Both the position numbers and the translations under genes were made by a program. Below the pieces are notes generated by a model. It did not search any database, was not told where the DNA came from, and saw nothing but the letters and a program-made list of their open reading frames with translations. Of a stretch of DNA of 64,000 nt, positions 1 through 64,000 are shown piece by piece (position 1 is the first letter of the stretch; every line of letters begins with the position of its first letter). Where the stretch lies: the NCBI GenBank assembly GCA_945873755.1, contig CAMCEM010000001.1:19469-83468 (forward strand), read 5' to 3'. Source of the DNA: Chitinophaga pinensis. Its GTDB lineage: Bacteria; Bacteroidota; Bacteroidia; UKL13-3.

Positions 1-112
1 ACAATGGATTGGCAAAAATCCACTCAATAATTGGAATAAACTAAAGTTACTTGGAAACTTAAAGGTTATAAAATCATATGGTAATGGATGGGACTTATAT
101 CAAGTTCAATAA
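1..112 (+). CDS. 3' end of an unidentified upstream gene (partial, runs off the window)
   Basis: Open frame from base 2 to TAA at 110-112 (...GNGWDLYQVQ*). The stop abuts the next ATG (TAAATG). Too short to assign a family. Confidence 0.3.
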   Translation, partial: QWIGKNPLNNWNKLKLLGNLKVIKSYGNGWDLYQVQ

Positions 113-871
113 ATGATAAAAACAAAAAATAATGGTATAATGCTGCACAAATTATTAAGTATTATCAAGCTTAAAAAGCAAATAAATTCAGATAATTTTA
201 TTAAACGAATTCGATCATTGGTGATAGGTGAGGGAATGCTTCAAGATGGAAATATACCATTAATAGAATTTGCAATTAAAAATATGCCCAATTATGGAAG
301 CGTTATTGAAATTGGTTCATATGGTGGATTATCAACTAATTTGATAATTTATTTGATGCAAAAACATAAAAAAAATAACCCCGTGTTTAATTGTGATGCA
401 TGGATTTATGAAGGCTTTGACGACCAAATAAATAAAAACATTTTACATATTGATGGAAGGGAAGATGTTTTAAGAGAAGACTATTCTATTTATATGAAAA
501 ACGCATTTATAAATGCTACTAAGTTTCTTAGCTTAAATAATTTACCTCATTCTTTTCATTTAAAATCAGATGTGTTTTTTAGTAAATGGAACAAGCAAGA
601 AACAGAAACAGATTTATTTGGCTCTGAAATAAAACTAGGTGGAGAAATTAACTTTGCATACATTGATGGAGGTCATTCGTATGATGTAGTTTTAAATGAC
701 TTTGAAAATGTAGCCAATCATTTAGTTATTGATGGGTATATGTTAATTGATGATTCTGCCCCACATTTAAATTTTGGTAGCGCAAAAATTATAGGCAAAA
801 TCAAAAAGGATAATCGATTTGTTTTAGTTGCAAAAAAACCAAATCATATGTTTATAAAGAAAAAGCATTAA
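113..871 (+). CDS. class I SAM-dependent methyltransferase (Methyltransf_24 / TylF-like fold)
   Basis: 252-aa ORF. IEIGSYGGLST matches a glycine-rich SAM loop, and AYIDGGHSYDVVLNDFENV...MLIDD is typical of this family. Confidence 0.6.
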   Translation: MIKTKNNGIMLHKLLSIIKLKKQINSDNFIKRIRSLVIGEGMLQDGNIPLIEFAIKNMPNYGSVIEIGSYGGLSTNLIIYLMQKHKKNNPVFNCDAWIYEGFDDQINKNILHIDGREDVLREDYSIYMKNAFINATKFLSLNNLPHSFHLKSDVFFSKWNKQETETDLFGSEIKLGGEINFAYIDGGHSYDVVLNDFENVANHLVIDGYMLIDDSAPHLNFGSAKIIGKIKKDNRFVLVAKKPNHMFIKKKH

Positions 872-889
872 ACTTAACATTCGTTTTTA

Positions 890-1936
890 TTGACAACCAA
901 TTTGACACATATAGTTTTTATTATACCTGGTTTTGCTAAAAATGAAGCCGATACAACTTGCATGCCTTACTTACAAGTTTACTTTAAAGCGCTTCAAAAT
1001 CATGGATTCAAAATCAGTATTATTGCCTTACATTATCCGTCTAAAAATGCTGTTTATAAATGGAACAATTGCAATGTTTATTCTTTTGATAAATATGCCA
1101 AATGGCAAAAACCTTTGCTTTGGTTAAAAGCAATTAGAACCATTATTTCAATAAATAAAAAGGAACCAATTAGTGTTTTGCACAGTTTTTGGTTGGGCGA
1201 GTGTGCTTTGGTTGGTCATTGGGCATCAAAAATTATACCCGTAAAACACTTAAATACTTTAATGGGACAAGATGTATTGGAAGGAAATAAATTTTGTAAA
1301 ATACTTCCAATAAAAAGTATGAATTTAGTAACGCTTTCTCATTTTCATCAACAAGTATTTTTAAAAAACTATCATATAAAAACACCAATTATCTTTTTTG
1401 GAACCAATAAAAAAGATGTGATAAAAAATAAGACCAAAATGATAGATTTTATTGGGGTTGGCTCTCTAATTCCTATAAAAAACTACAGCTTGTTTGTGGA
1501 AGTAATTTATGAGTTAAATAAAACCAATTCAGTTTCAGCCGTAATTATTGGAGAAGGTGAAGAATTTAAAATGTTATCTCAAAAAATAAAAGATTTGAAT
1601 CCCGACCAATCGGGAGAAAATGAAATTAAACTATTGGGTTTGCTCAACAATGAACAAGTTTTGAGTTATTTAGCTCAATCAAAAATATTGTTACACACCA
1701 GTAATCACGAAGGATTTGGGATGGTTTTTGCGGAAGCATTGCAACAAGAAGTAATGGTTGTTTCTACTCCAGTTGGTAGTATATTTGAATCTCCAAATGT
1801 AATGTTAGCTAATAATAAAAACAACTTGGTAAAGGCATGCCAAACCATGTTAACTAAAACGTATGACCAACAATTTCCTAATCCATTTGACATAGAAAAA
1901 ACGATTGAAGATTATAAGAATTATTATAAAATATAA
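890..1936 (+). CDS. glycosyltransferase family 4 (GT-B fold)
   Basis: 348-aa ORF with a TTG start. The C-terminal HTSNHEGFGMVFAEALQQEVMVVSTPVGS is an E-x7-E retaining-GT motif. Confidence 0.75.
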   Translation: MTTNLTHIVFIIPGFAKNEADTTCMPYLQVYFKALQNHGFKISIIALHYPSKNAVYKWNNCNVYSFDKYAKWQKPLLWLKAIRTIISINKKEPISVLHSFWLGECALVGHWASKIIPVKHLNTLMGQDVLEGNKFCKILPIKSMNLVTLSHFHQQVFLKNYHIKTPIIFFGTNKKDVIKNKTKMIDFIGVGSLIPIKNYSLFVEVIYELNKTNSVSAVIIGEGEEFKMLSQKIKDLNPDQSGENEIKLLGLLNNEQVLSYLAQSKILLHTSNHEGFGMVFAEALQQEVMVVSTPVGSIFESPNVMLANNKNNLVKACQTMLTKTYDQQFPNPFDIEKTIEDYKNYYKI

Positions 1937-2039
1937 TGCCATTCTAAAATAACACAAGCATTTTGCCTAAATTTAATAGCCAATAAAAGGCTAAAAACAT
2001 TGTAAAAGAGAAAATTTTATATAATTATTTGTTTCATAA

Positions 2040-2183
2040 GAATCTGGGCAACCTATTTTTCCTGATAATTTATTTGATGTGGTTTTTGCAGAATCTGTTT
2101 TTGGGGTATTAGAACATGACACATTAATTAACTTAATGCTAGAAACTAAAAGTGTTTTGAAACCAAATGGTATTTTTAAGTAA
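2040..2183 (+). pseudogene. remnant of a class I SAM methyltransferase (C-terminal half of a Methyltransf_11-like domain)
   Basis: The frame reads ESGQPIFPDNLFDVVFAESVFGVLEHDTLINLMLETKSVLKPNGIFK**. It is bounded by TAA at 2037-2039 and TAA TGA at 2181-2186. There is no start codon, no upstream SAM-binding motif, and several stops upstream in the same frame. ORF 2193-2396 continues in the same frame and may be the old C-terminal tail. Confidence 0.5.
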
Positions 2184-2435
2184 TGATACAATTTGAAAAC
2201 TATTTACTTCTTTAAATACAATCAAATTAATAAACTAGAACAAAAATCTAATGATTTTACTTCAAAAAAACTTTATAACCTAACTAACCTAGTTCAACTT
2301 CTTAAAGAATTTATTTATAGAATAAAGCAGAAACTTTTTCATAAAAAAGATGGCGTTTATTTGGAAAATTACATTTTTATTGAACAATCATTATAAACCA
2401 AACAAGAATAAATTGAGTATAATTGTAACGGCATT

Positions 2436-3599
2436 ATGAGTTTTAACTATAAAAATTATTTTTATTTATTTTTTGTGTTTGTTTGTTTAACAATGGTTGC
2501 TGATGCTTGTAAAAAAAGCAATGAAACATATTTGAATGATGATAAACTAACCATCAATTTGAAATGGAATAAAGCCTACACCACCGAAACAAAACAAATG
2601 GTTGAAACAGGTTTATTGTGGTCGTTCAGTTTTTTGGGTGCTAATTTACCAATGGGAAGTTTCAATGAATCTAAGGTTTGGAATAATGATATTGTTACCA
2701 TCAACTTTAACAAACTTGGATTCAATATTGAAGCAACAACAGCGCTGTCAAAATTAATTGCTGCTTTTAAACTAAGTGAAGAATATAAAAAAATGGGTGC
2801 GATAGACATAGGCAGGTTTATAGCTTTAACACTAAATTCCTCCAATCATTATTATGCTATTACAGGAATTGCAAAAACATTTCATCAATTTAAAACAGGA
2901 AAAGTGTTCGACAGCAAACAATTTTTGGCTACCAATTCATCCATTTCATCACACGACAGATTGATTGATTTACCTGATAGCAATAATTTAGATTACAGAA
3001 AAGATGCTTATGTTTCGAACGAATGTGAAGGGAAAATAAGTGAAGGAAAAAACAAAATCACTTCGTTTGAAGTAACTGAACAAATGAAAAATGGCCAGTT
3101 TAGATATGCTATTTATGATACTTCAGGATATCTTTTAACTGCAGCAAATGGTGCAGCTGGTAAGCCAGCCAAATGTTTGTGGTGTCATGAATCAAATATT
3201 CAAACTTTATTTACAAATCAAGTGGATGAGCCAGGTTATTATGGAGCTGAGCAGTTTAAATACATTGTTTCAAGAAACACAATTACACTTAATAATTACA
3301 GAAATTCTTTGCAAAGCGATATAGATTTTATTAAAAAACAGGACCACACACAAATTGAACTTTTGTATATTAGTTTTATGGAAACTTCGGCCGAACGTTT
3401 ATCAAACGAATGGGGAATAAGTGTTACTGAAATACAAACTTTATTAGCTGGAATTCAAACTCATGATCATGATGAATTTACTTTTTTAAAGAATCTTTAT
3501 TATAGAAACGACATTGAAAAATTTGCTCCATTTTCAAGTTTACGTGCGCCAGATTCTGCACGAGAAACTTCTCTCTACGAACCCAATTTAATTCATTAA
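2436..3599 (+). CDS. hypothetical exported protein/lipoprotein with a single CxxCH motif
   Basis: 387-aa ORF. The N-terminus is hydrophobic and ends in VADAC (lipobox-like). KCLWCHES contains CxxCH. No family recognised. Confidence 0.5.
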   Translation: MSFNYKNYFYLFFVFVCLTMVADACKKSNETYLNDDKLTINLKWNKAYTTETKQMVETGLLWSFSFLGANLPMGSFNESKVWNNDIVTINFNKLGFNIEATTALSKLIAAFKLSEEYKKMGAIDIGRFIALTLNSSNHYYAITGIAKTFHQFKTGKVFDSKQFLATNSSISSHDRLIDLPDSNNLDYRKDAYVSNECEGKISEGKNKITSFEVTEQMKNGQFRYAIYDTSGYLLTAANGAAGKPAKCLWCHESNIQTLFTNQVDEPGYYGAEQFKYIVSRNTITLNNYRNSLQSDIDFIKKQDHTQIELLYISFMETSAERLSNEWGISVTEIQTLLAGIQTHDHDEFTFLKNLYYRNDIEKFAPFSSLRAPDSARETSLYEPNLIH

Positions 3600-3615
3600 A
3601 ATTCAAAATTCATTT

Positions 3616-5112
3616 ATGAATAAAATAATACTATTTAACCCACGAAGCGCCAATAAAAAATATAGAATTCCTAATTCTATATTACAAGTTGCTGCCTCCA
3701 TCAATGATCAGTATAGTTGGGTAATTGTTGATGGAAATAGGGAACTAAATCCACATAATAAGCTAACTGAAAGTATAACCAACGAAACAAAATATATTGG
3801 GTTTACTGTAATGCCTGGTCCACAGTTAAAACAAGCCATTCCTTTTGCTAAATTACTAAAACAAAAACACCCGCAATTAACCATGATTTGGGGCGGATAT
3901 TTTGCTTCTAATCAATATAAGTCTGTGCTAGAGTCAGGATATGTAGACTATGTGATTAACGGACCTGGCGATTATGCTTTTCCTGCTTTAATTAAATCGT
4001 TAGAAAAAAATTCAACTGTTGACGAAATAGAAAATTTGATTTACATAAAGAATGGACATATTCATAAAACTAAAAAAGCAGAATTAGTAAATTACGATGA
4101 TTTAAAACCTTTACCATACGATCAATTGGATACCATGTATTCGATTGAAAAATATTTAGGGAAAACATATTTAGGTAATAAAACATTGGCTTATCATAGT
4201 AGTTTTGGATGCCCATTTACATGTTCATTTTGTGCTGTGGTTCCTATTTATAATGCCAAATGGAAAGGAAAATGTGCCCAAGGTATTTACGATGATATTC
4301 GATTAATGAAGTTAAAATGGGGTGCTGATTCCATCGAATTTCACGACAATAATTTTTTTGTTTCTGAAAAAAGAGTCATTGAGTTTTCAAATTTAATGAT
4401 GAATGAAAACATGATTTGGTGGGGTGAAGGACGAATAGATACCATTCATAAATACAAAGACGAGACGCTTGCTTTAATGCGAGCTGCGGGTTGCAAAATG
4501 ATATTTTTTGGTGCCGAAACCGGCAATGATGAAGTGCTAAAAAAAATGGATAAAGGAGGCACTCAAACAGGGAAGCAAATAATTGAATTTGCTGCGCGAA
4601 TGAAAAAGTTCGATATTATTCCTGAGTACTCTTTTGTATTAGGAACGCCAGCAGATACTGAAGATGAAGTGATGAAACAAATTGATTTTGACATTGACTT
4701 TATTAAAAAAATAAAAACAGTAAATCCCGATACTGAAATTATTATTTACGTGTATAGTCCGGTACCAACAGAAGGTTCTGAAATGTATGAAAAAGTATTG
4801 GCAAGTGGTTTTAGGTTTCCTCAAAAACTAGAAGATTGGTTGGATGACAAATGGGAGAATTTTGATTTACGCAAAAACCCGTTAACACCATGGCTTACTC
4901 CTGCAATGATTGATAAAATCAAAAACTTTGAAACCGTTTTGAATGGATATTATCCAACCGTTTCTGATGTGAGAATGGGTAAAATTAAAAGACGAATTAT
5001 TAAGCAAATTTCAAAAATTAGGTATCAAAATAATTTATTCAAATATCCTTACGAAATAAAAGCATTACATAAAATTTGGAAATACCGACAACCAGAAATA
5101 GAAGGATTTTAA
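3616..5112 (+). CDS. B12-binding-domain radical SAM protein (class B) with a DUF4070-like C-terminal extension
   Basis: 498 aa. N-terminal Rossmann-like B12-type domain (ILFNPRS...IGFTVMPGPQL). CPFTCSFC (CxxxCxxC) lies near nt 4210-4233. Long C-terminal tail. Confidence 0.85.
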   Translation: MNKIILFNPRSANKKYRIPNSILQVAASINDQYSWVIVDGNRELNPHNKLTESITNETKYIGFTVMPGPQLKQAIPFAKLLKQKHPQLTMIWGGYFASNQYKSVLESGYVDYVINGPGDYAFPALIKSLEKNSTVDEIENLIYIKNGHIHKTKKAELVNYDDLKPLPYDQLDTMYSIEKYLGKTYLGNKTLAYHSSFGCPFTCSFCAVVPIYNAKWKGKCAQGIYDDIRLMKLKWGADSIEFHDNNFFVSEKRVIEFSNLMMNENMIWWGEGRIDTIHKYKDETLALMRAAGCKMIFFGAETGNDEVLKKMDKGGTQTGKQIIEFAARMKKFDIIPEYSFVLGTPADTEDEVMKQIDFDIDFIKKIKTVNPDTEIIIYVYSPVPTEGSEMYEKVLASGFRFPQKLEDWLDDKWENFDLRKNPLTPWLTPAMIDKIKNFETVLNGYYPTVSDVRMGKIKRRIIKQISKIRYQNNLFKYPYEIKALHKIWKYRQPEIEGF

Positions 5113-5774
5113 TGAAGAAATTTACGAAAAAATTCATTCAATTTACTGTTGGATATTTAATCTTATTATATTTAAAAAAAGATAGATTTTATACATACAA
5201 AGAGACCAAAATTCTTGTAAAAAAAGGCGTGTTTCATCCTGCTTTTTTCTTTAGTACTAAGTTTCTTATTAGCGCCATCAAAACGTTTAATTTAACAAAT
5301 AAAAAAGTATTGGAATTAGGCGCTGGCAGTGGTATTATTTCATTCTATTGTGATAAAAAAGGTGCAATTGTAACATCCAGTGATATTAGTCCAATTGCAA
5401 TAAATGGGTTGATTGAAAACAATAGAAAATTAAAAGCCAATGTAACCATTATTGAAAGTGATTTGTTCGATAAAATTCCAAATCAAGTGTTTGATTTCAT
5501 TATCATAAATCCACCTTATTATCCTAAAAAACCTAACAATGACGCTGAAAAAGCTTGGTATTGTGGCGAAAACTTTGAGTATTTCGAAAAACTATTTAAA
5601 CAAATGAATCCTTATAATAATGGCAATACTATTGTTTTTCTCTCTCTCTCCGAAGATTGTGATTTTAATAAAATTGCAAGTATTGCAAGCAAGAACAATT
5701 TTTTGTTAAAAAAGTATTTAAATAAAATGATTCTTTGGGAGCGTAATTTTATTTACAAAGTGATGCCAAAATAA
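5112..5774 (+). CDS. SAM-dependent methyltransferase, small-domain (HemK/RsmC-like) with an NPPY motif
   Basis: VLELGAGSGIIS (motif I) and FIIINPPYYP (N-methyltransferase motif IV). I prefer the ATG at 5112, which overlaps the upstream TAA (TAATG), over the track start at 5076. Confidence 0.7.
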   Translation: MKKFTKKFIQFTVGYLILLYLKKDRFYTYKETKILVKKGVFHPAFFFSTKFLISAIKTFNLTNKKVLELGAGSGIISFYCDKKGAIVTSSDISPIAINGLIENNRKLKANVTIIESDLFDKIPNQVFDFIIINPPYYPKKPNNDAEKAWYCGENFEYFEKLFKQMNPYNNGNTIVFLSLSEDCDFNKIASIASKNNFLLKKYLNKMILWERNFIYKVMPK

Positions 5775-5800
5775 CAATTATTACTATTTTCGGCTTTTAA

Positions 5801-6739
5801 ATGAAAATTACCTCTTCTCCCATATTGTTAACGCAACACCATATAAGCATTATCAAAACACTTATTTATTTTGATGTTTTTAGTTATCCTGTTAGTTTCA
5901 AGGAACTAAAAGATTTTATGCAAACGCCAATACAAGATGAAAAGTCGTTGTTAGAAGATTTAATACAATTATGCCAAAAGCAATTAATTATTAATTTTGA
6001 TGGTTATTATACCTTAAAAAACGACAAAAATTTGGTGATTAGAAGATTGGCAGGGAATAAACATGCAGAAAAATATGTACATAAAGCATTTAAAAACGCC
6101 AAATTGATTGGCTCATTTCCATATGTTCGTGGTGTTGGCATTTCAGGCTCTTTATCCAAAGGGTATATGGACGAAAGTGGCGATGTTGATTTTTTTATTA
6201 TTACTGAACCCGAAAGGTTATGGATAGCCAGAACATTATTGATTTTATATAAAAAAATATTTTTGTTAAATAGCAGAAAATATTTCTGTGTAAATTATTT
6301 TATTGATACTAACCATCTTGAAATTCCAGAAAAAAACATATTTACTGCAACCGAAATATTAACTCTCATTCCCGCCTATAACCAAAACGTTTTTAAAAGC
6401 TTTATTGAAAAAAATAGTTGGGCTCAAAAACATTTGCCTAATAAATTGCCAGTTAAAAACAATATTGAAAACGCATCCAATCATTTTATAAAAAGTAAGG
6501 TTGAAAAACTTTTGAACAATAACTCAGGAAGCTATATTGACTCGGTGTTTATGAAACTTACCCTAAAGAAATGGAAAAAGAAATTTAAACACATTGAAGA
6601 AACTGATTTTGAGCTTGCCTTGCGTAGCAGAAAATATGTTTCCAAACACCATCCACAAGGCTTTCAACAAAAAGTACTTTTGGCTATTGATAAAAAAATA
6701 GAAACATTTGAAATAGAACATAATCTTAAATTGAGCTAA
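5801..6739 (+). CDS. Pol-beta-superfamily nucleotidyltransferase domain protein
   Basis: GISGSLSKGYMDESGDVDFFII matches the G-S...D-x-D nucleotidyltransferase signature. 312 aa. Confidence 0.6.
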   Translation: MKITSSPILLTQHHISIIKTLIYFDVFSYPVSFKELKDFMQTPIQDEKSLLEDLIQLCQKQLIINFDGYYTLKNDKNLVIRRLAGNKHAEKYVHKAFKNAKLIGSFPYVRGVGISGSLSKGYMDESGDVDFFIITEPERLWIARTLLILYKKIFLLNSRKYFCVNYFIDTNHLEIPEKNIFTATEILTLIPAYNQNVFKSFIEKNSWAQKHLPNKLPVKNNIENASNHFIKSKVEKLLNNNSGSYIDSVFMKLTLKKWKKKFKHIEETDFELALRSRKYVSKHHPQGFQQKVLLAIDKKIETFEIEHNLKLS

Positions 6740-6746
6740 GAATTAA

Positions 6747-8201
6747 ATGACAGATATATTAATTACCCATTCTTATTTTTTAAGATTTGACCCAAAGCAG
6801 TGGAAAGCACAACAACCTTATCCACCTTTAGCTACGCTATTTGCTGCTGCTGTTTTATTGAATGAAAAATTCAACTTAACTTTTTACGACATGATGTTTG
6901 CCCAAAAGGCAAACGAAATAGAGGCAATAATAGCCGCTAACAAGCCCAAATATTTTGTTATTTACGATGATGGTTTTAACTACTTAACCAAAATGTGCTT
7001 AACCAACATGCGCGATGCTGCTTTTGAAATGGCAGCAATTGCCAAAAAGTTTGGCTGTAAAGTTATAGTTTCAAGTTCCGACTCAACCGACCATAGCGCT
7101 GATTATTTAAATGCTAATTTTGATTTTGTAATTGTTGGAGAAGGCGAGCAAACCTTAAGCGAATTGGTAAAAGCATTGAACAATAATGTAAATGATTTTT
7201 CTGCTATTAACGGATTGCGCTATAAAAATAATAGCACTATAACCGAAACTAATAAAAGAGAAAATTTAAAAGATTTAGATTTATTACCAATGCCAGCATG
7301 GCAATTGTTAAATATTGCCCCCTATAAAAATGCTTGGATGAAAAGCAAAGGGTTTTTTTCTATAAATATTGCCACAACACGAGGCTGCCCATACAAATGT
7401 AATTGGTGTGCCAAGCCTATTTATGGCAATAGGTATAACTCACGCTCACCTCAAAATGTTGTGAATGAGTTATTGTATTTAAAAACACATTTTAAATTCG
7501 ACCATATTTGGTTTTGCGATGATATATTTGGTTTAAAACCCAATTGGGTTTCGGAGTTTGCCAATTTGGTTGAATCGAATAATCTAAAACTAAAATATAA
7601 AATCCAATCGCGGGTTGATTTATTGTTGGAAGAAAGTTTGGCTACCAATAAAAAAGAAACCCAAATAGAAGCTTTGGCAAGGTCGGGTTGCGATGAAGTG
7701 TGGGTAGGAGCGGAGAGTGGCTCGCAAAAAATATTAGATGCCATGGATAAAGGAACTAAAATTGAGCAAATTGCAAAAGCAACTCAATTAATGAAACAAC
7801 ACGAAATAAAACCATGTTTCTTTCTGCAATTTGGCTACATTAACGAAAGGTATGATGATATAAAACTCACCTTGAAAATGTTATTAGAATTAATGCCGCA
7901 CGATATTGGTATTTCCGTTTCGTACCCATTGCCAGGCACCAAGTTTTACAATACAGTAAAAGAACAAATGATTGGTAAAACCAATTGGACAGATTCTGAT
8001 GAGTTAGCCATCATGTTTAATGCCACCTATCCAGCAGTGTTTTATAAAAAACTACAACGCTATGTGCATTATAAATTCAGGCAAAAACAGGCTTTTCTTG
8101 CATTGATAAATAATGGTAAAATAATTAAAGGCTTAAGTTTAACCTATCGAATTCCTCAAACTTTGTTAGCCTCGTGGAGCATTCAAAAACATGTTAAATA
8201 A
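6747..8201 (+). CDS. B12-binding-domain radical SAM protein (class B)
   Basis: 484 aa. N-terminal HSYFLRFDPKQ...PYPPLATLFAAAVL B12-type domain. CPYKCNWC lies near nt 7385-7410. Confidence 0.85.
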   Translation: MTDILITHSYFLRFDPKQWKAQQPYPPLATLFAAAVLLNEKFNLTFYDMMFAQKANEIEAIIAANKPKYFVIYDDGFNYLTKMCLTNMRDAAFEMAAIAKKFGCKVIVSSSDSTDHSADYLNANFDFVIVGEGEQTLSELVKALNNNVNDFSAINGLRYKNNSTITETNKRENLKDLDLLPMPAWQLLNIAPYKNAWMKSKGFFSINIATTRGCPYKCNWCAKPIYGNRYNSRSPQNVVNELLYLKTHFKFDHIWFCDDIFGLKPNWVSEFANLVESNNLKLKYKIQSRVDLLLEESLATNKKETQIEALARSGCDEVWVGAESGSQKILDAMDKGTKIEQIAKATQLMKQHEIKPCFFLQFGYINERYDDIKLTLKMLLELMPHDIGISVSYPLPGTKFYNTVKEQMIGKTNWTDSDELAIMFNATYPAVFYKKLQRYVHYKFRQKQAFLALINNGKIIKGLSLTYRIPQTLLASWSIQKHVK

Positions 8202-8982
8202 CGCTAGTTTTGATGCTTTAGCCAATAGTTACGATAACAATTTTACCCATAGTATAATTGGCACTTTGCAGCGCAATAAAGTTTGGAAATACTTGGAAGA
8301 AAACTTAGATGGCAATAAAGCGATGAATATTCTTGAAATAAATTGTGGCACAGGCGAGGATGCTTTATGGCTTGCAAGCAAAGGCCACCAAGTAATTGCA
8401 ACTGATATAAGCGAACAAATGATAGAGGTTGCAAAACAAAAAGCCAATATTCAAAAAGTAAATATCAATCCATTGGTTTGTAGTTTTGTTAATTTGGCTA
8501 CTGATTTAAATGGACAAAAGTTCGATATGATATTCTCAAATTTTGGTGGTTTAAATTGTTCCAATAATCAGGAGTTAACGCAATTAAACATCGATTTTGC
8601 TAAATTGTTAAAGCCTAAAGGATTGTTAGTAATGATTTTATTAGGTAAAAAGTGCTTTTTAGAAAACTTATATTTCCTATTGCGGTTTAACTTTAAAAAA
8701 CTAAACAGACGAAAACAAGCAACAGAAGCCTATTTAAGCCATAATAATTTTATAACCACATGGTATTATAATTATCAAGAAATGGCAAAAATATTCAACC
8801 TGTTTCAGTTAAAACAAAAAAAACCAATTGGGTTGTTTATTCCGCCTTCATATTTAGAACCATTGATTCAGAAAAATAAACTATTATTACCCATTATAAA
8901 ACGGTTAGAAAATGCTATTGGAAACATTAGTTTTTTGACAAATTATAGCGACCATATTTACATAGAAATGAAATTGAAATAA
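8191..8982 (+). CDS. class I SAM-dependent methyltransferase
   Basis: ILEINCGTGEDALWLASKGHQVIATDISEQM (motifs I/II). The start overlaps the upstream gene by 11 nt. Confidence 0.8.
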   Translation: MLNNASFDALANSYDNNFTHSIIGTLQRNKVWKYLEENLDGNKAMNILEINCGTGEDALWLASKGHQVIATDISEQMIEVAKQKANIQKVNINPLVCSFVNLATDLNGQKFDMIFSNFGGLNCSNNQELTQLNIDFAKLLKPKGLLVMILLGKKCFLENLYFLLRFNFKKLNRRKQATEAYLSHNNFITTWYYNYQEMAKIFNLFQLKQKKPIGLFIPPSYLEPLIQKNKLLLPIIKRLENAIGNISFLTNYSDHIYIEMKLK

Positions 8983-10367
8983 TGAAAGTAGTACTTACAC
9001 ATGGATATTTTATAAACGAAGATGCAAAAGAGCAGGAAATTATGCGCCCATATATTCCGCTTGGCATTTTGTACATATCGGCTTGGTTACAAAAACACCA
9101 ATACGACAATGAAATATTCGATTCTACCTTTCAGAGTTTCGAAAAACAAAAGGTATTTATTTTAGCACATAAACCCAATGTAATTGGGCTTTACACTAAT
9201 TTAATGACCAAATTAAACGTATTGCGTTTGATGCAGTTTGTTAAAAACGAACCTACATTGACCCATACCAAAATAGTATTGGGTGGTCCTGAAGTTCGTA
9301 ACCACGTAAAAAACTTTTTAACACATGGTGCCGACTATATTGTGTTGGGTGAAGGAGAAGAAACCATGTTGGAGTTGGTACAATTTTTAGATGGGAAAAC
9401 CAATAAAACTATTAATGAAATTGAAGGAGTTTCTTTTTTAAATGAACAACAAGAAGTAGTTCAAAATAAAGAAAGACTTAAGATAAAAGAACTATCTGAT
9501 TTGCCTTTTCCTAATAGAACCAAAGTAAACCTACAGTTGTATTTTGATGCTTGGAAACAAAAACACGGAACCAGTGCCATTTCAATTAATACCATGCGCG
9601 GTTGCCCTTACAGTTGTAATTGGTGTAGCAGAGCAGTTTACGGACAAAGTTACAGACGTAGAAGTGCTAAAAATGTAGTTGATGAAATTGAATGGATTCA
9701 AAGCAATTATGAAGTAGATTCTGTTTGGTTTGTAGACGATGTGTTTACTGTTAGCCACAAATGGCTTAATGAATTCAACGAAGAGCTGCAAAGTCGCAAT
9801 ATTAAAATGCCTTACGAGTGTATAACCCGAGCCGATAGAATGAACGAAGCGGTAATATTAGATTTAAAATCAAGTGGCTGCTTTAGGGTTTGGATTGGTG
9901 CAGAAAGCGGTTCGCAAAAAGTTATTGATTTAATGGATAGGCGGGTAGATGTAAACCAAGTGAGGGAAATGATTCAATTGTCGCAGTTGCATGGAATTCA
10001 AGCGGGTACTTTTATTATGGTGGGTTATCCTGGAGAAACCGAAGATGATATTTTTGAAACAGTCAATCATTTAAAAGTATCAAACCCTGATATTTTTACC
10101 ATAACAGTAGCTTACCCAATTAAAGGAACACCTTTGTACCAAGAAGTAGAAGATAGATTTATAGCCAATTTGCCTTGGGAAACCAGCACAGATAGGGATA
10201 TTGATTTTAAACGTACCTATTCGCGCAAGTATTATAACTATGCAGTAAGTATGATTGTAAATGAGGTTAATGCCTATAAAGCACAACAAAAAGGCGAAGT
10301 ATTAAAAATGTCGAAAGCAAAACTAAAAGCAGTTATTCAAAGAGGAAGAATGTATTTAGCAAGATAA
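8982..10367 (+). CDS. B12-binding-domain radical SAM protein (class B), paralogue of 6747-8201
   Basis: 461 aa. N-terminal HGYFINEDAKE...PYIPLGILYISAWL. CPYSCNWC lies near nt 9602-9625. The ATG overlaps the upstream TAA (TAATG). Confidence 0.85.
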   Translation: MKVVLTHGYFINEDAKEQEIMRPYIPLGILYISAWLQKHQYDNEIFDSTFQSFEKQKVFILAHKPNVIGLYTNLMTKLNVLRLMQFVKNEPTLTHTKIVLGGPEVRNHVKNFLTHGADYIVLGEGEETMLELVQFLDGKTNKTINEIEGVSFLNEQQEVVQNKERLKIKELSDLPFPNRTKVNLQLYFDAWKQKHGTSAISINTMRGCPYSCNWCSRAVYGQSYRRRSAKNVVDEIEWIQSNYEVDSVWFVDDVFTVSHKWLNEFNEELQSRNIKMPYECITRADRMNEAVILDLKSSGCFRVWIGAESGSQKVIDLMDRRVDVNQVREMIQLSQLHGIQAGTFIMVGYPGETEDDIFETVNHLKVSNPDIFTITVAYPIKGTPLYQEVEDRFIANLPWETSTDRDIDFKRTYSRKYYNYAVSMIVNEVNAYKAQQKGEVLKMSKAKLKAVIQRGRMYLAR

Positions 10368-10424
10368 TTCATAATTTGTTTAAAATTATAAAACCAAAGT
10401 TTAACTATTAAAAATAAAATATTT

Positions 10425-12647
10425 ATGAAAAAAGGAATACTTTACTTCACATTATTTTTTAGCTTTTTGTTGGGCAATGCACAAGTTAATCAAACGAATA
10501 AACTCTCAGCTAATTTAATGCAATTGCTTGCCAAACCGAATGCTATAAATAGTAGTAATAAAGCCGTTTTATCAAAAATAAAAGGGGAAACTTTTGTTAG
10601 TACTTTAATAAAAGTTACTCCTCAAATAAATGAAAAAAGCATTACCCAATTAGGTGCATACATTGGCACAAAAGCGGGTAATATTTGGACCGTTCAAGTT
10701 CCAATCTCTCAATTACAAAAGTTTATTGCCATTACCCAAATTGATTATATTCAACTAGACGAACCCATAGCAAGTAATTTAGATGCAGCTATTAAATCGG
10801 CAAGGGCAGATTCTGTGCAGAATGGTATCAATTTGCCTTTGGCATATTCAGGTAAAGGTGTGGTTGTGGGAATTATTGATGCGGGTTTTGACTACACACA
10901 TCCTACTTTTTACGATACATCAGGAACTAATTTACGCATAAAACGCGTTTGGGAACAACACAACGATGGTACGCCTCCAATTGGTTATAATTATGGGAAC
11001 GAAATAAGCGATAATGCTACCATGTTAGCCAAAGGTTTTGAAGTAAATAGTTTTTCACATGGCACGCACGTGGGCGGAATAGCTGCTGGATCGGGTTATG
11101 GAACCAATAAAAAATACCGAGGTTTAGCTTACGAAAGCGATTTAGTAATAGTTGGTATTAAACCTGAAAAAACAGAATGGAAAACCTCTGGAATGGCCAG
11201 TATTTTAGATGGTATGAATTATATTTACAACTATGCAAAATCAGTAAATAAACCTGCTGTAGTTAATTTAAGTTGGGGCAATTCTATTGGTCCAAATGAC
11301 GGCAGTTCCTTATTCAGCCAGGCTTGTAATAATATGGTTGGTGAAGGAAAAATATTTGTTTTATCAGCTGGAAATAATGGCGATGAAAATATTCATATTC
11401 AAAAAACATTTACCAATACCGATACTGCTTTACATAGTTTTGTTACTTTCCCAACTATCAATGGCGAAAAGCGCAACTGGATTGATGTTTGGGGCGAAGT
11501 GGGTAAGCAATTTTGTTTAAAAATTAGTTTATATAATGGCTCAACAGTGAGCAGTGCAACAACTGATATTTGTTTAAATAATAATACATTAGATACTTTT
11601 TTGATAGGCTCAAAAAACGATACCTGCTTTTTAACCATCACTGCTAAAGCCGCTGATTATAATGGCAAGCCACATATTTTAGTAGATGTATTTAGTAAAA
11701 CAGCAGATAGATTTTGTGTAAGTGTGTTAGGACAAAGCGGTTTGGTGCATATGTGGCAAGGTTTTGTAAACGACTATAATGGTTATTATGGAGAGTTTAC
11801 TGCAGGCGGTTTCCCATGGGGAACTGCAGGAAATAGCAATTATACTTTAGGCGAAATGGCAAGCACACAATCAGCAATAACTGTGGCGGCTTATGCTTCT
11901 AAAATTACATTTAAAAACTTAGCGGGTTCTAACCAAAGTTATTCGGGTTATGCTTTTGTGGGTCAAATTACACCCTTTTCAAGTAAAGGTCCTACGGTGG
12001 ATGGGAGAATTAAGCCAGATATAACAGCACCAGGAATGACCATTGCTTCTGCTGTTAACTCGTTTGATGTTTCTTATTTATTGGGTGGAAGTAATTATGC
12101 GCAAAGTGTTGCCAAGTTTACTTTTGCTAAAAATAATCGTGAATATTATTATGCTGAAGCAAGTGGCACATCTATGTCATCGCCAATGGTTACAGGAATT
12201 GTGGCTTTATTGCTGCAAGCAAATCCTAAACTGACTCCAGCATTAATTAAAAACATTATTTTTAAAACAGCCATTACCGATATTTATACCAAACAACCTG
12301 TTGATTCAAGCAGATGGGGTGCGGGTAAAATTAATGCTTATGCTGCTATTAAGCTCACCATTGCTACTATTGGAGTAACCGAACAAAAGTTTACTCAAAC
12401 CCAAATTAATTTATTTCCAAATCCTACTTCGGGCAGTTTTCAGTTGTATTGCGAAGCAATCCAAAACAATGATTTGCAAGTAACCATTACCGATATTATG
12501 GGCAAAACCATTCAACAACATAATTGGAATGCAAGTGCTTCGAATAATACCCTTACCATTGATTTAGGAGACGAAAACAAAGGAGTTTATTTTGTGAGTA
12601 TTGGCAATGGTTTTAGCAACGAGGTGCGCAAAGTATTGGTTTATTAA
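10425..12647 (+). CDS. secreted subtilisin-like S8 serine peptidase with a T9SS C-terminal sorting domain
   Basis: Signal peptide present. Catalytic triad contexts are IIDAGFD, HGTHVGG and GTSMSSPMVTG. The C-terminus (NLFPNPTSGSFQL...GVYFVSI...KVLVY) resembles a Por/T9SS CTD. Confidence 0.85.
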   Translation: MKKGILYFTLFFSFLLGNAQVNQTNKLSANLMQLLAKPNAINSSNKAVLSKIKGETFVSTLIKVTPQINEKSITQLGAYIGTKAGNIWTVQVPISQLQKFIAITQIDYIQLDEPIASNLDAAIKSARADSVQNGINLPLAYSGKGVVVGIIDAGFDYTHPTFYDTSGTNLRIKRVWEQHNDGTPPIGYNYGNEISDNATMLAKGFEVNSFSHGTHVGGIAAGSGYGTNKKYRGLAYESDLVIVGIKPEKTEWKTSGMASILDGMNYIYNYAKSVNKPAVVNLSWGNSIGPNDGSSLFSQACNNMVGEGKIFVLSAGNNGDENIHIQKTFTNTDTALHSFVTFPTINGEKRNWIDVWGEVGKQFCLKISLYNGSTVSSATTDICLNNNTLDTFLIGSKNDTCFLTITAKAADYNGKPHILVDVFSKTADRFCVSVLGQSGLVHMWQGFVNDYNGYYGEFTAGGFPWGTAGNSNYTLGEMASTQSAITVAAYASKITFKNLAGSNQSYSGYAFVGQITPFSSKGPTVDGRIKPDITAPGMTIASAVNSFDVSYLLGGSNYAQSVAKFTFAKNNREYYYAEASGTSMSSPMVTGIVALLLQANPKLTPALIKNIIFKTAITDIYTKQPVDSSRWGAGKINAYAAIKLTIATIGVTEQKFTQTQINLFPNPTSGSFQLYCEAIQNNDLQVTITDIMGKTIQQHNWNASASNNTLTIDLGDENKGVYFVSIGNGFSNEVRKVLVY

Positions 12648-12680
12648 CGATGTTTTTTTAAACAAGAAATTTTTAAACAA

Positions 12681-13133
12681 CTAATACTTTATTCCCAATC
12701 TCTGGTAAACAAAGCCTAAAAGCCAAGCTGGTCCAATCAATAAAAACTGCAAATCTTTAATAAAAGAAGGTTTTTTGCCTTCTATTTTGTGTCCGTAAAA
12801 TTGGCCTAACCAAGCCAATACAAAAATGCCCAATGCTGTTTTCCAAAGCGCAATTGGTAAATGGCTTAATGCAATGGCTCCTAAAAAACAAACAATGTAA
12901 AATAACAATAAACCAATTGCAATTTTTGGTGAAAGGCGCGCATAAAATACAGTTGCAAAAATCATGAGTACACCCGCTAGGTTCAAAATTCCTGCTACAG
13001 GAACTAACGAAAATAAGCATACAATACTAAAAAATATACTTGGCACACATATCCAATGTATTAATTTATTAGTCGGATTTTGGTGACTTTCGCCATATTC
13101 GTTAAACCAATCTTGTATTGTTTTTTCAGACAT
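12681..13133 (-). CDS. Mpo1-like (DUF962) membrane protein
   Basis: 150 aa. YGESHQNPTNKLIHWICVP is followed by several TM helices. Confidence 0.6.
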   Translation of the reverse strand: MSEKTIQDWFNEYGESHQNPTNKLIHWICVPSIFFSIVCLFSLVPVAGILNLAGVLMIFATVFYARLSPKIAIGLLLFYIVCFLGAIALSHLPIALWKTALGIFVLAWLGQFYGHKIEGKKPSFIKDLQFLLIGPAWLLGFVYQRLGIKY

Positions 13134-13239
13134 AGTATTTTAGAGTATTTAAATACAATTATAGAATTTTTCTTGAATTGATTTAAAAAAGAAATAAAAC
13201 CACTATTCTATTAGTTGAATAAGGAATAACGATTAACAC

Positions 13240-13267
13240 AAAAGCCCGAATTTAAACTCGGGCTTTT
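13240..13267 (-). terminator. rho-independent terminator downstream of the aldehyde dehydrogenase gene
   Basis: aaaagcccga-atttaaac-tcgggctttt: a 9-10 bp GC-containing stem flanked by A/T runs, 55 nt past the stop at 13323. Confidence 0.7.
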
Positions 13268-13322
13268 AACAATCGTCTATTTTACTTAAAAGCCACTTCG
13301 ACTTCGCTCAGTGACCCAAGGT

Positions 13323-14870
13323 CTAAATATCAAATTTAATTCCTTGTGCCAATGGCAATTCTTTACCGTAGTTAATGGTGTTGGTTTGTCTGCGCATGTA
13401 GGCTTTCCAACTGTCGCTGCCACTTTCGCGTCCTCCTCCTGTTTCTTTTTCGCCACCAAATGCACCACCAATTTCAGCACCACTGGTTCCAATATTCACG
13501 TTTGCTATTCCGCAATCGCTACCCCAATGCGCTAAAAACGCTTCTGCTTCTTGCAAATTATCGGTAAATACACTTGAACTTAAACCTTGTTTTACTCCAT
13601 TTTGCAAAGCAATTGCCTCTTCAAAATTGGTGTATTTCATAATATACAGAATGGGTGCAAAAGTTTCGTGTTGTACTATTTTATAGTGGTTTTCTGCTTC
13701 GCAAATGGTTGGTTTTACATAACAACCACTTTCGTAACCTTCTCCTGTCATTACTTCAGCACCGCATAACACTTTTCCGCCTTCGGCTTTTAATTGTTCT
13801 ATTGAATTTAAATAAGCAGCCACTGCATCTTTATCAATTAATGGTCCTACTAAACTGCTGCCAAGCGGATTGCCAATGGTTAATTGCGCATAAGCTTTTA
13901 CTAGTTTTTCTTTTACTTTATCGTAAATACTTTCGTGAATAATTAACCTACGAGTTGTAGTGCAACGTTGGCCTGCAGTTCCTACAGCTCCAAAAACCAC
14001 GCCTACCATGGCTAAATCTAAGTTAGCAGCTGGAGTTAAAATTATGGCATTGTTTCCGCCTAATTCTAATAATGCTTTTCCAAAACGTTGGGCAACCGTA
14101 GCGCCAACTATTCTTCCCATACGGGTAGAACCAGTGGCTGAAATTAACGGAACACGTTCGTCTTTGCTCATTAATTCACCTACTTTATAATCGCCATTTA
14201 CCATGCAGAAAATTCCTTCAGGTAAATTATTTTCCTTTAAAATTTTTGCCATTAATAATTGGCAAGCAATTCCTGAAAGCGGTGTTTTTTCCGATGGTTT
14301 CCAAATACACACATCTCCACAAACAGCGGCTAACATGCTGTTCCAACTCCAAACTGCTACAGGGAAATTAAACGCTGAAATAATTCCAACTATTCCAAGC
14401 GGATGGTATTGGTCGTACATTCTGTGGTTTGGTCTTTCACTGTGCATGGTTGAACCTGTTAATTGACGACTTAATCCCACCGCAAAATCGCAAATGTCAA
14501 TCATTTCTTGCACCTCACCCAAACCTTCTTGCAGGCTTTTACCCATTTCGTAACTTACTAATTGACCAAGCGGTTGCTTGTATTCACGCAATAAATTTCC
14601 GTATTGTCGCACTATTTCGCCACGCTTTGGCGATGGAACTTTTCGCCATACTTTAAATGCTTCTTCAGCAGTTTTTACAACTTGGTTGTATTCTTCTTCT
14701 GTAGTAAATTTTATTTTACCAATTAGTTTTCCATCTACAGGAGAGAAAATTTCTTTTACTTCTGCATTGCTTGCAGCAAAATGGTTTTGACCGGTAGAAG
14801 TTCCTTCGTTTATTTCTTTTAAGTTTAACGATGTTAAAAAATCAAGAGAAAATGTTTGTGTTGCGCTCAT
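13323..14870 (-). CDS. aldehyde dehydrogenase, ALDH7-like (aminoadipate-semialdehyde / piperideine-6-carboxylate dehydrogenase type)
   Basis: 515 aa. LELGGNNAIIL and GTAGQRCTTTRR (catalytic Cys context), with the ALDH family layout throughout. Confidence 0.85.
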   Translation of the reverse strand: MSATQTFSLDFLTSLNLKEINEGTSTGQNHFAASNAEVKEIFSPVDGKLIGKIKFTTEEEYNQVVKTAEEAFKVWRKVPSPKRGEIVRQYGNLLREYKQPLGQLVSYEMGKSLQEGLGEVQEMIDICDFAVGLSRQLTGSTMHSERPNHRMYDQYHPLGIVGIISAFNFPVAVWSWNSMLAAVCGDVCIWKPSEKTPLSGIACQLLMAKILKENNLPEGIFCMVNGDYKVGELMSKDERVPLISATGSTRMGRIVGATVAQRFGKALLELGGNNAIILTPAANLDLAMVGVVFGAVGTAGQRCTTTRRLIIHESIYDKVKEKLVKAYAQLTIGNPLGSSLVGPLIDKDAVAAYLNSIEQLKAEGGKVLCGAEVMTGEGYESGCYVKPTICEAENHYKIVQHETFAPILYIMKYTNFEEAIALQNGVKQGLSSSVFTDNLQEAEAFLAHWGSDCGIANVNIGTSGAEIGGAFGGEKETGGGRESGSDSWKAYMRRQTNTINYGKELPLAQGIKFDI

Positions 14871-15006
14871 GTTAGTTCTTAGTTTGTTAGTTTATAGTAC
14901 TTAGTTTTTTATTCCGTTGGCTAAAGCCTCACTATTGTTATCGGCACACCTATTCATCTTTTATTATTTATTTGCTATTTTCTATTGTCTATGGACTATC
15001 GACCAA

Positions 15007-18000
15007 TTACAATTTAGCTTCCTTAATAATTTTTACAGGGTTTAATGCGTTCAAATTTAATATAAAACTTGCTCTTTCAAATGGGTGGTATAAATTATTA
15101 AATTCCCAAGCAGCAATTACATCAGCCGAGGCAAAAACGGGCAAATAGAGTTGAAAAATATTTTTAGCTATAGAAATGTAAACGCCACCACTATATGATA
15201 AAGTGGATTCGAGACTTGTTGTTCCGGTTTGGGGCGAATTGGATGATTTTTCCCAAAACACCACATCAGTATAAAAGCCAATGGGTAATTTAAAAGGAAA
15301 CGGAATGGTTAAATTAGCAGAAGTAAGCCAAGTGCTGCTACTACCAATGCCAACAAAATTCCTGAAACCAGCATCGCGGTTAATAACTTGGCGGGCTAAT
15401 AATGTTTGTTGTTGGTTTTGTTCAGCTCTTCCAAACATGGCTTCGTCATAAAAGTAATCAAAATTTCCAGTAGTTCCACCTGCTTGAAAATAACTTCTAC
15501 TTTGGCTATTATCGGTATATTTATTATAGCTTTTATTATCTAAAAATGTTCCTGCAAATAAGCGAATGGTTGCTGTTTTTCCTTTGTCGTTATATAAAAT
15601 TCCTTGTGTAAAATCGGCACTTATTCTTCCAAAAGTGTAGTTTATGGTACCTATTTGTAAATTCACGTTTGCACTGCTAGGAAATGTTTTCAAATCGTGT
15701 TTAAATTTATGAGTAATATCGAAAGCTGAAATTGATTGATTGTCCCAATTGTTAAAGTAACCACTGTTTTGTTTGTTTTCTAAAACAGTTACATGTCGCA
15801 GTTTTAAAACATTACTAAACAGACTTCTATCATTTTTTTGTTTAAAATGAAGTTCAATAAATGGAGCAAATTTTTCGTAAGTAGTATTCATAGAATAATC
15901 ATAATCAATTCCATTTATTCTAATTCCATTTTGAATCAACCCAAAGGTTGCAAACCGAGCCATGTTTACACCAATTTTTACTTTTTTATATGTACCGTCA
16001 TGTTTTGGGAAAATGTTTTTTGCCAAGTTTAAATAACCGTTCCAATCATTTGTTGTAAAGCTATATAAAGGCGTAAAACTTATTTCAGCTTTTGGCAATG
16101 GAAATACATCGTTGCTTAAATGTACGCCTAACATACTGTGGTTATAATTGTTCCAAGCATAAAGTGGAATACAAAATATTTGTCTTTTACTGGGGTTTTC
16201 TAAAGCGGGTAAAAAACGAATGGTGTAAGGTTTTTTCAACGAATTGTTTTGTCGGTAAAGGTCAATGGAATTAGTTTTTTGGTCAATAACTATATTTTGA
16301 AATTCGAAATTCGAAATTCGAAATTCGAATTTTTTCGTTCCTTCAAATCCTTCACTCAAAAGTGTGTTGTTGTTATTATCAGAAACATTAAAAGGAACTC
16401 TTAAACCTGTTTTATTTCTAATTGAAATACTATCTTTTGTATGACCAATAATTTTATAATCCATTTTTTGAGTAGAACCCAAAACACTATCAAAAAACCA
16501 ACTTAAATCTTTACCTGTAAAAGTTTCAGCATGGTATTTAAAATCGTTTGGAAGCGGATGTTTAAATTTCCATTTTTCGTAATAAGCTTGCATCATGGAA
16601 TCAAATTTATTATTACCTAAATAATTTTGAAGCATATAAAAACTCAATGGGTTTTTGGCGTAAATTATGGCACCATAATTAAAATCGGTATAAGTGGTAG
16701 AAGCTAAATTACCAGCTTGGTCTTCATTTTTTCTTGCAGCAATAGCATACAATAAACGTGCTTGTCCAAATCCCTCCATATCTAAATTAAACAAGTCTTT
16801 TACAATGTCTTTTTTCAAACCTTTTCTGGAACTATTATCTATTTGTTCTTGCGAACACCTGTTTTCATAATAAGTATTTAAGCTTTCGTCCATCCAAGGA
16901 TGATCACGCTCGTTGCTCCCTAAAATGCCATAAAACCAATTGTGCCCAACTTCGTGAATAATGGTGGTTCTGTCTATGCTTCCACAATTGGTAATGGTTG
17001 GGTATTCCATTCCGCCTCCAGCTTCCAGAGGCGTTATCACTACTTGTGCTAAATTGTAAGGATAATTACCAATATGGTCTGAGTAATATTTTATGCCTTC
17101 ATTTATAAAGCCAATTCCATTATTGTTTATTTTTTTTGCAAATAACCAAGTTTCAATTGTTTTGCCATTTTGTAAAGAAACCTCGCCTTTTTTTACGTTG
17201 AATTCTTTACTGGCAAACCAAGCAAAATCGTGAACGGAATCCTGAATATATCGCAATGTTTTAAACTCATTACTTGAAATAGGTGGAACTTCATATTCTA
17301 CAGCAGGCTTGGTAGCCAATGTATTTAAAAAGAGTTTTTCATCCTCATTTTGTAAATTGCCGGTGGCAGCCACTACATAGTTTTTAGGAACAGTAATGCT
17401 TACATCAAAACTACCAAACTCGCTGTAAAACTCACCTTGGTCTAAATATGGAATAGGGTTCCAACCGTTCACATCAAAAACAGCTGGCTTAGGAAACCAT
17501 TGAGTAATACAATACAATTGTTTTTCGTGGCCTATACGACTGAAAACCTTTGGTAATAGTACATAAAAAGGAGTGCTTAAGGATATTTTATCTCCTGTTT
17601 TTAGAGGTTGATTTAAAGTTATTAAGGCAATATCAATATCGTTGGTTAAATTCCATTTTACAGCAATATTATTTACTAAAAAATTTAAGCTATCAATACT
17701 TCCTAGTTCTTCGGGTTTGGCAAAATAAAAATCGGTTTTACCGTTTTCTAAATGTTGTTTTGCAAATGCAGTATTTCTGTTTTTATATGCATTGGGCCAT
17801 AAATGCATATAAAGTTCAGTTAGTTCATTGGGCGAATTATTGGTATAAACCATGCTAATATTGCCTTTTAATACATTGTTTGCATCATCAAGCGTAACAT
17901 TTATTTTGTATGAAACATGTTGCTGCCACGAAGCTTGGGTTAGTATTTTGGCTCTTTGCTGTCCAAATAACAGGGTAGCAAATAAAAGAAGGATTACAAA

Positions 18001-18018
18001 TAAAAAAGATTTTTTCAT
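15007..18018 (-). CDS. M1-family (gluzincin) metallopeptidase, large secreted form
   Basis: 1003 aa with a signal peptide. HEVGHNWFYGILGSNERDHPWMDESL gives HExxH-x18-E. Confidence 0.8.
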   Translation of the reverse strand: MKKSFLFVILLLFATLLFGQQRAKILTQASWQQHVSYKINVTLDDANNVLKGNISMVYTNNSPNELTELYMHLWPNAYKNRNTAFAKQHLENGKTDFYFAKPEELGSIDSLNFLVNNIAVKWNLTNDIDIALITLNQPLKTGDKISLSTPFYVLLPKVFSRIGHEKQLYCITQWFPKPAVFDVNGWNPIPYLDQGEFYSEFGSFDVSITVPKNYVVAATGNLQNEDEKLFLNTLATKPAVEYEVPPISSNEFKTLRYIQDSVHDFAWFASKEFNVKKGEVSLQNGKTIETWLFAKKINNNGIGFINEGIKYYSDHIGNYPYNLAQVVITPLEAGGGMEYPTITNCGSIDRTTIIHEVGHNWFYGILGSNERDHPWMDESLNTYYENRCSQEQIDNSSRKGLKKDIVKDLFNLDMEGFGQARLLYAIAARKNEDQAGNLASTTYTDFNYGAIIYAKNPLSFYMLQNYLGNNKFDSMMQAYYEKWKFKHPLPNDFKYHAETFTGKDLSWFFDSVLGSTQKMDYKIIGHTKDSISIRNKTGLRVPFNVSDNNNNTLLSEGFEGTKKFEFRISNFEFQNIVIDQKTNSIDLYRQNNSLKKPYTIRFLPALENPSKRQIFCIPLYAWNNYNHSMLGVHLSNDVFPLPKAEISFTPLYSFTTNDWNGYLNLAKNIFPKHDGTYKKVKIGVNMARFATFGLIQNGIRINGIDYDYSMNTTYEKFAPFIELHFKQKNDRSLFSNVLKLRHVTVLENKQNSGYFNNWDNQSISAFDITHKFKHDLKTFPSSANVNLQIGTINYTFGRISADFTQGILYNDKGKTATIRLFAGTFLDNKSYNKYTDNSQSRSYFQAGGTTGNFDYFYDEAMFGRAEQNQQQTLLARQVINRDAGFRNFVGIGSSSTWLTSANLTIPFPFKLPIGFYTDVVFWEKSSNSPQTGTTSLESTLSYSGGVYISIAKNIFQLYLPVFASADVIAAWEFNNLYHPFERASFILNLNALNPVKIIKEAKL
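16299..16330. repeat. heptanucleotide tandem repeat (GAAATTC / TTCGAAA) x4 plus a partial unit, inside the M1 peptidase gene
   Basis: gaaattc gaaattc gaaattc gaaattc gaat..., read directly. It encodes ...KFEFRISNFEFQ... on the minus strand. Confidence 0.9.
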
Positions 18019-18103
18019 TTTTGAAATATTTTGTTTTTAACAAGTGTTCAAATATTTGTAAAATATCTGACCTTAAAAAGACCATTTAAATAATTTATGA
18101 ACT

Positions 18104-18111
18104 TATATTTG
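18104..18111 (+). promoter_or_regulatory. Bacteroidota -7 promoter box (TAnnTTTG)
   Basis: TATATTTG lies 23 nt upstream of the ATG at 18135. Confidence 0.45.
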
Positions 18112-18134
18112 TATAACCAATTTAGAATTTACGT

Positions 18135-19538
18135 ATGATGGATGGTGAAGATTATTTAAGCGAGGACGTAAGCAACGATGTACAACGTTACGAAAAAATG
18201 CTCCGTAATAAAACTACAGAATATTTTGAAGCTGAAAGCCTAGAAGAAATTATAGATTATTATATTCAAACCAATAAGCTAAAAAAAGCATTTGCAACAG
18301 TAAATTATGCTTTAAATATTTATCAGTCTCACTCCGAATTTACATTACAAAAAGCCGAAATTTATATTTTAGGAGAAAGGTATGAAAATGCATTACTAGA
18401 ACTTGAAAAAGTAGAACGTTACGAACCTTTTAATACCGATTTGTATTTATTGAAAGGAGAAACATTTTTAAATTTAAAACAATTTAACGATGCAGAATTA
18501 TGTTTTAACCTTGCTTTAAACTATACTGACGAAAGATTAGACATGCTTTTTGAAATTGCATATGTTTACGAAGATTCTGATATGTTTAGTAAAGCAATTG
18601 AATATTTTACCATATTAATTGATGAGTTCCCTTTAATTGACCAATCGTACTATGAAATAGGTCATTGTTTTAACCAGTTGGGCGAATACGAAAAGGCAAT
18701 TTATTTTTATAAAAAACTAATTGATAACGACCCTTACAGTACAACAGCTTGGTATAACTTAGGCATTATTTATTACAAAACCGATAGATTTGAAGAAGCT
18801 CTTGATGCTTATGAATATTGCTTGGCAATAGATGAAGAATTTACTGCTGCTAAGTTTAATAAAGCCAATGTATTGGTAGAACTAGAAAGATATGACGAAG
18901 CAATAAAGGAATATAAAAGCGGTATAGAAGAAGATGGTGTGGATAGCATTACTTATTGCAACCTAGGCGGGTGTTATGAAAGAATGGATAGGCTAGAAGA
19001 TGCTCGCGAAAACTACAAGCACGCTACTGATTTAAATCCAAATATTGCTGAAGCGTGGTTTGGAATAGGACTAACCTACGAAAAAGAAAATAAAAACAAA
19101 GAAGCGCTGCCCTTTTACCTAAGGGCCAGTATGCTTGATCCTGAAAACACAGAATATTTGTTGGTTCTTGGTGAAACACAATATAGACTTAATCAAATAG
19201 AAAACTGTGAAGAAACGTATGCAAAACTGGTTGAATTAGATACAACAATGATGGAAGCGTGGCTTGATTGGAGTTTTGTTAAATACAGTCAAGAAAATGT
19301 AAAAGATGCAAGCGAAATGTTAATGGAGGCTTTAAAAACCAACTACGATTGCCATCAGTTTCATTACAGATTGGTTTGTTATTTATACGAACTAGGAAAA
19401 ATAGAAGAGGCCAAAAAGCATTTGGAAATAGGTCTTTTACTTAAATTTGAAGATTATTTTTTAATGTACGAAATTGTTCCTCGTTTAATAGAAAGTGCAG
19501 CCTTAACTGAAATAATAGAAAGTTATAGGAATAATTAA
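18135..19538 (+). CDS. tetratricopeptide-repeat (TPR) protein
   Basis: 467 aa with many 34-aa repeats of the A..Y/F..A...P type (e.g. AWYNLGIIYYKTDRFEEALDAYEYCLAIDEEF). Confidence 0.8.
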   Translation: MMDGEDYLSEDVSNDVQRYEKMLRNKTTEYFEAESLEEIIDYYIQTNKLKKAFATVNYALNIYQSHSEFTLQKAEIYILGERYENALLELEKVERYEPFNTDLYLLKGETFLNLKQFNDAELCFNLALNYTDERLDMLFEIAYVYEDSDMFSKAIEYFTILIDEFPLIDQSYYEIGHCFNQLGEYEKAIYFYKKLIDNDPYSTTAWYNLGIIYYKTDRFEEALDAYEYCLAIDEEFTAAKFNKANVLVELERYDEAIKEYKSGIEEDGVDSITYCNLGGCYERMDRLEDARENYKHATDLNPNIAEAWFGIGLTYEKENKNKEALPFYLRASMLDPENTEYLLVLGETQYRLNQIENCEETYAKLVELDTTMMEAWLDWSFVKYSQENVKDASEMLMEALKTNYDCHQFHYRLVCYLYELGKIEEAKKHLEIGLLLKFEDYFLMYEIVPRLIESAALTEIIESYRNN

Positions 19539-19975
19539 AAAGTTGAATTTTCCACTTTATTTATTACATCCCAGCTGTGGTCGCCTAGTAATTTAACACT
19601 TGCCACATATTTTCCAGTAGGTTTACTTCTGCCCCACTCTGTGGGCCCTATTAACGATAATTTATAATATTCATCTTTTTCGTACAAATGATAAATTTGG
19701 TTAATCGTTGGAGTAAACTTTAAATCGCTTTGATAAATTTGCTCTGAAATTTTAAGACGGGCTTCTATTTCACGCACTTGTGAAACAATTAAATCGGCTT
19801 GTTTTTTTAACAATGCAATTTCTTGGTTTGCATAGTGATGCATTGCTTCAACAGCGTTGGCCTTTATTTTATTTTTATCCTCAGGGCGAATTACAGGCGA
19901 ACTTACGCTCATTGGTATTGGCGACAAGTTTGCAGCTCCAGTATAGTATTCTGTTTCGGTATTTTTATCAGTCAT
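19535..19975 (-). CDS. conserved hypothetical protein
   Basis: 146-aa ORF convergent with the TPR gene; the two stop codons share TTAA at 19535-19538. No motif recognised. Confidence 0.45.
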   Translation of the reverse strand: MTDKNTETEYYTGAANLSPIPMSVSSPVIRPEDKNKIKANAVEAMHHYANQEIALLKKQADLIVSQVREIEARLKISEQIYQSDLKFTPTINQIYHLYEKDEYYKLSLIGPTEWGRSKPTGKYVASVKLLGDHSWDVINKVENSTF

Positions 19976-20188
19976 TTAATAAGTATAAAGCAAAAATAAG
20001 TATTTATGTTTTAATACTACAAAAATCATTTAATACTTATGATAAATTTTTTTTAAGTAAAAAACCCGTTCTAATAACTCTCCTATTGGTATTTACCTCT
20101 TTAAAAATAGTTTAACAACTATTTAACTTAGGTATTAACATCATTTTATAAATTACAAAAATCCGTTTCCCTTAACCTTAATCTTTCC

Positions 20189-20196
20189 TATATTTG
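20189..20196 (+). promoter_or_regulatory. Bacteroidota -7 promoter box (TAnnTTTG)
   Basis: TATATTTG lies 14 nt upstream of the gltX ATG, which implies a very short leader. Confidence 0.5.
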
Positions 20197-20210
20197 CACA
20201 GTATATTTTT

Positions 20211-21740
20211 ATGACAGAAAGAAAAGTAAGGGTAAGGTTTGCTCCCAGTCCAACCGGAGCATTGCATATAGGCGGAGTTAGAACGGCTTTGTATAATTAT
20301 TTATTTGCAAAAAAACATGGAGGTGATTTTATTTTGCGAATAGAAGATACCGACCAAGGAAGGTTTGTGCCCGGGGCAGAGCAATACATTATAGAAAGTT
20401 TAAAATGGGTAGGCATTGAGCCCAATGAAGGAGTTGGTTTTGGAGAAGGAATATATGCACCATACAAACAAAGCGAACGAAAAGCAATGTATAAACAATA
20501 TGTTGACCAACTGTTAAACGATGGCTATGCATATTATGCTTTTGATACTGCCGAAGAACTAGATGCCATGCGCGAAAGATTAAAAGCTTCGAATGTTGAC
20601 TCAAAGTATGATGCCATTACGCGAACTACTATGATTAACAGCTTAACATTGCCAGAAGACGAAACAAAACGAAGACTTGAAAATGGCGATGCTTACGTGG
20701 TTAGAATAAAATTACCAAGAAAAGAAGAAGTTAAATTTCACGATGAAATAAGGGGTTGGGTACATGTAAATACCTCCACTATGGATGATAAGGTTTTATA
20801 TAAATCTGATGGAATGCCAACTTACCACATGGCAAATATTGTTGATGATTATAGCATGCAAATTACTCATGTAATTCGTGGAGAGGAATGGTTGCCATCA
20901 GCACCACTTCATGTGCTTTTATACCGCTATTTAGGTTGGGAAAGTATAATGCCAAAGTTTGCCCACTTGCCTTTATTATTAAAACCCGATGGAAATGGAA
21001 AATTAAGCAAAAGAGATGGTGATAAATTGGGTTTCCCAGTATTTCCATTAGAGTGGAAAGATCCCAATACCGGAGAAGTTTCGAGCGGATACAAACAAAG
21101 TGGTTATTTGCCCGAAGCAGTTATAAATTTATTGGCATTTTTGGGTTGGAATCCGGGCACACATCAAGAATTATTTACTTTGCCTGAATTAGTAGAGGCA
21201 TTTACATTAGACAGAGTAAGTAAACACGGTGCTAAATTCGATCAAAACAAAGCCAAATGGTATAACCAACAGTATATTAGAAAAGTAGATAATAAAATAT
21301 TGGTTGAAGAATTGCAAAAGCAATTGGAGTTTTATAACATAAAAGCAGTGGAAAAATACATAGAAAAAGTATGTGCTTTGGTTAAAGAAAAAATTAGCTT
21401 TGTAAAAGAACTTTGGGACTATAGCAATTATTTTTTTGTAGAACCCAGTGTGTATGACGAAACGGTTATTAAAAAACGATGGAATGAAAAATCGCCTTTG
21501 GTTTTAAACGACTTAATAGAACTTTTAATAGGAACTACTAACTTTACACATGCCAATATAGAAACGGCTTACAACCATGCGTTAGATAGAAACGAGGTGA
21601 CAAGTAAAGATTTTTTACAAATGTTTAGGGTTTGCTTAACAGGAGTTGCAGGTGGGCCGCCCATTTTTGAAATGGCTGAATTGTTTGGCAAAGAATCAAC
21701 TATAAATAGGTTAGAAAACGCCAAAAAAAGAATAAAATAA
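20211..21740 (+). CDS. gltX: glutamate--tRNA ligase
   Basis: PSPTGALHIGG (HIGH) and KLSKRD (KMSKS). 509 aa. Confidence 0.95.
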   Translation: MTERKVRVRFAPSPTGALHIGGVRTALYNYLFAKKHGGDFILRIEDTDQGRFVPGAEQYIIESLKWVGIEPNEGVGFGEGIYAPYKQSERKAMYKQYVDQLLNDGYAYYAFDTAEELDAMRERLKASNVDSKYDAITRTTMINSLTLPEDETKRRLENGDAYVVRIKLPRKEEVKFHDEIRGWVHVNTSTMDDKVLYKSDGMPTYHMANIVDDYSMQITHVIRGEEWLPSAPLHVLLYRYLGWESIMPKFAHLPLLLKPDGNGKLSKRDGDKLGFPVFPLEWKDPNTGEVSSGYKQSGYLPEAVINLLAFLGWNPGTHQELFTLPELVEAFTLDRVSKHGAKFDQNKAKWYNQQYIRKVDNKILVEELQKQLEFYNIKAVEKYIEKVCALVKEKISFVKELWDYSNYFFVEPSVYDETVIKKRWNEKSPLVLNDLIELLIGTTNFTHANIETAYNHALDRNEVTSKDFLQMFRVCLTGVAGGPPIFEMAELFGKESTINRLENAKKRIK

Positions 21741-21747
21741 TATCGTT

Positions 21748-22377
21748 ATGAAAAAGAATTTTGTATTACTTTTTGTTTCAACAATGCTTTTGTTTGCCTG
21801 TGGCAATAACAATTATTTTGACAGATGGCCAGGCCAAAAACTCAACTCTTTTCCTGCCGAAATGCAAGGGAACTACAAGTTAAATGTTGGATTTTTTTCT
21901 GATATTTTTTCGAAAAAAAAAGACAGTATTTTATTTTTAACTATTGATGAAAATAGTATTCACGAAATAAATAAAGACGTGAACTTTGAAAATTTATTGA
22001 GCGATAGTTTGGTACTTTCTAAGCTTGGAAAATATTATATAATCAGCTCAAAAAAAACGGATAATAACGGATATTGGACCATTGGGTATTTTACAATGGT
22101 AAAAGGAGGAATGAATTACAGTCCGTATTTAGGAGTTGATAAAGTGAAGGAAGATAATTTGGCGAAATATTTAAATTTGGTTGCTACCTACAAAACAGGA
22201 AAAACTTTGGTAAATGCATTGCCTTTAAAGGACAGACAAGTTTTTTATTCAACAAGTTCTGATACCATAAAATATTATGAAATGGATGATACTCCTTTTT
22301 TAGAATTTTTAGAAAACGAAAAGGCCCAAACCATTATTAAGTTTAATAAAATTTACCCTAAAAAGAAAAAGAAATAA
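21748..22377 (+). CDS. hypothetical lipoprotein
   Basis: Signal peptide ends in LFACGNN (lipobox). 209 aa. No family recognised. Confidence 0.5.
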   Translation: MKKNFVLLFVSTMLLFACGNNNYFDRWPGQKLNSFPAEMQGNYKLNVGFFSDIFSKKKDSILFLTIDENSIHEINKDVNFENLLSDSLVLSKLGKYYIISSKKTDNNGYWTIGYFTMVKGGMNYSPYLGVDKVKEDNLAKYLNLVATYKTGKTLVNALPLKDRQVFYSTSSDTIKYYEMDDTPFLEFLENEKAQTIIKFNKIYPKKKKK

Positions 22378-22785
22378 ATGCAAAGACCAGTTAGAGTTTT
22401 AGTGGCTAAAGTAGGATTAGATGGCCACGACAGAGGGGCTAAAGTAATTGCAACTGCCCTTCGCGATGCGGGTATGGAAGTTATATATACAGGCTTGCGC
22501 CAAACGCCCGAAATGGTTGTTCAAGCAGCTTTGCAAGAAGATGTTGATGCAATAGGAGTAAGTATTCTTTCAGGGGCGCACAATACTGTTTTTCCAAAAT
22601 TGCTACACTTAATGAAACAAGAAGGAATGAACGATGTGTTATTAACTGGTGGCGGAATTATTCCAAACGAAGACATTGAAGAATTAACAAAATTAGGTGT
22701 TGGAAAACTATTTACACCCGGCACACACACCCACGAAATAGCCGAATACATTAAAGAATGGGTAAAAACAAATAGGAGTTTTTAA
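22378..22785 (+). CDS. stand-alone cobalamin-binding domain protein (methylmalonyl-CoA mutase C-terminal domain type)
   Basis: [17 protein letters not shown] carries the DxHxxG B12-binding motif. 135 aa. The ATG directly follows the upstream TAA. Confidence 0.85.
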
Positions 22786-22808
22786 GGTAGAATTTAACAA
22801 ATAGTTAC

Positions 22809-23095
22809 CCGTCTGACGCCATGGCACCGCAAAGGCTTTTTAATCGTCTGACGGAAGTTGACTTTTTTGTCCTCGGTTGGTTGCCGATAGCTATCGGTAC
22901 TCACCAATCGTAAAATTTCTTTCAATCCGTCTGACGCCTTGGCACCGCAATGGCTTTCTAAGCGTCTGACGGAAGTTGACTTTTTTGTCCTCGGTTGGTT
23001 ACCGATTGCTATCTGTACTCACCAATCGTAAAATTTCTTTCAATCCGTCTGACGCCTTGGCAGCGCAAAGGCTTTTTAAGCGTCTGACGGAAGTG
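22809..23095. repeat. 118-bp tandem repeat, about 2.4 copies, GC-rich and intergenic
   Basis: Units start at 22809, 22927 and 23045. Each unit carries two copies of CGTCTGACG 35 nt apart, and copy 1 has a perfect palindrome ccgatagctatcgg. Confidence 0.9.
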
Positions 23096-23136
23096 GCAAA
23101 ACTATACGGTTTAAAAACAGGATAGGTTTTAATAAA

Positions 23137-23640
23137 CTAATAGCCAATTATTTTTCTGCCTTTTTCTACTATTTCAGCTTTCTTTTCTACTTCCACTTTC
23201 ATTTTGTCCTTATATTCTTGAAGTGTAATTGCTATAGTTTCATTGTTTGTACCCAGTATTTGTGCAGCTAAAATTCCAGCATTTTTTGCATTGTTTATAG
23301 CAACTGTCGCCACAGGTACTCCAGCAGGCATTTGAACAATAGAGAGCAATGAATCTAATCCATCCATGGTTTTTAGTTTTACAGGCACTCCAATTACAGG
23401 CAAAGTAGTAATACTTGCCACCATTCCTGGTAAGTGAGCTGCACCACCCGCACCAGCAATAATTACTTTTATTCCCCTTCCTTTTGCTTCTTTGGCAAAA
23501 GTAAACATGCGCTCAGGAGTTCTGTGGGCCGAAACTACGGTAATTTCGTATGCTATTTTAAAATCATCTAAAATATTGGCAGCTTCTTTCATTACTTCCA
23601 AATCGCTATCGCTACCCATAATTATTGCTATTTCTTTCAT
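23137..23640 (-). CDS. purE: 5-(carboxyamino)imidazole ribonucleotide mutase
   Basis: [13 protein letters not shown]...[14 protein letters not shown] prefer the internal ATG at 23640 to the track start at 23679. Confidence 0.9.
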
Positions 23641-23663
23641 TTTATTTAATTTTAAGCAAACAT

Positions 23664-23691
23664 AAAAAAAGCTGCTCAAAAAGCAGCTTTT
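23664..23691 (-). terminator. rho-independent terminator after the enoyl-CoA hydratase gene
   Basis: agctgct-caaaa-agcagct stem-loop, followed on the minus strand by a T7 run. Confidence 0.65.
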
Positions 23692-23705
23692 ATATTTAAC
23701 TATTA

Positions 23706-24497
23706 TTAGTTTCCTTTAAAATTCGCAGGTCTGCGTTCTAAAAAGGCTTTGGTTCCTTCTATAAAATCTTCGCTGCCAAAAAAGTTTCCAAACTCGTTTA
23801 TTTCCACATTATTTCCATCGGCACGCTTTTCGTAATAAGCATTAACACAGCGTATAACACTCGCAATTGCCAAAGGCGACTTGGTTTTTACTTTTTCTAA
23901 AATTTCTTCACACTTCGCAATTAAATTATCTTGCGGAACAACATGGTTAACCAAACCTAATTGCAATGCAGTTTGAGCATCAATCATATCAGCAGTCATT
24001 AAAAACTCCAACGCGCGTCCGCGGCCAATTAATTGAGCCAAACGTTGTGTTCCAGCATAACCAGGTGTTATTCCTAGGTTTACTTCAGGCTGCCCAAACT
24101 TAGCGTTTTCGGCTGCTATGCGTAAGTGGCAACTCATGGCCAATTCGTTTCCACCTCCTAATGCAAAACCATTAATGGCAGCTATAACCGGCTTTGGGCA
24201 ATTTTCAATGGCACGCAATACTGCATGGCCTTCGGCACTCATTTTGGTTCCTTCTTCTACATTAAACTCAGCAAACTCGGCTATATCAGCTCCAGCAGCA
24301 AAAGCTTTTTTACCACTTCCTGTTAATATTACTCCCCTTACCTCAGCGCTATCATAAATACTTATCACCGCATTTTTTATATCGGTAAGTGTTTGAATAC
24401 TTAATGCATTTAATTTTGATTCGCGGTTAATGGTTATGTAAAAAATATTGTTTTTTACTTCTGTTAAAATGGTTTGATACATATTTTGAGTTTGCAT
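23706..24497 (-). CDS. enoyl-CoA hydratase/isomerase (crotonase family)
   Basis: [10 protein letters not shown] and [19 protein letters not shown] motifs. 263 aa. Confidence 0.9.
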
Positions 24498-24593
24498 TCT
24501 TATTTTTTAAAAATTTTGCGTGCAACAATAATGATTTTGATTAAAAAGGAAGTAATTTATTTAAAAAATTAATACACACTTTTTAAATACACG

Positions 24594-25046
24594 CTACTTA
24601 ACCAAAAACGCACTTATCCTTTTCTTTAAATCTTCATCTTTTAAAGTAACAATTGCTTTTTCAAGAAAGGCTTTATCGGCTTGTACGTTTTTTTTGTAAT
24701 TTAAAAACGAAGGACTATTTACTGAACAACTATAACGCAAATATATTAACTCAGGGCTATTTGGTTGCAATTCAATGGCTTTTTCAAGGTCAGTTTTTCC
24801 AGCATTAAAGCTGTTTAGTTTGTTTAATGGATTAAAATAATGTTTTGCTAAAATCATTTTTAAAGCACCTTTATAACCTCTTTCTAAAGGAGTAATATTG
24901 GTTTTTAATTCTAAAGTAGCTACCATTTTTTCGGCTAAAGCTTTATTGTTTATTGCTTTTTCGTACTGATTTCTAAAATCAACGTCAGCAAAAATTAGTT
25001 TTGAAGTAAACAAAATAAAGAATAATAGGAAAACTGGTTTGAACAT
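24594..25046 (-). CDS. hypothetical secreted protein
   Basis: 150 aa with an N-terminal signal-like helix. No motif recognised. Confidence 0.4.
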   Translation of the reverse strand: MFKPVFLLFFILFTSKLIFADVDFRNQYEKAINNKALAEKMVATLELKTNITPLERGYKGALKMILAKHYFNPLNKLNSFNAGKTDLEKAIELQPNSPELIYLRYSCSVNSPSFLNYKKNVQADKAFLEKAIVTLKDEDLKKRISAFLVK

Positions 25047-25073
25047 ATTTTGTATTTAAACATAAATATAAAA

Positions 25074-25910
25074 CTACAACAAATTAAAACTATGGCGAAA
25101 ATATGAACCAAAAAACAAAGCATATTTCTTTTTATCAGAAATTCGAACTCTGTTCTCCATAATTGATTCTGCAGGCAAATCCATAATTTTACTTAATAAC
25201 TGTGAGTAATAAATATAAGCTACATAAACACCAAAACGAGCATCTTTAGGAAGTTTTTTTATTCCTTCATAGCCCATTTTAAAATCGTTTAAAATGTCAT
25301 CTTCTATTTCCTCTTTTGTTTCTGTGTTAAAACCATTTGAACGCAATTGAGGAAAATAAACTCTGCCAAGTGCTTCAGAATCTGCTTTAAAATCGCGCAA
25401 GAAGTTTATTTTTTGAAAAGCCGATCCTAATTTCATGGCATAAGGTTTTAACTCTTCGTATACGGTTTTGTTTCCTTCGGTAAAAACACTTAAACACATT
25501 AAACCAACTACTTCGGCCGAGCCTAATATGTATTCTTCATATTTTAATTGGTCGTATTGGCTTTTTTCTAAATCCATTTCCATACTTTTTAAAAAAGTTT
25601 CAATGGTCCAATGGTCAATATTGTATTTATTTACAACGTCTTGAAATGAATTTAATATTGGATTTAAACTAATTTTTTGTTCAATGGCTTTATAAGTGTC
25701 AATTTTAAAATCGGATAATAGTTGTTTTTTATCAAAATTATGAAAAGAGTCTACTATTTCATCAGCCAAACGCACGAAACCATACACCCCATAAATTGGG
25801 TCGTGGAAACGGTTTGCCAAAAATTTAATTCCCATTGAAAAGGAAGTACTGTATGTTTTGGTTACCAATTTGCTGCTCATTCGAGAAACATTATCGAACA
25901 ATAGTTTCAT
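25074..25910 (-). CDS. crtB: phytoene synthase
   Basis: YGFVRLADEIVD and LGSAFQKINFLRDFKAD (squalene/phytoene synthase signatures). Adjacent to crtI. Confidence 0.85.
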   Translation of the reverse strand: MKLLFDNVSRMSSKLVTKTYSTSFSMGIKFLANRFHDPIYGVYGFVRLADEIVDSFHNFDKKQLLSDFKIDTYKAIEQKISLNPILNSFQDVVNKYNIDHWTIETFLKSMEMDLEKSQYDQLKYEEYILGSAEVVGLMCLSVFTEGNKTVYEELKPYAMKLGSAFQKINFLRDFKADSEALGRVYFPQLRSNGFNTETKEEIEDDILNDFKMGYEGIKKLPKDARFGVYVAYIYYSQLLSKIMDLPAESIMENRVRISDKKKYALFFGSYFRHSFNLL

Positions 25911-25963
25911 AGGGTAGAAATACTTTTAATACACAATTATAAGGATTTTTAAATAAAAAAGTT

Positions 25964-27457
25964 TTAATCATTCGCTAAAAAATCTTTTACAATTAAATTA
26001 GCAGCCACATTGCCGCTAATAATACTTGGCGGAACTCCTGGCCCAGGAACTGTTAACTGACCTGCAAAATACAAATTATTCAATTTATTACTTTTAATTC
26101 GGGGTTTTAAAATGGCAGTTTGGGTTAATGTATTTGCTAAACCATAAGCATTTCCTTTGTACGAAAAATAGTCAGACTTAAAATCGTTGATACCAAAACT
26201 GCGTTTGTAAACCACATTTTCTTTAATACTTTGTCCTGTAAATTTCTCTAAACGTTCCATCATCATATCAAAGTAAAGTTCACGTTTTTCCTCCGAATCG
26301 TCAGTTAACTCGGTAGAGATTGGCACCAACAAAAATAAATTTTCGTGTCCATGTGGAGCAGCTGTATCATCGGTTTTTGAAGTAACAGAAGCATAAAACA
26401 ATGGGTTTTCTGGCCATTTAATATTGGTATAAATTTCATCAGCATGTTTGTTAAAATCAGTATCAAAAAATAAATTGTGGTGTAACAAACCGTCAATTTT
26501 TTTATTTAATCCCACATAATATAAAACACAACTAGGAGCTAATTTTCTATCGTTCCAATATTTTGGAGAATATTGTTTGTCTTTGTCATTTAGTAAATTT
26601 TGTTCAATGTGGTTATAATCACCTGCTGCAACAACTACATCGGTTTCAAAAGTTTCATTTTCGGTTTCAACCGATACCACTTTGCCATTTAAAGAGTTAA
26701 ATTTTTTAACTGTCGCATTTAGCTTGAACGTAACACCTTGTTGCTTTGCAATACTTTCAAAGGCTTCAACAAATTTAAACATCCCACCATTCGGATACCA
26801 AGTTCCTAGGCTCATATCTGCATAATTCATTAAACTATACAAAGCAGGAGTATTGCTTGCCAAAGCACCCAAAAACAAAACGGGAAACTCCAATAGTTCA
26901 ACTAAAAAAGGATGGGTAACAAATTGGCTAATATGCTTTTTCATACTAGTGAGCACATCCATTTTTAAAAGCCCGTTTAGCAACCTTATGTCTGCGTATT
27001 CAAACAAACTTAAACTTGGTTTATAAACTAAATCGTTAATACCAACTTCGTATTTATAAGCAGCCTCTTTTAAAAACTTTTGCAATTTTTTACTGCTTCC
27101 GGGTTCAAAACGTTCAAAAAGCGCTTCAATTCCAGGCATATCAGCAGGAATGTCAATACCTTCACCATTTTTCCAAATTACTTTGTAGCTAGGGTCTAAC
27201 CTTATTAATTCATAGAAATCGGAAGTGGTTTTACCAAAATCGTTGTAAAACTTTTCAAACACATCGGGCATCCAATACCAACTAGGACCCATATCAAAAG
27301 TAAAACCATCGGATTTAAACTGACGGGCTCGCCCACCAACAGAACTATTTTTTTCAATAATTGTAACCGAAAATCCTGCTTTAGCTAGGTACGAAGCCGC
27401 ACTCATTCCTGCAATTCCTGCGCCTATAACTACCGCTTTTTTATTTTTAATTGTCAA
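25964..27457 (-). CDS. crtI: phytoene desaturase
   Basis: VVIGAGIAGMSAASYLAKAGFSVTIIEK FAD fold, a C-terminal GQLTVPGPGVP motif, 497 aa. Confidence 0.9.
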   Translation of the reverse strand: MTIKNKKAVVIGAGIAGMSAASYLAKAGFSVTIIEKNSSVGGRARQFKSDGFTFDMGPSWYWMPDVFEKFYNDFGKTTSDFYELIRLDPSYKVIWKNGEGIDIPADMPGIEALFERFEPGSSKKLQKFLKEAAYKYEVGINDLVYKPSLSLFEYADIRLLNGLLKMDVLTSMKKHISQFVTHPFLVELLEFPVLFLGALASNTPALYSLMNYADMSLGTWYPNGGMFKFVEAFESIAKQQGVTFKLNATVKKFNSLNGKVVSVETENETFETDVVVAAGDYNHIEQNLLNDKDKQYSPKYWNDRKLAPSCVLYYVGLNKKIDGLLHHNLFFDTDFNKHADEIYTNIKWPENPLFYASVTSKTDDTAAPHGHENLFLLVPISTELTDDSEEKRELYFDMMMERLEKFTGQSIKENVVYKRSFGINDFKSDYFSYKGNAYGLANTLTQTAILKPRIKSNKLNNLYFAGQLTVPGPGVPPSIISGNVAANLIVKDFLAND

Positions 27458-27582
27458 AATATTTAATCCTAATTTATTTTAAATAACTATTAGTAAAGGA
27501 AAAGGTTTTTTTTCAATTTTCAAGAATTTTTAAAAATTATTATTAAATAAAATATCTTGCGCCTAAGATACAAAACTTTACA

Positions 27583-29046
27583 ATGGAAAAATATGAATTG
27601 AATAACAAAAAAGTTATAAACTCTTGGGCAATGTACGATTGGGCCAACTCGGTTTTTTCTTTAACAATAGCAACTGCTATTTTTCCAATTTATTTTAATA
27701 AAATGTGCAAAGTGGCCTCCGAATCGGCTGGTTTAACAGAAACAATTGATGGAAAGGTGCATTATTTTTTAAATTTTTTAGGTTTAAAAATTGCTGGAGC
27801 AGAATTGTATTCTTTTGTAGTTTCAGCAGGGTTTTTAATAGTAGCATTTTTAAGTCCGATACTTTCTGGCATAGCCGATTTTAAACAAAACAAGAAATTT
27901 TTTTTAAAAACATTTTGTTATATTGGTTCTGTTAGTTGTATAGGTATGTATTTTTTTACAGCAAATACTATTGGCTTAGGTGTTGTTTTATTTTTAATTA
28001 GTCTTGTTGGATTTGCTGGGAGTTTGGTTTTTTATAATGCATTTTTACCCGAAATAGCAAGTGAAGACATGCTTGACAAGGTAAGTGCCAAAGGCTTTTC
28101 AATGGGATATATTGGCTGTGTGATTTTATTAATAATAAACTTAATTACTATAATGGCTCCTCATTTATTTTTTCCTATAAATAGTAAAGTAATAGAACTA
28201 ATGACGAGTAACACCTCTCTCACATTAGAAATGGCAAACGAACAAGCCATAAGTTATTATGCAGGAATTGCCACACGGTTATCATTTGTGTCTGTTGGTT
28301 TATGGTGGGCGGGCTTTGCACAAATAATGTTTAAAAATGTACCAGAAATTCGTTCCAACAAAACCCACAGTGGCAATATTTTAAAAAAAGGTTTTAACGA
28401 ATTACAAAAAGTAGGAATTGAAATAAAAAAAACACCCATTATATTAAAATACTTATTGGGCTTTTTCTTTACTAGTATGGGTTTACAAACGGTTATGTAT
28501 GTAGCCAGTTTATATGGCGAAGAGGAATTACACCTTGATACAGTTGTATTAATAGGAACTATTTTAGTAATACAATTAATAGCTATTTTAGGAGCTTGGG
28601 CTTTTTCTAGGTTATCGAGTATTATAGGCAATATTTACACGCTAATAATTAATATAGTAATTTGGATAGTAATTTGTTTTTTGGCTTACACCATAAAAAA
28701 CACACCTGAATATTTCAATATTTTTGGTAACCAAGTTAAAAAAGTAGTCGTACATTTTATGGGTTTAGGAGTTTTGGTAGGGTTGGTTATGGGTGGCATT
28801 CAGTCAATGTTTAGAAGTACTTACGCCAAACTAATTCCTGAAAAAACCCACGACCATGCTTCTTACTTTAGCTTTTTTGATGTAAGTGAAAAGGTGGCAA
28901 TTGTTTTAGGTACTTTTAGTTATGGTTTGCTTAATAGAATAACCCTTAATATGAGGTTTTCGGTATTGGCATTAGCTACCTATTTTGTTATAGGTTTAGT
29001 GTTTATTGTTCAAATAAAAAATTTTAAAAGCTATAACCAAAAGTAA
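27583..29046 (+). CDS. MFS transporter, UMF1 (Atg22-like) family
   Basis: WAMYDWANSVFSLTI N-terminus and about 12 predicted TM helices. Confidence 0.75.
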   Translation: MEKYELNNKKVINSWAMYDWANSVFSLTIATAIFPIYFNKMCKVASESAGLTETIDGKVHYFLNFLGLKIAGAELYSFVVSAGFLIVAFLSPILSGIADFKQNKKFFLKTFCYIGSVSCIGMYFFTANTIGLGVVLFLISLVGFAGSLVFYNAFLPEIASEDMLDKVSAKGFSMGYIGCVILLIINLITIMAPHLFFPINSKVIELMTSNTSLTLEMANEQAISYYAGIATRLSFVSVGLWWAGFAQIMFKNVPEIRSNKTHSGNILKKGFNELQKVGIEIKKTPIILKYLLGFFFTSMGLQTVMYVASLYGEEELHLDTVVLIGTILVIQLIAILGAWAFSRLSSIIGNIYTLIINIVIWIVICFLAYTIKNTPEYFNIFGNQVKKVVVHFMGLGVLVGLVMGGIQSMFRSTYAKLIPEKTHDHASYFSFFDVSEKVAIVLGTFSYGLLNRITLNMRFSVLALATYFVIGLVFIVQIKNFKSYNQK

Positions 29047-29069
29047 AAAACACGATATTATTTTATAAA

Positions 29070-29789
29070 ATGAAAATAGACTTATTTATTCCATGTTTTA
29101 TAGATCAATTTAATCCGCAAACAGGATTTAATATGGTAAAAGTATTGGAAAAAGCGGGGTGTAAGGTTAACTATAATGTGGAACAAACTTGTTGCGGTTT
29201 GCCTGCTTTTAATGCCGGGCAGTGGAACGAGGCAAGGCAAGTAGGCGAAAAACTATTAAGCGAAGTAACACCCGATAGAAATTTTGTTTGTGCGTCATCG
29301 GCATGTACTGCAATGATTAGAAACTCGTACGATTTATTGTTTCAAAACTCATCCTATCACAATAAATTTAGGCAATTACAAAAGCGCACTTTTGAACTCA
29401 GCGAGTTTTTGGTAGACACAATGAAAGTAGAAAGCATAGGTTCTACTTATAGTGGGCAAGCAGTGTTTATGGATACTTGTACTGCCTTAAACGGATGCGG
29501 AATAAAACAACAACCAAGAAAATTGTTAAAACAAATAGAAGGGCTAGAAATAATAGAAATAGAAGGGCAAAATGAATGTTGCGGTTTTGGTGGAAGCTTT
29601 GCAGTTACCAATTCTGAATTATCGGTTCAAATGGGTAATAAAAAACTAGAATCCATTAAAGAAACTGGAGTTCAAAATATAATTTCAACCGATTATAGCT
29701 GCTTGATTCATTTAAAAAGTATTGCCGATAAAAAAGGAATGAACTTTAACTTTTTACACATTGCTGATGTATTGGCAAGTGGAATTTAG
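29070..29789 (+). CDS. (Fe-S)-binding CCG-domain oxidoreductase, LutA/GlcF-like
   Basis: Two CCG motifs (EQTCCGLPAF and NECCGFGGSF). 239 aa. Confidence 0.8.
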   Translation: MKIDLFIPCFIDQFNPQTGFNMVKVLEKAGCKVNYNVEQTCCGLPAFNAGQWNEARQVGEKLLSEVTPDRNFVCASSACTAMIRNSYDLLFQNSSYHNKFRQLQKRTFELSEFLVDTMKVESIGSTYSGQAVFMDTCTALNGCGIKQQPRKLLKQIEGLEIIEIEGQNECCGFGGSFAVTNSELSVQMGNKKLESIKETGVQNIISTDYSCLIHLKSIADKKGMNFNFLHIADVLASGI

Positions 29790-29852
29790 ATTTAAGATTA
29801 ATTCATACCAACGATATCGTATTTATTTCATTGCCACAGGTAATTAGTTTAA

Positions 29853-29945
29853 CGTTGTTGTGTTTCCCAACTGACAACAAATTTTCCCGCAGATTTTGCA
29901 GAAAAGCGCAGATACTGACTCAATGCCGTTGTTGTGTTTCCCAAC
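29853..29945. repeat. intergenic repeat: a 19-mer direct repeat flanking a CGCAGAT-type motif
   Basis: cgttgttgtgtttcccaac occurs at 29853-29871 and 29927-29945. Between them lies ttcccgcagattttgcagaaaagcgcagata. The first copy forms a ttgttgt...acaacaa hairpin. Confidence 0.85.
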
Positions 29946-30128
29946 CAACATTATTTTGCACCAACTTTCTCTATTAGAGAAGATATGAACTTTGGACAAA
30001 AAGCGATAACGCATATAAATTTCCCAATGATTGTTGAATTGTTATCTTTCAGTTTAAAACTTTGGAAATAGGAATAAATTCATATAATTGTACATTAAGT
30101 TAACAATTAAAAATCAAATTAATTAAAA

Positions 30129-31151
30129 ATGTCTTTTCTAGCAGGTCTTAGGTTTATTGTAAATACTTCTTTACTTAAAAACTATAGTAAAGGGGAGGAA
30201 CGTGAACTGACCCTTTCAAGAAGTAAAACACCATTACTTTTATATACCCCAACTAAGAAAGAAAAAGGGCTCATTATTTCCCTTACTGGCTTTTCTACAA
30301 GCGGATACCAAGATAAACGAATTGCAGTAGTGAACAATGCTTTTGTAAAATTGGGCTATCGAGTAATTACCCCCAAGATTAAAACCATAGATGACTTATT
30401 GATTCACCCTTCGGGTATTGATGAAATGAAAGAGGTCATTAGTCGAATTGCAGCTGATACATTGTTGAATCCAAATAAATTTTGTCCTGCTGTTTTTGCA
30501 CCTTCTTTCACAGCAGGCATTGCTGCTTTAGCAATTGCTGAAATGCCTGTAAACAGTGTATCTTCATTATGTTTAATTGGTGGTTTTTGTGACTTTGAAA
30601 CAACTATTCAGTTTGCTTTAACCAACGAAAAAAATGAAGATGATTATGGGATGCACATTCTAATGAAAAATTTTTTGAAATACGAAGTAGGGAATAATCC
30701 AAGATTAGAAGAATTGGTTCAAACCGCTATAGAAGATAATGGTTTAAAAAGAAAAGTTCCATTACTGCCAAGCCTTCTTGCTCAAACAGATTCAACCACA
30801 GCTGATTTGTATAATAAACTTAGATTTAACACCGAATTCAGAAGAGATTTAATTATGCAAGCTTGGACTAAAATACCTGATTTTGCCATTTGGGAAAACC
30901 GACTTGATTTATCGAAACATGCTTACAAAATTACATGTTCTATTACTATCATTCATGGGAAAGAAGATGTAGTAATACCCTCTTCAGAGTCTATAATGCT
31001 CAATTCTTTGCTTAAAGATAAAAACCCAAAAGTCCATTTAGAATTATCAAATTTGTTAGACCATGGAGACTTAAAAGTAGGATTTAAAATATTTAGTGAA
31101 ATAAACAAATTGGCAAAAGCCTTCAATTATTTTATTGTAAATATCAAATAA
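30129..31151 (+). CDS. putative alpha/beta-fold hydrolase (weak)
   Basis: 340 aa. The layout has a PSFTAG nucleophile-elbow-like segment and a late HG...D. Not a strong match. Confidence 0.4.
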   Translation: MSFLAGLRFIVNTSLLKNYSKGEERELTLSRSKTPLLLYTPTKKEKGLIISLTGFSTSGYQDKRIAVVNNAFVKLGYRVITPKIKTIDDLLIHPSGIDEMKEVISRIAADTLLNPNKFCPAVFAPSFTAGIAALAIAEMPVNSVSSLCLIGGFCDFETTIQFALTNEKNEDDYGMHILMKNFLKYEVGNNPRLEELVQTAIEDNGLKRKVPLLPSLLAQTDSTTADLYNKLRFNTEFRRDLIMQAWTKIPDFAIWENRLDLSKHAYKITCSITIIHGKEDVVIPSSESIMLNSLLKDKNPKVHLELSNLLDHGDLKVGFKIFSEINKLAKAFNYFIVNIK

Positions 31152-31180
31152 AATTAGCTACTTAATTGTTTGAGCTATGC

Positions 31181-31310
31181 AAAACGCAGCCACAGATTGC
31201 ACAGATTTATATTTTTACGCAAATAAATTCCCCTTTTTGAGGGGTGGTGGCAGGCCGGGGTGGATTTTTAGAAATTTCCCGCAGATTTCACAGATAAACG
31301 CAGATTTTTC
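31181..31310. repeat. CGCAGAT/CACAGAT-type intergenic repeats plus a short G-rich hairpin
   Basis: acgcagccacagattgcacagattt and ttcccgcagatttcacagataaacgcagattttt share the core, and the following tcaatgcc, with the element at 29885-29927. cccctttttgagggg lies between them. Confidence 0.8.
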
Positions 31311-31489
31311 AATGCCAACGCTAGCGTCTCGCTAGTGTTTCTATTATATTGCCTCCGGCAAATAGTAATAATATTGCCACGTCACTTTCCCTTTACTAAC
31401 AACTTTTTGGCTGTATATTTCAGAAATAAAAAAAGTTAGCCGATGTATTAGCAAGTATGGAATAGTTTGAAATTTTTTTCATAAAAAAA

Positions 31490-31517
31490 GCCCAACTGAA
31501 ATATTTTTCAGTTGGGC
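31490..31517. terminator. bidirectional stem-loop terminator
   Basis: gcccaactgaa-atattt-ttcagttgggc, flanked by an A-run on the left and a T-run on the right, 20 nt from the stop of the minus-strand OMP gene. Confidence 0.7.
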
Positions 31518-31537
31518 TTTTAAATAGGATTAAATAA

Positions 31538-32226
31538 TTAGTTACCCATGTAATAAAACAAACCTAAAGAAGGAGTTAAACCAGCTCCAATTGAAAACCC
31601 TCCATCGGAAGTTTCTCTTGTAGAAGCCGGGAATAAACCAGCAGCAGGAGATTCAGTTTTAGTTGTTGTCATATCATAACTTAGAATATTATTCAAACTA
31701 AAATCAATACCCCATTTTGGAGACACAAAATAAGTAAGACCGGGCGAAACAGCAATATTTATTAAAGTACCTGAAACTTTATCACCATCTTTAAATGCTG
31801 ATAGCCCATCATTATCCTTGTCGGTAAAAGAAAATGAGCCATAGTTCAATCCTGCTTGGGTATGCATGTATAAATTAGTGGTAATTTCTGAGTATTTTCT
31901 TGCAAACAAACCAACACCTAATGTAGAACCCATCACATTTTCTTTTTTAGTTCCATCAGTAGATGTTGCTGTTGACATATACATTGAACCTACATTTAAT
32001 GATAAGCCTACAGCCAAACCATCACTTAAAAAATAACCTACAGTTGGAGAAAAATTCCATTCAGTGTAACCAGGAGTTTTTAAATCGGGTGCTCCAGTAA
32101 CTTTTGTTGTCCCTTCTGATTTAATGTCAGCACCTAACCCCCCCCCCCGAACATTAATGAACCAGAAGCAATTTGTGCATTTGCAATTAATACTGTTCCT
32201 GCAACCATACTAGCTACAGCAAACAT
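31538..32226 (-). pseudogene. small outer-membrane beta-barrel (OmpA-beta-barrel/porin-family-like) gene interrupted at a poly-G tract
   Basis: The signal-peptide frame MFAVASMVAGTVLIANAQIASGSLMFGGGG* stops just after the G11 run. The downstream frame continues LGADIKSEGTTKVTGAPDLKTPGYTEWNFSPTVGYFLSDGLAVGLSLNVGS... into track ORF 31538-32017. G12 or G9 would fuse the two frames. Confidence 0.75.
32138..32148. repeat. homopolymer C11 (G11 on the coding strand)
   Basis: Counted directly: c at every position from 32138 to 32148. Confidence 0.95.
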
Positions 32227-32448
32227 TTTTGTAATTGTTTTTTCATATTGTTTTTTGTTTTAAAATGTAAATCAAATGTAGTAATTGTAATCAAATTGTC
32301 AAGTTTTCGAGCATTTTTTTATTAACTTGTTATTTAAATATGTTAAAAACGTTATCATATAGTTATTTATTCAATAGGTTTAAATCGGTTTTTATGGGAA
32401 ATTTATTTTTAATAATAATAATTAAAACCGCTTTATTGCATAAATATT

Positions 32449-33642
32449 ATGTCAAAAAAAAACATATCTATTATTGGTGGCGGTTCATCGGCATTAATGT
32501 TTGCAGCTATTATTAACACCAATAAGTTTAATGTTACTATTTATGAAAAAGGAAACAATGTTGGCAGAAAATTTTTAGTTGCAGGTGATGGAGGCTTAAA
32601 CCTAACCCACAGCGAAATTCCAGAAGAGTTTATTGTAAAATATACGCCTACTAAATTTATTAAACCATACTTTCAAAAATTTAATAACTATAACCTCATT
32701 AATTGGATTAATGATATTGGTATTGAAACTTTTGTGGGCTCAAGCAAACGGGTTTTTCCTTTAAAAGACATTAAACCAATTACCGTTTTAAATTGCATAA
32801 TTGATAAAATAAAAGCCAATCATGTAACAATAAAAACCATGCACGAATGGACAGGTTGGGATAATAATAACTTGGTTTTTAAATCACCTTTAGGACCAAT
32901 AAATTTAGGACCAGATTTCACCATTTTTGCTTTGGGAGGTGCCAGTTGGAGTGTAACTGGTTCTGATGGAAAGTGGTTAGGAATGTTTGCTGAAAAAGGA
33001 ATTAAAACCATTCCATTTCAAGCTTCTAATTGCGGCTTTCAAATAAATTGGTCCGAAAGTTTTATTAACGAAAATGAAGGTAATTTTTTAAAAAATATAT
33101 CCATATCTTGTGGCAGTTTAACCAAAAAAGGCGAACTTACTATTACAAAACTTGGGTTGGAAGGTGGCGCTATTTATGCCCTTAGCCACAAAATTAGAAC
33201 ACAGATAAATTCGCTGAATGAAGCAACTGTTTTTATTGATTTTAAACCAATAATAACCCAACAAGCTATTTTAAGAAAACTAAGCAATGAAAGTAAATCA
33301 ATAGCAGATATTTTAAGATTTGATTTAAACCTTACTCCAACTCAAATTGCATTAATAAAAGAATATACTTCAAAAGAAGAATACAATAACATAGAATTTA
33401 TAGCAGAAAAAATTAAAAATTTTCCACTTAAAATAATAGGAACAGCACCAATTGACGAAGCCATTTCAACAGTGGGTGGAATTGCTCTAAATGAAGTTAC
33501 TGAAAACTTAGAGCTAATTAAAATGTCGCATTCTTTTTGCATGGGCGAAATGCTTGATTGGGATGCACCAACAGGTGGTTATTTGCTACAAGCTAATTTT
33601 AGTATGGGTTTTTATTTGGCTGATTATTTTAATAATTTATAA
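32449..33642 (+). CDS. NAD(P)/FAD-dependent flavoprotein, HI0933/BaiN-like family
   Basis: ISIIGGGSSALMFAA dinucleotide-binding fold, and a C-terminal GEMLDWDAPTGGYLLQ typical of this family. Confidence 0.8.
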   Translation: MSKKNISIIGGGSSALMFAAIINTNKFNVTIYEKGNNVGRKFLVAGDGGLNLTHSEIPEEFIVKYTPTKFIKPYFQKFNNYNLINWINDIGIETFVGSSKRVFPLKDIKPITVLNCIIDKIKANHVTIKTMHEWTGWDNNNLVFKSPLGPINLGPDFTIFALGGASWSVTGSDGKWLGMFAEKGIKTIPFQASNCGFQINWSESFINENEGNFLKNISISCGSLTKKGELTITKLGLEGGAIYALSHKIRTQINSLNEATVFIDFKPIITQQAILRKLSNESKSIADILRFDLNLTPTQIALIKEYTSKEEYNNIEFIAEKIKNFPLKIIGTAPIDEAISTVGGIALNEVTENLELIKMSHSFCMGEMLDWDAPTGGYLLQANFSMGFYLADYFNNL

Positions 33643-33650
33643 CACAAAAA

Positions 33651-34178
33651 ATGGAAAATTTACCAATACCTAAACACTTAGAAAGTATTTTACAGCCGTT
33701 TGATAACAGCAATGAGAATGAAGTTACAGGCAAAATAACATGTAGCTGTGGCAGTGAAATATTTAAAATAAAAATAGTTGGGGATGATTCGTTTTTTGAT
33801 ATTGAAAAAGTTATAAAAGTTCAAGAAATTTTGGAACATTTTTATTTAATAGTTTATGTGGAGTGTATTAAATGCAGTAAAAACCATTTAATTTTTGATA
33901 AAGATTTCCATGGTTGGAATGGATTTATTTGTGAAAGTGCATCAAAACATTTAAAAAGGCCAAAATTAAAGGACTGGAATTGCCCAAAATGTAAGAATTC
34001 AAATCATTCAGTTTCTTTGACAATCCAGTCGGAAGGAAAAGATGACTTTAAGGAAGAAGCTGGAGATGAATTTGATAAAGATGATTGGGTAGAAGCGTTT
34101 TCTTGGATTACCATCAATTTAAGCTGCAAATCATGTAATGAAATAAATGAAGAATGGATTTCTTATGAAACCATGTAA
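33651..34178 (+). CDS. hypothetical cysteine-rich (double zinc-ribbon-like) protein
   Basis: Four Cys pairs: CSCG, CIKCS, CPKCK and CKSCN. It starts 8 nt after the flavoprotein gene. Confidence 0.5.
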   Translation: MENLPIPKHLESILQPFDNSNENEVTGKITCSCGSEIFKIKIVGDDSFFDIEKVIKVQEILEHFYLIVYVECIKCSKNHLIFDKDFHGWNGFICESASKHLKRPKLKDWNCPKCKNSNHSVSLTIQSEGKDDFKEEAGDEFDKDDWVEAFSWITINLSCKSCNEINEEWISYETM

Positions 34179-34263
34179 AATACATTAATTTTAACTCTAC
34201 TAACTCAACATTGATTAACAAAAAAAACAATCTTTATTTAACAGTCATGCTTTATCAATTAAT

Positions 34264-34271
34264 TATATTTG
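34264..34271 (+). promoter_or_regulatory. Bacteroidota -7 promoter box (TAnnTTTG)
   Basis: TATATTTG lies 4 nt upstream of the GTG start at 34276, so the transcript would be leaderless or nearly so. Confidence 0.35.
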
Positions 34272-34275
34272 CCTT

Positions 34276-35064
34276 GTGAAAAATAATATTCTATTCGTTT
34301 TATTAACGCTATTTTGTTTTAGTAGTTGCAGCCCTCAACGCTCTATTGGCAATACCAATTACAAAAACATAAAAATTAATAAAGATTCATTACAACTTCA
34401 TGATGATGTTGCTTTTAAAACCATTGCTCCTTATAAAATAAAGTTAGATAGTTTAATGAGTGAAGTGTTATGTTACAATAACCAAGACTTGAAAAAGGAT
34501 TTGCCTGAAGGAACGTTGGGCAATTTTGTTTGCGATGAATTGATGACATTTGCATACAAACAAATAAATTTTTTATCACTATCAAATAAACTAAATGCCA
34601 ATGTAGGTCCTAGATTTTGTGTTTATAATAATGGTGGTTTACGCGTTGGAAGCATTGCCAAAGGCAATATAACTGTAGGCAAAATATTTGAATTAGCTCC
34701 ATTCGACAACGAATTAGTGGTAGTAACATTAGAAGGTAAATATTGCAAACAATTGTTTGATTTAATGGCACAAAATAATGGCGCTCCTTGCTCTAAAGAA
34801 TTGAGGTTTGATATAGAAAACAATAAGGCTGTAAATATTACCATTAGTGGTCAACCATTTGATGAAAGTGCAGTTTATAATATTCTTACAAACGATTATG
34901 TGGCAAGCGGTGGCGATAAAACAGAACCAATGAAAAATGCTAAGTCAATTACATCGTTAAACTTAATGGTGCGCGAGGCATTGATCCAACAATTAAGAAA
35001 CAGAAATAAAAGTGCTCAACCAATTAATATACAATTAGATGGAAGAATTAAACAAATCAAATAG
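34276..35064 (+). CDS. 5'-nucleotidase C-terminal (substrate-binding) domain lipoprotein
   Basis: The signal ends in CFSSCSP. YNNGGLR...FELAPFDNELVV...TNDYVASGGDK matches the 5'-nucleotidase C domain. Confidence 0.75.
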   Translation: MKNNILFVLLTLFCFSSCSPQRSIGNTNYKNIKINKDSLQLHDDVAFKTIAPYKIKLDSLMSEVLCYNNQDLKKDLPEGTLGNFVCDELMTFAYKQINFLSLSNKLNANVGPRFCVYNNGGLRVGSIAKGNITVGKIFELAPFDNELVVVTLEGKYCKQLFDLMAQNNGAPCSKELRFDIENNKAVNITISGQPFDESAVYNILTNDYVASGGDKTEPMKNAKSITSLNLMVREALIQQLRNRNKSAQPINIQLDGRIKQIK

Positions 35065-35989
35065 ACGTGATTTTATAAAAAAATCGGGTGTTTTATTGGC
35101 AGGTTCTGCTTTTATGGCTTCGCCAATGAATCAATTAATGGCAGCTAATGATACCATTAAACTGACCATATTACACACCAACGATTGGCACAGTAGGATT
35201 GAACCATTTGATAAAACTGATAAAAACTATGCAGGCATGGGTGGGGCCGAAATAAGGGCTGCCTTAATAAATAAATACAGAAAAGAAAACGAACATGTTT
35301 TGTTGCTCGATTCGGGCGACATTTTTCAAGGAACTCCCTATTTTAATTTTTATGGAGGCGAGCTTGAATATAAATTGATGAGTCAAATGGGTTACGATTG
35401 TGTAACACTAGGAAACCACGATTTTGATAATGGAATAGAAGGTTTATTTAAACAAATGCCGCATGCTACTTTCGACTTTGTAAACTGTAATTACAATTTT
35501 AAAGACACGTTAATTGAAAACAAAGTATTGCCATATAAAATATATAAAAAGGGTGGTTTAAAAATTGGTGTTACGGGAGTTGGTATTGAACTAAGTGGAT
35601 TAGTTCCTGAAAAATTGTATGGGAAAATAAAATATAACAATCCTGTAGAAAGCGCAAATAAAGTAGCAGCATTTTTAAAGCAGGAAAAAAAATGTGATTT
35701 AGTAATTTGTTTATCGCATTTGGGACATAGTTATAAAGATAAAAAAATAAGCGATCTAACATTTGCACCCCAATCACGTAACATTAACTTAATATTGGGA
35801 GGCCACACACACACTTTTTTAACCGAACCAACCACTATAAAAAACGCAGAAAACAAAAATATTTTAATAAATCAGGTAGGTTGGGGAGGCCTTAGTTTAG
35901 GCAAAATTGATTATACTTTTAACAGCAAATTAACGAACAGTGTTATGCACACAGCTAGCAATGTTGATATATTAGATACAAGCATATAA
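35039..35989 (+). CDS. Tat-exported metallophosphoesterase (5'-nucleotidase N-terminal catalytic domain)
   Basis: SNRRDFIKKSGVLLAGSAF is a twin-arginine signal. HTNDWHS, DSGDIFQG and GNHDFD are metallophosphatase motifs. Confidence 0.8.
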   Translation: MEELNKSNRRDFIKKSGVLLAGSAFMASPMNQLMAANDTIKLTILHTNDWHSRIEPFDKTDKNYAGMGGAEIRAALINKYRKENEHVLLLDSGDIFQGTPYFNFYGGELEYKLMSQMGYDCVTLGNHDFDNGIEGLFKQMPHATFDFVNCNYNFKDTLIENKVLPYKIYKKGGLKIGVTGVGIELSGLVPEKLYGKIKYNNPVESANKVAAFLKQEKKCDLVICLSHLGHSYKDKKISDLTFAPQSRNINLILGGHTHTFLTEPTTIKNAENKNILINQVGWGGLSLGKIDYTFNSKLTNSVMHTASNVDILDTSI

Positions 35990-36237
35990 TGTTGAAAACC
36001 CTTTGTTTATGCGCCTTCACAACTATCTGGTTTTCATTTATAATCACTTTGATTATATATAAAGTAACACACAAATTGCAAACAAATAGGTTTTAAAAAT
36101 GCAACATAAAAATATTTAAAAAGTTTTTGTGACTATAAATCAGCACAAAAAAATTTTTAAGTAACAATTTGTTAATTAATGTTGAAAAAAACTTTTTTGT
36201 GTAAACTTTTTAACACACTTTTACACTCAGAAAAGGT

Positions 36238-37683
36238 ATGAATACAATGAGCGAACAGACATGTGAAACAGTATGGATTAATTGTTTGAAATTAATCCAA
36301 GATAACGTTAATCCCCAAAGCTTTAGAACTTGGTTTGAACCAATAAAACCAATAAAGTTAGACAATAAAATTTTAACAATTCAAGTTCCAAGCCAATTTT
36401 TTTACGAATGGTTAGAAGAACACTATGTTAGTTTATTGAAAAAAACATTAAAACAAATACTTGGAACAGGAGCAAGATTGGAGTATAATATAATAGTAGA
36501 AAACGGTACATCAAACTCTAATCCATATATAGTTAATTTACCAGGAAGTCAAAATTCAAAAATTGATTCGCAAGAAGGCGGACTAGGTTCAGCTTTAAAT
36601 ACCAATATAAAAAATCCATTTGTTATACCGGGACTAAAAAAGGTGAATATTGATTCGAACCTTAACCATAACTTAACATTCGATAATTACATAGAAGGCG
36701 ACAATAACCGTTTGGCAAGAGCCGCTGGGATGTCAGTTGCTTCAAAACCAGGAGGAACAGCATTTAATCCACTAATGTTTTTTGGTGAAACAGGTATGGG
36801 TAAAACCCACTTGGTGCATGCCATTGGAAATATGGTAAAGCAAAATAATAAAAACAAAATTGTATTGTATGTACCTATTGAAAAATTTACCAATCAGTTT
36901 GTAGAAGCAATTCGCAATAACTCCAATCAAGATTTTTTAAACTACTACCAACAAGTAGATGTATTAATTGTGGATGATGTTCAGTTTTTAGAAAACAAAC
37001 AAAAAACACAAGAAATTTTCTTTACCATATTTAACCATTTACATCAACAAGGCAAGCAGTTAATATTAACTAGCGATAGGGCACCAAAGGATTTAAAAGG
37101 AATGGACGAACGTTTGTTAAGTCGTTTTAAATGGGGTCTTTCAGCCGATATTCAATCACCTGATTTTGAAACTCGTTTGGCTATTTTAGAACATATGATG
37201 TATAACGATGGCATAAACTTACACAGAGATGTAGTAGAATATGTAGCGCATAACATTAATACAAATGTCCGCGAATTACAAGGTGCTTTAGTTAGTTTAT
37301 TGGCTCAATCATCGTTAAACAAAAAAGAAGTTACACTTGATTTAGCTAAGCAAATTCTTAAAAACTTTGTTAAGAATAACACCCGTGAAATTTCAATTGA
37401 ATTTATTCAAAAATTAGTTTGTGACTATTTTACTATTCCTGTTGAACAAGTAAAATCGAAAACACGTAAACGAGAAATTGTTCAAGCTCGCCAAATAAGC
37501 ATGTATTACGCTAAAGACTTGACTAAATCATCGTTAAAAACTATAGGAATGCATTTTGGTGGAAGAGATCACTCAACAGTTATTCATGCTTGCCAAACCG
37601 TAAATGATTTAATGGAAACAGACAAAAAATTCAGAGCCGATATTGAAGAAATTGGGAAAAGAATTAAAATGAACTTAGTTTAA
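36238..37683 (+). CDS. dnaA: chromosomal replication initiator protein DnaA
   Basis: GETGMGKTHL (Walker A), the AAA+ core, and the C-terminal DNA-binding helix ...GGRDHSTVIHA. Confidence 0.95.
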   Translation: MNTMSEQTCETVWINCLKLIQDNVNPQSFRTWFEPIKPIKLDNKILTIQVPSQFFYEWLEEHYVSLLKKTLKQILGTGARLEYNIIVENGTSNSNPYIVNLPGSQNSKIDSQEGGLGSALNTNIKNPFVIPGLKKVNIDSNLNHNLTFDNYIEGDNNRLARAAGMSVASKPGGTAFNPLMFFGETGMGKTHLVHAIGNMVKQNNKNKIVLYVPIEKFTNQFVEAIRNNSNQDFLNYYQQVDVLIVDDVQFLENKQKTQEIFFTIFNHLHQQGKQLILTSDRAPKDLKGMDERLLSRFKWGLSADIQSPDFETRLAILEHMMYNDGINLHRDVVEYVAHNINTNVRELQGALVSLLAQSSLNKKEVTLDLAKQILKNFVKNNTREISIEFIQKLVCDYFTIPVEQVKSKTRKREIVQARQISMYYAKDLTKSSLKTIGMHFGGRDHSTVIHACQTVNDLMETDKKFRADIEEIGKRIKMNLV

Positions 37684-37697
37684 AATAAATAAATTAA

Positions 37698-37733
37698 ATG
37701 CCTCTTGACACAAAAATTAAGGGGCATTTTTTT
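37698..37733 (+). terminator. rho-independent terminator after dnaA
   Basis: atgcctctt-(12 nt)-aaggggcat followed by T7. A second weaker hairpin lies at 37743-37764. Confidence 0.65.
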
Positions 37734-37994
37734 AAACAAAAAAGCCAGGCTCCCCCGGCTTTTTGTCTATTGTTTCCAATAGTTTTTCATTTTCATGAAA
37801 AATTTACTCACTCTCTTATATAAACAGCAATAGTTTAATAATAGTTTAATTTTAATGACCTTTATTTATAAATCAATGATATTGAAACCATTATTTTTTT
37901 GCAACGATTTCATTATAAAGCATATAGGCTATATTTTTAGCATATGTAATTATTATAAAAAAAAGAATCATTTTTGAAAATTGACTTTATATAA

Positions 37995-38895
37995 ATGATA
38001 CAAATTTTTAAAGAACATAATGAGCATTCATTTGAATGGGTAGATGTAAATAATCCAACTGAAAGTGAGTTAAGTGAATTAGTTTTAAAATATAATTTAC
38101 CTGAAACAGCAATAAAAGATTGTTTAGACCCTGAACATTTACCCAAATTTGAACAGTTAGAAGGGCAGTATTTTATAATAACAAGAAATTATGATAAAAA
38201 CTGTAACATTACATCAGACAGTATTCAAAAATTAACACATAAAATAGCTTTTTTTTGGAACGATACTTTTTTGTTAACCTTGCATAGGCACGAATCGTAT
38301 GTAATTAATGGGGTAAAAAATAAATATGCTAATGCTAATATTTGTAAGAACCCTTTCGATTTTATTTGTAAAATAATAAAAGATTCATTACAAAGTTTTG
38401 AAAACCCTTTAAATGAATTAGACAAAGAAATTGATTCATACGAAACCCGAATTTTTTTAAAGAAAAAAATACCAGATTTATTAAAGAACTTATATTTAAT
38501 AAAAAGGAAGGCATATGTAAAAAAAAGACTTTTTACATTAACAAAAAATGTAATAGAACAGCTTGAAAACATAAACAAAAGCAATAGTATTTTTGAAGAT
38601 TTAAAGGACACATATGTGAGGGTTGAAACAACTTCAGAAGAAATTTACGATAGCATACATAGTTTATTAAATATTTATATTTCTATTTCGAGCCAAAAAA
38701 CAAACGAAGTAATGCGAGTTTTAACAGTTTTCTCAGCTTTTTTTTACCACTTACTTTTATTGTTGGTATATACGGAATGAATTTTAATTACATGCCCGAA
38801 CTTTCCCACCACTATGGTTACCCAGGAATTCTAATTTTTATGCTTTTATTAACCATTATTATTTACCAATGGTTCAGCAGAAAAGGATGGATTTA
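37995..38895 (+). pseudogene. corA: CorA-family Mg2+/Co2+ transporter, frame broken in a T8 run
   Basis: The track ORF ends [20 protein letters not shown]. Adding one T at 38738-38745 gives [29 protein letters not shown]...QWFSRKGWI*, which restores the CorA GMN signature and both C-terminal TM helices. Confidence 0.8.
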
Positions 38896-38934
38896 ATAAT
38901 GCCTTTGAACAGCAATCAATTTCAGACTTACAAT

Positions 38935-39726
38935 TTAAGCCAAAATGCGTTGCCTAACAGCTTCATAAACTGCTATGCCAGCAGCTACACTTACGTTTAA
39001 CGATTGAACCCCTAAATCCAATGGTATTTTAGCCATTTCTTCGCATTTTTTTAAAATATCAGGGCTTATGCCCGTTTCTTCATTTCCCATTATTATTGCC
39101 AATGGAACTGTTAAGTCCAATTCGTGGAAATTCTTCTTTGCTTTTTCGCTACATGCAATAGTTAATATTCCGCTTTGGTTTAATAATTCCAAAACTGTTT
39201 TAAAATTTTTTTCGCGGCAAATAGGTATGTGCATCAATGCTCCAGCCGAAGTTTTTACAGCATCTTCATTTATGGGAGCGCTATCGGTTGCGGGAATTAC
39301 TATGGCGTGAATACCAGCGCAATAAGCTGAACGTGCAATAGCTCCTAAGTTTCGTACATCGGTAATTCTATCTAAAACCAATATAAAAGGGTTTTTGCCC
39401 TCTTCAAATAATTGTGGAATAATATCTTCAATACTTTGAAAAGCAATAGGCGATAAATATGCCATTACTCCTTGGTGGTTTTTTTGATGTAAAAACAAAA
39501 ATTTTTCCTTGGGAGCATATTGTATGGGTATGGCTTGTTGTTTGCATTTTTTTAATATTTCGTTTAGCACTTCGCTTTTGGCCGATGTTTGTACTATTAC
39601 TTTATTGATGTCTTTTGCTGCCAATAACGCCTCTAATACTGCATGTTGACCATATATTAGTTGGTTGGTATCTATAGGTTTGGGGTTTTGTTTAGGGTAA
39701 AATGCCATTGGCGCAAGGTAAAGCAT
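38935..39726 (-). CDS. rlmB: SpoU/TrmH-family RNA 2'-O-methyltransferase (RlmB-like)
   Basis: YGQHAVLEAL N-terminal domain, NLGAIARSA, and IIMGNEETGIS...SLNVSVAAGI SPOUT motifs. Confidence 0.75.
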   Translation of the reverse strand: MLYLAPMAFYPKQNPKPIDTNQLIYGQHAVLEALLAAKDINKVIVQTSAKSEVLNEILKKCKQQAIPIQYAPKEKFLFLHQKNHQGVMAYLSPIAFQSIEDIIPQLFEEGKNPFILVLDRITDVRNLGAIARSAYCAGIHAIVIPATDSAPINEDAVKTSAGALMHIPICREKNFKTVLELLNQSGILTIACSEKAKKNFHELDLTVPLAIIMGNEETGISPDILKKCEEMAKIPLDLGVQSLNVSVAAGIAVYEAVRQRILA

Positions 39727-39795
39727 TTTTAAAAAACTAATTCATTTTTATATTTAGTCTTAAATTCTATTATTGTATAAAATATTTGATAATGT

Positions 39796-40308
39796 ATGAA
39801 TTTAAATATAGTTAACTGTACTTTAAAACACCGGGCGGTGCTTGCCCAAATTGGAGCATCTACTTTTTACCAATCGTACAAAGATGAAAATACAGAAGCC
39901 GATATGCAAGCGTATATTCAAGATACCTATACTATTGAAAAAATGATTGAGTGCTTAAACAATAAAAACATCATTTATTTTTTAGCCTATAAAGATACTG
40001 GAGACGTGGGTTATGTAAAGTTGTTATTGAACCAAACCAATGAAAAACTAATTGGTTTAACTGCTGAAATAGAAAAAATATATGTGCGAAAGGAGTTTCA
40101 TGGTAAAGGAATTGCACAGCAATTAATGGCACATGTAAAACAGTATTGCGTCCAAAAAAGTTATAAAAATTTATACTTAGGGGTTTGGCAACAAAACCAC
40201 AAAGCACTTAAATTTTATTGTAAAGAAGGATTTAAAACCTTTGATACCCGAACCTTTCAACTAGGAGCTAGGCTATGCGATGATTATATGTTGAGTTATG
40301 ATTTGTAA
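39796..40308 (+). CDS. GNAT-family N-acetyltransferase
   Basis: IEKIYVRKEFHGKGIAQQLM (acetyl-CoA motif A) and LGVWQQNHKALKFYCKEGF. Confidence 0.8.
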   Translation: MNLNIVNCTLKHRAVLAQIGASTFYQSYKDENTEADMQAYIQDTYTIEKMIECLNNKNIIYFLAYKDTGDVGYVKLLLNQTNEKLIGLTAEIEKIYVRKEFHGKGIAQQLMAHVKQYCVQKSYKNLYLGVWQQNHKALKFYCKEGFKTFDTRTFQLGARLCDDYMLSYDL

Positions 40309-40375
40309 AATACAATTAATAATTGACATACTAATAGAGAATTAAAATGGAACATTAATGTTCTTTAAAATAAAA

Positions 40376-41641
40376 CTACTTTACCCAAAACGGAAAATTA
40401 GCACATGCTACTTGTTCGTGGCTATCATAAATATATACAAACAATCGATAAGCTCCTTTTTGAAATGGTGCTTTAAAATTATAGTTTGATAGTTGGTTAC
40501 CACTAACATTTACTGGCACGGCATCTGGGCGTTTTTCTGCATCGCCACCACTTTTGGTAAACTCACTTTCGGGCAATAATTCCCATTTGTATTTAAGGCT
40601 AGTTAAATCATTATGTGTAATATTCAATTGTAAATTGATATTGGCACCTTTTCTAAACTCCAAGCTTTGGTTAGGCAATTGTTTATTTAACAAAAACGAA
40701 TCAATTTTGGGAGCCCAATATTGAGGAGCATTTCCGCTCCAAACTTGCTGTAATACATTCACAGCTTCTGTTTGTTTTCCATCTACAAACACGCCATACC
40801 AAGTAGGGGTTGTTTCCTGTTTTTGTCCCCATAAAAAAGCATACGAACCCATGCACAAAGCACTATCATTTTGAATGTAATTTACATAACGGTCTTTATA
40901 AGTAATGGCTTTTTCGGTTGATGTTTGTTCAATTGCAGCTCCCCATTTGGTTTTAGTTACTTCCCAATGTCCATTTGGACCCCATTCAGTAACCAAATAT
41001 GGTTTTTCCCAGCCAAACAATCTTATTTTTTCGGGCAAGGCGGGTAAATCGCCATAAGTATTAACACCCAAAATATCAATATCAGGACAAGTTTCTTTAA
41101 TTAACGAAACCTCAGGTGCATCAATACCAGCAGTAACCACACAAGTTGGATGGTTTTTATCCTCTTCGTGAATCATGGCAGCAATATTTTGCACTGCTTT
41201 CCATACCGAAAAATCCGTGTATTCTAAATCTACTTCATTGCCTACACCCCAAAGCAATAAAGCAGGATGGTTTTTAAACCTATTTACAATGCTTTTAAAT
41301 TGCTCCAATTGGTCTTGGCAAGCCCATTTCTCGCTATAATCAAAACCATGGCGCTCAGGAGGCATCCAAAGGCCAAGCATCACTGTTAAGCCGCGCTTTT
41401 GCGCTTCATCTAATACCGCTTGAGCATTTTCAGCTCCCCAAAGTCTTACCGAATTTCCTCCAGCAGCTTTGGTTTTTTCCATAAACACATCGCCACCTGC
41501 TCCTTTTACGTAAAAAGGTTTTCCACCTCTTAATAATTGAAAATTTCCTGTTGCTGTTTTTGTTATTTCAACTTTTATAACCTGCGCCCATATTGGGTTT
41601 GTAAGAATTATTAAAATCCATAAAAGAGACCAATTTTTCAT
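40376..41641 (-). CDS. secreted clan GH-A (beta/alpha)8 glycoside hydrolase; family not resolved (GH2/GH5-like core plus a C-terminal beta-sandwich)
   Basis: Signal peptide present. NSVRLWG, HPALLLWGVGNEVD (acid/base NE) and LVTEWGPNG (nucleophile E). Confidence 0.6.
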   Translation of the reverse strand: MKNWSLLWILIILTNPIWAQVIKVEITKTATGNFQLLRGGKPFYVKGAGGDVFMEKTKAAGGNSVRLWGAENAQAVLDEAQKRGLTVMLGLWMPPERHGFDYSEKWACQDQLEQFKSIVNRFKNHPALLLWGVGNEVDLEYTDFSVWKAVQNIAAMIHEEDKNHPTCVVTAGIDAPEVSLIKETCPDIDILGVNTYGDLPALPEKIRLFGWEKPYLVTEWGPNGHWEVTKTKWGAAIEQTSTEKAITYKDRYVNYIQNDSALCMGSYAFLWGQKQETTPTWYGVFVDGKQTEAVNVLQQVWSGNAPQYWAPKIDSFLLNKQLPNQSLEFRKGANINLQLNITHNDLTSLKYKWELLPESEFTKSGGDAEKRPDAVPVNVSGNQLSNYNFKAPFQKGAYRLFVYIYDSHEQVACANFPFWVK

Positions 41642-41646
41642 TTTAA

Positions 41647-43488
41647 TTATGGATTGGATTTTAAAACTTTGAAGTAAAAATAGTGCTCATTATTTTCTAA
41701 TCGTAACAAATATGTTCCTGAATTTAAGAGTAAAATTTGTTTGTTTAACTCAGTTATATTTGGTACAGTTAAAATTTCTTTTCCAACCAAATTAAACAAA
41801 CTTATTTGTTTAGGTACAAAAGGTGCTTCTATTTGTAATTGATTGGTAAAAGGGTTTGGATAAACTGTTATTTGGCTTTTGTTTATAACAGTTTCGTTTA
41901 TAGCAGTAGTAATGGTTTTACAAGGTGTTTCTTCTAAGGCAAATTCATCAAAATAAAATACATCTGTATTATTGGTATTGGGTGCAAATAGGACTACCAA
42001 TTGGTTAATACTTCCTTCAGGGGTTTTATTGTCGGGTTTTAAAATTAATTTAAATGTTAGTTCTTCCCAAGCCCTAGTTTTAGTGGTTTTAGCTTGCAAT
42101 ACACAGCGTCTTCCTGACGGATAATCCAATTGAGATAAAGCCCTGTTTTCAAAATTTATATTTACTTCAGTGCCAATTGGGGCTGTGGTATACAATTTCA
42201 TTTTTAGTATAAGTGTTCCATCTTCAAAGGCTTTTGCATCTCTAATTATATCGGCATTTAAAATTAAAGCATCGTAAGTTACATTTCCATTTCGGTAATA
42301 ACGGTTACATAAGGTTGTATTATTTGTAATATCTTTAGCAGGATTATTTATAGCAGATTTATAAGTTCCATTTCCACCAACCCAATAAGTAGTTCGTAAT
42401 GTTTCTTGGTTATCAATAACTCCTTGGCAAGTATCGGGTAGTGTTTTTACAAAACGACTAATGGTTTGATTCTTTGATTGATGGGTAATGCTAACCTTTA
42501 TGCTGTCGCTTTTTAATCCCCAATTTACTTTTACATTGGGTGTTCCTTGTCCTGATACTATTTTAGCATTAGCAGGAACTGTCCAGTTATAAGTAGCACC
42601 ATTTAATTTTTGAGTATAAAATTCTTTTTGTAAATCGGCTCTTAAAATGGCATCTGGTCCTGAAATAAATATATCGTTTAAGTTTTGATAAACCCTGATA
42701 TAATCAATTTGCATCGATGCTGTGTCTGGTGTTGTTCCATCAGGATATCCTAAAAAATAACCACCAACTGCCAAGTTTAATATAAAATGAAAGTTACGAC
42801 TATAAGGCCACCAAAAATCAGGTAAATCTTTTTTTACTTTGGTACTGTAAACTACATTATCCACCAACCATTGAAGAGTATCGTTTTTCCAAATCAATGA
42901 AAAATTATGAAATTCAGATGTGAAATTGCCAGATGGTAAAGTATAGCTAGTTCCTGTATATTTATTGTTTGGCGAATGAGCACCATAATGTATGGTTCCA
43001 TAAGTATTTTTTGGCTCTTGACCTTTGCCTTCAATTAAATCAATTTCGCCACTCAATGGCCAAGTTCCATGATAATTTTCGGTTGGCAAAAACCACACTG
43101 CTGCCCAATATGCCTGCCCAATTGGCAAGCGCGCCCTCACATCAATTCTACCCGAAGCAAAATCGAATTTATTCAACGACCTAATTCTACCCGAACTATA
43201 AGTACTATTTCCTACGGTTTCTTTTTTTGCATTGATGTTAAGCAAACCGCTACCAACTGCAATATTTCCTTTTTGGTACGATTGACGTTCATCGTTACCC
43301 CAACCGCATAAATTAGGGCAACCATCGCCAATTTGGTATTCCCAAAAATTAGTATCTAATTGTGTGCCATTAAACTCATCCGACCAACGTAAAAAATCTT
43401 GAGCAAAAAGGCCAAGTGGTGCTATAAAAAGAAAATTGAATATTAATTTATATATGTTCATGCTTTTAGCTTGATTTTTAATTTTCAT
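41647..43488 (-). CDS. GH16 beta-1,3(-1,4)-glucanase (laminarinase-type) with extra beta-sandwich domains and a T9SS C-terminal domain
   Basis: WPLSGEIDLIEG is the GH16 E-x-D-x-x-E catalytic motif. The C-terminus (ITVYPNPFTNQLQIE...GTYLLRLE...FKVLK) resembles a T9SS CTD. Confidence 0.85.
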   Translation of the reverse strand: MKIKNQAKSMNIYKLIFNFLFIAPLGLFAQDFLRWSDEFNGTQLDTNFWEYQIGDGCPNLCGWGNDERQSYQKGNIAVGSGLLNINAKKETVGNSTYSSGRIRSLNKFDFASGRIDVRARLPIGQAYWAAVWFLPTENYHGTWPLSGEIDLIEGKGQEPKNTYGTIHYGAHSPNNKYTGTSYTLPSGNFTSEFHNFSLIWKNDTLQWLVDNVVYSTKVKKDLPDFWWPYSRNFHFILNLAVGGYFLGYPDGTTPDTASMQIDYIRVYQNLNDIFISGPDAILRADLQKEFYTQKLNGATYNWTVPANAKIVSGQGTPNVKVNWGLKSDSIKVSITHQSKNQTISRFVKTLPDTCQGVIDNQETLRTTYWVGGNGTYKSAINNPAKDITNNTTLCNRYYRNGNVTYDALILNADIIRDAKAFEDGTLILKMKLYTTAPIGTEVNINFENRALSQLDYPSGRRCVLQAKTTKTRAWEELTFKLILKPDNKTPEGSINQLVVLFAPNTNNTDVFYFDEFALEETPCKTITTAINETVINKSQITVYPNPFTNQLQIEAPFVPKQISLFNLVGKEILTVPNITELNKQILLLNSGTYLLRLENNEHYFYFKVLKSNP

Positions 43489-43494
43489 GGTATT

Positions 43495-45735
43495 TTATTT
43501 AACAAAAATGGAGTCTTGTAAGTTTGCCACCGTAATAAAAAATTTACCTGGTTCCACCATAAATTTATGGTCAAGTCCTACAAAAGCAAGATCGGAAACA
43601 GCAATTTTAAAATTAACTTCTTTCTTTTCATTGCTAGTTAAATCAATGCGTTTAAATGCACGTAACCTTTTAATTGAAGGAGTAATGCTTGCAAATTCAT
43701 CGGCTGCATAAATCAAAACAGTTTCCGTTCCATTTTCCGTTCCTACATTTTGCACATTTACATTAATTGAAATGCTATCATTTACACTTAAGTTTCTGTT
43801 AGCAATGGCTAAATTACTATAAGCAAAATTGGTATAACTTAATCCATGCCCAAAGCTATACAATGGGTTAAACCCTAAAGGTTTAAAATCGTTATTTAAG
43901 GTTTCAGTAAACTTACAATCGTAAGTGGTATGTGTTCCTGCATAACGAGGGAAAGTAAATGGTAGTTTTCCGCTTGGATTTACCTTGCCTGTTAGAATAT
44001 CTGCAATGGCTAAAGCACCTTCATTACCTGGTAAGTAAGTGTATAAAATAGCATCACATAACGGTTCGGTTTTAGCAAAAGTTCTTGGTCTGCCCTCTAA
44101 AAAAATCACCACTATTTTTTTACCTGCTTTCTTGTATAATTTAATTAAATTCTGTTGTGCTTCATCTAACTCCAAATCGTTTATATCACCGGGCTTTTCA
44201 GTGTAAGTATCTTCGCCTAAACATAATACCACAGTATTGGCATTTTGAGCTGCGCTCAATAACACATTTTCAGGTAAATGTTGCGTATAAGTATTGCCTT
44301 TTAAATAGCTTACTTGTGCACTTCCCATTACATTTTTTAGAGCATTTACAACTGTAGTAACTTCAGGGTTAAAGCTAGTATCTCTTCCTTGCCATGTATG
44401 TGTCCAACCGCCATTTAGTGCATTGATATAATCAGCATTTGGGCCTGTTACCAATATTTTTTCATTGCTTGAAAGGGGTAAAATATTATTTGCATTTTTA
44501 AGTAATGTCATGCTTTGGCAAGCCAATTCATAACTCAGTTTTTTGCTTTCTATTTGCTCTGGTTCTTTAAAGTTTTCAACTGGAGTATTGGGTTGGTCAA
44601 ATAAACCTAATTCGTATTTTAAAGTTAAAATTCTAAGTGTAGCTTCATCAATTCTTTCTTGTTTTACTTTACCTTCTTTTACATTTTCAATTAAGTATTG
44701 TGTAAACTCTAAATCGAGCGGAACCATTGCTAAATCAATACCTGCATTGATGGATAAAGCAATTGCTTCTTTATAACTTGCTGCTACTTTATGACGAGTA
44801 GTAAGGTTTTTTATATCTTCCCAATCGGTAACTGTTATGCCTTTAAACTTTAACTCGTTGCGTAAAACTGTTTGTAATAAAAACTTACTAGCATGAACTG
44901 GTTCACCATTTATTTCTGACGAATTAATCATTATGGTTTTAGCGCCTGCTGCAATGGCTTTGGCAAATGGCAATAAATAAATTTCGCGCAATTGACGTTC
45001 AGGAATATATGCTGGTGATCTGTCGTGTCCACTTTGTGGATTGCTGTAACCTACATAATGTTTTAAGCAAGCAGCAAAAGGTTTAACAGTTCCATTATTG
45101 GTATTTTGGTAACCGTTTACCATAGCAACACCCATTTGCGAAACCAAGTAAGGATCTTCGCCAAATGTTTCCCAAAACCTTGGCCACATTGGGTTTCTGG
45201 CCACATCTAACACTGGAGAAAAGTTCCAAGGAATGCCACTTCCTCTTACATCGTTAGCTACTAATTGTGCCATTTTAGTGGCCATTTCAGGATTAAAAGT
45301 AGCAGCCAAACCAATTTGTTGTGGATACAAAGTGGCTCCAACAGTATAATTAGCGCCATGTATGGCATCTATACCATACAAAACTGGAATTTTTAAACGC
45401 GATTGTTGGCTGTATTTTTCAATACTTGTAATTATTTCTTTCCAATGATTTATATTGTATGTATGTCCACCAACGTTAAGAATAGAACCAACACCTAGGT
45501 TTACTATTACATTTTGTAGCTTAACAGAATCTAAAACATGAGGTTCTGTAATGGTTAAACTATCGTAAGCCGAAATCATTTCAATGGTTAATTGAGTCAT
45601 TTGACCTACTTTTTCTTCCAAGGTCATTTTACTTAACATTGCTTTTGCTTTTTGTTCTGCAGTTAGTTTGCTTGCAGTATTACATTGCATAAGGAGCAAT
45701 GAAAAAAGCATAAAAATTAATATCGATTTATTCAT
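43495..45735 (-). CDS. GH3 beta-glucosidase
   Basis: 746 aa. KHYVGYS, GITVTDWEDI (nucleophile Asp context) and the C-terminal FGHGLSYT are typical of GH3. Confidence 0.9.
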   Translation of the reverse strand: MNKSILIFMLFSLLLMQCNTASKLTAEQKAKAMLSKMTLEEKVGQMTQLTIEMISAYDSLTITEPHVLDSVKLQNVIVNLGVGSILNVGGHTYNINHWKEIITSIEKYSQQSRLKIPVLYGIDAIHGANYTVGATLYPQQIGLAATFNPEMATKMAQLVANDVRGSGIPWNFSPVLDVARNPMWPRFWETFGEDPYLVSQMGVAMVNGYQNTNNGTVKPFAACLKHYVGYSNPQSGHDRSPAYIPERQLREIYLLPFAKAIAAGAKTIMINSSEINGEPVHASKFLLQTVLRNELKFKGITVTDWEDIKNLTTRHKVAASYKEAIALSINAGIDLAMVPLDLEFTQYLIENVKEGKVKQERIDEATLRILTLKYELGLFDQPNTPVENFKEPEQIESKKLSYELACQSMTLLKNANNILPLSSNEKILVTGPNADYINALNGGWTHTWQGRDTSFNPEVTTVVNALKNVMGSAQVSYLKGNTYTQHLPENVLLSAAQNANTVVLCLGEDTYTEKPGDINDLELDEAQQNLIKLYKKAGKKIVVIFLEGRPRTFAKTEPLCDAILYTYLPGNEGALAIADILTGKVNPSGKLPFTFPRYAGTHTTYDCKFTETLNNDFKPLGFNPLYSFGHGLSYTNFAYSNLAIANRNLSVNDSISINVNVQNVGTENGTETVLIYAADEFASITPSIKRLRAFKRIDLTSNEKKEVNFKIAVSDLAFVGLDHKFMVEPGKFFITVANLQDSIFVK

Positions 45736-46916
45736 AAGTTTTGTGTTGTATCTATTGTAATTTCATCTAGCCAAAGCTCGCCAGAATTATTTAATTCAAT
45801 TATTAATTGTTTGAATCTTGTAATATCAAACCCTTCTTTTTCAAAGTTAAATTCACTGAAAGGAATATTTACCATTTGCCAATTTTTATTACTAGGTAAA
45901 CTAATTAAATACGCTTGTTTTATTGGTATCATCACGGTTTTGCCATTATAACTTTCAAAGCCAATAGTTAAATTTTTATTTACATTTAAATCAGCAGAAG
46001 AAATATAAAACTGGAGAGAATAATTTTTTAAAGAATCAGGGAAAGAAATTGCTTGCCAATGTTCCCAGTTCATTCCCATTTGGCGCAATTGCTTGCCACT
46101 TTCTGCTTGGTTCCATTTTAAATGAATAGAATGACTCCCTAGAAAAGTTGGATTGTTACTTAGTTCAATTAATTTTCCTTTATAGTTGCCAAAGCCCCAG
46201 CCATAAGGTAAAGCATCTTTAAAAATTGGAGCAGGAAATTTTTGAGTTATGGTTTTACCAAACTTTACATTGCTGCCATTGCGTTCATTGGTTCCGCCAA
46301 TTTCAATTTTATCAATTAAAAAGGCACCTTCGCCTTGGCATTCTACATTTAAACTTTTTATATTACTAAAGTCACTTAAAGGTTTTGAAGCCTGTAAAAA
46401 TGTACTTAAAGGAATGCTTACTTTTTGCCATTCTTCATTAATTGGATAATTAGATAAATGTTTTGCTTTAAGTAAAGCAGCAGTTTGCACACCTGAATAG
46501 TCTTCTAGTAAAAAAATAAGAGTTGGTATAAATTGTTTTCCTTTAATAGCTCTAATATAAAAATCAATACTTCCTTTTTCCATTACATCGGTTAAATCTT
46601 TAGCAGCATAACCGTTCCATCCAATACCAAAGCCAATCCAAGGACAAGTTCCTGTTCTGTTCCATGTTAAACTCAAACACGATTTTCCATTATAAGAAAC
46701 AGTATCGATACGAGCAAAATTTTTACAATTGGTTTGTTCCATTCCCCAAACATCCACCGTTTGGTCGCTGTAAATTTCTTTATCTTGAAATTCTTTAACT
46801 GCATTGTTAGCATAAGTTCCTCCCCATTCATCGGTTAGCTGTGTAGTATGCATACGTATTCCGCATCCAAAGGATATAATGGAAAGAAACAATATATAAA
46901 TAATTGCTTTTTTCAT
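45732..46916 (-). CDS. surface lipoprotein with two tandem CBM-like beta-sandwich repeats (putative glycan-binding protein)
   Basis: SFGCGIR lipobox. Internal duplication (LSLTWNRTG...EEWQKVSIPLSTF versus IHLKWNQAE...KNWQMVNIPFSEF). The start overlaps the upstream stop. Confidence 0.5.
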   Translation of the reverse strand: MKKAIIYILFLSIISFGCGIRMHTTQLTDEWGGTYANNAVKEFQDKEIYSDQTVDVWGMEQTNCKNFARIDTVSYNGKSCLSLTWNRTGTCPWIGFGIGWNGYAAKDLTDVMEKGSIDFYIRAIKGKQFIPTLIFLLEDYSGVQTAALLKAKHLSNYPINEEWQKVSIPLSTFLQASKPLSDFSNIKSLNVECQGEGAFLIDKIEIGGTNERNGSNVKFGKTITQKFPAPIFKDALPYGWGFGNYKGKLIELSNNPTFLGSHSIHLKWNQAESGKQLRQMGMNWEHWQAISFPDSLKNYSLQFYISSADLNVNKNLTIGFESYNGKTVMIPIKQAYLISLPSNKNWQMVNIPFSEFNFEKEGFDITRFKQLIIELNNSGELWLDEITIDTTQNL

Positions 46917-47950
46917 TATGGTTGAAATGGAGTAAAGTAAGTAAACGAAGCAAAATCTAACCCAACACGGGTAGCACCCGAAGTTCCTGGTTGAGCCAAT
47001 AATAAAAATTGAACAGCGCTAATTCTATCTAATTCTTTTTTTCCATTTCTATCGGTATTTCCAAATCCTCCTGAGGTTGAAATTTTAGTTTCGTCATAAG
47101 TAAAACTTACCAATTTCCATCCTAACCAATCTATTTTCATTCGGTAATTATAAGTTCCTTCCTCTGCAGGTTGGTAAGTTCCATCTAAGTTGTCATCTTC
47201 TTGAAACTCTACACTTAATTCTGATTTATTATCGCCCCAACCATACACATAAGCGTTAAAGAAAACTTTTTTAGGATTATCGGTCGAAAACTTGAAATAA
47301 TTTGCTGTAGTGCCTTGGCTAATTTTAGCACTAAGCCCCATGCCACAAATAAACAAACTTGCTGTAGGACCATGATTACCAGCCAAAGCAAAAAACCTTG
47401 TTTTTTCGGCTGGAGAAGTTCCAGAATAATTAACAGCAGTTGAATTATACGATTGTTGACCTTCGGTAAAAGTATTGTAAGCGCGTTGTGGACTTTCAAA
47501 ATCATCTATTAAAATATCTACTGTTGGAGTTGGTCTTGCTCCAGCAATTGTAATGGTATCTGAGTACAAAGTATCGGGATAATCTTCAAAAGTCATTCTT
47601 GCAACTACAGGTTCATTTTTTCTAAAAAATGGCGCAAAAGTAATGCTTCCATTCCAAGTAATTTGATTGGTTGAAAAATCTTTATCATTTCCATTGAACA
47701 CTTTACGAGCACCGCTATTTAAACCAATGACTTCAATTGTCCAACTCGTCCTAATAGATAATTTAGTGGAATAAACTACTGTATTGCCTAAGCTAAAATC
47801 AGGCAGTTTAATAGAAGCTTTTAAAGGATCTAATACTTTAAACTCACCAAAAATATCAACCAATTCTGGCCCTTCAATGGCTGTTTCTTTTTTGCACGAT
47901 GAAGTAACTATCAACGCAATAATGCCTATGTATAAAAATATTTTTTTCAT
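46916..47950 (-). CDS. hypothetical surface lipoprotein (C-terminal CBM-like fold)
   Basis: VTSSCKKE lipobox. 344 aa. It overlaps the next gene by 1 nt (ATGA-type junction). Confidence 0.45.
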   Translation of the reverse strand: MKKIFLYIGIIALIVTSSCKKETAIEGPELVDIFGEFKVLDPLKASIKLPDFSLGNTVVYSTKLSIRTSWTIEVIGLNSGARKVFNGNDKDFSTNQITWNGSITFAPFFRKNEPVVARMTFEDYPDTLYSDTITIAGARPTPTVDILIDDFESPQRAYNTFTEGQQSYNSTAVNYSGTSPAEKTRFFALAGNHGPTASLFICGMGLSAKISQGTTANYFKFSTDNPKKVFFNAYVYGWGDNKSELSVEFQEDDNLDGTYQPAEEGTYNYRMKIDWLGWKLVSFTYDETKISTSGGFGNTDRNGKKELDRISAVQFLLLAQPGTSGATRVGLDFASFTYFTPFQP

Positions 47951-47959
47951 TATTTTTTA

Positions 47960-49681
47960 TTAAAAGAATAAGTTATAAATTACTGCTAAACGATTGATTG
48001 TATATTGATTATCAGCCAATAATTTATTGTTCCAATCAGCTTGCTGATATTGAATTTTTAAACAATTATTTTTACTAAACTGGTAGTTTATTCCACCTAA
48101 CAAAATAGTTTCTTGCAAGTCGGCATTAAACGATTTGTAAAAAATAATTTCATTGAAAGAATTACGTTGCGCAAGGAATTCATTTCCTTTTGCATTCAAT
48201 AAAATACAAGCTAATTGTAAATCAAGGTTAGGTAATATTTCATATTCAAAACCTACTTTTATTTGTGAAGTTTTTAAATCTATTTTATCAATGCTTTCTG
48301 TACCTGTTCTACTTGTGTTTTGTTGTTTTACAAATACGCCAACATGTACCTTCTTTTTTCCTTTGTATAATTCATTTACACCTAAATCAGCCATTATTTC
48401 TAAGTTAGTAAAATCTCTGATGGCTGTGGTACCTTGTCCGGTAATTTCGTTATAAAAAGAAGCATTTCCACTTATTTTAATTAAGTTTTTATTGCTATGA
48501 TACCAACCAAATTTAAAATCAGATCCTTGTCGGTTTGGAGTTGCTTTTCCGTAAGGCAACATATTTTCGTAAGCAGGATTGTAATCTCTTAATGTTGGAC
48601 TCAAAAACATATTGTAATAATTGCCATCGGTTAAAACCGAAAGTAAGTTTATTGGTCTTACAGATTCTCTATTTGTGTAATATGGATATTCGCTGGCAAC
48701 AGCATTAAAATCAACTCTTCTGCTTTGAGCACCTACACTACGAAAAGTAGTTTCTACACTGCGTAAATTTAAACCAAAATTCCAATTACTTTTTTTGTTT
48801 TCAATATTTAAACCGCCATCTAAAAACATACCATCTTTGATGGAAGGAGCAGTAGGGTTGTTTTTAAAATTTACATTCGATTGACCAAGTTCAGCGTTTA
48901 AATCAATTTTAAGTTTGTTTAAGTTAAAAAGTTCTTTTATTTCAAAACTATTTACACTGTTATTAAACAATGCATTGCTAAACATAGCCGAGTTTTCTAC
49001 ATCAAAAGTATTGGTATAGTTATAAGCCAAGTTTAATTGATTAAACAATTTTGCTTGAATAGTACTACCAGAAAAAAGCCTATCAGGACTGCTAAAATAA
49101 TCAGTTTGGCGGTTTTTAGTTATTAAGCTAGTAATATGGATATGGTTTAAATACTTATCAAAATCAAATCCAATATTGGCAGTTGCACCTTGTTGACGCC
49201 ATGAGTTTTGGCCATAAAACTTATCGTAATTAATTACTTCGCTAAAAGTATTAAAAGCCGCAGGATTACTTTGACTTAATTCTCCATTGTTATTAAACAA
49301 AGTATATGCTGTCATGCGAGTATTTAAATCGCCCACTTGGTATTTAATACGATTAAACATAAGGCCACGTAAATACAACTCGCGTAAATTAAAAATTATT
49401 CCACCTCCCCAAAAACCATTAATTTCGTTCTGTACTCGGGTTATGGCTTTTATTTCGGTATTTTCTGATGGACGAATATGGAAACCTAAATCAAACAACG
49501 TAGTTCCAGTCATTTGCTTGCGCGCAGTGGTAGTATCTTTATCAATTAGTTTACCCGATAAGCTACTGTTATTTAAAGTAAACCTTCCTGAGCCAAAGAA
49601 ATCAATCTTTTTTTCTTGGGCTTTTATTGCCAAAGGCAATAAACCCAAACATAAAAACAGGTATATATAAAAATGCTTCAT
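47960..49681 (-). CDS. predicted outer-membrane beta-barrel protein without a TonB plug (porin-like)
   Basis: I prefer the start MKHFYIYLFLCLGLLPLAIKAQ at 49681. Alternating beta-strand pattern, and the C-terminus ends ...IYNLFF (terminal aromatic). Confidence 0.5.
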   Translation of the reverse strand: MKHFYIYLFLCLGLLPLAIKAQEKKIDFFGSGRFTLNNSSLSGKLIDKDTTTARKQMTGTTLFDLGFHIRPSENTEIKAITRVQNEINGFWGGGIIFNLRELYLRGLMFNRIKYQVGDLNTRMTAYTLFNNNGELSQSNPAAFNTFSEVINYDKFYGQNSWRQQGATANIGFDFDKYLNHIHITSLITKNRQTDYFSSPDRLFSGSTIQAKLFNQLNLAYNYTNTFDVENSAMFSNALFNNSVNSFEIKELFNLNKLKIDLNAELGQSNVNFKNNPTAPSIKDGMFLDGGLNIENKKSNWNFGLNLRSVETTFRSVGAQSRRVDFNAVASEYPYYTNRESVRPINLLSVLTDGNYYNMFLSPTLRDYNPAYENMLPYGKATPNRQGSDFKFGWYHSNKNLIKISGNASFYNEITGQGTTAIRDFTNLEIMADLGVNELYKGKKKVHVGVFVKQQNTSRTGTESIDKIDLKTSQIKVGFEYEILPNLDLQLACILLNAKGNEFLAQRNSFNEIIFYKSFNADLQETILLGGINYQFSKNNCLKIQYQQADWNNKLLADNQYTINRLAVIYNLFF

Positions 49682-49682
49682 T

Positions 49683-51608
49683 TTAAAAATATAATTTAAG
49701 TTCAATGGTAGTTTCTGTTCCTTTAATATTGTCTTTTACAAAACTCTTGTCTTCTTGGCTAAACCAACGTCTTCTAATGTATAAATTGGTGTTTTTAGCT
49801 ACTGCAAAATCTAAACCTAATCCAAACAAGTTAGATTCTTGGTTGATACTGTTATTGGTTATGTTCCCTAATTTTCCATCCACGTTATCGCCTTTATTTA
49901 ATTGGGTATTACCAGTTATGTACTCTTTACCAAAAGTGGTAATTAAACTTACTTCTTTATTTAGCATAAATATAGCATCAAATTCATGGTAAAAAGTACG
50001 TAGATATGCTTTATTGCTGAATTCAGGAATAAAACTAAATGCAGGTTGAGCAGAGCCAAATGAACCCACATACAACAAATAAAAAGGCATCCAAGGAAAG
50101 TTAACTTTTTGTTTTACTTGCACCTGTAACATATTAAAATTGGTGAGTGTTTTGGGCATTCCTACCGAGTTAGTGTCGGTAATTTCCATTGATTGAGAAA
50201 ACCCTCTGAAGTAAGAAGTCCAATTGCTATAAGCACCCACATTATTTACAAAAGGTACAAAACGCGAAAAAGGCAACGCATTTATTTTATGGCCAAAAGC
50301 CAATGTTCGTCCCATAGATTTTATTTCGCTCGAAACCATATTGCCTACATTAATTTTAGTGCTTTTAGTAATGTCTAACCAAAAGTTAAAACTAAAACCT
50401 TTGCGGTTATTGCTTATTTGACCAACATCGGTTATAGAGCCAGCAAAGTTGCTTATACCGCCACTTCCTCCTGTAGATGAGCCTGTTTGATTAATAGCTG
50501 CAGAGCTTAAAAAAGCGGTATTAGAACTTAAAAAATTTCCATAGTAGTTTACAAACTGCGGACTCATATAGAATCCTTCAAAATCAAAAGGTATTTTAGT
50601 AATTTTAGCTGGAGTAGTAATTTTCACTCTTACTGCCTCGCCCCAACCTTCTTTTTGTACTTTTGAATACAATTGTCCTCTGCCAAACTCGGCCGATAAA
50701 TCAAAACCCTTATATGATAAATCATAAGAAATTGTTTGAAGTTGAATTCCAGCTTCCTCAATTGCTAAAGAATCTAAAAATGAAGTATAGTTCATGGTAT
50801 TAAAACTTAATGTTTGGTTTTTAAATTGTTTTTTCAATCTAAAACCAACAGTATAAGCAGGTATTCGGCTCCCAACAACTGCTTGTATTGGCGTAACACC
50901 ATATAAAAACCTAAACGAAAAATTGTGAGGAAGTTCATTTCCATCTATCATCATTCCTTTAAAAGCCTGCATACCAAATCGCATATCGCGGTTTATGTTA
51001 CCATATTCAAAATAGTTTGATGCCCTGTCGTAAGTAACTGCATTATTTTCCCAAGGTATTCGTTCATAAATACTAAAACGCTGGTATCCTACAAAACTAC
51101 TAAAAAGCATTCCACTCATGTCGGTCCAGTTAATACCACCCATATGGGCAGTAAATTTTCCAACATCTGTTTGAATACTTCCTGTTAAGTTAATGCCTAA
51201 ATTTAGGTTTACAGGACTGTTGCCAGGATTACCAGAAAAATTATGGTATAATGCGTAATCCATTCCAATAAAAGTTTTTGAAGTTGGTTGAACCGAAACA
51301 TTTAAAAGCATTAATGGAGGATCGCGGTATACATCTCCAGTTCCTAATATGTTAGGCGGTGCGCTAGCAAAAGCATTTCCCGGAATTACTACAAATGGTT
51401 GTTCCAAAGCGCGGTTTATACCAAAAAAACGGTAGTAACCATTTACATTCAACTTTTTTAATGGAATTAACCCTTGAGGCCCAGAAGAAATGAGCTTTTC
51501 AAAATAGCTTGAATCTACATTTTGAGCCATTAAATTTGAATTGTTAAATACAAAAATAACGATAAACAAAAGGTATAAATACCGGTTAAAATTGTAAAAT
51601 GTTTTCAA
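49683..51608 (-). CDS. predicted outer-membrane beta-barrel protein without a TonB plug
   Basis: 641 aa. Signal peptide ...NSNLMAQ. Gly/aromatic-rich beta pattern. The C-terminus ends ...IELKLYF. Confidence 0.5.
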   Translation of the reverse strand: MKTFYNFNRYLYLLFIVIFVFNNSNLMAQNVDSSYFEKLISSGPQGLIPLKKLNVNGYYRFFGINRALEQPFVVIPGNAFASAPPNILGTGDVYRDPPLMLLNVSVQPTSKTFIGMDYALYHNFSGNPGNSPVNLNLGINLTGSIQTDVGKFTAHMGGINWTDMSGMLFSSFVGYQRFSIYERIPWENNAVTYDRASNYFEYGNINRDMRFGMQAFKGMMIDGNELPHNFSFRFLYGVTPIQAVVGSRIPAYTVGFRLKKQFKNQTLSFNTMNYTSFLDSLAIEEAGIQLQTISYDLSYKGFDLSAEFGRGQLYSKVQKEGWGEAVRVKITTPAKITKIPFDFEGFYMSPQFVNYYGNFLSSNTAFLSSAAINQTGSSTGGSGGISNFAGSITDVGQISNNRKGFSFNFWLDITKSTKINVGNMVSSEIKSMGRTLAFGHKINALPFSRFVPFVNNVGAYSNWTSYFRGFSQSMEITDTNSVGMPKTLTNFNMLQVQVKQKVNFPWMPFYLLYVGSFGSAQPAFSFIPEFSNKAYLRTFYHEFDAIFMLNKEVSLITTFGKEYITGNTQLNKGDNVDGKLGNITNNSINQESNLFGLGLDFAVAKNTNLYIRRRWFSQEDKSFVKDNIKGTETTIELKLYF

Positions 51609-51807
51609 ATTCTAATGTTTATGAAAAAACGAATATATTTAGTTAAATAATAAAACAATTTAATTTGCACCCAACTCACCTACTTCAATAAACTATAAAA
51701 TACAAAACAGCTACTACATAGCTACTACACAATTTTACAAAGAATTGTAAGTAAATATTTTAATTAATTTTTTTTGAGAATAAATATACTATTTTTGAAA
51801 TACAAAT

Positions 51808-54693
51808 ATGTTCGAATACCATAAGATAATTATGAATAAAATATTTTCCTGCTGCCTTTTTTTGTGTTTGAGTAACCTTGCAATTAGTCAAAGTTATTTA
51901 TCGAACCCTGTTATAAAAAATTACCCCAAAAATATTTACAATGGAGGAACTCAAACATGGGATATAAGCGAAGGGTATAATGGACTTGTTTTCTTTGCCA
52001 ATAACGATGGATTATTAGTTTTTGATGGAGATAAATACACTAAATTTCCGTTGCCCAAAAACACTATTTTACGGTCTATTTTTTTCGATGATAAAACCAA
52101 TAGAATATATGCGGGTGGTCAAAATGAGATAGGCTTTTATAAAATTAATAAAAATGGTTCTATTGAATTTGAATCGTTGGCTAACTTATTGCCCGCTAAC
52201 CTAAAAGGGTTTGAAGATATTTGGAATATAGAAACTTTCGAAAATAATGTTTACTTCCAAACCAATACCCATATATTTATTTTTAATGGAAAAACAATTA
52301 CAAGCATTTCGCCATCGAGTAATAATTTAGAAAACTTATATAAAGTAAGAAATGAAATATTTGTAACTGATGGAGTAGGGGCAATTTTTAAAATTATTGA
52401 TTTTAATTTCACCCAAATAATTACTAAATCAAATCTTGATATTTCATCGTTACTGCCATTTGGCAAAAATGATATTTTAATAACAACCTATAAAAATGGA
52501 ATTTTTGTTTTAAAGAATAATGAAATTACAAAACCTTTTAAAAACGACAATATTCTTAAAACTAACAGAATATATAAAGCCTGTTTGCTAGGCAATATTT
52601 ATATTTTGGCTAGTAACCGAGCCGGAGTTTTCTTTTTAGATAGTTTGGGTAATATTTTAAATAATATTGATATAAAAGATGGCCTACAAAACAACAATGT
52701 TTTATCGTTATTTAAAGATAGAAATAATAACCTTTGGCTGGGTTTGGATAATGGAATTGATTTAGTAAGGCTCAATTATCCATTTGGATACATACAACCC
52801 GATGGCTTTTTAAAAGGTACGGGTTATGCAGTAAATGAATTTAACAATTATTATTATTTTGGAACCAATAATGGCTTATATGTTCGTTTAAAAAACAATA
52901 ATTCATCTGATGCTTTTCAATTAGTTGAAAACACTGAAGGCCAGGTATGGTCGGTTCAGGTTATTAATAATAAACTACTGGTTTGCCACCATGAAGGTTT
53001 GTTTGAAGTAAATGGTTTTAAAGCGAATAAAATATTAGATATAAGAGGCTGTTGGAAATTAATAACCTTAGAAAAAAACGTTGGAAACTTTGTTCTTGGA
53101 ACTTACAAAGGCTTGTTTTTATTAAAATTAGAAAACAACAACTTTGTATTAAAAACCAAATTAAATAGATTTAAGGAATCGAGTAGGTTTTTAGAAGAAG
53201 ATGAGAATGGTAATATTTGGGTTGGACATCCATACAAAGGAATTTATAAAATAACACTAAATAAAGATTTACAAAGTGTGCAACAAGTAAAGCTTTACAA
53301 TAAAAAAGATGGCCTTCCAAATGATTTTGAAAACTATGTTTTTTCAACCGATATAGGTTTAACATTTGCTACAACTAATGGAATTTATAAATACCGAACC
53401 GACTTAGATAAATTTGAAATCAACAAATCGTTTATAAATTTACTTGATACATTAAAAAACTACAAACGAATTTTTAATGGAAAAAACGGAAATATATGGT
53501 TTATAACTAACCAAGAAATAGGATACTTGAAGCCAAAATACAATGGTTTTGAATACAATTATTCTAAATACATTTTACCTAAACTTGATCAAAATTTAGT
53601 TGGTGGTTTTGAGTTTTTAAATGAGTGCAGCGATGGAAATATTTTTATTGGTGTTGAAACTGGTTTTGAGAATATTAATATGAACCAAATAAAACGATTT
53701 ACAATTCAATTACCATCAGTTATGGTTACTAATATTAGCTCTTTAAATCAATTAGATTCCATTTTTTACAAATACATCAATTCAACCGAAAACGTTTTAG
53801 TTATTGACAATAAATCTATTGAGTTTTCTTTCAGTTCGCCCAATTCATATTATTACAAAGATTTATTGTTTTCGAGTTATTTAGAAGGTTGGGAAAAAAA
53901 ATGGTCGCCCTGGAAAACAAGTAATTTCAGAGAATTTAGTAGGCTTTCATATGGCGATTATGTGTTTCATATAAAAGCAAAGTGCATGGATTTAGAAGGT
54001 CCGGAAACCATAATAAAAATACGCATTTTGGCACCTTGGTATTTTAATAAATATGCTAAATTTATTTATGCAATACTTACCATTTTAATATTGGTAATGA
54101 TTGGTTTTTATCCTCAAATGTTGGTTAGGAAAAAAGCATCGAAAGAAATTGCCGAAAAAGACAGTTATTTTAAACAACAAACCGAAACTTTAAGGTTAGA
54201 AAAAGACCGGCAGGAAAAGGAACTAATTGAGTTAAAAAATCAACAATTATTGCTAGAAGTGGAACATCAAGGCAAAGAATTGGCATCTTCAACAATGCAT
54301 ATTGTTCAAAAAAGTGAAAAACTGCTTTCTATAAAAGATAAATTAAAACATATTTTACAAGTAAGCAACGACCCTAAAATTAAACCTGAAATAAGTGAGT
54401 TAATAAAAGACATTGATAAAGATACTTTAATAGATAAGGATTGGGAAAAATTTGAATTGTATTTTAATAATATACATGAAAGTTTTACCCAAAGTTTAAA
54501 AGCTAAATTTCCTTTACTTTCTCCCAACGACATTAAAATGTGTGCTTATTTACGCATGAATTTATCAACCAAAGAAATCTCTTCTATTTTAAATATATCA
54601 ACCCGAGGAGTTGAAATTAGCCGTTATCGTTTACGTAAAAAAATGGAGCTAGATGCAGGCACCAATTTAACAGATTACCTATCGAGATTATAG
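51808..54693 (+). CDS. one-component PUL regulator: periplasmic beta-propeller repeats + YYY domain + TM helix + LuxR-type HTH
   Basis: 961 aa. Repeated two-component-regulator-propeller-like units. The TM segment is AKFIYAILTILILVMIGFY. C-terminal LSPNDIKMCAYLRMNLSTKEISSILNISTRGVEISRYRLRKKM. No HisKA or HATPase motifs. The true start may be the ATG at 51832 (MNKIFSCC...). Confidence 0.8.
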   Translation: MFEYHKIIMNKIFSCCLFLCLSNLAISQSYLSNPVIKNYPKNIYNGGTQTWDISEGYNGLVFFANNDGLLVFDGDKYTKFPLPKNTILRSIFFDDKTNRIYAGGQNEIGFYKINKNGSIEFESLANLLPANLKGFEDIWNIETFENNVYFQTNTHIFIFNGKTITSISPSSNNLENLYKVRNEIFVTDGVGAIFKIIDFNFTQIITKSNLDISSLLPFGKNDILITTYKNGIFVLKNNEITKPFKNDNILKTNRIYKACLLGNIYILASNRAGVFFLDSLGNILNNIDIKDGLQNNNVLSLFKDRNNNLWLGLDNGIDLVRLNYPFGYIQPDGFLKGTGYAVNEFNNYYYFGTNNGLYVRLKNNNSSDAFQLVENTEGQVWSVQVINNKLLVCHHEGLFEVNGFKANKILDIRGCWKLITLEKNVGNFVLGTYKGLFLLKLENNNFVLKTKLNRFKESSRFLEEDENGNIWVGHPYKGIYKITLNKDLQSVQQVKLYNKKDGLPNDFENYVFSTDIGLTFATTNGIYKYRTDLDKFEINKSFINLLDTLKNYKRIFNGKNGNIWFITNQEIGYLKPKYNGFEYNYSKYILPKLDQNLVGGFEFLNECSDGNIFIGVETGFENINMNQIKRFTIQLPSVMVTNISSLNQLDSIFYKYINSTENVLVIDNKSIEFSFSSPNSYYYKDLLFSSYLEGWEKKWSPWKTSNFREFSRLSYGDYVFHIKAKCMDLEGPETIIKIRILAPWYFNKYAKFIYAILTILILVMIGFYPQMLVRKKASKEIAEKDSYFKQQTETLRLEKDRQEKELIELKNQQLLLEVEHQGKELASSTMHIVQKSEKLLSIKDKLKHILQVSNDPKIKPEISELIKDIDKDTLIDKDWEKFELYFNNIHESFTQSLKAKFPLLSPNDIKMCAYLRMNLSTKEISSILNISTRGVEISRYRLRKKMELDAGTNLTDYLSRL

Positions 54694-54748
54694 TAGTTAA
54701 TACTATTAATTTATTAATGGAAATGAAAAACTTGATTAATTTTCAATT

Positions 54749-54766
54749 ACGGAAAGTACTTTCCGT
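54749..54766 (+). terminator. perfect 18-bp palindrome after the regulator gene (possible terminator)
   Basis: acggaaagt/actttccgt lies 56 nt after the stop. The downstream T-run is weak. Confidence 0.4.
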
Positions 54767-54917
54767 TTGAACTCTTTCTTTTGCTTTTTAATAAAATATA
54801 ATACTAAGGCGAAGTATATGGAATTAACACCAACCTCGAACTAATGTGAAAATGATGTAACTTATATAAACAATTGTGTAAGGGTTTAAACATAATAGTC
54901 AAAACCTTTGTGGTGTT

Positions 54918-54992
54918 ATGAAAAATTTAAAAAATTGTATCGATGCATGTTTAGCTTGTGTGATTTCATGCGAAAGTGGTACTACCAATTGA
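54918..54992 (+). pseudogene. N-terminal fragment of a DUF326-type Cys-rich four-helix-bundle (metal-binding) protein
   Basis: MKNLKNCIDACLACVISCESGTTN*: 24 codons carrying the characteristic C-x2-AC-x2-C-x3-C spacing, then a stop. Confidence 0.45.
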
Positions 54993-55146
54993 ACTTTGGA
55001 GTAACGAAGTAATACAACAAAAACTTACTTATATTCATAATAATTGGGTGGCAATGGGTTTGGTTAATGAACCTTGGCATTGGAAATATAGCAGTGCAAT
55101 TGATTATGCTGGAGGTAAATGTTTGCTCGATTTGGTAATGATATAG
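54991..55146 (+). pseudogene. C-terminal fragment of an IS200-like Y1 (REP-associated, RayT-like) transposase
   Basis: ELWSNEVIQQKLTYIHNNWVAMGLVNEPWHWKYSSAIDYAGGKCLLDLVMI* matches the conserved tail (..KL.YIHNNPV..GLV..PE.W.YSSA.DY..). There is no N-terminal HUH or Tyr region. It starts exactly where the DUF326 fragment stops. Confidence 0.5.
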
Positions 55147-55175
55147 ATTAAAGTTACAAACTTTAATTACTTAAC

Positions 55176-55218
55176 CTCACAAGTGACTCACGCCTTGCGT
55201 GATTAACATTTGCAAGAG
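55176..55218 (+). repeat. REP-like repeat, copy A
   Basis: ctcacaagtgactcacgccttgcgtgattaacatttgcaagag, containing the hairpin tcacgc-ctt-gcgtga. Confidence 0.8.
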
Positions 55219-55332
55219 CTATTGGAAAAGGAAGGTAGTCCAATTATTAAAATGTTAAATACCGATTAGGTAGGTGTTAAAACAAATTTATGGGGCTTTT
55301 ATAATACCACTTAAATAGTATACCTAAAGCAT

Positions 55333-55372
55333 TATGTAAAAGTCAATTCACGCCTTGTGATAATTACATAAA
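55333..55372 (+). repeat. REP-like repeat, degenerate copy A'
   Basis: tgtaaaagtcaattcacgccttgtgataattacat aligns with copy A. Confidence 0.6.
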
Positions 55373-55439
55373 AGTTCCAACCAATTCAAATTTACTTGCC
55401 TGCAACAAAAAGTGTTTTGTGTTTGGAAAAAAAAACAGG

Positions 55440-55447
55440 TATGTTTG
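55440..55447 (+). promoter_or_regulatory. Bacteroidota -7 promoter box (TAnnTTTG) with an upstream TTTTG
   Basis: TTTTG-(20 nt)-TATGTTTG lies 124 nt upstream of the CDF transporter ATG. It is part of a module duplicated at 61490-61545. Confidence 0.45.
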
Positions 55448-55570
55448 AATTTATAAACCTTCCTTAAACAACCCGAAATTGGATAGATATAGGAAGGTTT
55501 TAGGAAAAAACATTCCTATATAAACAAGTTAGCAGTAATGGTAGGACGACCCAGCCGAAAGAGATAAAGA

Positions 55571-56368
55571 ATGAAAAAAACGACATTTAAAATATCAAAA
55601 ATGGACTGCCCATCCGAAGAACAAATGATACGGATGAAACTTGCCGACTTGACAAATATCAACTCGTTGGACTTTGATATACCTAACAGACAACTGACCG
55701 TTTTTCACACCGACAACCACGACCAAATTTTTCAGCGACTTGACAACTTAAAGTTTGACACTTCACTTATTAACAGCGTTTCGGTAAACAATTTTACTGA
55801 AAAGACAAACAGTGTAGATCAAGAGAAAAAATTACTTTGGCAAGTTTTAGCAATTAACCTTTTCTTTTTTGTACTTGAAATTACGACAGGTTTCATTTCA
55901 AACTCAATGGGACTTGTTGCCGACAGTTTGGATATGCTTGCCGACAGTATTGTTTACGGACTTGCACTTTTTGCAGTCGGTGGGACAATGACACGAAAGA
56001 AAAATATTGCAAAATCGGCTGGTTATTTTCAGTTGACACTTGCCGTTTTCGGTTTAATAGAAGTAGTCAGACGATTTGTTGGGACTGAAACAATTCCTGC
56101 ATTTCAGACAATGATTATTATTTCAATTCTTGCACTTATTGGCAATGGACTTTGTTTGTATTTACTGCAAAAAAGTAAAAGCAAAGAAGCACATATGCAA
56201 GCAAGTATGATTTTTACATCAAATGACGTAATTGTAAATCTTGGAGTTATTGTAGCAGGTGGACTTGTTTACTTGACAAACTCAAAATATCCTGACCTTA
56301 TCGTTGGGACAATTGTATTTTTCATCGTTGGACAAGGGGCATTTAAAATTCTAAAACTATCAAAATGA
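55571..56368 (+). CDS. cation-diffusion-facilitator-type divalent metal transporter with an N-terminal HMA-like domain
   Basis: KISKMDCPSEEQMIRMKL (metal-binding-domain-like). VADSLDMLADS (TM2 DxxxD-type site) and the TM5 SNDVIVNLGVIVAG. No C-terminal cytoplasmic domain. Confidence 0.7.
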   Translation: MKKTTFKISKMDCPSEEQMIRMKLADLTNINSLDFDIPNRQLTVFHTDNHDQIFQRLDNLKFDTSLINSVSVNNFTEKTNSVDQEKKLLWQVLAINLFFFVLEITTGFISNSMGLVADSLDMLADSIVYGLALFAVGGTMTRKKNIAKSAGYFQLTLAVFGLIEVVRRFVGTETIPAFQTMIIISILALIGNGLCLYLLQKSKSKEAHMQASMIFTSNDVIVNLGVIVAGGLVYLTNSKYPDLIVGTIVFFIVGQGAFKILKLSK

Positions 56369-56426
56369 CGACAGAAAGAAGAACTGTCTCGTCCTAGAAT
56401 AGGTTTACACAAAAAAGTGTAAACAA

Positions 56427-56750
56427 ATGAAAAAAACAGAGATAGAAAAAGAGGCCATCATAGCCGAGTATTTAACAGGAACATCAAGTTACAGAAAACT
56501 AGGTAGTAAGTATCAAATTGATTTTAGAATGATACATTCGTGGGTAATAAAATACCAAGGAAAATCATTGAAGCCAAGTAAATCAAAGAAAAAAACAGAA
56601 GAAATAGAAGTTCTTCCCAAAAATGTAAAGCAGCTTCAAGAAGCATTGCGAATGGCAAAACTTCACAATAAATTGTTGAATAACATTATTGATATTGCAG
56701 AAGAGCAACTCCAAATCGATATCCGAAAAAAGTCTGGCACCAAGCGGTAG
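56427..56750 (+). CDS. IS3 transposase OrfA (HTH protein)
   Basis: 107 aa, helix-turn-helix N-terminus plus a leucine-zipper-like tail. It ends 18 nt past the slippery heptamer. Confidence 0.8.
   Translation: MKKTEIEKEAIIAEYLTGTSSYRKLGSKYQIDFRMIHSWVIKYQGKSLKPSKSKKKTEEIEVLPKNVKQLQEALRMAKLHNKLLNNIIDIAEEQLQIDIRKKSGTKR
56726..56732 (+). other. programmed -1 ribosomal frameshift heptamer A AAA AAG
   Basis: In the orfA frame this reads CGA AAA AAG. The -1 frame is open from here (KKVWHQAVERTEQSIPRCINDLCSLLGYSRQSYYQ...) into the integrase-core ORF. Confidence 0.7.
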
Positions 56751-57667
56751 AAAGAACAGAACAAAGTATACCTCGTTGCATAAACGACCTTTGTTCGCTG
56801 CTTGGTTATAGTAGGCAAAGCTACTATCAAGGTACTAAATTTATTAAGGAAAAAACTTATCAAGCTGATTTAATAATAGCAGAAGTATTGAGTTATAGGG
56901 TTCATCAAGACCGATTAGGAACACGTAAATTGCTAGATGAAATGCAGCCTTTTCTTGCATCCCATCAATTTCAAATAGGTAGAGATGCCATGTTTGATTT
57001 ATTGGCCGAGAATGGATTATTGATACGGAAAAACAAACGAAGAGGTTGTATTACTACGCTCTCAAAACATCGTTTTAAGAAGTATCCAAATATCATCAGG
57101 GACTTTATTCCTATTGGTCCTAATCAGCTTTGGGTAAGCGATATTACTTATATTCATCTAGCAAAAGGTTTTGCTTATTTAAGCTTAATAACAGATGCCT
57201 ATAGCAGAAAAATTGTAGGATTTTACTTGAGTAAAGATTTAACGGCAAATGGCCCTTTGCAAGCTTTAAAAATGGCTTTAAAAGGCAATGCAGGAATTTA
57301 AAATTTAATACATCATAGCGACCGTGGAGTTCAGTATTGCTGCGATGCCTATGTGAAATTATTAACTGATAATAAAATAAAAATAAGCATGACCGAGAAT
57401 GGTGATCCATTGGAAAATGCAATTGCAGAAAGATTGAATGGCATTTTAAAACAAGAACTTTTAGAAGAAGAATAACCAGATTATAACAAGGCTCAAAATG
57501 CAGTAGCAGTGGCTTGTAGCACTTATAATCACCTCAGACCACATGGCAGTATTGATAACTTAAAACCTGCGGAAGCACATCTTTTAAAAGGTGAAATAAA
57601 AAAACGTTGGAAGAATTATTATCAAATAAATAAGAAAAAAAAGGAGGAGGAGCTTATGAACTGTTAG
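56726..57667 (+). pseudogene. IS3 transposase OrfB (DDE/rve integrase core) with two in-frame TAA codons
   Basis: A single frame carries WVSDITYI, HHSDRGVQY, ENAIAERLNGILKQE and YNHLRPHGS. It is interrupted by TAA at 57299-57301 and at 57473-57475. Confidence 0.75.
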
Positions 57668-57985
57668 GTTTTATTAGGCATTATCAGAATGCGTAATTAC
57701 TAAAAATCCGCTTTGTTTAACAATGAAACAAAGCGGATAATTACGCTATCTGACTGGGTTAATCCTAGAGAGTTGCTCCTCAGCAGAGCTCTTTTCCGCT
57801 TCATCCAGTTCAGCAAATGTAAACGGTATTTAGGATTTAAATTAATTGTGTAAACTTGTACCAGGATTTTTAACCAATAAGTGTAAACTTTTTTCAGGAC
57901 GACATAGGTAAACAACTTAACCCAAATCAGACGACAAAAAAGAAATGAAAATTGGACATGTAATCCTTGACACGAGAGAAAGGCA

Positions 57986-58116
57986 GCACATAACACGGGT
58001 TTGGCAAAAGTGGCGGTTCAGTGCTCCGCAGTCCGCCAATTGGCGCAGGTTAATCATCCGCTAGCTAGCGGATGGTGAAAATCGCCACCTTCGCCAATCT
58101 GCAAACCGTTATGTGC
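57986..58116. other. GC-rich nested-palindrome element (structured RNA or MITE-like repeat), function unknown
   Basis: Outer stem gcacataac(acg)ggtttg pairs with caaaccgttatgtgc. Second stem ggcaaaagtggcgg pairs with tcgccaccttcgcc. Inside are the perfect palindromes cgccaattggcg (58034-58045) and catccgctagctagcggatg (58055-58074). Confidence 0.6.
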
Positions 58117-58118
58117 CA

Positions 58119-58155
58119 CTCTCACAAGTTTTATCACGCAAGACATAAGTCACTT
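58119..58155 (-). repeat. REP-like repeat, copy B (inverted relative to copy A)
   Basis: The reverse complement aagtgacttatgtcttgcgtgataaaacttgtgagag aligns with copy A. Confidence 0.7.
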
Positions 58156-58196
58156 TTTAGAATGAATATTAAACAAATTAAAATTAAATTTGAGGC

Positions 58197-59465
58197 ATGA
58201 CCACACTAGTAATAATTGTATTTATAATTGGCTATTTAGCCATTGCGTTTGAACATCCCCTTAAGCTAAACAAAGCCGCTGCTGCTTTGCTTACAGGCGT
58301 TTTCTGTTGGACCATTTACATGTTTAGCGGAGTAGAAAAAGAACATGCAGTGGAAGAACTGCTTCATCACCTTGGCGAAATTTCGTCTATACTATTTTTT
58401 TTATTGGGTGCTATGACCATAGTAGAGTTAATAGACAGTCATGACGGTTTTACACTTATAACCGACAAAATAAAAACCCGCAGCAAAACAAAGTTGCTTT
58501 GGATTATTGGCATCATTACCTTTTTCTTATCTTCATTGCTCGACAACCTTACTACAGCAATTGTTATGACATCTTTAACAGCAAAACTGCTTGATGAAAA
58601 AAATGACCGCTTATGGTTTACAAGTTTAATTATTATTGCAGCAAATGCAGGCGGTGCATTTTCGCCCTTAGGCGATGTAACTACCACCATGCTTTGGATA
58701 GGCAAACAAATAACCGCTCAAAATATTATAGTCCAATTATTTTTGCCAAGCATTGCTGTTTGTTTAGTTCCACTTTTAATTATTACGCCTAAATTTCGCA
58801 ATCAAACATTCACATTTAACAATGTTACTTCAACTGCTGTTAACAAAAAGGAAGCAAACATTATTTTAGTTTCGGGTATTCTTTTGTTACTTTTTGTTCC
58901 TATTTTTAAAATGCTTACCCATTTACCTCCTTTTATGGGTGTGTTATTTGCGTTAGGTATTTTATGGATTGTGGTTTCGGTAATTCATTACAAAAAACCA
59001 CTTGACCAAAAACAAAAGCTAACCGTTACCCATGCTTTAGAAAAAATAGACACCCCAAGCATTTTATTTTTCCTTGGAATATTGCTTGCAGTTTCTGCCT
59101 TTCAATCTTTTGGTATTCTTAAACAACTTGCAAATTTTTTAGATAATTCTTTAGGCAATATTTATTCAATAGGTACTGCCCTTGGACTTGTTTCGGCCAT
59201 AGTTGACAATGTGCCGCTAGTGGCAGCAGCACAAGGAATGTACGATTTACAAACCTATCCCACCGACCACTACTTTTGGGAGTTTATGGCGCTAACAACA
59301 GGAACAGGGGGAAGTGCAATCATTATTGGTTCGGCAGCAGGTGTAGCTGCTATGGGAATTGAAAATATAGATTTTATGTGGTACTTTAAAAAAATAAGTT
59401 GGATAGCTCTTGCAGGTTTTATTGCAGGTATTTTAGTTTTTATTTTACAAACAAAAATATTTTAA
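58197..59465 (+). CDS. nhaD: NhaD-type Na+/H+ antiporter (ArsB/NhaD permease superfamily)
   Basis: 422 aa, about 11-12 TM helices. SSLLDNLTTAIVM and AIVDNVPLVAA repeat motifs are typical of NhaD. Confidence 0.7.
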   Translation: MTTLVIIVFIIGYLAIAFEHPLKLNKAAAALLTGVFCWTIYMFSGVEKEHAVEELLHHLGEISSILFFLLGAMTIVELIDSHDGFTLITDKIKTRSKTKLLWIIGIITFFLSSLLDNLTTAIVMTSLTAKLLDEKNDRLWFTSLIIIAANAGGAFSPLGDVTTTMLWIGKQITAQNIIVQLFLPSIAVCLVPLLIITPKFRNQTFTFNNVTSTAVNKKEANIILVSGILLLLFVPIFKMLTHLPPFMGVLFALGILWIVVSVIHYKKPLDQKQKLTVTHALEKIDTPSILFFLGILLAVSAFQSFGILKQLANFLDNSLGNIYSIGTALGLVSAIVDNVPLVAAAQGMYDLQTYPTDHYFWEFMALTTGTGGSAIIIGSAAGVAAMGIENIDFMWYFKKISWIALAGFIAGILVFILQTKIF

Positions 59466-59499
59466 AAAAGGCCAAGATTAGAGATAGTAACTTTGTAAA

Positions 59500-61281
59500 A
59501 TGAACATTACCCCAATAAATAAAATAAAGTCATTTATTGAATGGTTACAAACCAAGCTGAATAAAAAGCAATTCATTATTTTATCGAGTATACTTGTTGG
59601 GCTTTCGGTTGGTATAGCGGCCATTATTTTAAAAACGTTTGTTCATTACATATTTATTGCTGCAACGTATAAGGAGTTAGGCAATTTAAAATACTTATTT
59701 CTTGTATTGCCAATTATTGGTATATTTTTAACTGTTTTATTGGTTAAAAAACTGCTTCACGCAAAACTTGACAAAGGATTATCGCATATACATTATGCCA
59801 TTTCCAAAAAATCGAGCAATGTACCTAAAGAGCAAATGTATGCGCAAATTTTAACCAGTTCTTTAACCGTTGGTTTTGGAGGTTCAGCAGGACTTGAAGC
59901 ACCAATTGTAATTACAGGTGCCGCATTTGGTTCAAATTATTCAAAAACCTATCATTTAAGTTACAAGGAAAGAACTTTGCTTTTAGCTTGTGGCATTGCA
60001 GCAGGAATTGGTGCTGCTTTCAATGCTCCCATTGCTGGTGTTTTATTTGCATTAGAAGTACTGCTAATTGACATTAGTATTTCTGCATTTACCCCAATTA
60101 TAATTTCGGCAGCTACGGGTGCATTAATATCAAAAATAATTCTGCAAGACGATATTCTATTGTCATTTAATTTACAACAACCTTTTAATTACACTAATGT
60201 TCCATTTTACATACTTTTGGGTTTATTGGCAGGTGTAATTTCAGTGTATCATTCTCGTGCGTTTACCAAAATTGAAAAGTTATTTAGTAAGTCACCTAAT
60301 AAAATATATATAAATATAGCAATTGGAGGCATGGCTTTAGCGGCTCTACTTTTTGTTTTTCCCTCTTTATTTGGCGAGGGTTATCAAAGTATAAAATCCC
60401 TTGCTTTACAACAGCCCGAAAACTTATTAAATAATGGGTTATTTCAAAATTATAAAAGCAACGAATGGTTTGTTTTAATTTTTGTGGGTGTATTAATATT
60501 CGTTAAAGCAATTGCAACTGCACTTACCTTAGGCAGTGGAGGAAATGGAGGAAATTTTGCTCCATCATTATTTGTAGGTTCATACCTTGGCTTTTTTCTT
60601 TCAAGGTTTTTTAATATGCTTCACCTAACAAATTTACCTGAAAGTAATTTTACAATTGTTGGCATGGCAGGTATATTAAGCGGACTTTATCATGCACCAT
60701 TAACAGCAATATTTTTAATAGCTGAAATAACAGGCGGCTACACATTAATGATTCCTTTAATGATTGTTTCTTCTATTAGTTATGCCATTTCAAAATACTT
60801 TGAACCATTTTCGATGGACACTAAAATACTTGGGGAAAGCGGAAAAATACTCACCTACGACAGAGACTACAATATTTTAACTACTATCAATACTTCAAAT
60901 TTAATTGAAACCAATTTTCAAAAAATAGCTCCAACTGACACCTTGGGTAATTTGGTAGAAATAATAGCTAAATCGAAAAGAAATATTTTTCCAGTTACCG
61001 ACAGTGAGAACAAATTTTTAGGTATCATTATTCTTGATAACATTAGAGATATTATGTTTAAAAATGAATTGTACAATAAAGTAACTGCAAAAGAATTAAT
61101 GACAAATCCTCCAACAACTATTTCATTAACCCAAACAATGGAAATAGTAATGAAAAAATTTGATGAAACAGGAGCTTGGAATTTACCCGTAATTGACAAT
61201 GGACATTACATTGGGTTTATCTCTAAATCGAGTGTGTTTTCGAGCTATAGAACAAAGTTAAAAGAAACAACAATATCATAA
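59500..61281 (+). CDS. ClC-family chloride channel/transporter with a C-terminal CBS pair
   Basis: GFGGSAGLEAP, GSGGNGGNFAPSLFVG and GLYHAPLTA selectivity-filter-type motifs. Two CBS-like repeats at the C-terminus. Confidence 0.85.
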   Translation: MNITPINKIKSFIEWLQTKLNKKQFIILSSILVGLSVGIAAIILKTFVHYIFIAATYKELGNLKYLFLVLPIIGIFLTVLLVKKLLHAKLDKGLSHIHYAISKKSSNVPKEQMYAQILTSSLTVGFGGSAGLEAPIVITGAAFGSNYSKTYHLSYKERTLLLACGIAAGIGAAFNAPIAGVLFALEVLLIDISISAFTPIIISAATGALISKIILQDDILLSFNLQQPFNYTNVPFYILLGLLAGVISVYHSRAFTKIEKLFSKSPNKIYINIAIGGMALAALLFVFPSLFGEGYQSIKSLALQQPENLLNNGLFQNYKSNEWFVLIFVGVLIFVKAIATALTLGSGGNGGNFAPSLFVGSYLGFFLSRFFNMLHLTNLPESNFTIVGMAGILSGLYHAPLTAIFLIAEITGGYTLMIPLMIVSSISYAISKYFEPFSMDTKILGESGKILTYDRDYNILTTINTSNLIETNFQKIAPTDTLGNLVEIIAKSKRNIFPVTDSENKFLGIIILDNIRDIMFKNELYNKVTAKELMTNPPTTISLTQTMEIVMKKFDETGAWNLPVIDNGHYIGFISKSSVFSSYRTKLKETTIS

Positions 61282-61407
61282 AAAAAGCACTATAAAAAGC
61301 ACCATTAACAACCCATTTGAATTAGTTGGATTTTAGAACTTTAAATTTTTTTGACTTAAATATAAATTAGTTTTTCAAATTGCTTTTTGCGTTCCTAATT
61401 ACCCAAG

Positions 61408-61450
61408 CTCTCTCAAGGGTTATTCATACAAGTTGTGAGTCACTTGTGAG
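61408..61450 (-). repeat. REP-like repeat, copy C (inverted relative to copy A)
   Basis: The reverse complement ctcacaagtgactcacaacttgtatgaataacccttgagag shares its first 16 nt exactly with copy A and aligns beyond that. Confidence 0.75.
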
Positions 61451-61516
61451 AAAGAATTATTAAAGCTAAAAACCTTGCTAATAAAAAACAAATTTTGATT
61501 TTGATGAAAAAAAGGG

Positions 61517-61524
61517 TATGTTTG
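61517..61524 (+). promoter_or_regulatory. Bacteroidota -7 promoter box (TAnnTTTG) with an upstream TTTTG
   Basis: TTTTG-(19 nt)-TATGTTTG lies about 100 nt upstream of the sensor kinase ATG. Confidence 0.45.
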
Positions 61525-61625
61525 ATTTCGTAAACCTTTTTAAATAAATAAGTTATAGTCAAGCTTAAGTTCTCTCCTGATTATTTAGAATAAATTATAA
61601 ATCCACAATTTTTTTAACAAATAAA

Positions 61626-63191
61626 ATGGAAGCAATTAAAAAAGAAGACGATAGATTTAAAGGATTCTTGGAATCTGCTCCAGATGCAATTGTTATTGTG
61701 GACAATGATGGAAAAATTCAAATTATAAATTTTCAAACTGAACAACTATTTGGTTACACCCGTAACGAACTTATAGGAAAAGAAGTGGAAGTATTAATGC
61801 CACCTCATTTTAAAAATACGCATCACAAACACAGACATAATTTCGCTGCCGAACCTCAGGCTAGAGCAATGGGAAAAGGGATGGAATTATTCGGACAACA
61901 CAAAGACGGTAGCGTATTTCCTGTTGCTATTAGCATTAGTAAATTGGAAACCGAAAATGGTTCTTTAATGGCTGCAACTATTAGAGATGTTAGTTATGAA
62001 AAGAAAATTGAAAAGGCATTGATTCAAGCCAAAGAAAGTGCTGAAAAAGCAAAACAAATTGCGGAAGATGCAATGGAAGCAAAACAAAACTTTTTATCTA
62101 ATATGAGCCACGAAATTAGGACACCTATGACAGCAATTATAGGTTTTTCAAAAGTGGTTCTGAAAACAGATTTAACGGATAGACAAAAGGAATACATTTC
62201 AGCTATAAAAACTAGCAGTGATGCTTTGCTCGTGCTTATTAACGACATTCTTGATTTAGCAAAAGTGGATGCTGGGAAAATTACTTTTGACCTTTTGCCC
62301 TTTAATTTAAAATCATCTATATCAATTTTGCTCCACTTATTTGATATAAAATTTCAAGAAAAGGGGTTAAAACTGGTTAAAAAATTTGACAAAACAATTC
62401 CGGAATTATTGTTAGGTGATTCGGTGCGTTTAAATCAAATAATGCTGAATTTATTAAGCAATGCTATTAAGTTTACCCCCGAAGGAGAGATTTGTGTAAG
62501 TATCAATTTGAAAAGTGAAGATGATGCAAATGTAAATATTGAATTTATGGTTGCCGATACAGGAATAGGAATACCTGAACATATGATACCAACAATTTTC
62601 GAAAACTTTGTACAAGCTACAACTAGCACCGCAAGACTTTTTGGAGGAACAGGTTTAGGTCTTGCTATTGTAAAGAAATTGGTTGAAAAACAAGGTGGTA
62701 TTATTACAGTAAAAAGTAAAATAGACCAAGGTTCTACTTTTAGTTTTGTATTAAGCTTTAAAAAGTGCGAAGCAGAAATGCCAATTATTACTGGCTTAAC
62801 CGAAATAGAATTAGATAAAGACATAAAGAATTTAAAAGTATTAGTAGTTGAAGATGTTGCATTGAATCAATTACTAATGAAAATAATATTAGACGACTTC
62901 GGATTTGAAAGAGAAATTGCGGAGAATGGAAAAATTGCCATAGAAAAATTGCAAACTAAATCTTTTGACATTATACTAATGGACTTGCAAATGCCCGAAA
63001 TGAATGGATTTGAAGCTACAGAAATAATTCGTAAAGTATTAAACTCTAACATTCCAATTATTGCATTAACAGCTGATGTAACCGAAACAGATTTAGCACA
63101 GTGTAAAGCCGTTGGAATGAATGACCACATTGCCAAACCAATTGATGAAAAATTGCTTTATAATAAAATAGTAAAGTTAGTAAAAAAATGA
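61626..63191 (+). CDS. hybrid sensor histidine kinase (PAS - HisKA - HATPase_c - receiver)
   Basis: PAS (FLESAPDAIVIVD...), H-box MSHEIRTPM, G-boxes DTGIGIP and GGTGLGLAIV, receiver DIILMDLQMPEMNG. Confidence 0.9.
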   Translation: MEAIKKEDDRFKGFLESAPDAIVIVDNDGKIQIINFQTEQLFGYTRNELIGKEVEVLMPPHFKNTHHKHRHNFAAEPQARAMGKGMELFGQHKDGSVFPVAISISKLETENGSLMAATIRDVSYEKKIEKALIQAKESAEKAKQIAEDAMEAKQNFLSNMSHEIRTPMTAIIGFSKVVLKTDLTDRQKEYISAIKTSSDALLVLINDILDLAKVDAGKITFDLLPFNLKSSISILLHLFDIKFQEKGLKLVKKFDKTIPELLLGDSVRLNQIMLNLLSNAIKFTPEGEICVSINLKSEDDANVNIEFMVADTGIGIPEHMIPTIFENFVQATTSTARLFGGTGLGLAIVKKLVEKQGGIITVKSKIDQGSTFSFVLSFKKCEAEMPIITGLTEIELDKDIKNLKVLVVEDVALNQLLMKIILDDFGFEREIAENGKIAIEKLQTKSFDIILMDLQMPEMNGFEATEIIRKVLNSNIPIIALTADVTETDLAQCKAVGMNDHIAKPIDEKLLYNKIVKLVKK

Positions 63192-63501
63192 CAATAATTA
63201 AAACTTACAAAGTCTCTTAATTGCAAAGAAACGCTAGCCAATAGCAGCAAATTTTATAAGTCGGGGTTTAGTGCTCCGCAAATAGGTTTATAGTAGCTGA
63301 AAGTTCCGTTATTAGCAACAATAATGGTCCTAAAAACCCCGCACACCATAAATCAGAAAGCCAATAAAAGCATGCCTAACTAACCACTCAATCATTGACT
63401 CAAAGATTGACAATGTGTAAATAATGCAATTTATATATTTTATTATGTAACTCTAAGGTTTGCCTAGAGGTTAATTTTGAATTTTAATTAAACATAATAA
63501 A

Positions 63502-64000
63502 ATGAAAAAGTTTTTTCTAAACAATTCTTTTTTTCTAACAACAATGTGCTGTTTACTAATTGTTTCATGCGACAACGGCAAGAAAACACCTGAGGTAAAA
63601 ACTACAACCAAACAACATATGGATGCAGAAACTAAAACAATTGAAAATATGCAAGTGGCTTACAAAGGAGAAAAGACAGCAATAGCTAAATACGAAGCGT
63701 TTTCAAAGAAGGCTGAAGAAGAAGGCTACCATAACATTGCCTTGTTATACAATGCAGTTTCAGCAGCCGAGAACATTCATGCTAATAACCACAAAGCGGT
63801 GATTGAAGATGCAGGAGCAACCGTTCCCATTATAATTCCTGAGTATAAAGTTAAAACAACAAAAGAAAATTTGCATGACGATATAGATGGAGAAGCCTAT
63901 GAGGCCAAAACAATGTACCCCGATTTTTTAAAAACTGCGGAAACAGCAAATAATCAAATTGCTTTTTTAAGTCTTACCTATGCTATGCAAACGGAACTAA
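63502..64000 (+). CDS. rubrerythrin/ferritin-like lipoprotein (partial, runs off the window)
   Basis: MKKFFLNN...LIVSCDNG lipobox. ENMQVAYKGEKTAIAKYEAFSKKAEEEGY and GEAYEAKTMYPDF are diiron-helix-type motifs. No stop before base 64000. Confidence 0.6.
   Translation, partial: MKKFFLNNSFFLTTMCCLLIVSCDNGKKTPEVKTTTKQHMDAETKTIENMQVAYKGEKTAIAKYEAFSKKAEEEGYHNIALLYNAVSAAENIHANNHKAVIEDAGATVPIIIPEYKVKTTKENLHDDIDGEAYEAKTMYPDFLKTAETANNQIAFLSLTYAMQTEL

What the first reader, a model, noticed from the sequence alone, without database searches (positions are those of the whole stretch)
2436..10367. Coupled operon of three cobalamin-type radical SAM paralogues, two SAM methyltransferases and a nucleotidyltransferase, with no pathway I can name
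**What the sequence shows.** Seven same-strand genes are packed with gaps of 0-26 nt and three overlapping stop/start junctions: TAATG at 5110-5114, an 11-nt overlap at 8191-8201, and TAATG at 8980-8984. Three genes encode the class B radical SAM architecture, with an N-terminal B12-type Rossmann domain and a CxxxCxxC cluster: CPFTCSFC, CPYKCNWC and CPYSCNWC. They are interleaved with an NPPY-type methyltransferase, a Pol-beta nucleotidyltransferase (G-S...DVD) and a class I methyltransferase. An exported protein with a CxxCH motif leads the operon. A GT4 glycosyltransferase, another methyltransferase and a decayed methyltransferase lie directly upstream (113-2396).

**Established background.** Class B radical SAM enzymes methylate or rearrange unactivated carbon or phosphorus centres. 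Examples are Fom3, GenK, TsrM, PoyC, BchQ/R and HpnP/R. Fom3 acts on a nucleotide-activated substrate made by a nucleotidyltransferase, so a nucleotidyltransferase sitting among B12-rSAM genes may mean something.

**Inference.** I see no precursor peptide, PEP mutase, polyketide/NRPS, hopanoid or chlorophyll genes here, so none of the known contexts fits. The likely product is a multiply C-methylated or rearranged glycoconjugate, lipid or small molecule. This is my best candidate in the window for an undescribed system.
Basis: partly seen in the sequence, partly recalled or inferred. Interest (0 to 1): 0.82.

Follow-up and report, generated by a model that had tools for sequence, protein, structure and literature searches.

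The report
B12 radical-SAM cassette in glycan locus
A tightly packed set of three vitamin-B12-type radical enzymes, methyltransferases, an unusual nucleotidyltransferase and a haem-motif lipoprotein is real, is conserved in hundreds of Bacteroidota species, matches no characterised pathway, and sits inside a cell-surface sugar-polymer gene cluster, so it most likely builds an unknown heavily modified surface sugar.

Summary
Seven same-strand genes lie at 2436-10367 with gaps of 16, -1, 26, 7, -11 and -1 nt. Three are paralogous B12-domain radical SAM (rSAM) proteins.

None of the three reaches any curated NCBIfam cutoff. The nucleotidyltransferase (NTase) and the CxxCH lipoprotein belong to no described family.

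The window cuts the cluster. On the same contig, Wzz-like, Wzy_C, Wzx-like and GT-C-like genes lie directly upstream of the methyltransferase and GT4 genes, giving about 13 co-directional genes.

The core NTase-rSAM-methyltransferase-rSAM is syntenic in at least 40 of 45 long loci from Flavobacteriales and Chitinophagales. About 475 species-level genomes encode the NTase, and 35 of 45 loci carry glycan-assembly genes.

The NTase domain also occurs fused to an initiating phosphoglycosyltransferase, to a GT4 and to a methyltransferase. No conserved precursor peptide, phosphonate, hopanoid or chlorophyll genes are present.

Best reading: an uncharacterised tailoring cassette for a polyprenol-linked surface glycan. 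It would combine nucleotide activation, B12-radical C-methylation or rearrangement, and N/O-methylation. The product and chemistry are inferred, not shown. I found no literature on it.

Verdict: a new variant of a known kind, of moderately high interest.

The parts
113..871 (+). MT24: Methyltransf_24-type SAM methyltransferase. It is an accessory member of the cluster.
   Evidence: PF13578 at 47 bits against a cutoff of 26. Orthologues sit next to the cassette in L004, L022, L009 and Chitinophagales L087. It is absent in the 99%-identical strain L084.
890..1936 (+). GT4 glycosyltransferase. It is the only Leloir-type glycosyltransferase in this cluster.
   Evidence: Glycos_transf_1, Glyco_trans_1_4 and Glyco_trans_4_2 are all above their cutoffs. 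Orthologues occur in 18 of 45 long loci. A GT4-NTase fusion exists (P0303).
2058..2390 (+). Remnant (pseudogene) of a class I methyltransferase.
   Evidence: tblastn with the intact 275-aa L022 orthologue matches its residues 111-150 (65% identity, E 2e-14) and 216-275 (42% identity, E 2e-7). The N-terminal SAM-binding part is missing and stop codons are present.
2436..3599 (+). X387: predicted lipoprotein with an invariant GKPxKCxWCHE (CxxCH) motif. It is a putative periplasmic or surface haem-c protein.
   Evidence: No Pfam or NCBIfam family. 513 homologues, all unnamed. Cys25 is nearly invariant and C247, C250, H251 and E252 are invariant. The AF2 model has pLDDT 89.4 with no significant PDB fold match; cytochrome P460 ranks 2nd at E 0.25. 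In other genomes it usually lies beside GT87 or PMT_2 genes.
3616..5112 (+). rSAM_A: B12-binding-domain radical SAM protein (CPFTCSFC).
   Evidence: PF02310 and PF04055 are above their cutoffs. The best NCBIfam hits are HpnJ and BchE at 111 bits against cutoffs of 578 and 481. Orthologues are 60-94% identical and are always paired with the MTS methyltransferase.
5112..5774 (+). MTS/HemK-like methyltransferase with NPPY, the N-methylation type of motif.
   Evidence: PF05175 at 53.5 bits. HemK-related NCBIfam hits are below their cutoffs. The start overlaps the rSAM_A stop in TAATG.
5801..6739 (+). Pol-beta-fold nucleotidyltransferase with an N-terminal winged-helix-like domain and a C-terminal helical domain. 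It is the signature gene of the cassette.
   Evidence: G116, S119, D128, D130 and E185 are invariant. PF01909 is hit in 16 of 16 members. The AF2 model has pLDDT 83.8. The nearest folds are MNT antitoxins and ANT(4')/AAD(9)/AadA/LinB at E of about 2e-3. There are more than 6,698 homologues and 1,305 50%-identity clusters at E<=1e-30.
6747..8201 (+). rSAM_B: radical SAM protein (CPYKCNWC) with a divergent B12-type N-terminal domain.
   Evidence: PF04055 at 62 bits; PF02310 reaches only 18.4 bits. It is 32% identical to rSAM_C over 432 residues starting at residue 4. It directly follows the NTase in 43 of 45 long loci.
8191..8982 (+). MT25: class I SAM methyltransferase.
   Evidence: Methyltransf_25, _31 and _11 are above their cutoffs. 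The best NCBIfam hit is the corrinoid-protein-associated methyltransferase CpaM at 58 bits against a cutoff of 180. It is present between the two rSAMs in 40 of 45 loci.
8982..10367 (+). rSAM_C: B12-binding-domain radical SAM protein (CPYSCNWC).
   Evidence: PF02310 at 46.5 bits and PF04055 at 74.4 bits. The best NCBIfam hits are BchE at 169 and PhpK at 159 bits against cutoffs of 481 and 600. The closest solved structures are 9ccb (QCMT) at E 2e-16 and AprD4 at E 7e-16. It is present in 38 of 45 loci.

Best explanation
The seven genes are the 3' two-thirds of a co-directional surface-glycan biosynthesis cluster of about 15.6 kb and 13 genes. The order is Wzz-like, Wzy_C, Wzx-like, GT-C-like, MT24, GT4, a pseudo-methyltransferase, X387, rSAM_A, MTS methyltransferase, NTase, rSAM_B, MT25 and rSAM_C.

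Inside it lies a Bacteroidota-wide, uncharacterised tailoring cassette made of two modules. Module 1 is NTase-rSAM_B-MT25-rSAM_C. Module 2 is rSAM_A plus the HemK-like methyltransferase, usually with the CxxCH lipoprotein X387.

**Proposed mechanism (inferred, not shown).**
1. A common sugar or sugar substituent is nucleotide-activated or nucleotidylated by the Pol-beta-fold NTase on the cytoplasmic side.
2. The three B12-type radical SAM enzymes each carry out a different radical C-methylation or rearrangement at unactivated carbons of that unit.
3. The partner SAM methyltransferases add N- or O-methyl groups.
4. GT4, or a phosphoglycosyltransferase, places the unit on a polyprenol phosphate carrier.
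5. The Wzx-like protein flips the unit across the membrane.
6. The GT-C-like and Wzy_C proteins polymerise it or transfer it to its periplasmic or outer-membrane acceptor.
7. X387 acts at this extracytoplasmic stage as a haem protein of unknown role.

**What is shown.** Gene content, motifs, paralogy, conserved synteny, linkage to glycan genes and the domain fusions.

**What is inferred.** The substrate, the order of steps, whether the rSAMs are methylases or rearrangement enzymes, cobalamin use and haem binding.
For: **Operon packing.** The gaps and overlaps are tight. No + strand terminator-like site falls inside 2436-10367. The overlaps are conserved in Tenacibaculum.

**Conserved core.** Among 45 loci of at least 18 kb, rSAM_B is present in 43, MT25 in 40 and rSAM_C in 38, always in the same order after the NTase. 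The hosts span Flavobacteriaceae, Crocinitomicaceae, Salibacteraceae, Chitinophagaceae and Saprospiraceae.

**Glycan linkage.**
- The window's own contig carries Wzz-like, Wzy_C (93 bits), a 376-aa multi-pass membrane protein and an EpsG/PMT_2-like protein directly upstream on the same strand. The same is seen in L004 and L084.
- 35 of 45 loci contain at least one glycan gene, and 18 of 45 contain a GT-C of PMT_2 or GT87 type.
- A block X387-GT2(249 aa)-GT87-Wzx-like recurs directly after rSAM_C. The closest curated families for that GT2 are polyprenyl-phosphate sugar synthases (PpgS, AglJ, dolichyl-P hexose transferase, ArnC), all below cutoff.
- Carbamoyltransferase-SxtJ-DUF5989 and an SGNH-like gene co-occur in several taxa.

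**Rosetta-stone fusions.**
- Bac_transf (initiating phosphoglycosyltransferase)-NTase is found in five clusters that have diverged to 65% identity. They come from four independent sources.
- GT4-NTase and methyltransferase-NTase fusions also exist.
- The phosphoglycosyltransferase-NTase fusion lies in a Wzx-GT2-GT4-GT4-Wzy_C-epimerase locus.

**Strain-level plasticity typical of glycan loci.** There is a pseudo-methyltransferase here. MT24 is missing in a strain whose NTase is 99% identical.

**Precedent for B12-rSAM sugar chemistry.** GenK/GenD1, MoeK5, HpnJ and cytidylyl-dependent Fom3 are described in PMC9204698. A HemK-family N-methyltransferase, AprI, acts on an aminosugar (PMC9338882 abstract).
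Against: - No product, substrate or phenotype is known, so every chemical step is inference.
- 10 of 45 long loci show no glycan gene within 10 kb. In at least one genome the four-gene core sits among housekeeping genes (L086). The core therefore does not need glycan genes next to it.
- The window's cluster contains no initiating phosphoglycosyltransferase and no NDP-sugar-modifying genes.
- The NTase occurs in glycan loci without any rSAM. Its job is therefore not simply to prepare the rSAM substrate.
- The NTase fold matches are weak (E about 2e-3, TM 0.2-0.3 on the query). They point to O-adenylyltransferases and protein AMPylators, not to known sugar-activating enzymes.
- The B12-binding domain of rSAM_B is below the Pfam cutoff.
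- The best sequence-level structural relative of rSAM_C is a protein-modifying enzyme, QCMT.
Confidence: 0.55

Rival explanations
1. The cassette modifies a membrane lipid or the polyprenol carrier itself. The product would be, for example, a methylated or rearranged glycolipid head group, in the manner of hopanoid HpnJ/HpnP/HpnR. It would not be a polymeric surface glycan.
For: - The top curated hits of rSAM_A and rSAM_B include HpnJ. All three also hit the ladderane-type lipid rSAM family, though far below cutoff.
- GT2, GT-C and flippase sets can also decorate lipids such as lipid A, as ArnC and ArnT do.
- The core can stand alone, away from glycan genes.
- Tam41, a lipid CDP-DAG synthase, appears among the weak NTase fold matches (rank 45).
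Against: - No recurrent lipid-synthesis gene (squalene/hopene cyclase, fatty-acid, acyltransferase or prenyltransferase) was found among clusters present in at least 6 loci.
- Wzz and Wzy_C in the window's own cluster point to a polymer or a ligated glycan.
- The fusions are to a phosphoglycosyltransferase and a GT4.
Confidence: 0.15
2. The cassette makes a diffusible aminoglycoside-like or pseudo-oligosaccharide secondary metabolite. This would use GenK/GenD1/AprD4-type radical tailoring, AprI-type N-methylation, ANT-like nucleotidylation and TobZ/NodU-type carbamoylation.
For: - AprD4 is among the closest solved structures for rSAM_A and rSAM_C.
- The NTase fold resembles the aminoglycoside nucleotidyltransferases.
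- A HemK-family methyltransferase, AprI, is a known aminoglycoside N-methyltransferase.
- A carbamoyltransferase co-occurs in 14 of 45 loci.
Against: - No cyclitol synthase, aminotransferase or dehydrogenase recurs in the loci.
- Wzz, Wzy_C, Wzx-like and GT-C proteins and the phosphoglycosyltransferase fusion indicate lipid-linked periplasmic assembly.
- The cassette is present in about 475 species-level genomes. That is unusually broad for an antibiotic cluster.
Confidence: 0.1
3. The enzymes post-translationally modify a peptide or protein. This could be a RiPP, or modification of a specific cellular or secreted protein. It would use QCMT/PoyC-like C-methylation, HemK-like glutamine N-methylation and MNT-like AMPylation.
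For: - The closest solved structure of rSAM_C by sequence is QCMT, 9ccb.
- The HemK family classically methylates protein glutamine.
- The best NTase fold hits are protein-AMPylating MNT antitoxins.
- An S8 protease gene follows the operon.
Against: - No conserved small ORF of 18-90 aa occurs next to the cassette in the 85 loci then held, apart from the membrane peptide DUF5989.
- Scores against the RiPP rSAM family are 73-96 bits against a cutoff of 282.
- The S8 gene is adjacent only in very close relatives.
- The fusions and the neighbourhoods are glycan-related.
Confidence: 0.06
4. The core tailors a cofactor or aromatic small molecule. An example would be a cobamide lower ligand or a quinone, by analogy with BzaC-BzaD-BzaE (one methyltransferase plus two B12-rSAM methylases).
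For: - The methyltransferase-plus-two-B12-rSAM composition resembles BzaCDE (my own knowledge of that pathway).
- BzaD is among the sub-threshold hits, at 62-103 bits.
- The best curated hit of MT25 is a corrinoid-protein-associated methyltransferase.
- The core sits alone among housekeeping genes in L086.
Against: - BzaD scores are far below the cutoff of 450 and are not the top hits.
- No BzaA/B, CobT or quinone genes are linked.
- Glycan linkage and the fusions argue otherwise.
Confidence: 0.04

Closest known systems
Fom1 (cytidylyltransferase domain) / Fom3 in fosfomycin biosynthesis
   Same: A nucleotidyltransferase is encoded beside a cobalamin-type radical SAM enzyme. Fom3 methylates a nucleotide-activated substrate, cytidylyl-2-hydroxyethylphosphonate (PMC9204698).
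   Different: - No PEP mutase or other phosphonate genes occur in any locus.
- The NTase here is a Pol-beta-fold enzyme with no described family.
- It also occurs without any rSAM, fused to glycan enzymes.
- There are three rSAMs, not one.
Sugar-tailoring class B rSAMs of natural products: GenK/GenD1 (gentamicin), AprD4 (apramycin), MoeK5 (moenomycin), HpnJ (hopanoid glucosamine ring contraction)
   Same: These B12-domain rSAMs act on sugar carbons (PMC9204698). AprD4 is one of the nearest solved structures. GT4, carbamoyltransferase and a HemK-type N-methyltransferase are present as companions.
   Different: - Sequence similarity is only at superfamily level, with all curated cutoffs missed by 3-10 fold.
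- The context is a Wzz/Wzy_C/Wzx-like/GT-C cell-envelope glycan locus of Bacteroidota. It is not an actinomycete antibiotic cluster or a hopanoid cluster.
Polyprenyl-phosphate-sugar decoration pathways: ArnC/ArnT (lipid A Ara4N), GtrA/B/C, and mycobacterial PpgS/Rv3779
   Same: In many loci a small GT2 of the polyprenyl-P-sugar synthase type, a flippase-like membrane protein and a GT-C (PMT_2 or GT87) flank the cassette. This suggests cytoplasmic tailoring of a carrier-linked sugar before periplasmic transfer.
   Different: - The GT2 scores (36-60 bits) are far below the equivalog cutoffs.
- The window's own cluster has GT4 rather than this GT2.
- None of those pathways uses radical SAM enzymes or a Pol-beta NTase (my own knowledge).
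BzaC/BzaD/BzaE (anaerobic dimethylbenzimidazole pathway)
   Same: One class I methyltransferase is encoded with two paralogous B12-rSAMs (my own knowledge of that pathway). BzaD is a sub-threshold hit.
   Different: Scores are 62-103 bits against a cutoff of 450. No bzaA/B or cobT is present. The context here is glycan biosynthesis.
Aminoglycoside/lincosamide nucleotidyltransferases (ANT(4'), AAD(9), AadA, LinB) and MNT antitoxins
   Same: These are the nearest folds to the NTase model. Like ANT(4'), the model has an NTase core followed by a helical C-terminal domain. The G-S...DxD motif is invariant.
   Different: - Only weak matches (E 2e-3 to 1e-1, 10-19% identity).
- No PDB sequence match, even with a profile.
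- There is an extra N-terminal winged-helix-like domain.
- It is encoded in a biosynthetic operon, not in a resistance or toxin-antitoxin context.
Cytochrome P460 / cytochrome c'-beta
   Same: X387 has a beta-sheet domain followed by a helix that carries an invariant CxxCH. P460 is the second-ranked fold hit and a faint Pfam hit in one homologue.
   Different: Both signals are non-significant (E 0.25 and 0.06). X387 is 387 aa with additional helical domains, is a lipoprotein, and has no detectable sequence relative in the PDB.

Membership tests
Class B (cobalamin-domain) radical SAM superfamily | Radical SAM core with a CxxxCxxC [4Fe-4S] motif | tested here: met
   PF04055 is above its cutoff in all three proteins (43, 62 and 74 bits against 29.5). 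The motifs CPFTCSFC, CPYKCNWC and CPYSCNWC are present.
Class B (cobalamin-domain) radical SAM superfamily | N-terminal B12-binding Rossmann domain (PF02310) | tested here: met
   rSAM_A scores 35.7 and rSAM_C 46.5 bits against a cutoff of 32.1. rSAM_B scores only 18.4 bits. Its N-terminus aligns with rSAM_C from residue 4 (32% identity, E 1e-86), so the domain in rSAM_B is inferred by homology.
Class B (cobalamin-domain) radical SAM superfamily | Actual cobalamin binding and dependence | not testable with these tools
   This needs purified protein or B12-dependent phenotypes.
BchE (TIGR02026), HpnJ (TIGR03471), PhpK-type P-methyltransferase (TIGR04479) | Score at or above the curated equivalog or subfamily cutoff | tested here: not met
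   BchE scores 111, 137 and 169 bits against a cutoff of 481. HpnJ scores 111, 120 and 139 against 578. PhpK scores 102, 96 and 159 against 600.
RiPP maturation B12-rSAM C-methyltransferases (TIGR03975; PoyC-like) | Family score at or above cutoff, and an adjacent precursor peptide gene | tested here: not met
   Scores are 73, 77 and 96 bits against a cutoff of 282. No conserved small ORF lies beside the cassette in the 85 loci then held.
BzaD/BzaE lower-ligand rSAMs (TIGR04385) | Family score at or above cutoff, and linkage to bzaA/B or cobT | tested here: not met
   Scores are 62, 74 and 103 bits against a cutoff of 450. No such neighbours occur among the recurrent gene clusters.
AprD4 diol-dehydratase (NF033070) and MCR glutamine C-methyltransferase QCMT (TIGR04014) | Family score at or above cutoff | tested here: not met
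   AprD4 scores 44, 58 and 76 bits against a cutoff of 500. QCMT scores 55, 96 and 103 against 360. PDB phmmer E-values are only 1e-16 to 5e-9.
Fom1/Fom3-type phosphonate pathway | PEP mutase and other phosphonate genes in the cluster | tested here: not met
   None was found among the gene clusters recurring in at least 6 of 83 loci, nor in the window's cluster.
Pol-beta-fold nucleotidyltransferase superfamily | hG[GS]...DxD motif on an NTase fold | tested here: met
   G116, S119, D128 and D130 are invariant in 16 sequences. PF01909 is hit in 16 of 16 and PF18765 in 13 of 16 members; the window protein itself scores 19.4 against a cutoff of 21. The AF2 model's nearest folds are NTases.
Aminoglycoside O-nucleotidyltransferases (ANT(4')/AadA/LinB) | Significant sequence or structural similarity across both domains | tested here: inconclusive
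   Foldseek E-values are 4e-3 to 1e-1 with TM of about 0.25-0.33 and rmsd above 12 Å over full-length alignments. There is no profile hit in the PDB.
LicD-type phosphotransferases (NTase fold, glycan phospho-substituent transfer) | Match to the LicD family (PF04991) | tested here: not met
   LicD is not among the Pfam hits at E<=1 for any of the 16 family members.
Wzx/Wzy-type surface glycan locus | Chain-length regulator, Wzy_C polymerase/ligase, flippase-like membrane protein and glycosyltransferase in one co-directional cluster | tested here: met
   On the window's own contig: Wzz at 24.9 bits (cutoff 25.5, borderline); Wzy_C at 93 bits; a 376-aa multi-pass protein homologous to the Wzx-like cluster; an EpsG/PMT_2-like protein; and GT4. 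The L004 orthologue of the GT-C-like protein passes the PMT_2 cutoff (34.1 against 26.1).
Wzx/Wzy-type surface glycan locus | Initiating phosphoglycosyltransferase in the cluster | tested here: not met
   None is present in the window's 13-gene cluster. A phosphoglycosyltransferase is, however, fused to the NTase domain in other genomes.
c-type cytochromes | Exported protein with a CxxCH haem-attachment motif | tested here: met
   A signal peptide plus a lipobox Cys is conserved, and C247, C250 and H251 are invariant in 22 of 22 sequences. Covalent haem attachment itself cannot be tested here.
Cytochrome P460 family (PF16694) | Significant match to the family or its fold | tested here: inconclusive
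   Pfam hits 1 of 22 members at E 0.062. Foldseek ranks 8gar second at E 0.25 with TMt 0.36. There is no profile hit in the PDB.

The most novel reading that the evidence does not exclude
The cassette makes a previously unseen kind of sugar for a Bacteroidota envelope glycan. The sugar could be multiply C-methylated, branched-chain or ring-rearranged. It would be made by a nucleotide-dependent, cobalamin-dependent radical pathway that uses three non-redundant B12-rSAMs. It would be completed outside the cytoplasm with the help of a new haem-c lipoprotein family. If so, this would be the first B12-radical-SAM chemistry in bacterial cell-surface polysaccharide assembly. It would also tie the surface structure of abundant marine and freshwater Flavobacteriia and Chitinophagia to the supply of vitamin B12.
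Probability: 0.3. Interest if true: 0.8.

Novelty: new variant of a known kind. Interest (0 to 1): 0.62.

Why it matters
**For enzymology.** Cobalamin-dependent radical SAM enzymes are a very large family with few assigned functions. The known sugar-modifying members come from antibiotic or hopanoid pathways (PMC9204698). A 2026 review of the field does not contain the words glycan, polysaccharide or sugar at all.

This cassette places three distinct B12-rSAMs, a family-less Pol-beta nucleotidyltransferase and a family-less CxxCH lipoprotein in a cell-surface glycan locus. The NTase family is found in about 475 species-level genomes and 1,305 50%-identity clusters.

**What solving it would give.**
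- New radical sugar chemistry, most likely.
- Functions for several thousand "hypothetical" proteins.
- A new role for a Pol-beta NTase in glycan assembly.

**For ecology.** Many Flavobacteriia depend on external B12 (my own knowledge). The cassette may therefore link vitamin B12 availability to the envelope, and so to phage, grazer and host recognition, of ecologically dominant Bacteroidota.

**Testability.** Cultured Tenacibaculum, Kordia, Winogradskyella, Flavivirga and Confluentibacter strains carry the cassette.

Tried and rejected
- **Known rSAM subfamilies.** An NCBIfam scan of all three proteins found nothing above any curated cutoff. Assignment to BchE, HpnJ, PhpK, RiPP, ladderane, BzaD, AprD4 or QCMT is rejected.
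- **RiPP hypothesis.** I clustered all ATG-started intergenic ORFs of 18-90 aa from the 85 loci then held plus the window. Only DUF5989 and near-identical-strain noise recurred.
- **Defence system.** PADLOC gave only generic methyltransferase and rSAM hits.
- **Riboswitch or other RNA control, e.g. a cobalamin riboswitch.** There were no Rfam hits at gathering score in the whole window.
- **Promoter scan.** The sigma-70 scan found fewer sites than in shuffled sequence (50 against 66). It does not apply to Bacteroidota promoters, so it is uninformative. A TAnnTTTG search gave no useful upstream site.
- **Fold identification.**
  - The X387 model (pLDDT 89) has no significant PDB neighbour. A profile of its family has no PDB sequence hit.
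  - A profile of the NTase family has no PDB sequence hit. The NTase model gives only weak fold hits.
- **LicD-like phosphotransferase idea for the NTase.** No LicD Pfam signal was found in 16 members.
- **S8/T9SS protease as an operon member.** It is adjacent only in very close relatives, so I left it out.
- **Literature.** Seven full-text searches on combinations of B12/radical SAM, Bacteroidota/Flavobacteriia/Tenacibaculum, nucleotidyltransferase, SxtJ/carbamoyltransferase, Wzy/Wzx, O-antigen and polysaccharide found nothing on this cassette. Two further papers had no relevant mention: a Bacteroidota fitness preprint and a lipid-rSAM review.
- **Look-up of the MT24 protein by exact sequence.** It failed because the gene call uses a different start. 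I solved this by using X387 instead.

Full report
**1. The observation**

The ORF list and a direct read of the junctions confirm seven + strand genes:
- X387, 2436-3599
- rSAM_A, 3616-5112
- an MTS/HemK-like methyltransferase, 5112-5774
- a Pol-beta-type nucleotidyltransferase (NTase), 5801-6739
- rSAM_B, 6747-8201
- a class I methyltransferase (MT25), 8191-8982
- rSAM_C, 8982-10367

The gaps are 16, -1, 26, 7, -11 and -1 nt. Both TAATG junctions and the 11-nt overlap are real. No + strand terminator-like hairpin falls inside the block.

Pfam puts Radical_SAM above its cutoff in all three rSAMs. B12-binding is above its cutoff in rSAM_A and rSAM_C. rSAM_B misses the B12-binding cutoff (18.4 against 32.1 bits). 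It is nevertheless 32% identical to rSAM_C from residue 4 onward (E 1e-86). rSAM_A is 24-27% identical to both, so the three are old paralogues.

They are CPFTCSFC, CPYKCNWC, CPYSCNWC, NPPY, G-S...DVD and CLWCH.

Upstream, MT24 (PF13578) and GT4 are confirmed. The "decayed methyltransferase" is a true pseudogene remnant.

**2. The window truncates the cluster**

The window is part of a 104.7-kb metagenomic contig, and window position 1 equals L090 position 7566. Directly upstream on the same strand lie four more genes:
- a Wzz-like protein (24.9 bits, borderline)
- a Wzy_C protein (93 bits)
- a 376-aa multi-pass membrane protein that groups with a Wzx-like cluster
- a 468-aa EpsG/PMT_2-like membrane protein

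Then come MT24 and GT4. The orthologue of the 468-aa protein in L004 passes the PMT_2 cutoff.

A leucyl aminopeptidase gene bounds the cluster on the 5' side. An S8/T9SS protease bounds it on the 3' side. That protease is adjacent only in very close relatives. The unit is therefore about 13 co-directional genes over about 15.6 kb, and X387 is not its first gene.

**3. No described family fits**
- None of the three rSAMs reaches any curated NCBIfam cutoff. The best scores are to BchE, HpnJ and PhpK, at 111-169 bits against cutoffs of 481-600. The RiPP, ladderane-lipid, BzaD, AprD4 and QCMT families are missed by wide margins.
- The nearest solved structures by sequence are QCMT (9ccb, identified through PMC12931638), AprD4, CysS, TokK and OxsB. 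Their E-values run from 2e-16 down to 7e-6.
- X387 has no Pfam or NCBIfam family. All 513 of its homologues are unnamed.
- The NTase scores just under the PF01909 cutoff. All 16 sampled family members hit that model.

**4. Conservation**

The NTase is the signature gene of the cassette.
- It has more than 6,698 homologues at 90% clustering.
- It has 1,305 50%-identity clusters at E<=1e-30.
- Named hosts are Tenacibaculum, Kordia, Aquimarina, Winogradskyella, Flavivirga, Confluentibacter, Dokdonia, Aureisphaera and Flavobacterium. Family-level hosts are Crocinitomicaceae, Salibacteraceae, Chitinophagaceae and Saprospiraceae.

Among 45 loci of at least 18 kb, the NTase is followed by rSAM_B in 43, MT25 in 40 and rSAM_C in 38. 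This uses HMMs built from the orthologue clusters (first pass). rSAM_A and the MTS methyltransferase are always adjacent to each other. They were found within 10 kb in 12-15 of these loci. X387 was found in 14.

Start/stop overlaps between core genes recur in Tenacibaculum. Orthologue identities are 49-95%, against 24-32% between the paralogues. The triplication is therefore ancient, and each copy has been kept separately.

**5. Link to glycan assembly**

35 of the 45 long loci contain at least one glycan gene. 18 of them contain a GT-C of the PMT_2 or GT87 type.

A block X387-GT2(249 aa)-GT87-Wzx-like recurs directly downstream of rSAM_C. That GT2's nearest curated families are polyprenyl-phosphate sugar synthases (PpgS, AglJ, dolichyl-P hexose transferase, ArnC), all below cutoff.

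Other taxa add a second class I methyltransferase, a NodU-type carbamoyltransferase with SxtJ and DUF5989, and an SGNH-like protein. A Chitinophagales locus keeps GT4, MT24, a methyltransferase, rSAM_A, the MTS methyltransferase, the NTase and rSAM_B together, with a flavin reductase.

The strongest single clue is a set of domain fusions found in the 50%-representative search:
- Bac_transf (initiating phosphoglycosyltransferase)-NTase
- GT4-NTase
- methyltransferase-NTase

The phosphoglycosyltransferase-NTase fusion exists in five clusters that have diverged to 65% identity. They come from Logan, ENA, NCBI and JGI data, so the fusion is not an assembly artefact. It sits in Wzx-GT2-GT4-GT4-Wzy_C-[fusion]-epimerase loci.

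Glycan-locus-like plasticity is also visible at strain level. There is a pseudo-methyltransferase here. MT24 is deleted in a strain whose NTase is 99% identical.

**6. The two family-less proteins**

*The NTase.* The AF2 model (pLDDT 83.8) shows three parts:
- an N-terminal winged-helix-like domain
- an NTase core with invariant G116, S119, D128, D130 and E185
- a helical C-terminal domain

Its nearest folds are MNT antitoxins and the aminoglycoside/lincosamide nucleotidyltransferases, at E of about 2e-3 or weaker. There is no LicD signal.

*X387.* It has a conserved lipoprotein signal and an invariant GKPxKCxWCHE motif. Its AF2 model is confident (pLDDT 89.4). In the model a beta-sheet domain precedes the CxxCH helix. 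No PDB fold match is significant. Cytochrome P460 appears twice as a faint signal, by Foldseek at E 0.25 and by Pfam at E 0.06 in 1 of 22 homologues. I treat haem-c binding as likely from the motif and the export signal. I treat a P460-like fold only as a lead.

**7. Best explanation and its limits**

I read the block as an uncharacterised tailoring cassette embedded in a polyprenol-linked surface-glycan pathway. The proposed steps are:
1. nucleotide-dependent activation by the NTase
2. three distinct B12-radical steps, either C-methylation or rearrangement
3. N/O-methylation by the partner methyltransferases
4. loading onto the lipid carrier by GT4 or a phosphoglycosyltransferase
5. flipping across the membrane
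6. GT-C/Wzy_C-mediated transfer or polymerisation
7. a periplasmic role for the haem lipoprotein

Precedents for B12-rSAM chemistry on sugars and on nucleotide-activated substrates are GenK/GenD1, MoeK5, HpnJ and Fom3 (PMC9204698).

Several findings count against this reading:
- 10 of 45 loci lack nearby glycan genes, and one genome has the bare four-gene core among housekeeping genes.
- The window's cluster has no initiating phosphoglycosyltransferase and no NDP-sugar genes.
- The NTase also occurs in glycan loci without rSAMs, so a simple Fom1/Fom3-type coupling is not sufficient.
- No chemistry has been demonstrated.

My confidence is about 0.55 for "glycan tailoring". It is lower for any specific reaction.

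**8. Rivals**
- **Lipid or carrier modification, about 0.15.** Sub-threshold HpnJ and ladderane-type hits and the stand-alone cores favour it. No lipid genes recur, and Wzz/Wzy_C and the fusions argue against it.
- **A diffusible aminoglycoside-like metabolite, about 0.10.** AprD4, ANT-like, AprI-like and carbamoyltransferase resemblances favour it. No cyclitol or aminotransferase genes recur, the machinery is for periplasmic assembly, and the distribution is very broad.
- **Peptide or protein modification, about 0.06.** QCMT, HemK and MNT resemblances favour it. No conserved small ORF was found.
- **Cofactor tailoring in the BzaCDE manner, about 0.04.**
- **Defence system and riboswitch control.** Both were checked and nothing was found.

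**9. Novelty**

Seven full-text searches on the gene set found no description of this cassette. Two further papers, read for relevant terms, had none. A 2026 review of B12-dependent radical SAM enzymes never mentions glycans, polysaccharides or sugars. The library is incomplete, so this is absence of evidence only.

The parts belong to known superfamilies, and the overall logic (tailoring genes in a surface-glycan locus) is familiar. What has no described counterpart is the combination. It joins three B12-rSAMs, a Pol-beta NTase and a CxxCH lipoprotein in a Wzx/Wzy/GT-C context, conserved across two orders of Bacteroidota. I therefore rate it a new variant of a known kind, with interest 0.62.

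Noticed in passing
window 21748-22785 (+), with 25074-27457 (-): A stand-alone 135-aa B12-binding-domain protein (PF02310, 90 bits) lies at 22378-22785. It follows a 209-aa protein with no family. The pair sits about 2.3 kb from phytoene synthase (SQS_PSY, 25074-25910) and a phytoene-desaturase-like amino oxidase (25964-27457). This could be a split CarH/LitR-like B12 photoreceptor controlling carotenoid genes, which would be a second B12-related feature in the window.
   Followed up: partly
window 10425-12647 (+): An S8 subtilase with a T9SS C-terminal sorting domain lies 57 nt after rSAM_C. It is adjacent only in very close relatives (L004, L084, L085), so it is probably not part of the cassette.
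   Followed up: yes
window 36238-37683 (+): This is dnaA (DnaA_N, Bac_DnaA, Bac_DnaA_C). The chromosomal replication origin is probably nearby. The GC-skew profile shows no clean switch at 2-kb resolution.
   Followed up: no
window 40376-51608 (-): A co-directional glycan-degradation block: a GH2_C-domain protein, GH16 with a T9SS sorting domain, GH3 and a CBM30 protein. These are followed by three large proteins (344, 581 and 641 aa) with no Pfam hit on record.
   Followed up: no
L084 (GCA_040402875.1) against window 113-871 and 2058-2390: There is strain-level variation inside the cluster. MT24 is absent in a strain whose NTase is 99% identical. The methyltransferase between GT4 and X387 is a pseudogene in the window but intact in L022 (5474-6301).
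   Followed up: partly
L028, L030, L044, L053, L067, L070 (Kordia, Aquimarina, Crocinitomicaceae): A fourth, divergent B12-rSAM-like gene (about 24% identity to rSAM_A) lies on the opposite strand a few kb downstream of rSAM_C. In the two long Kordia loci, L028 and L030, it sits next to the 249-aa GT2.
   Followed up: no
L005 (labelled uncultured Bifidobacterium sp.) and L027 (labelled Arenicella sp.): Two MAG contigs with non-Bacteroidota labels carry Bacteroidota-like copies of the cassette. The NTase is 77% identical in L005 and 48% in L027. These are probably mis-binned contigs rather than lateral transfer.
   Followed up: no
L087 5663-6586 (-): In a Chitinophagales locus a Flavin_Reduct (PF01613) gene sits beside MT24 and the cassette. 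It could be a reductant supplier for the rSAM or cobalamin cofactors.
   Followed up: no
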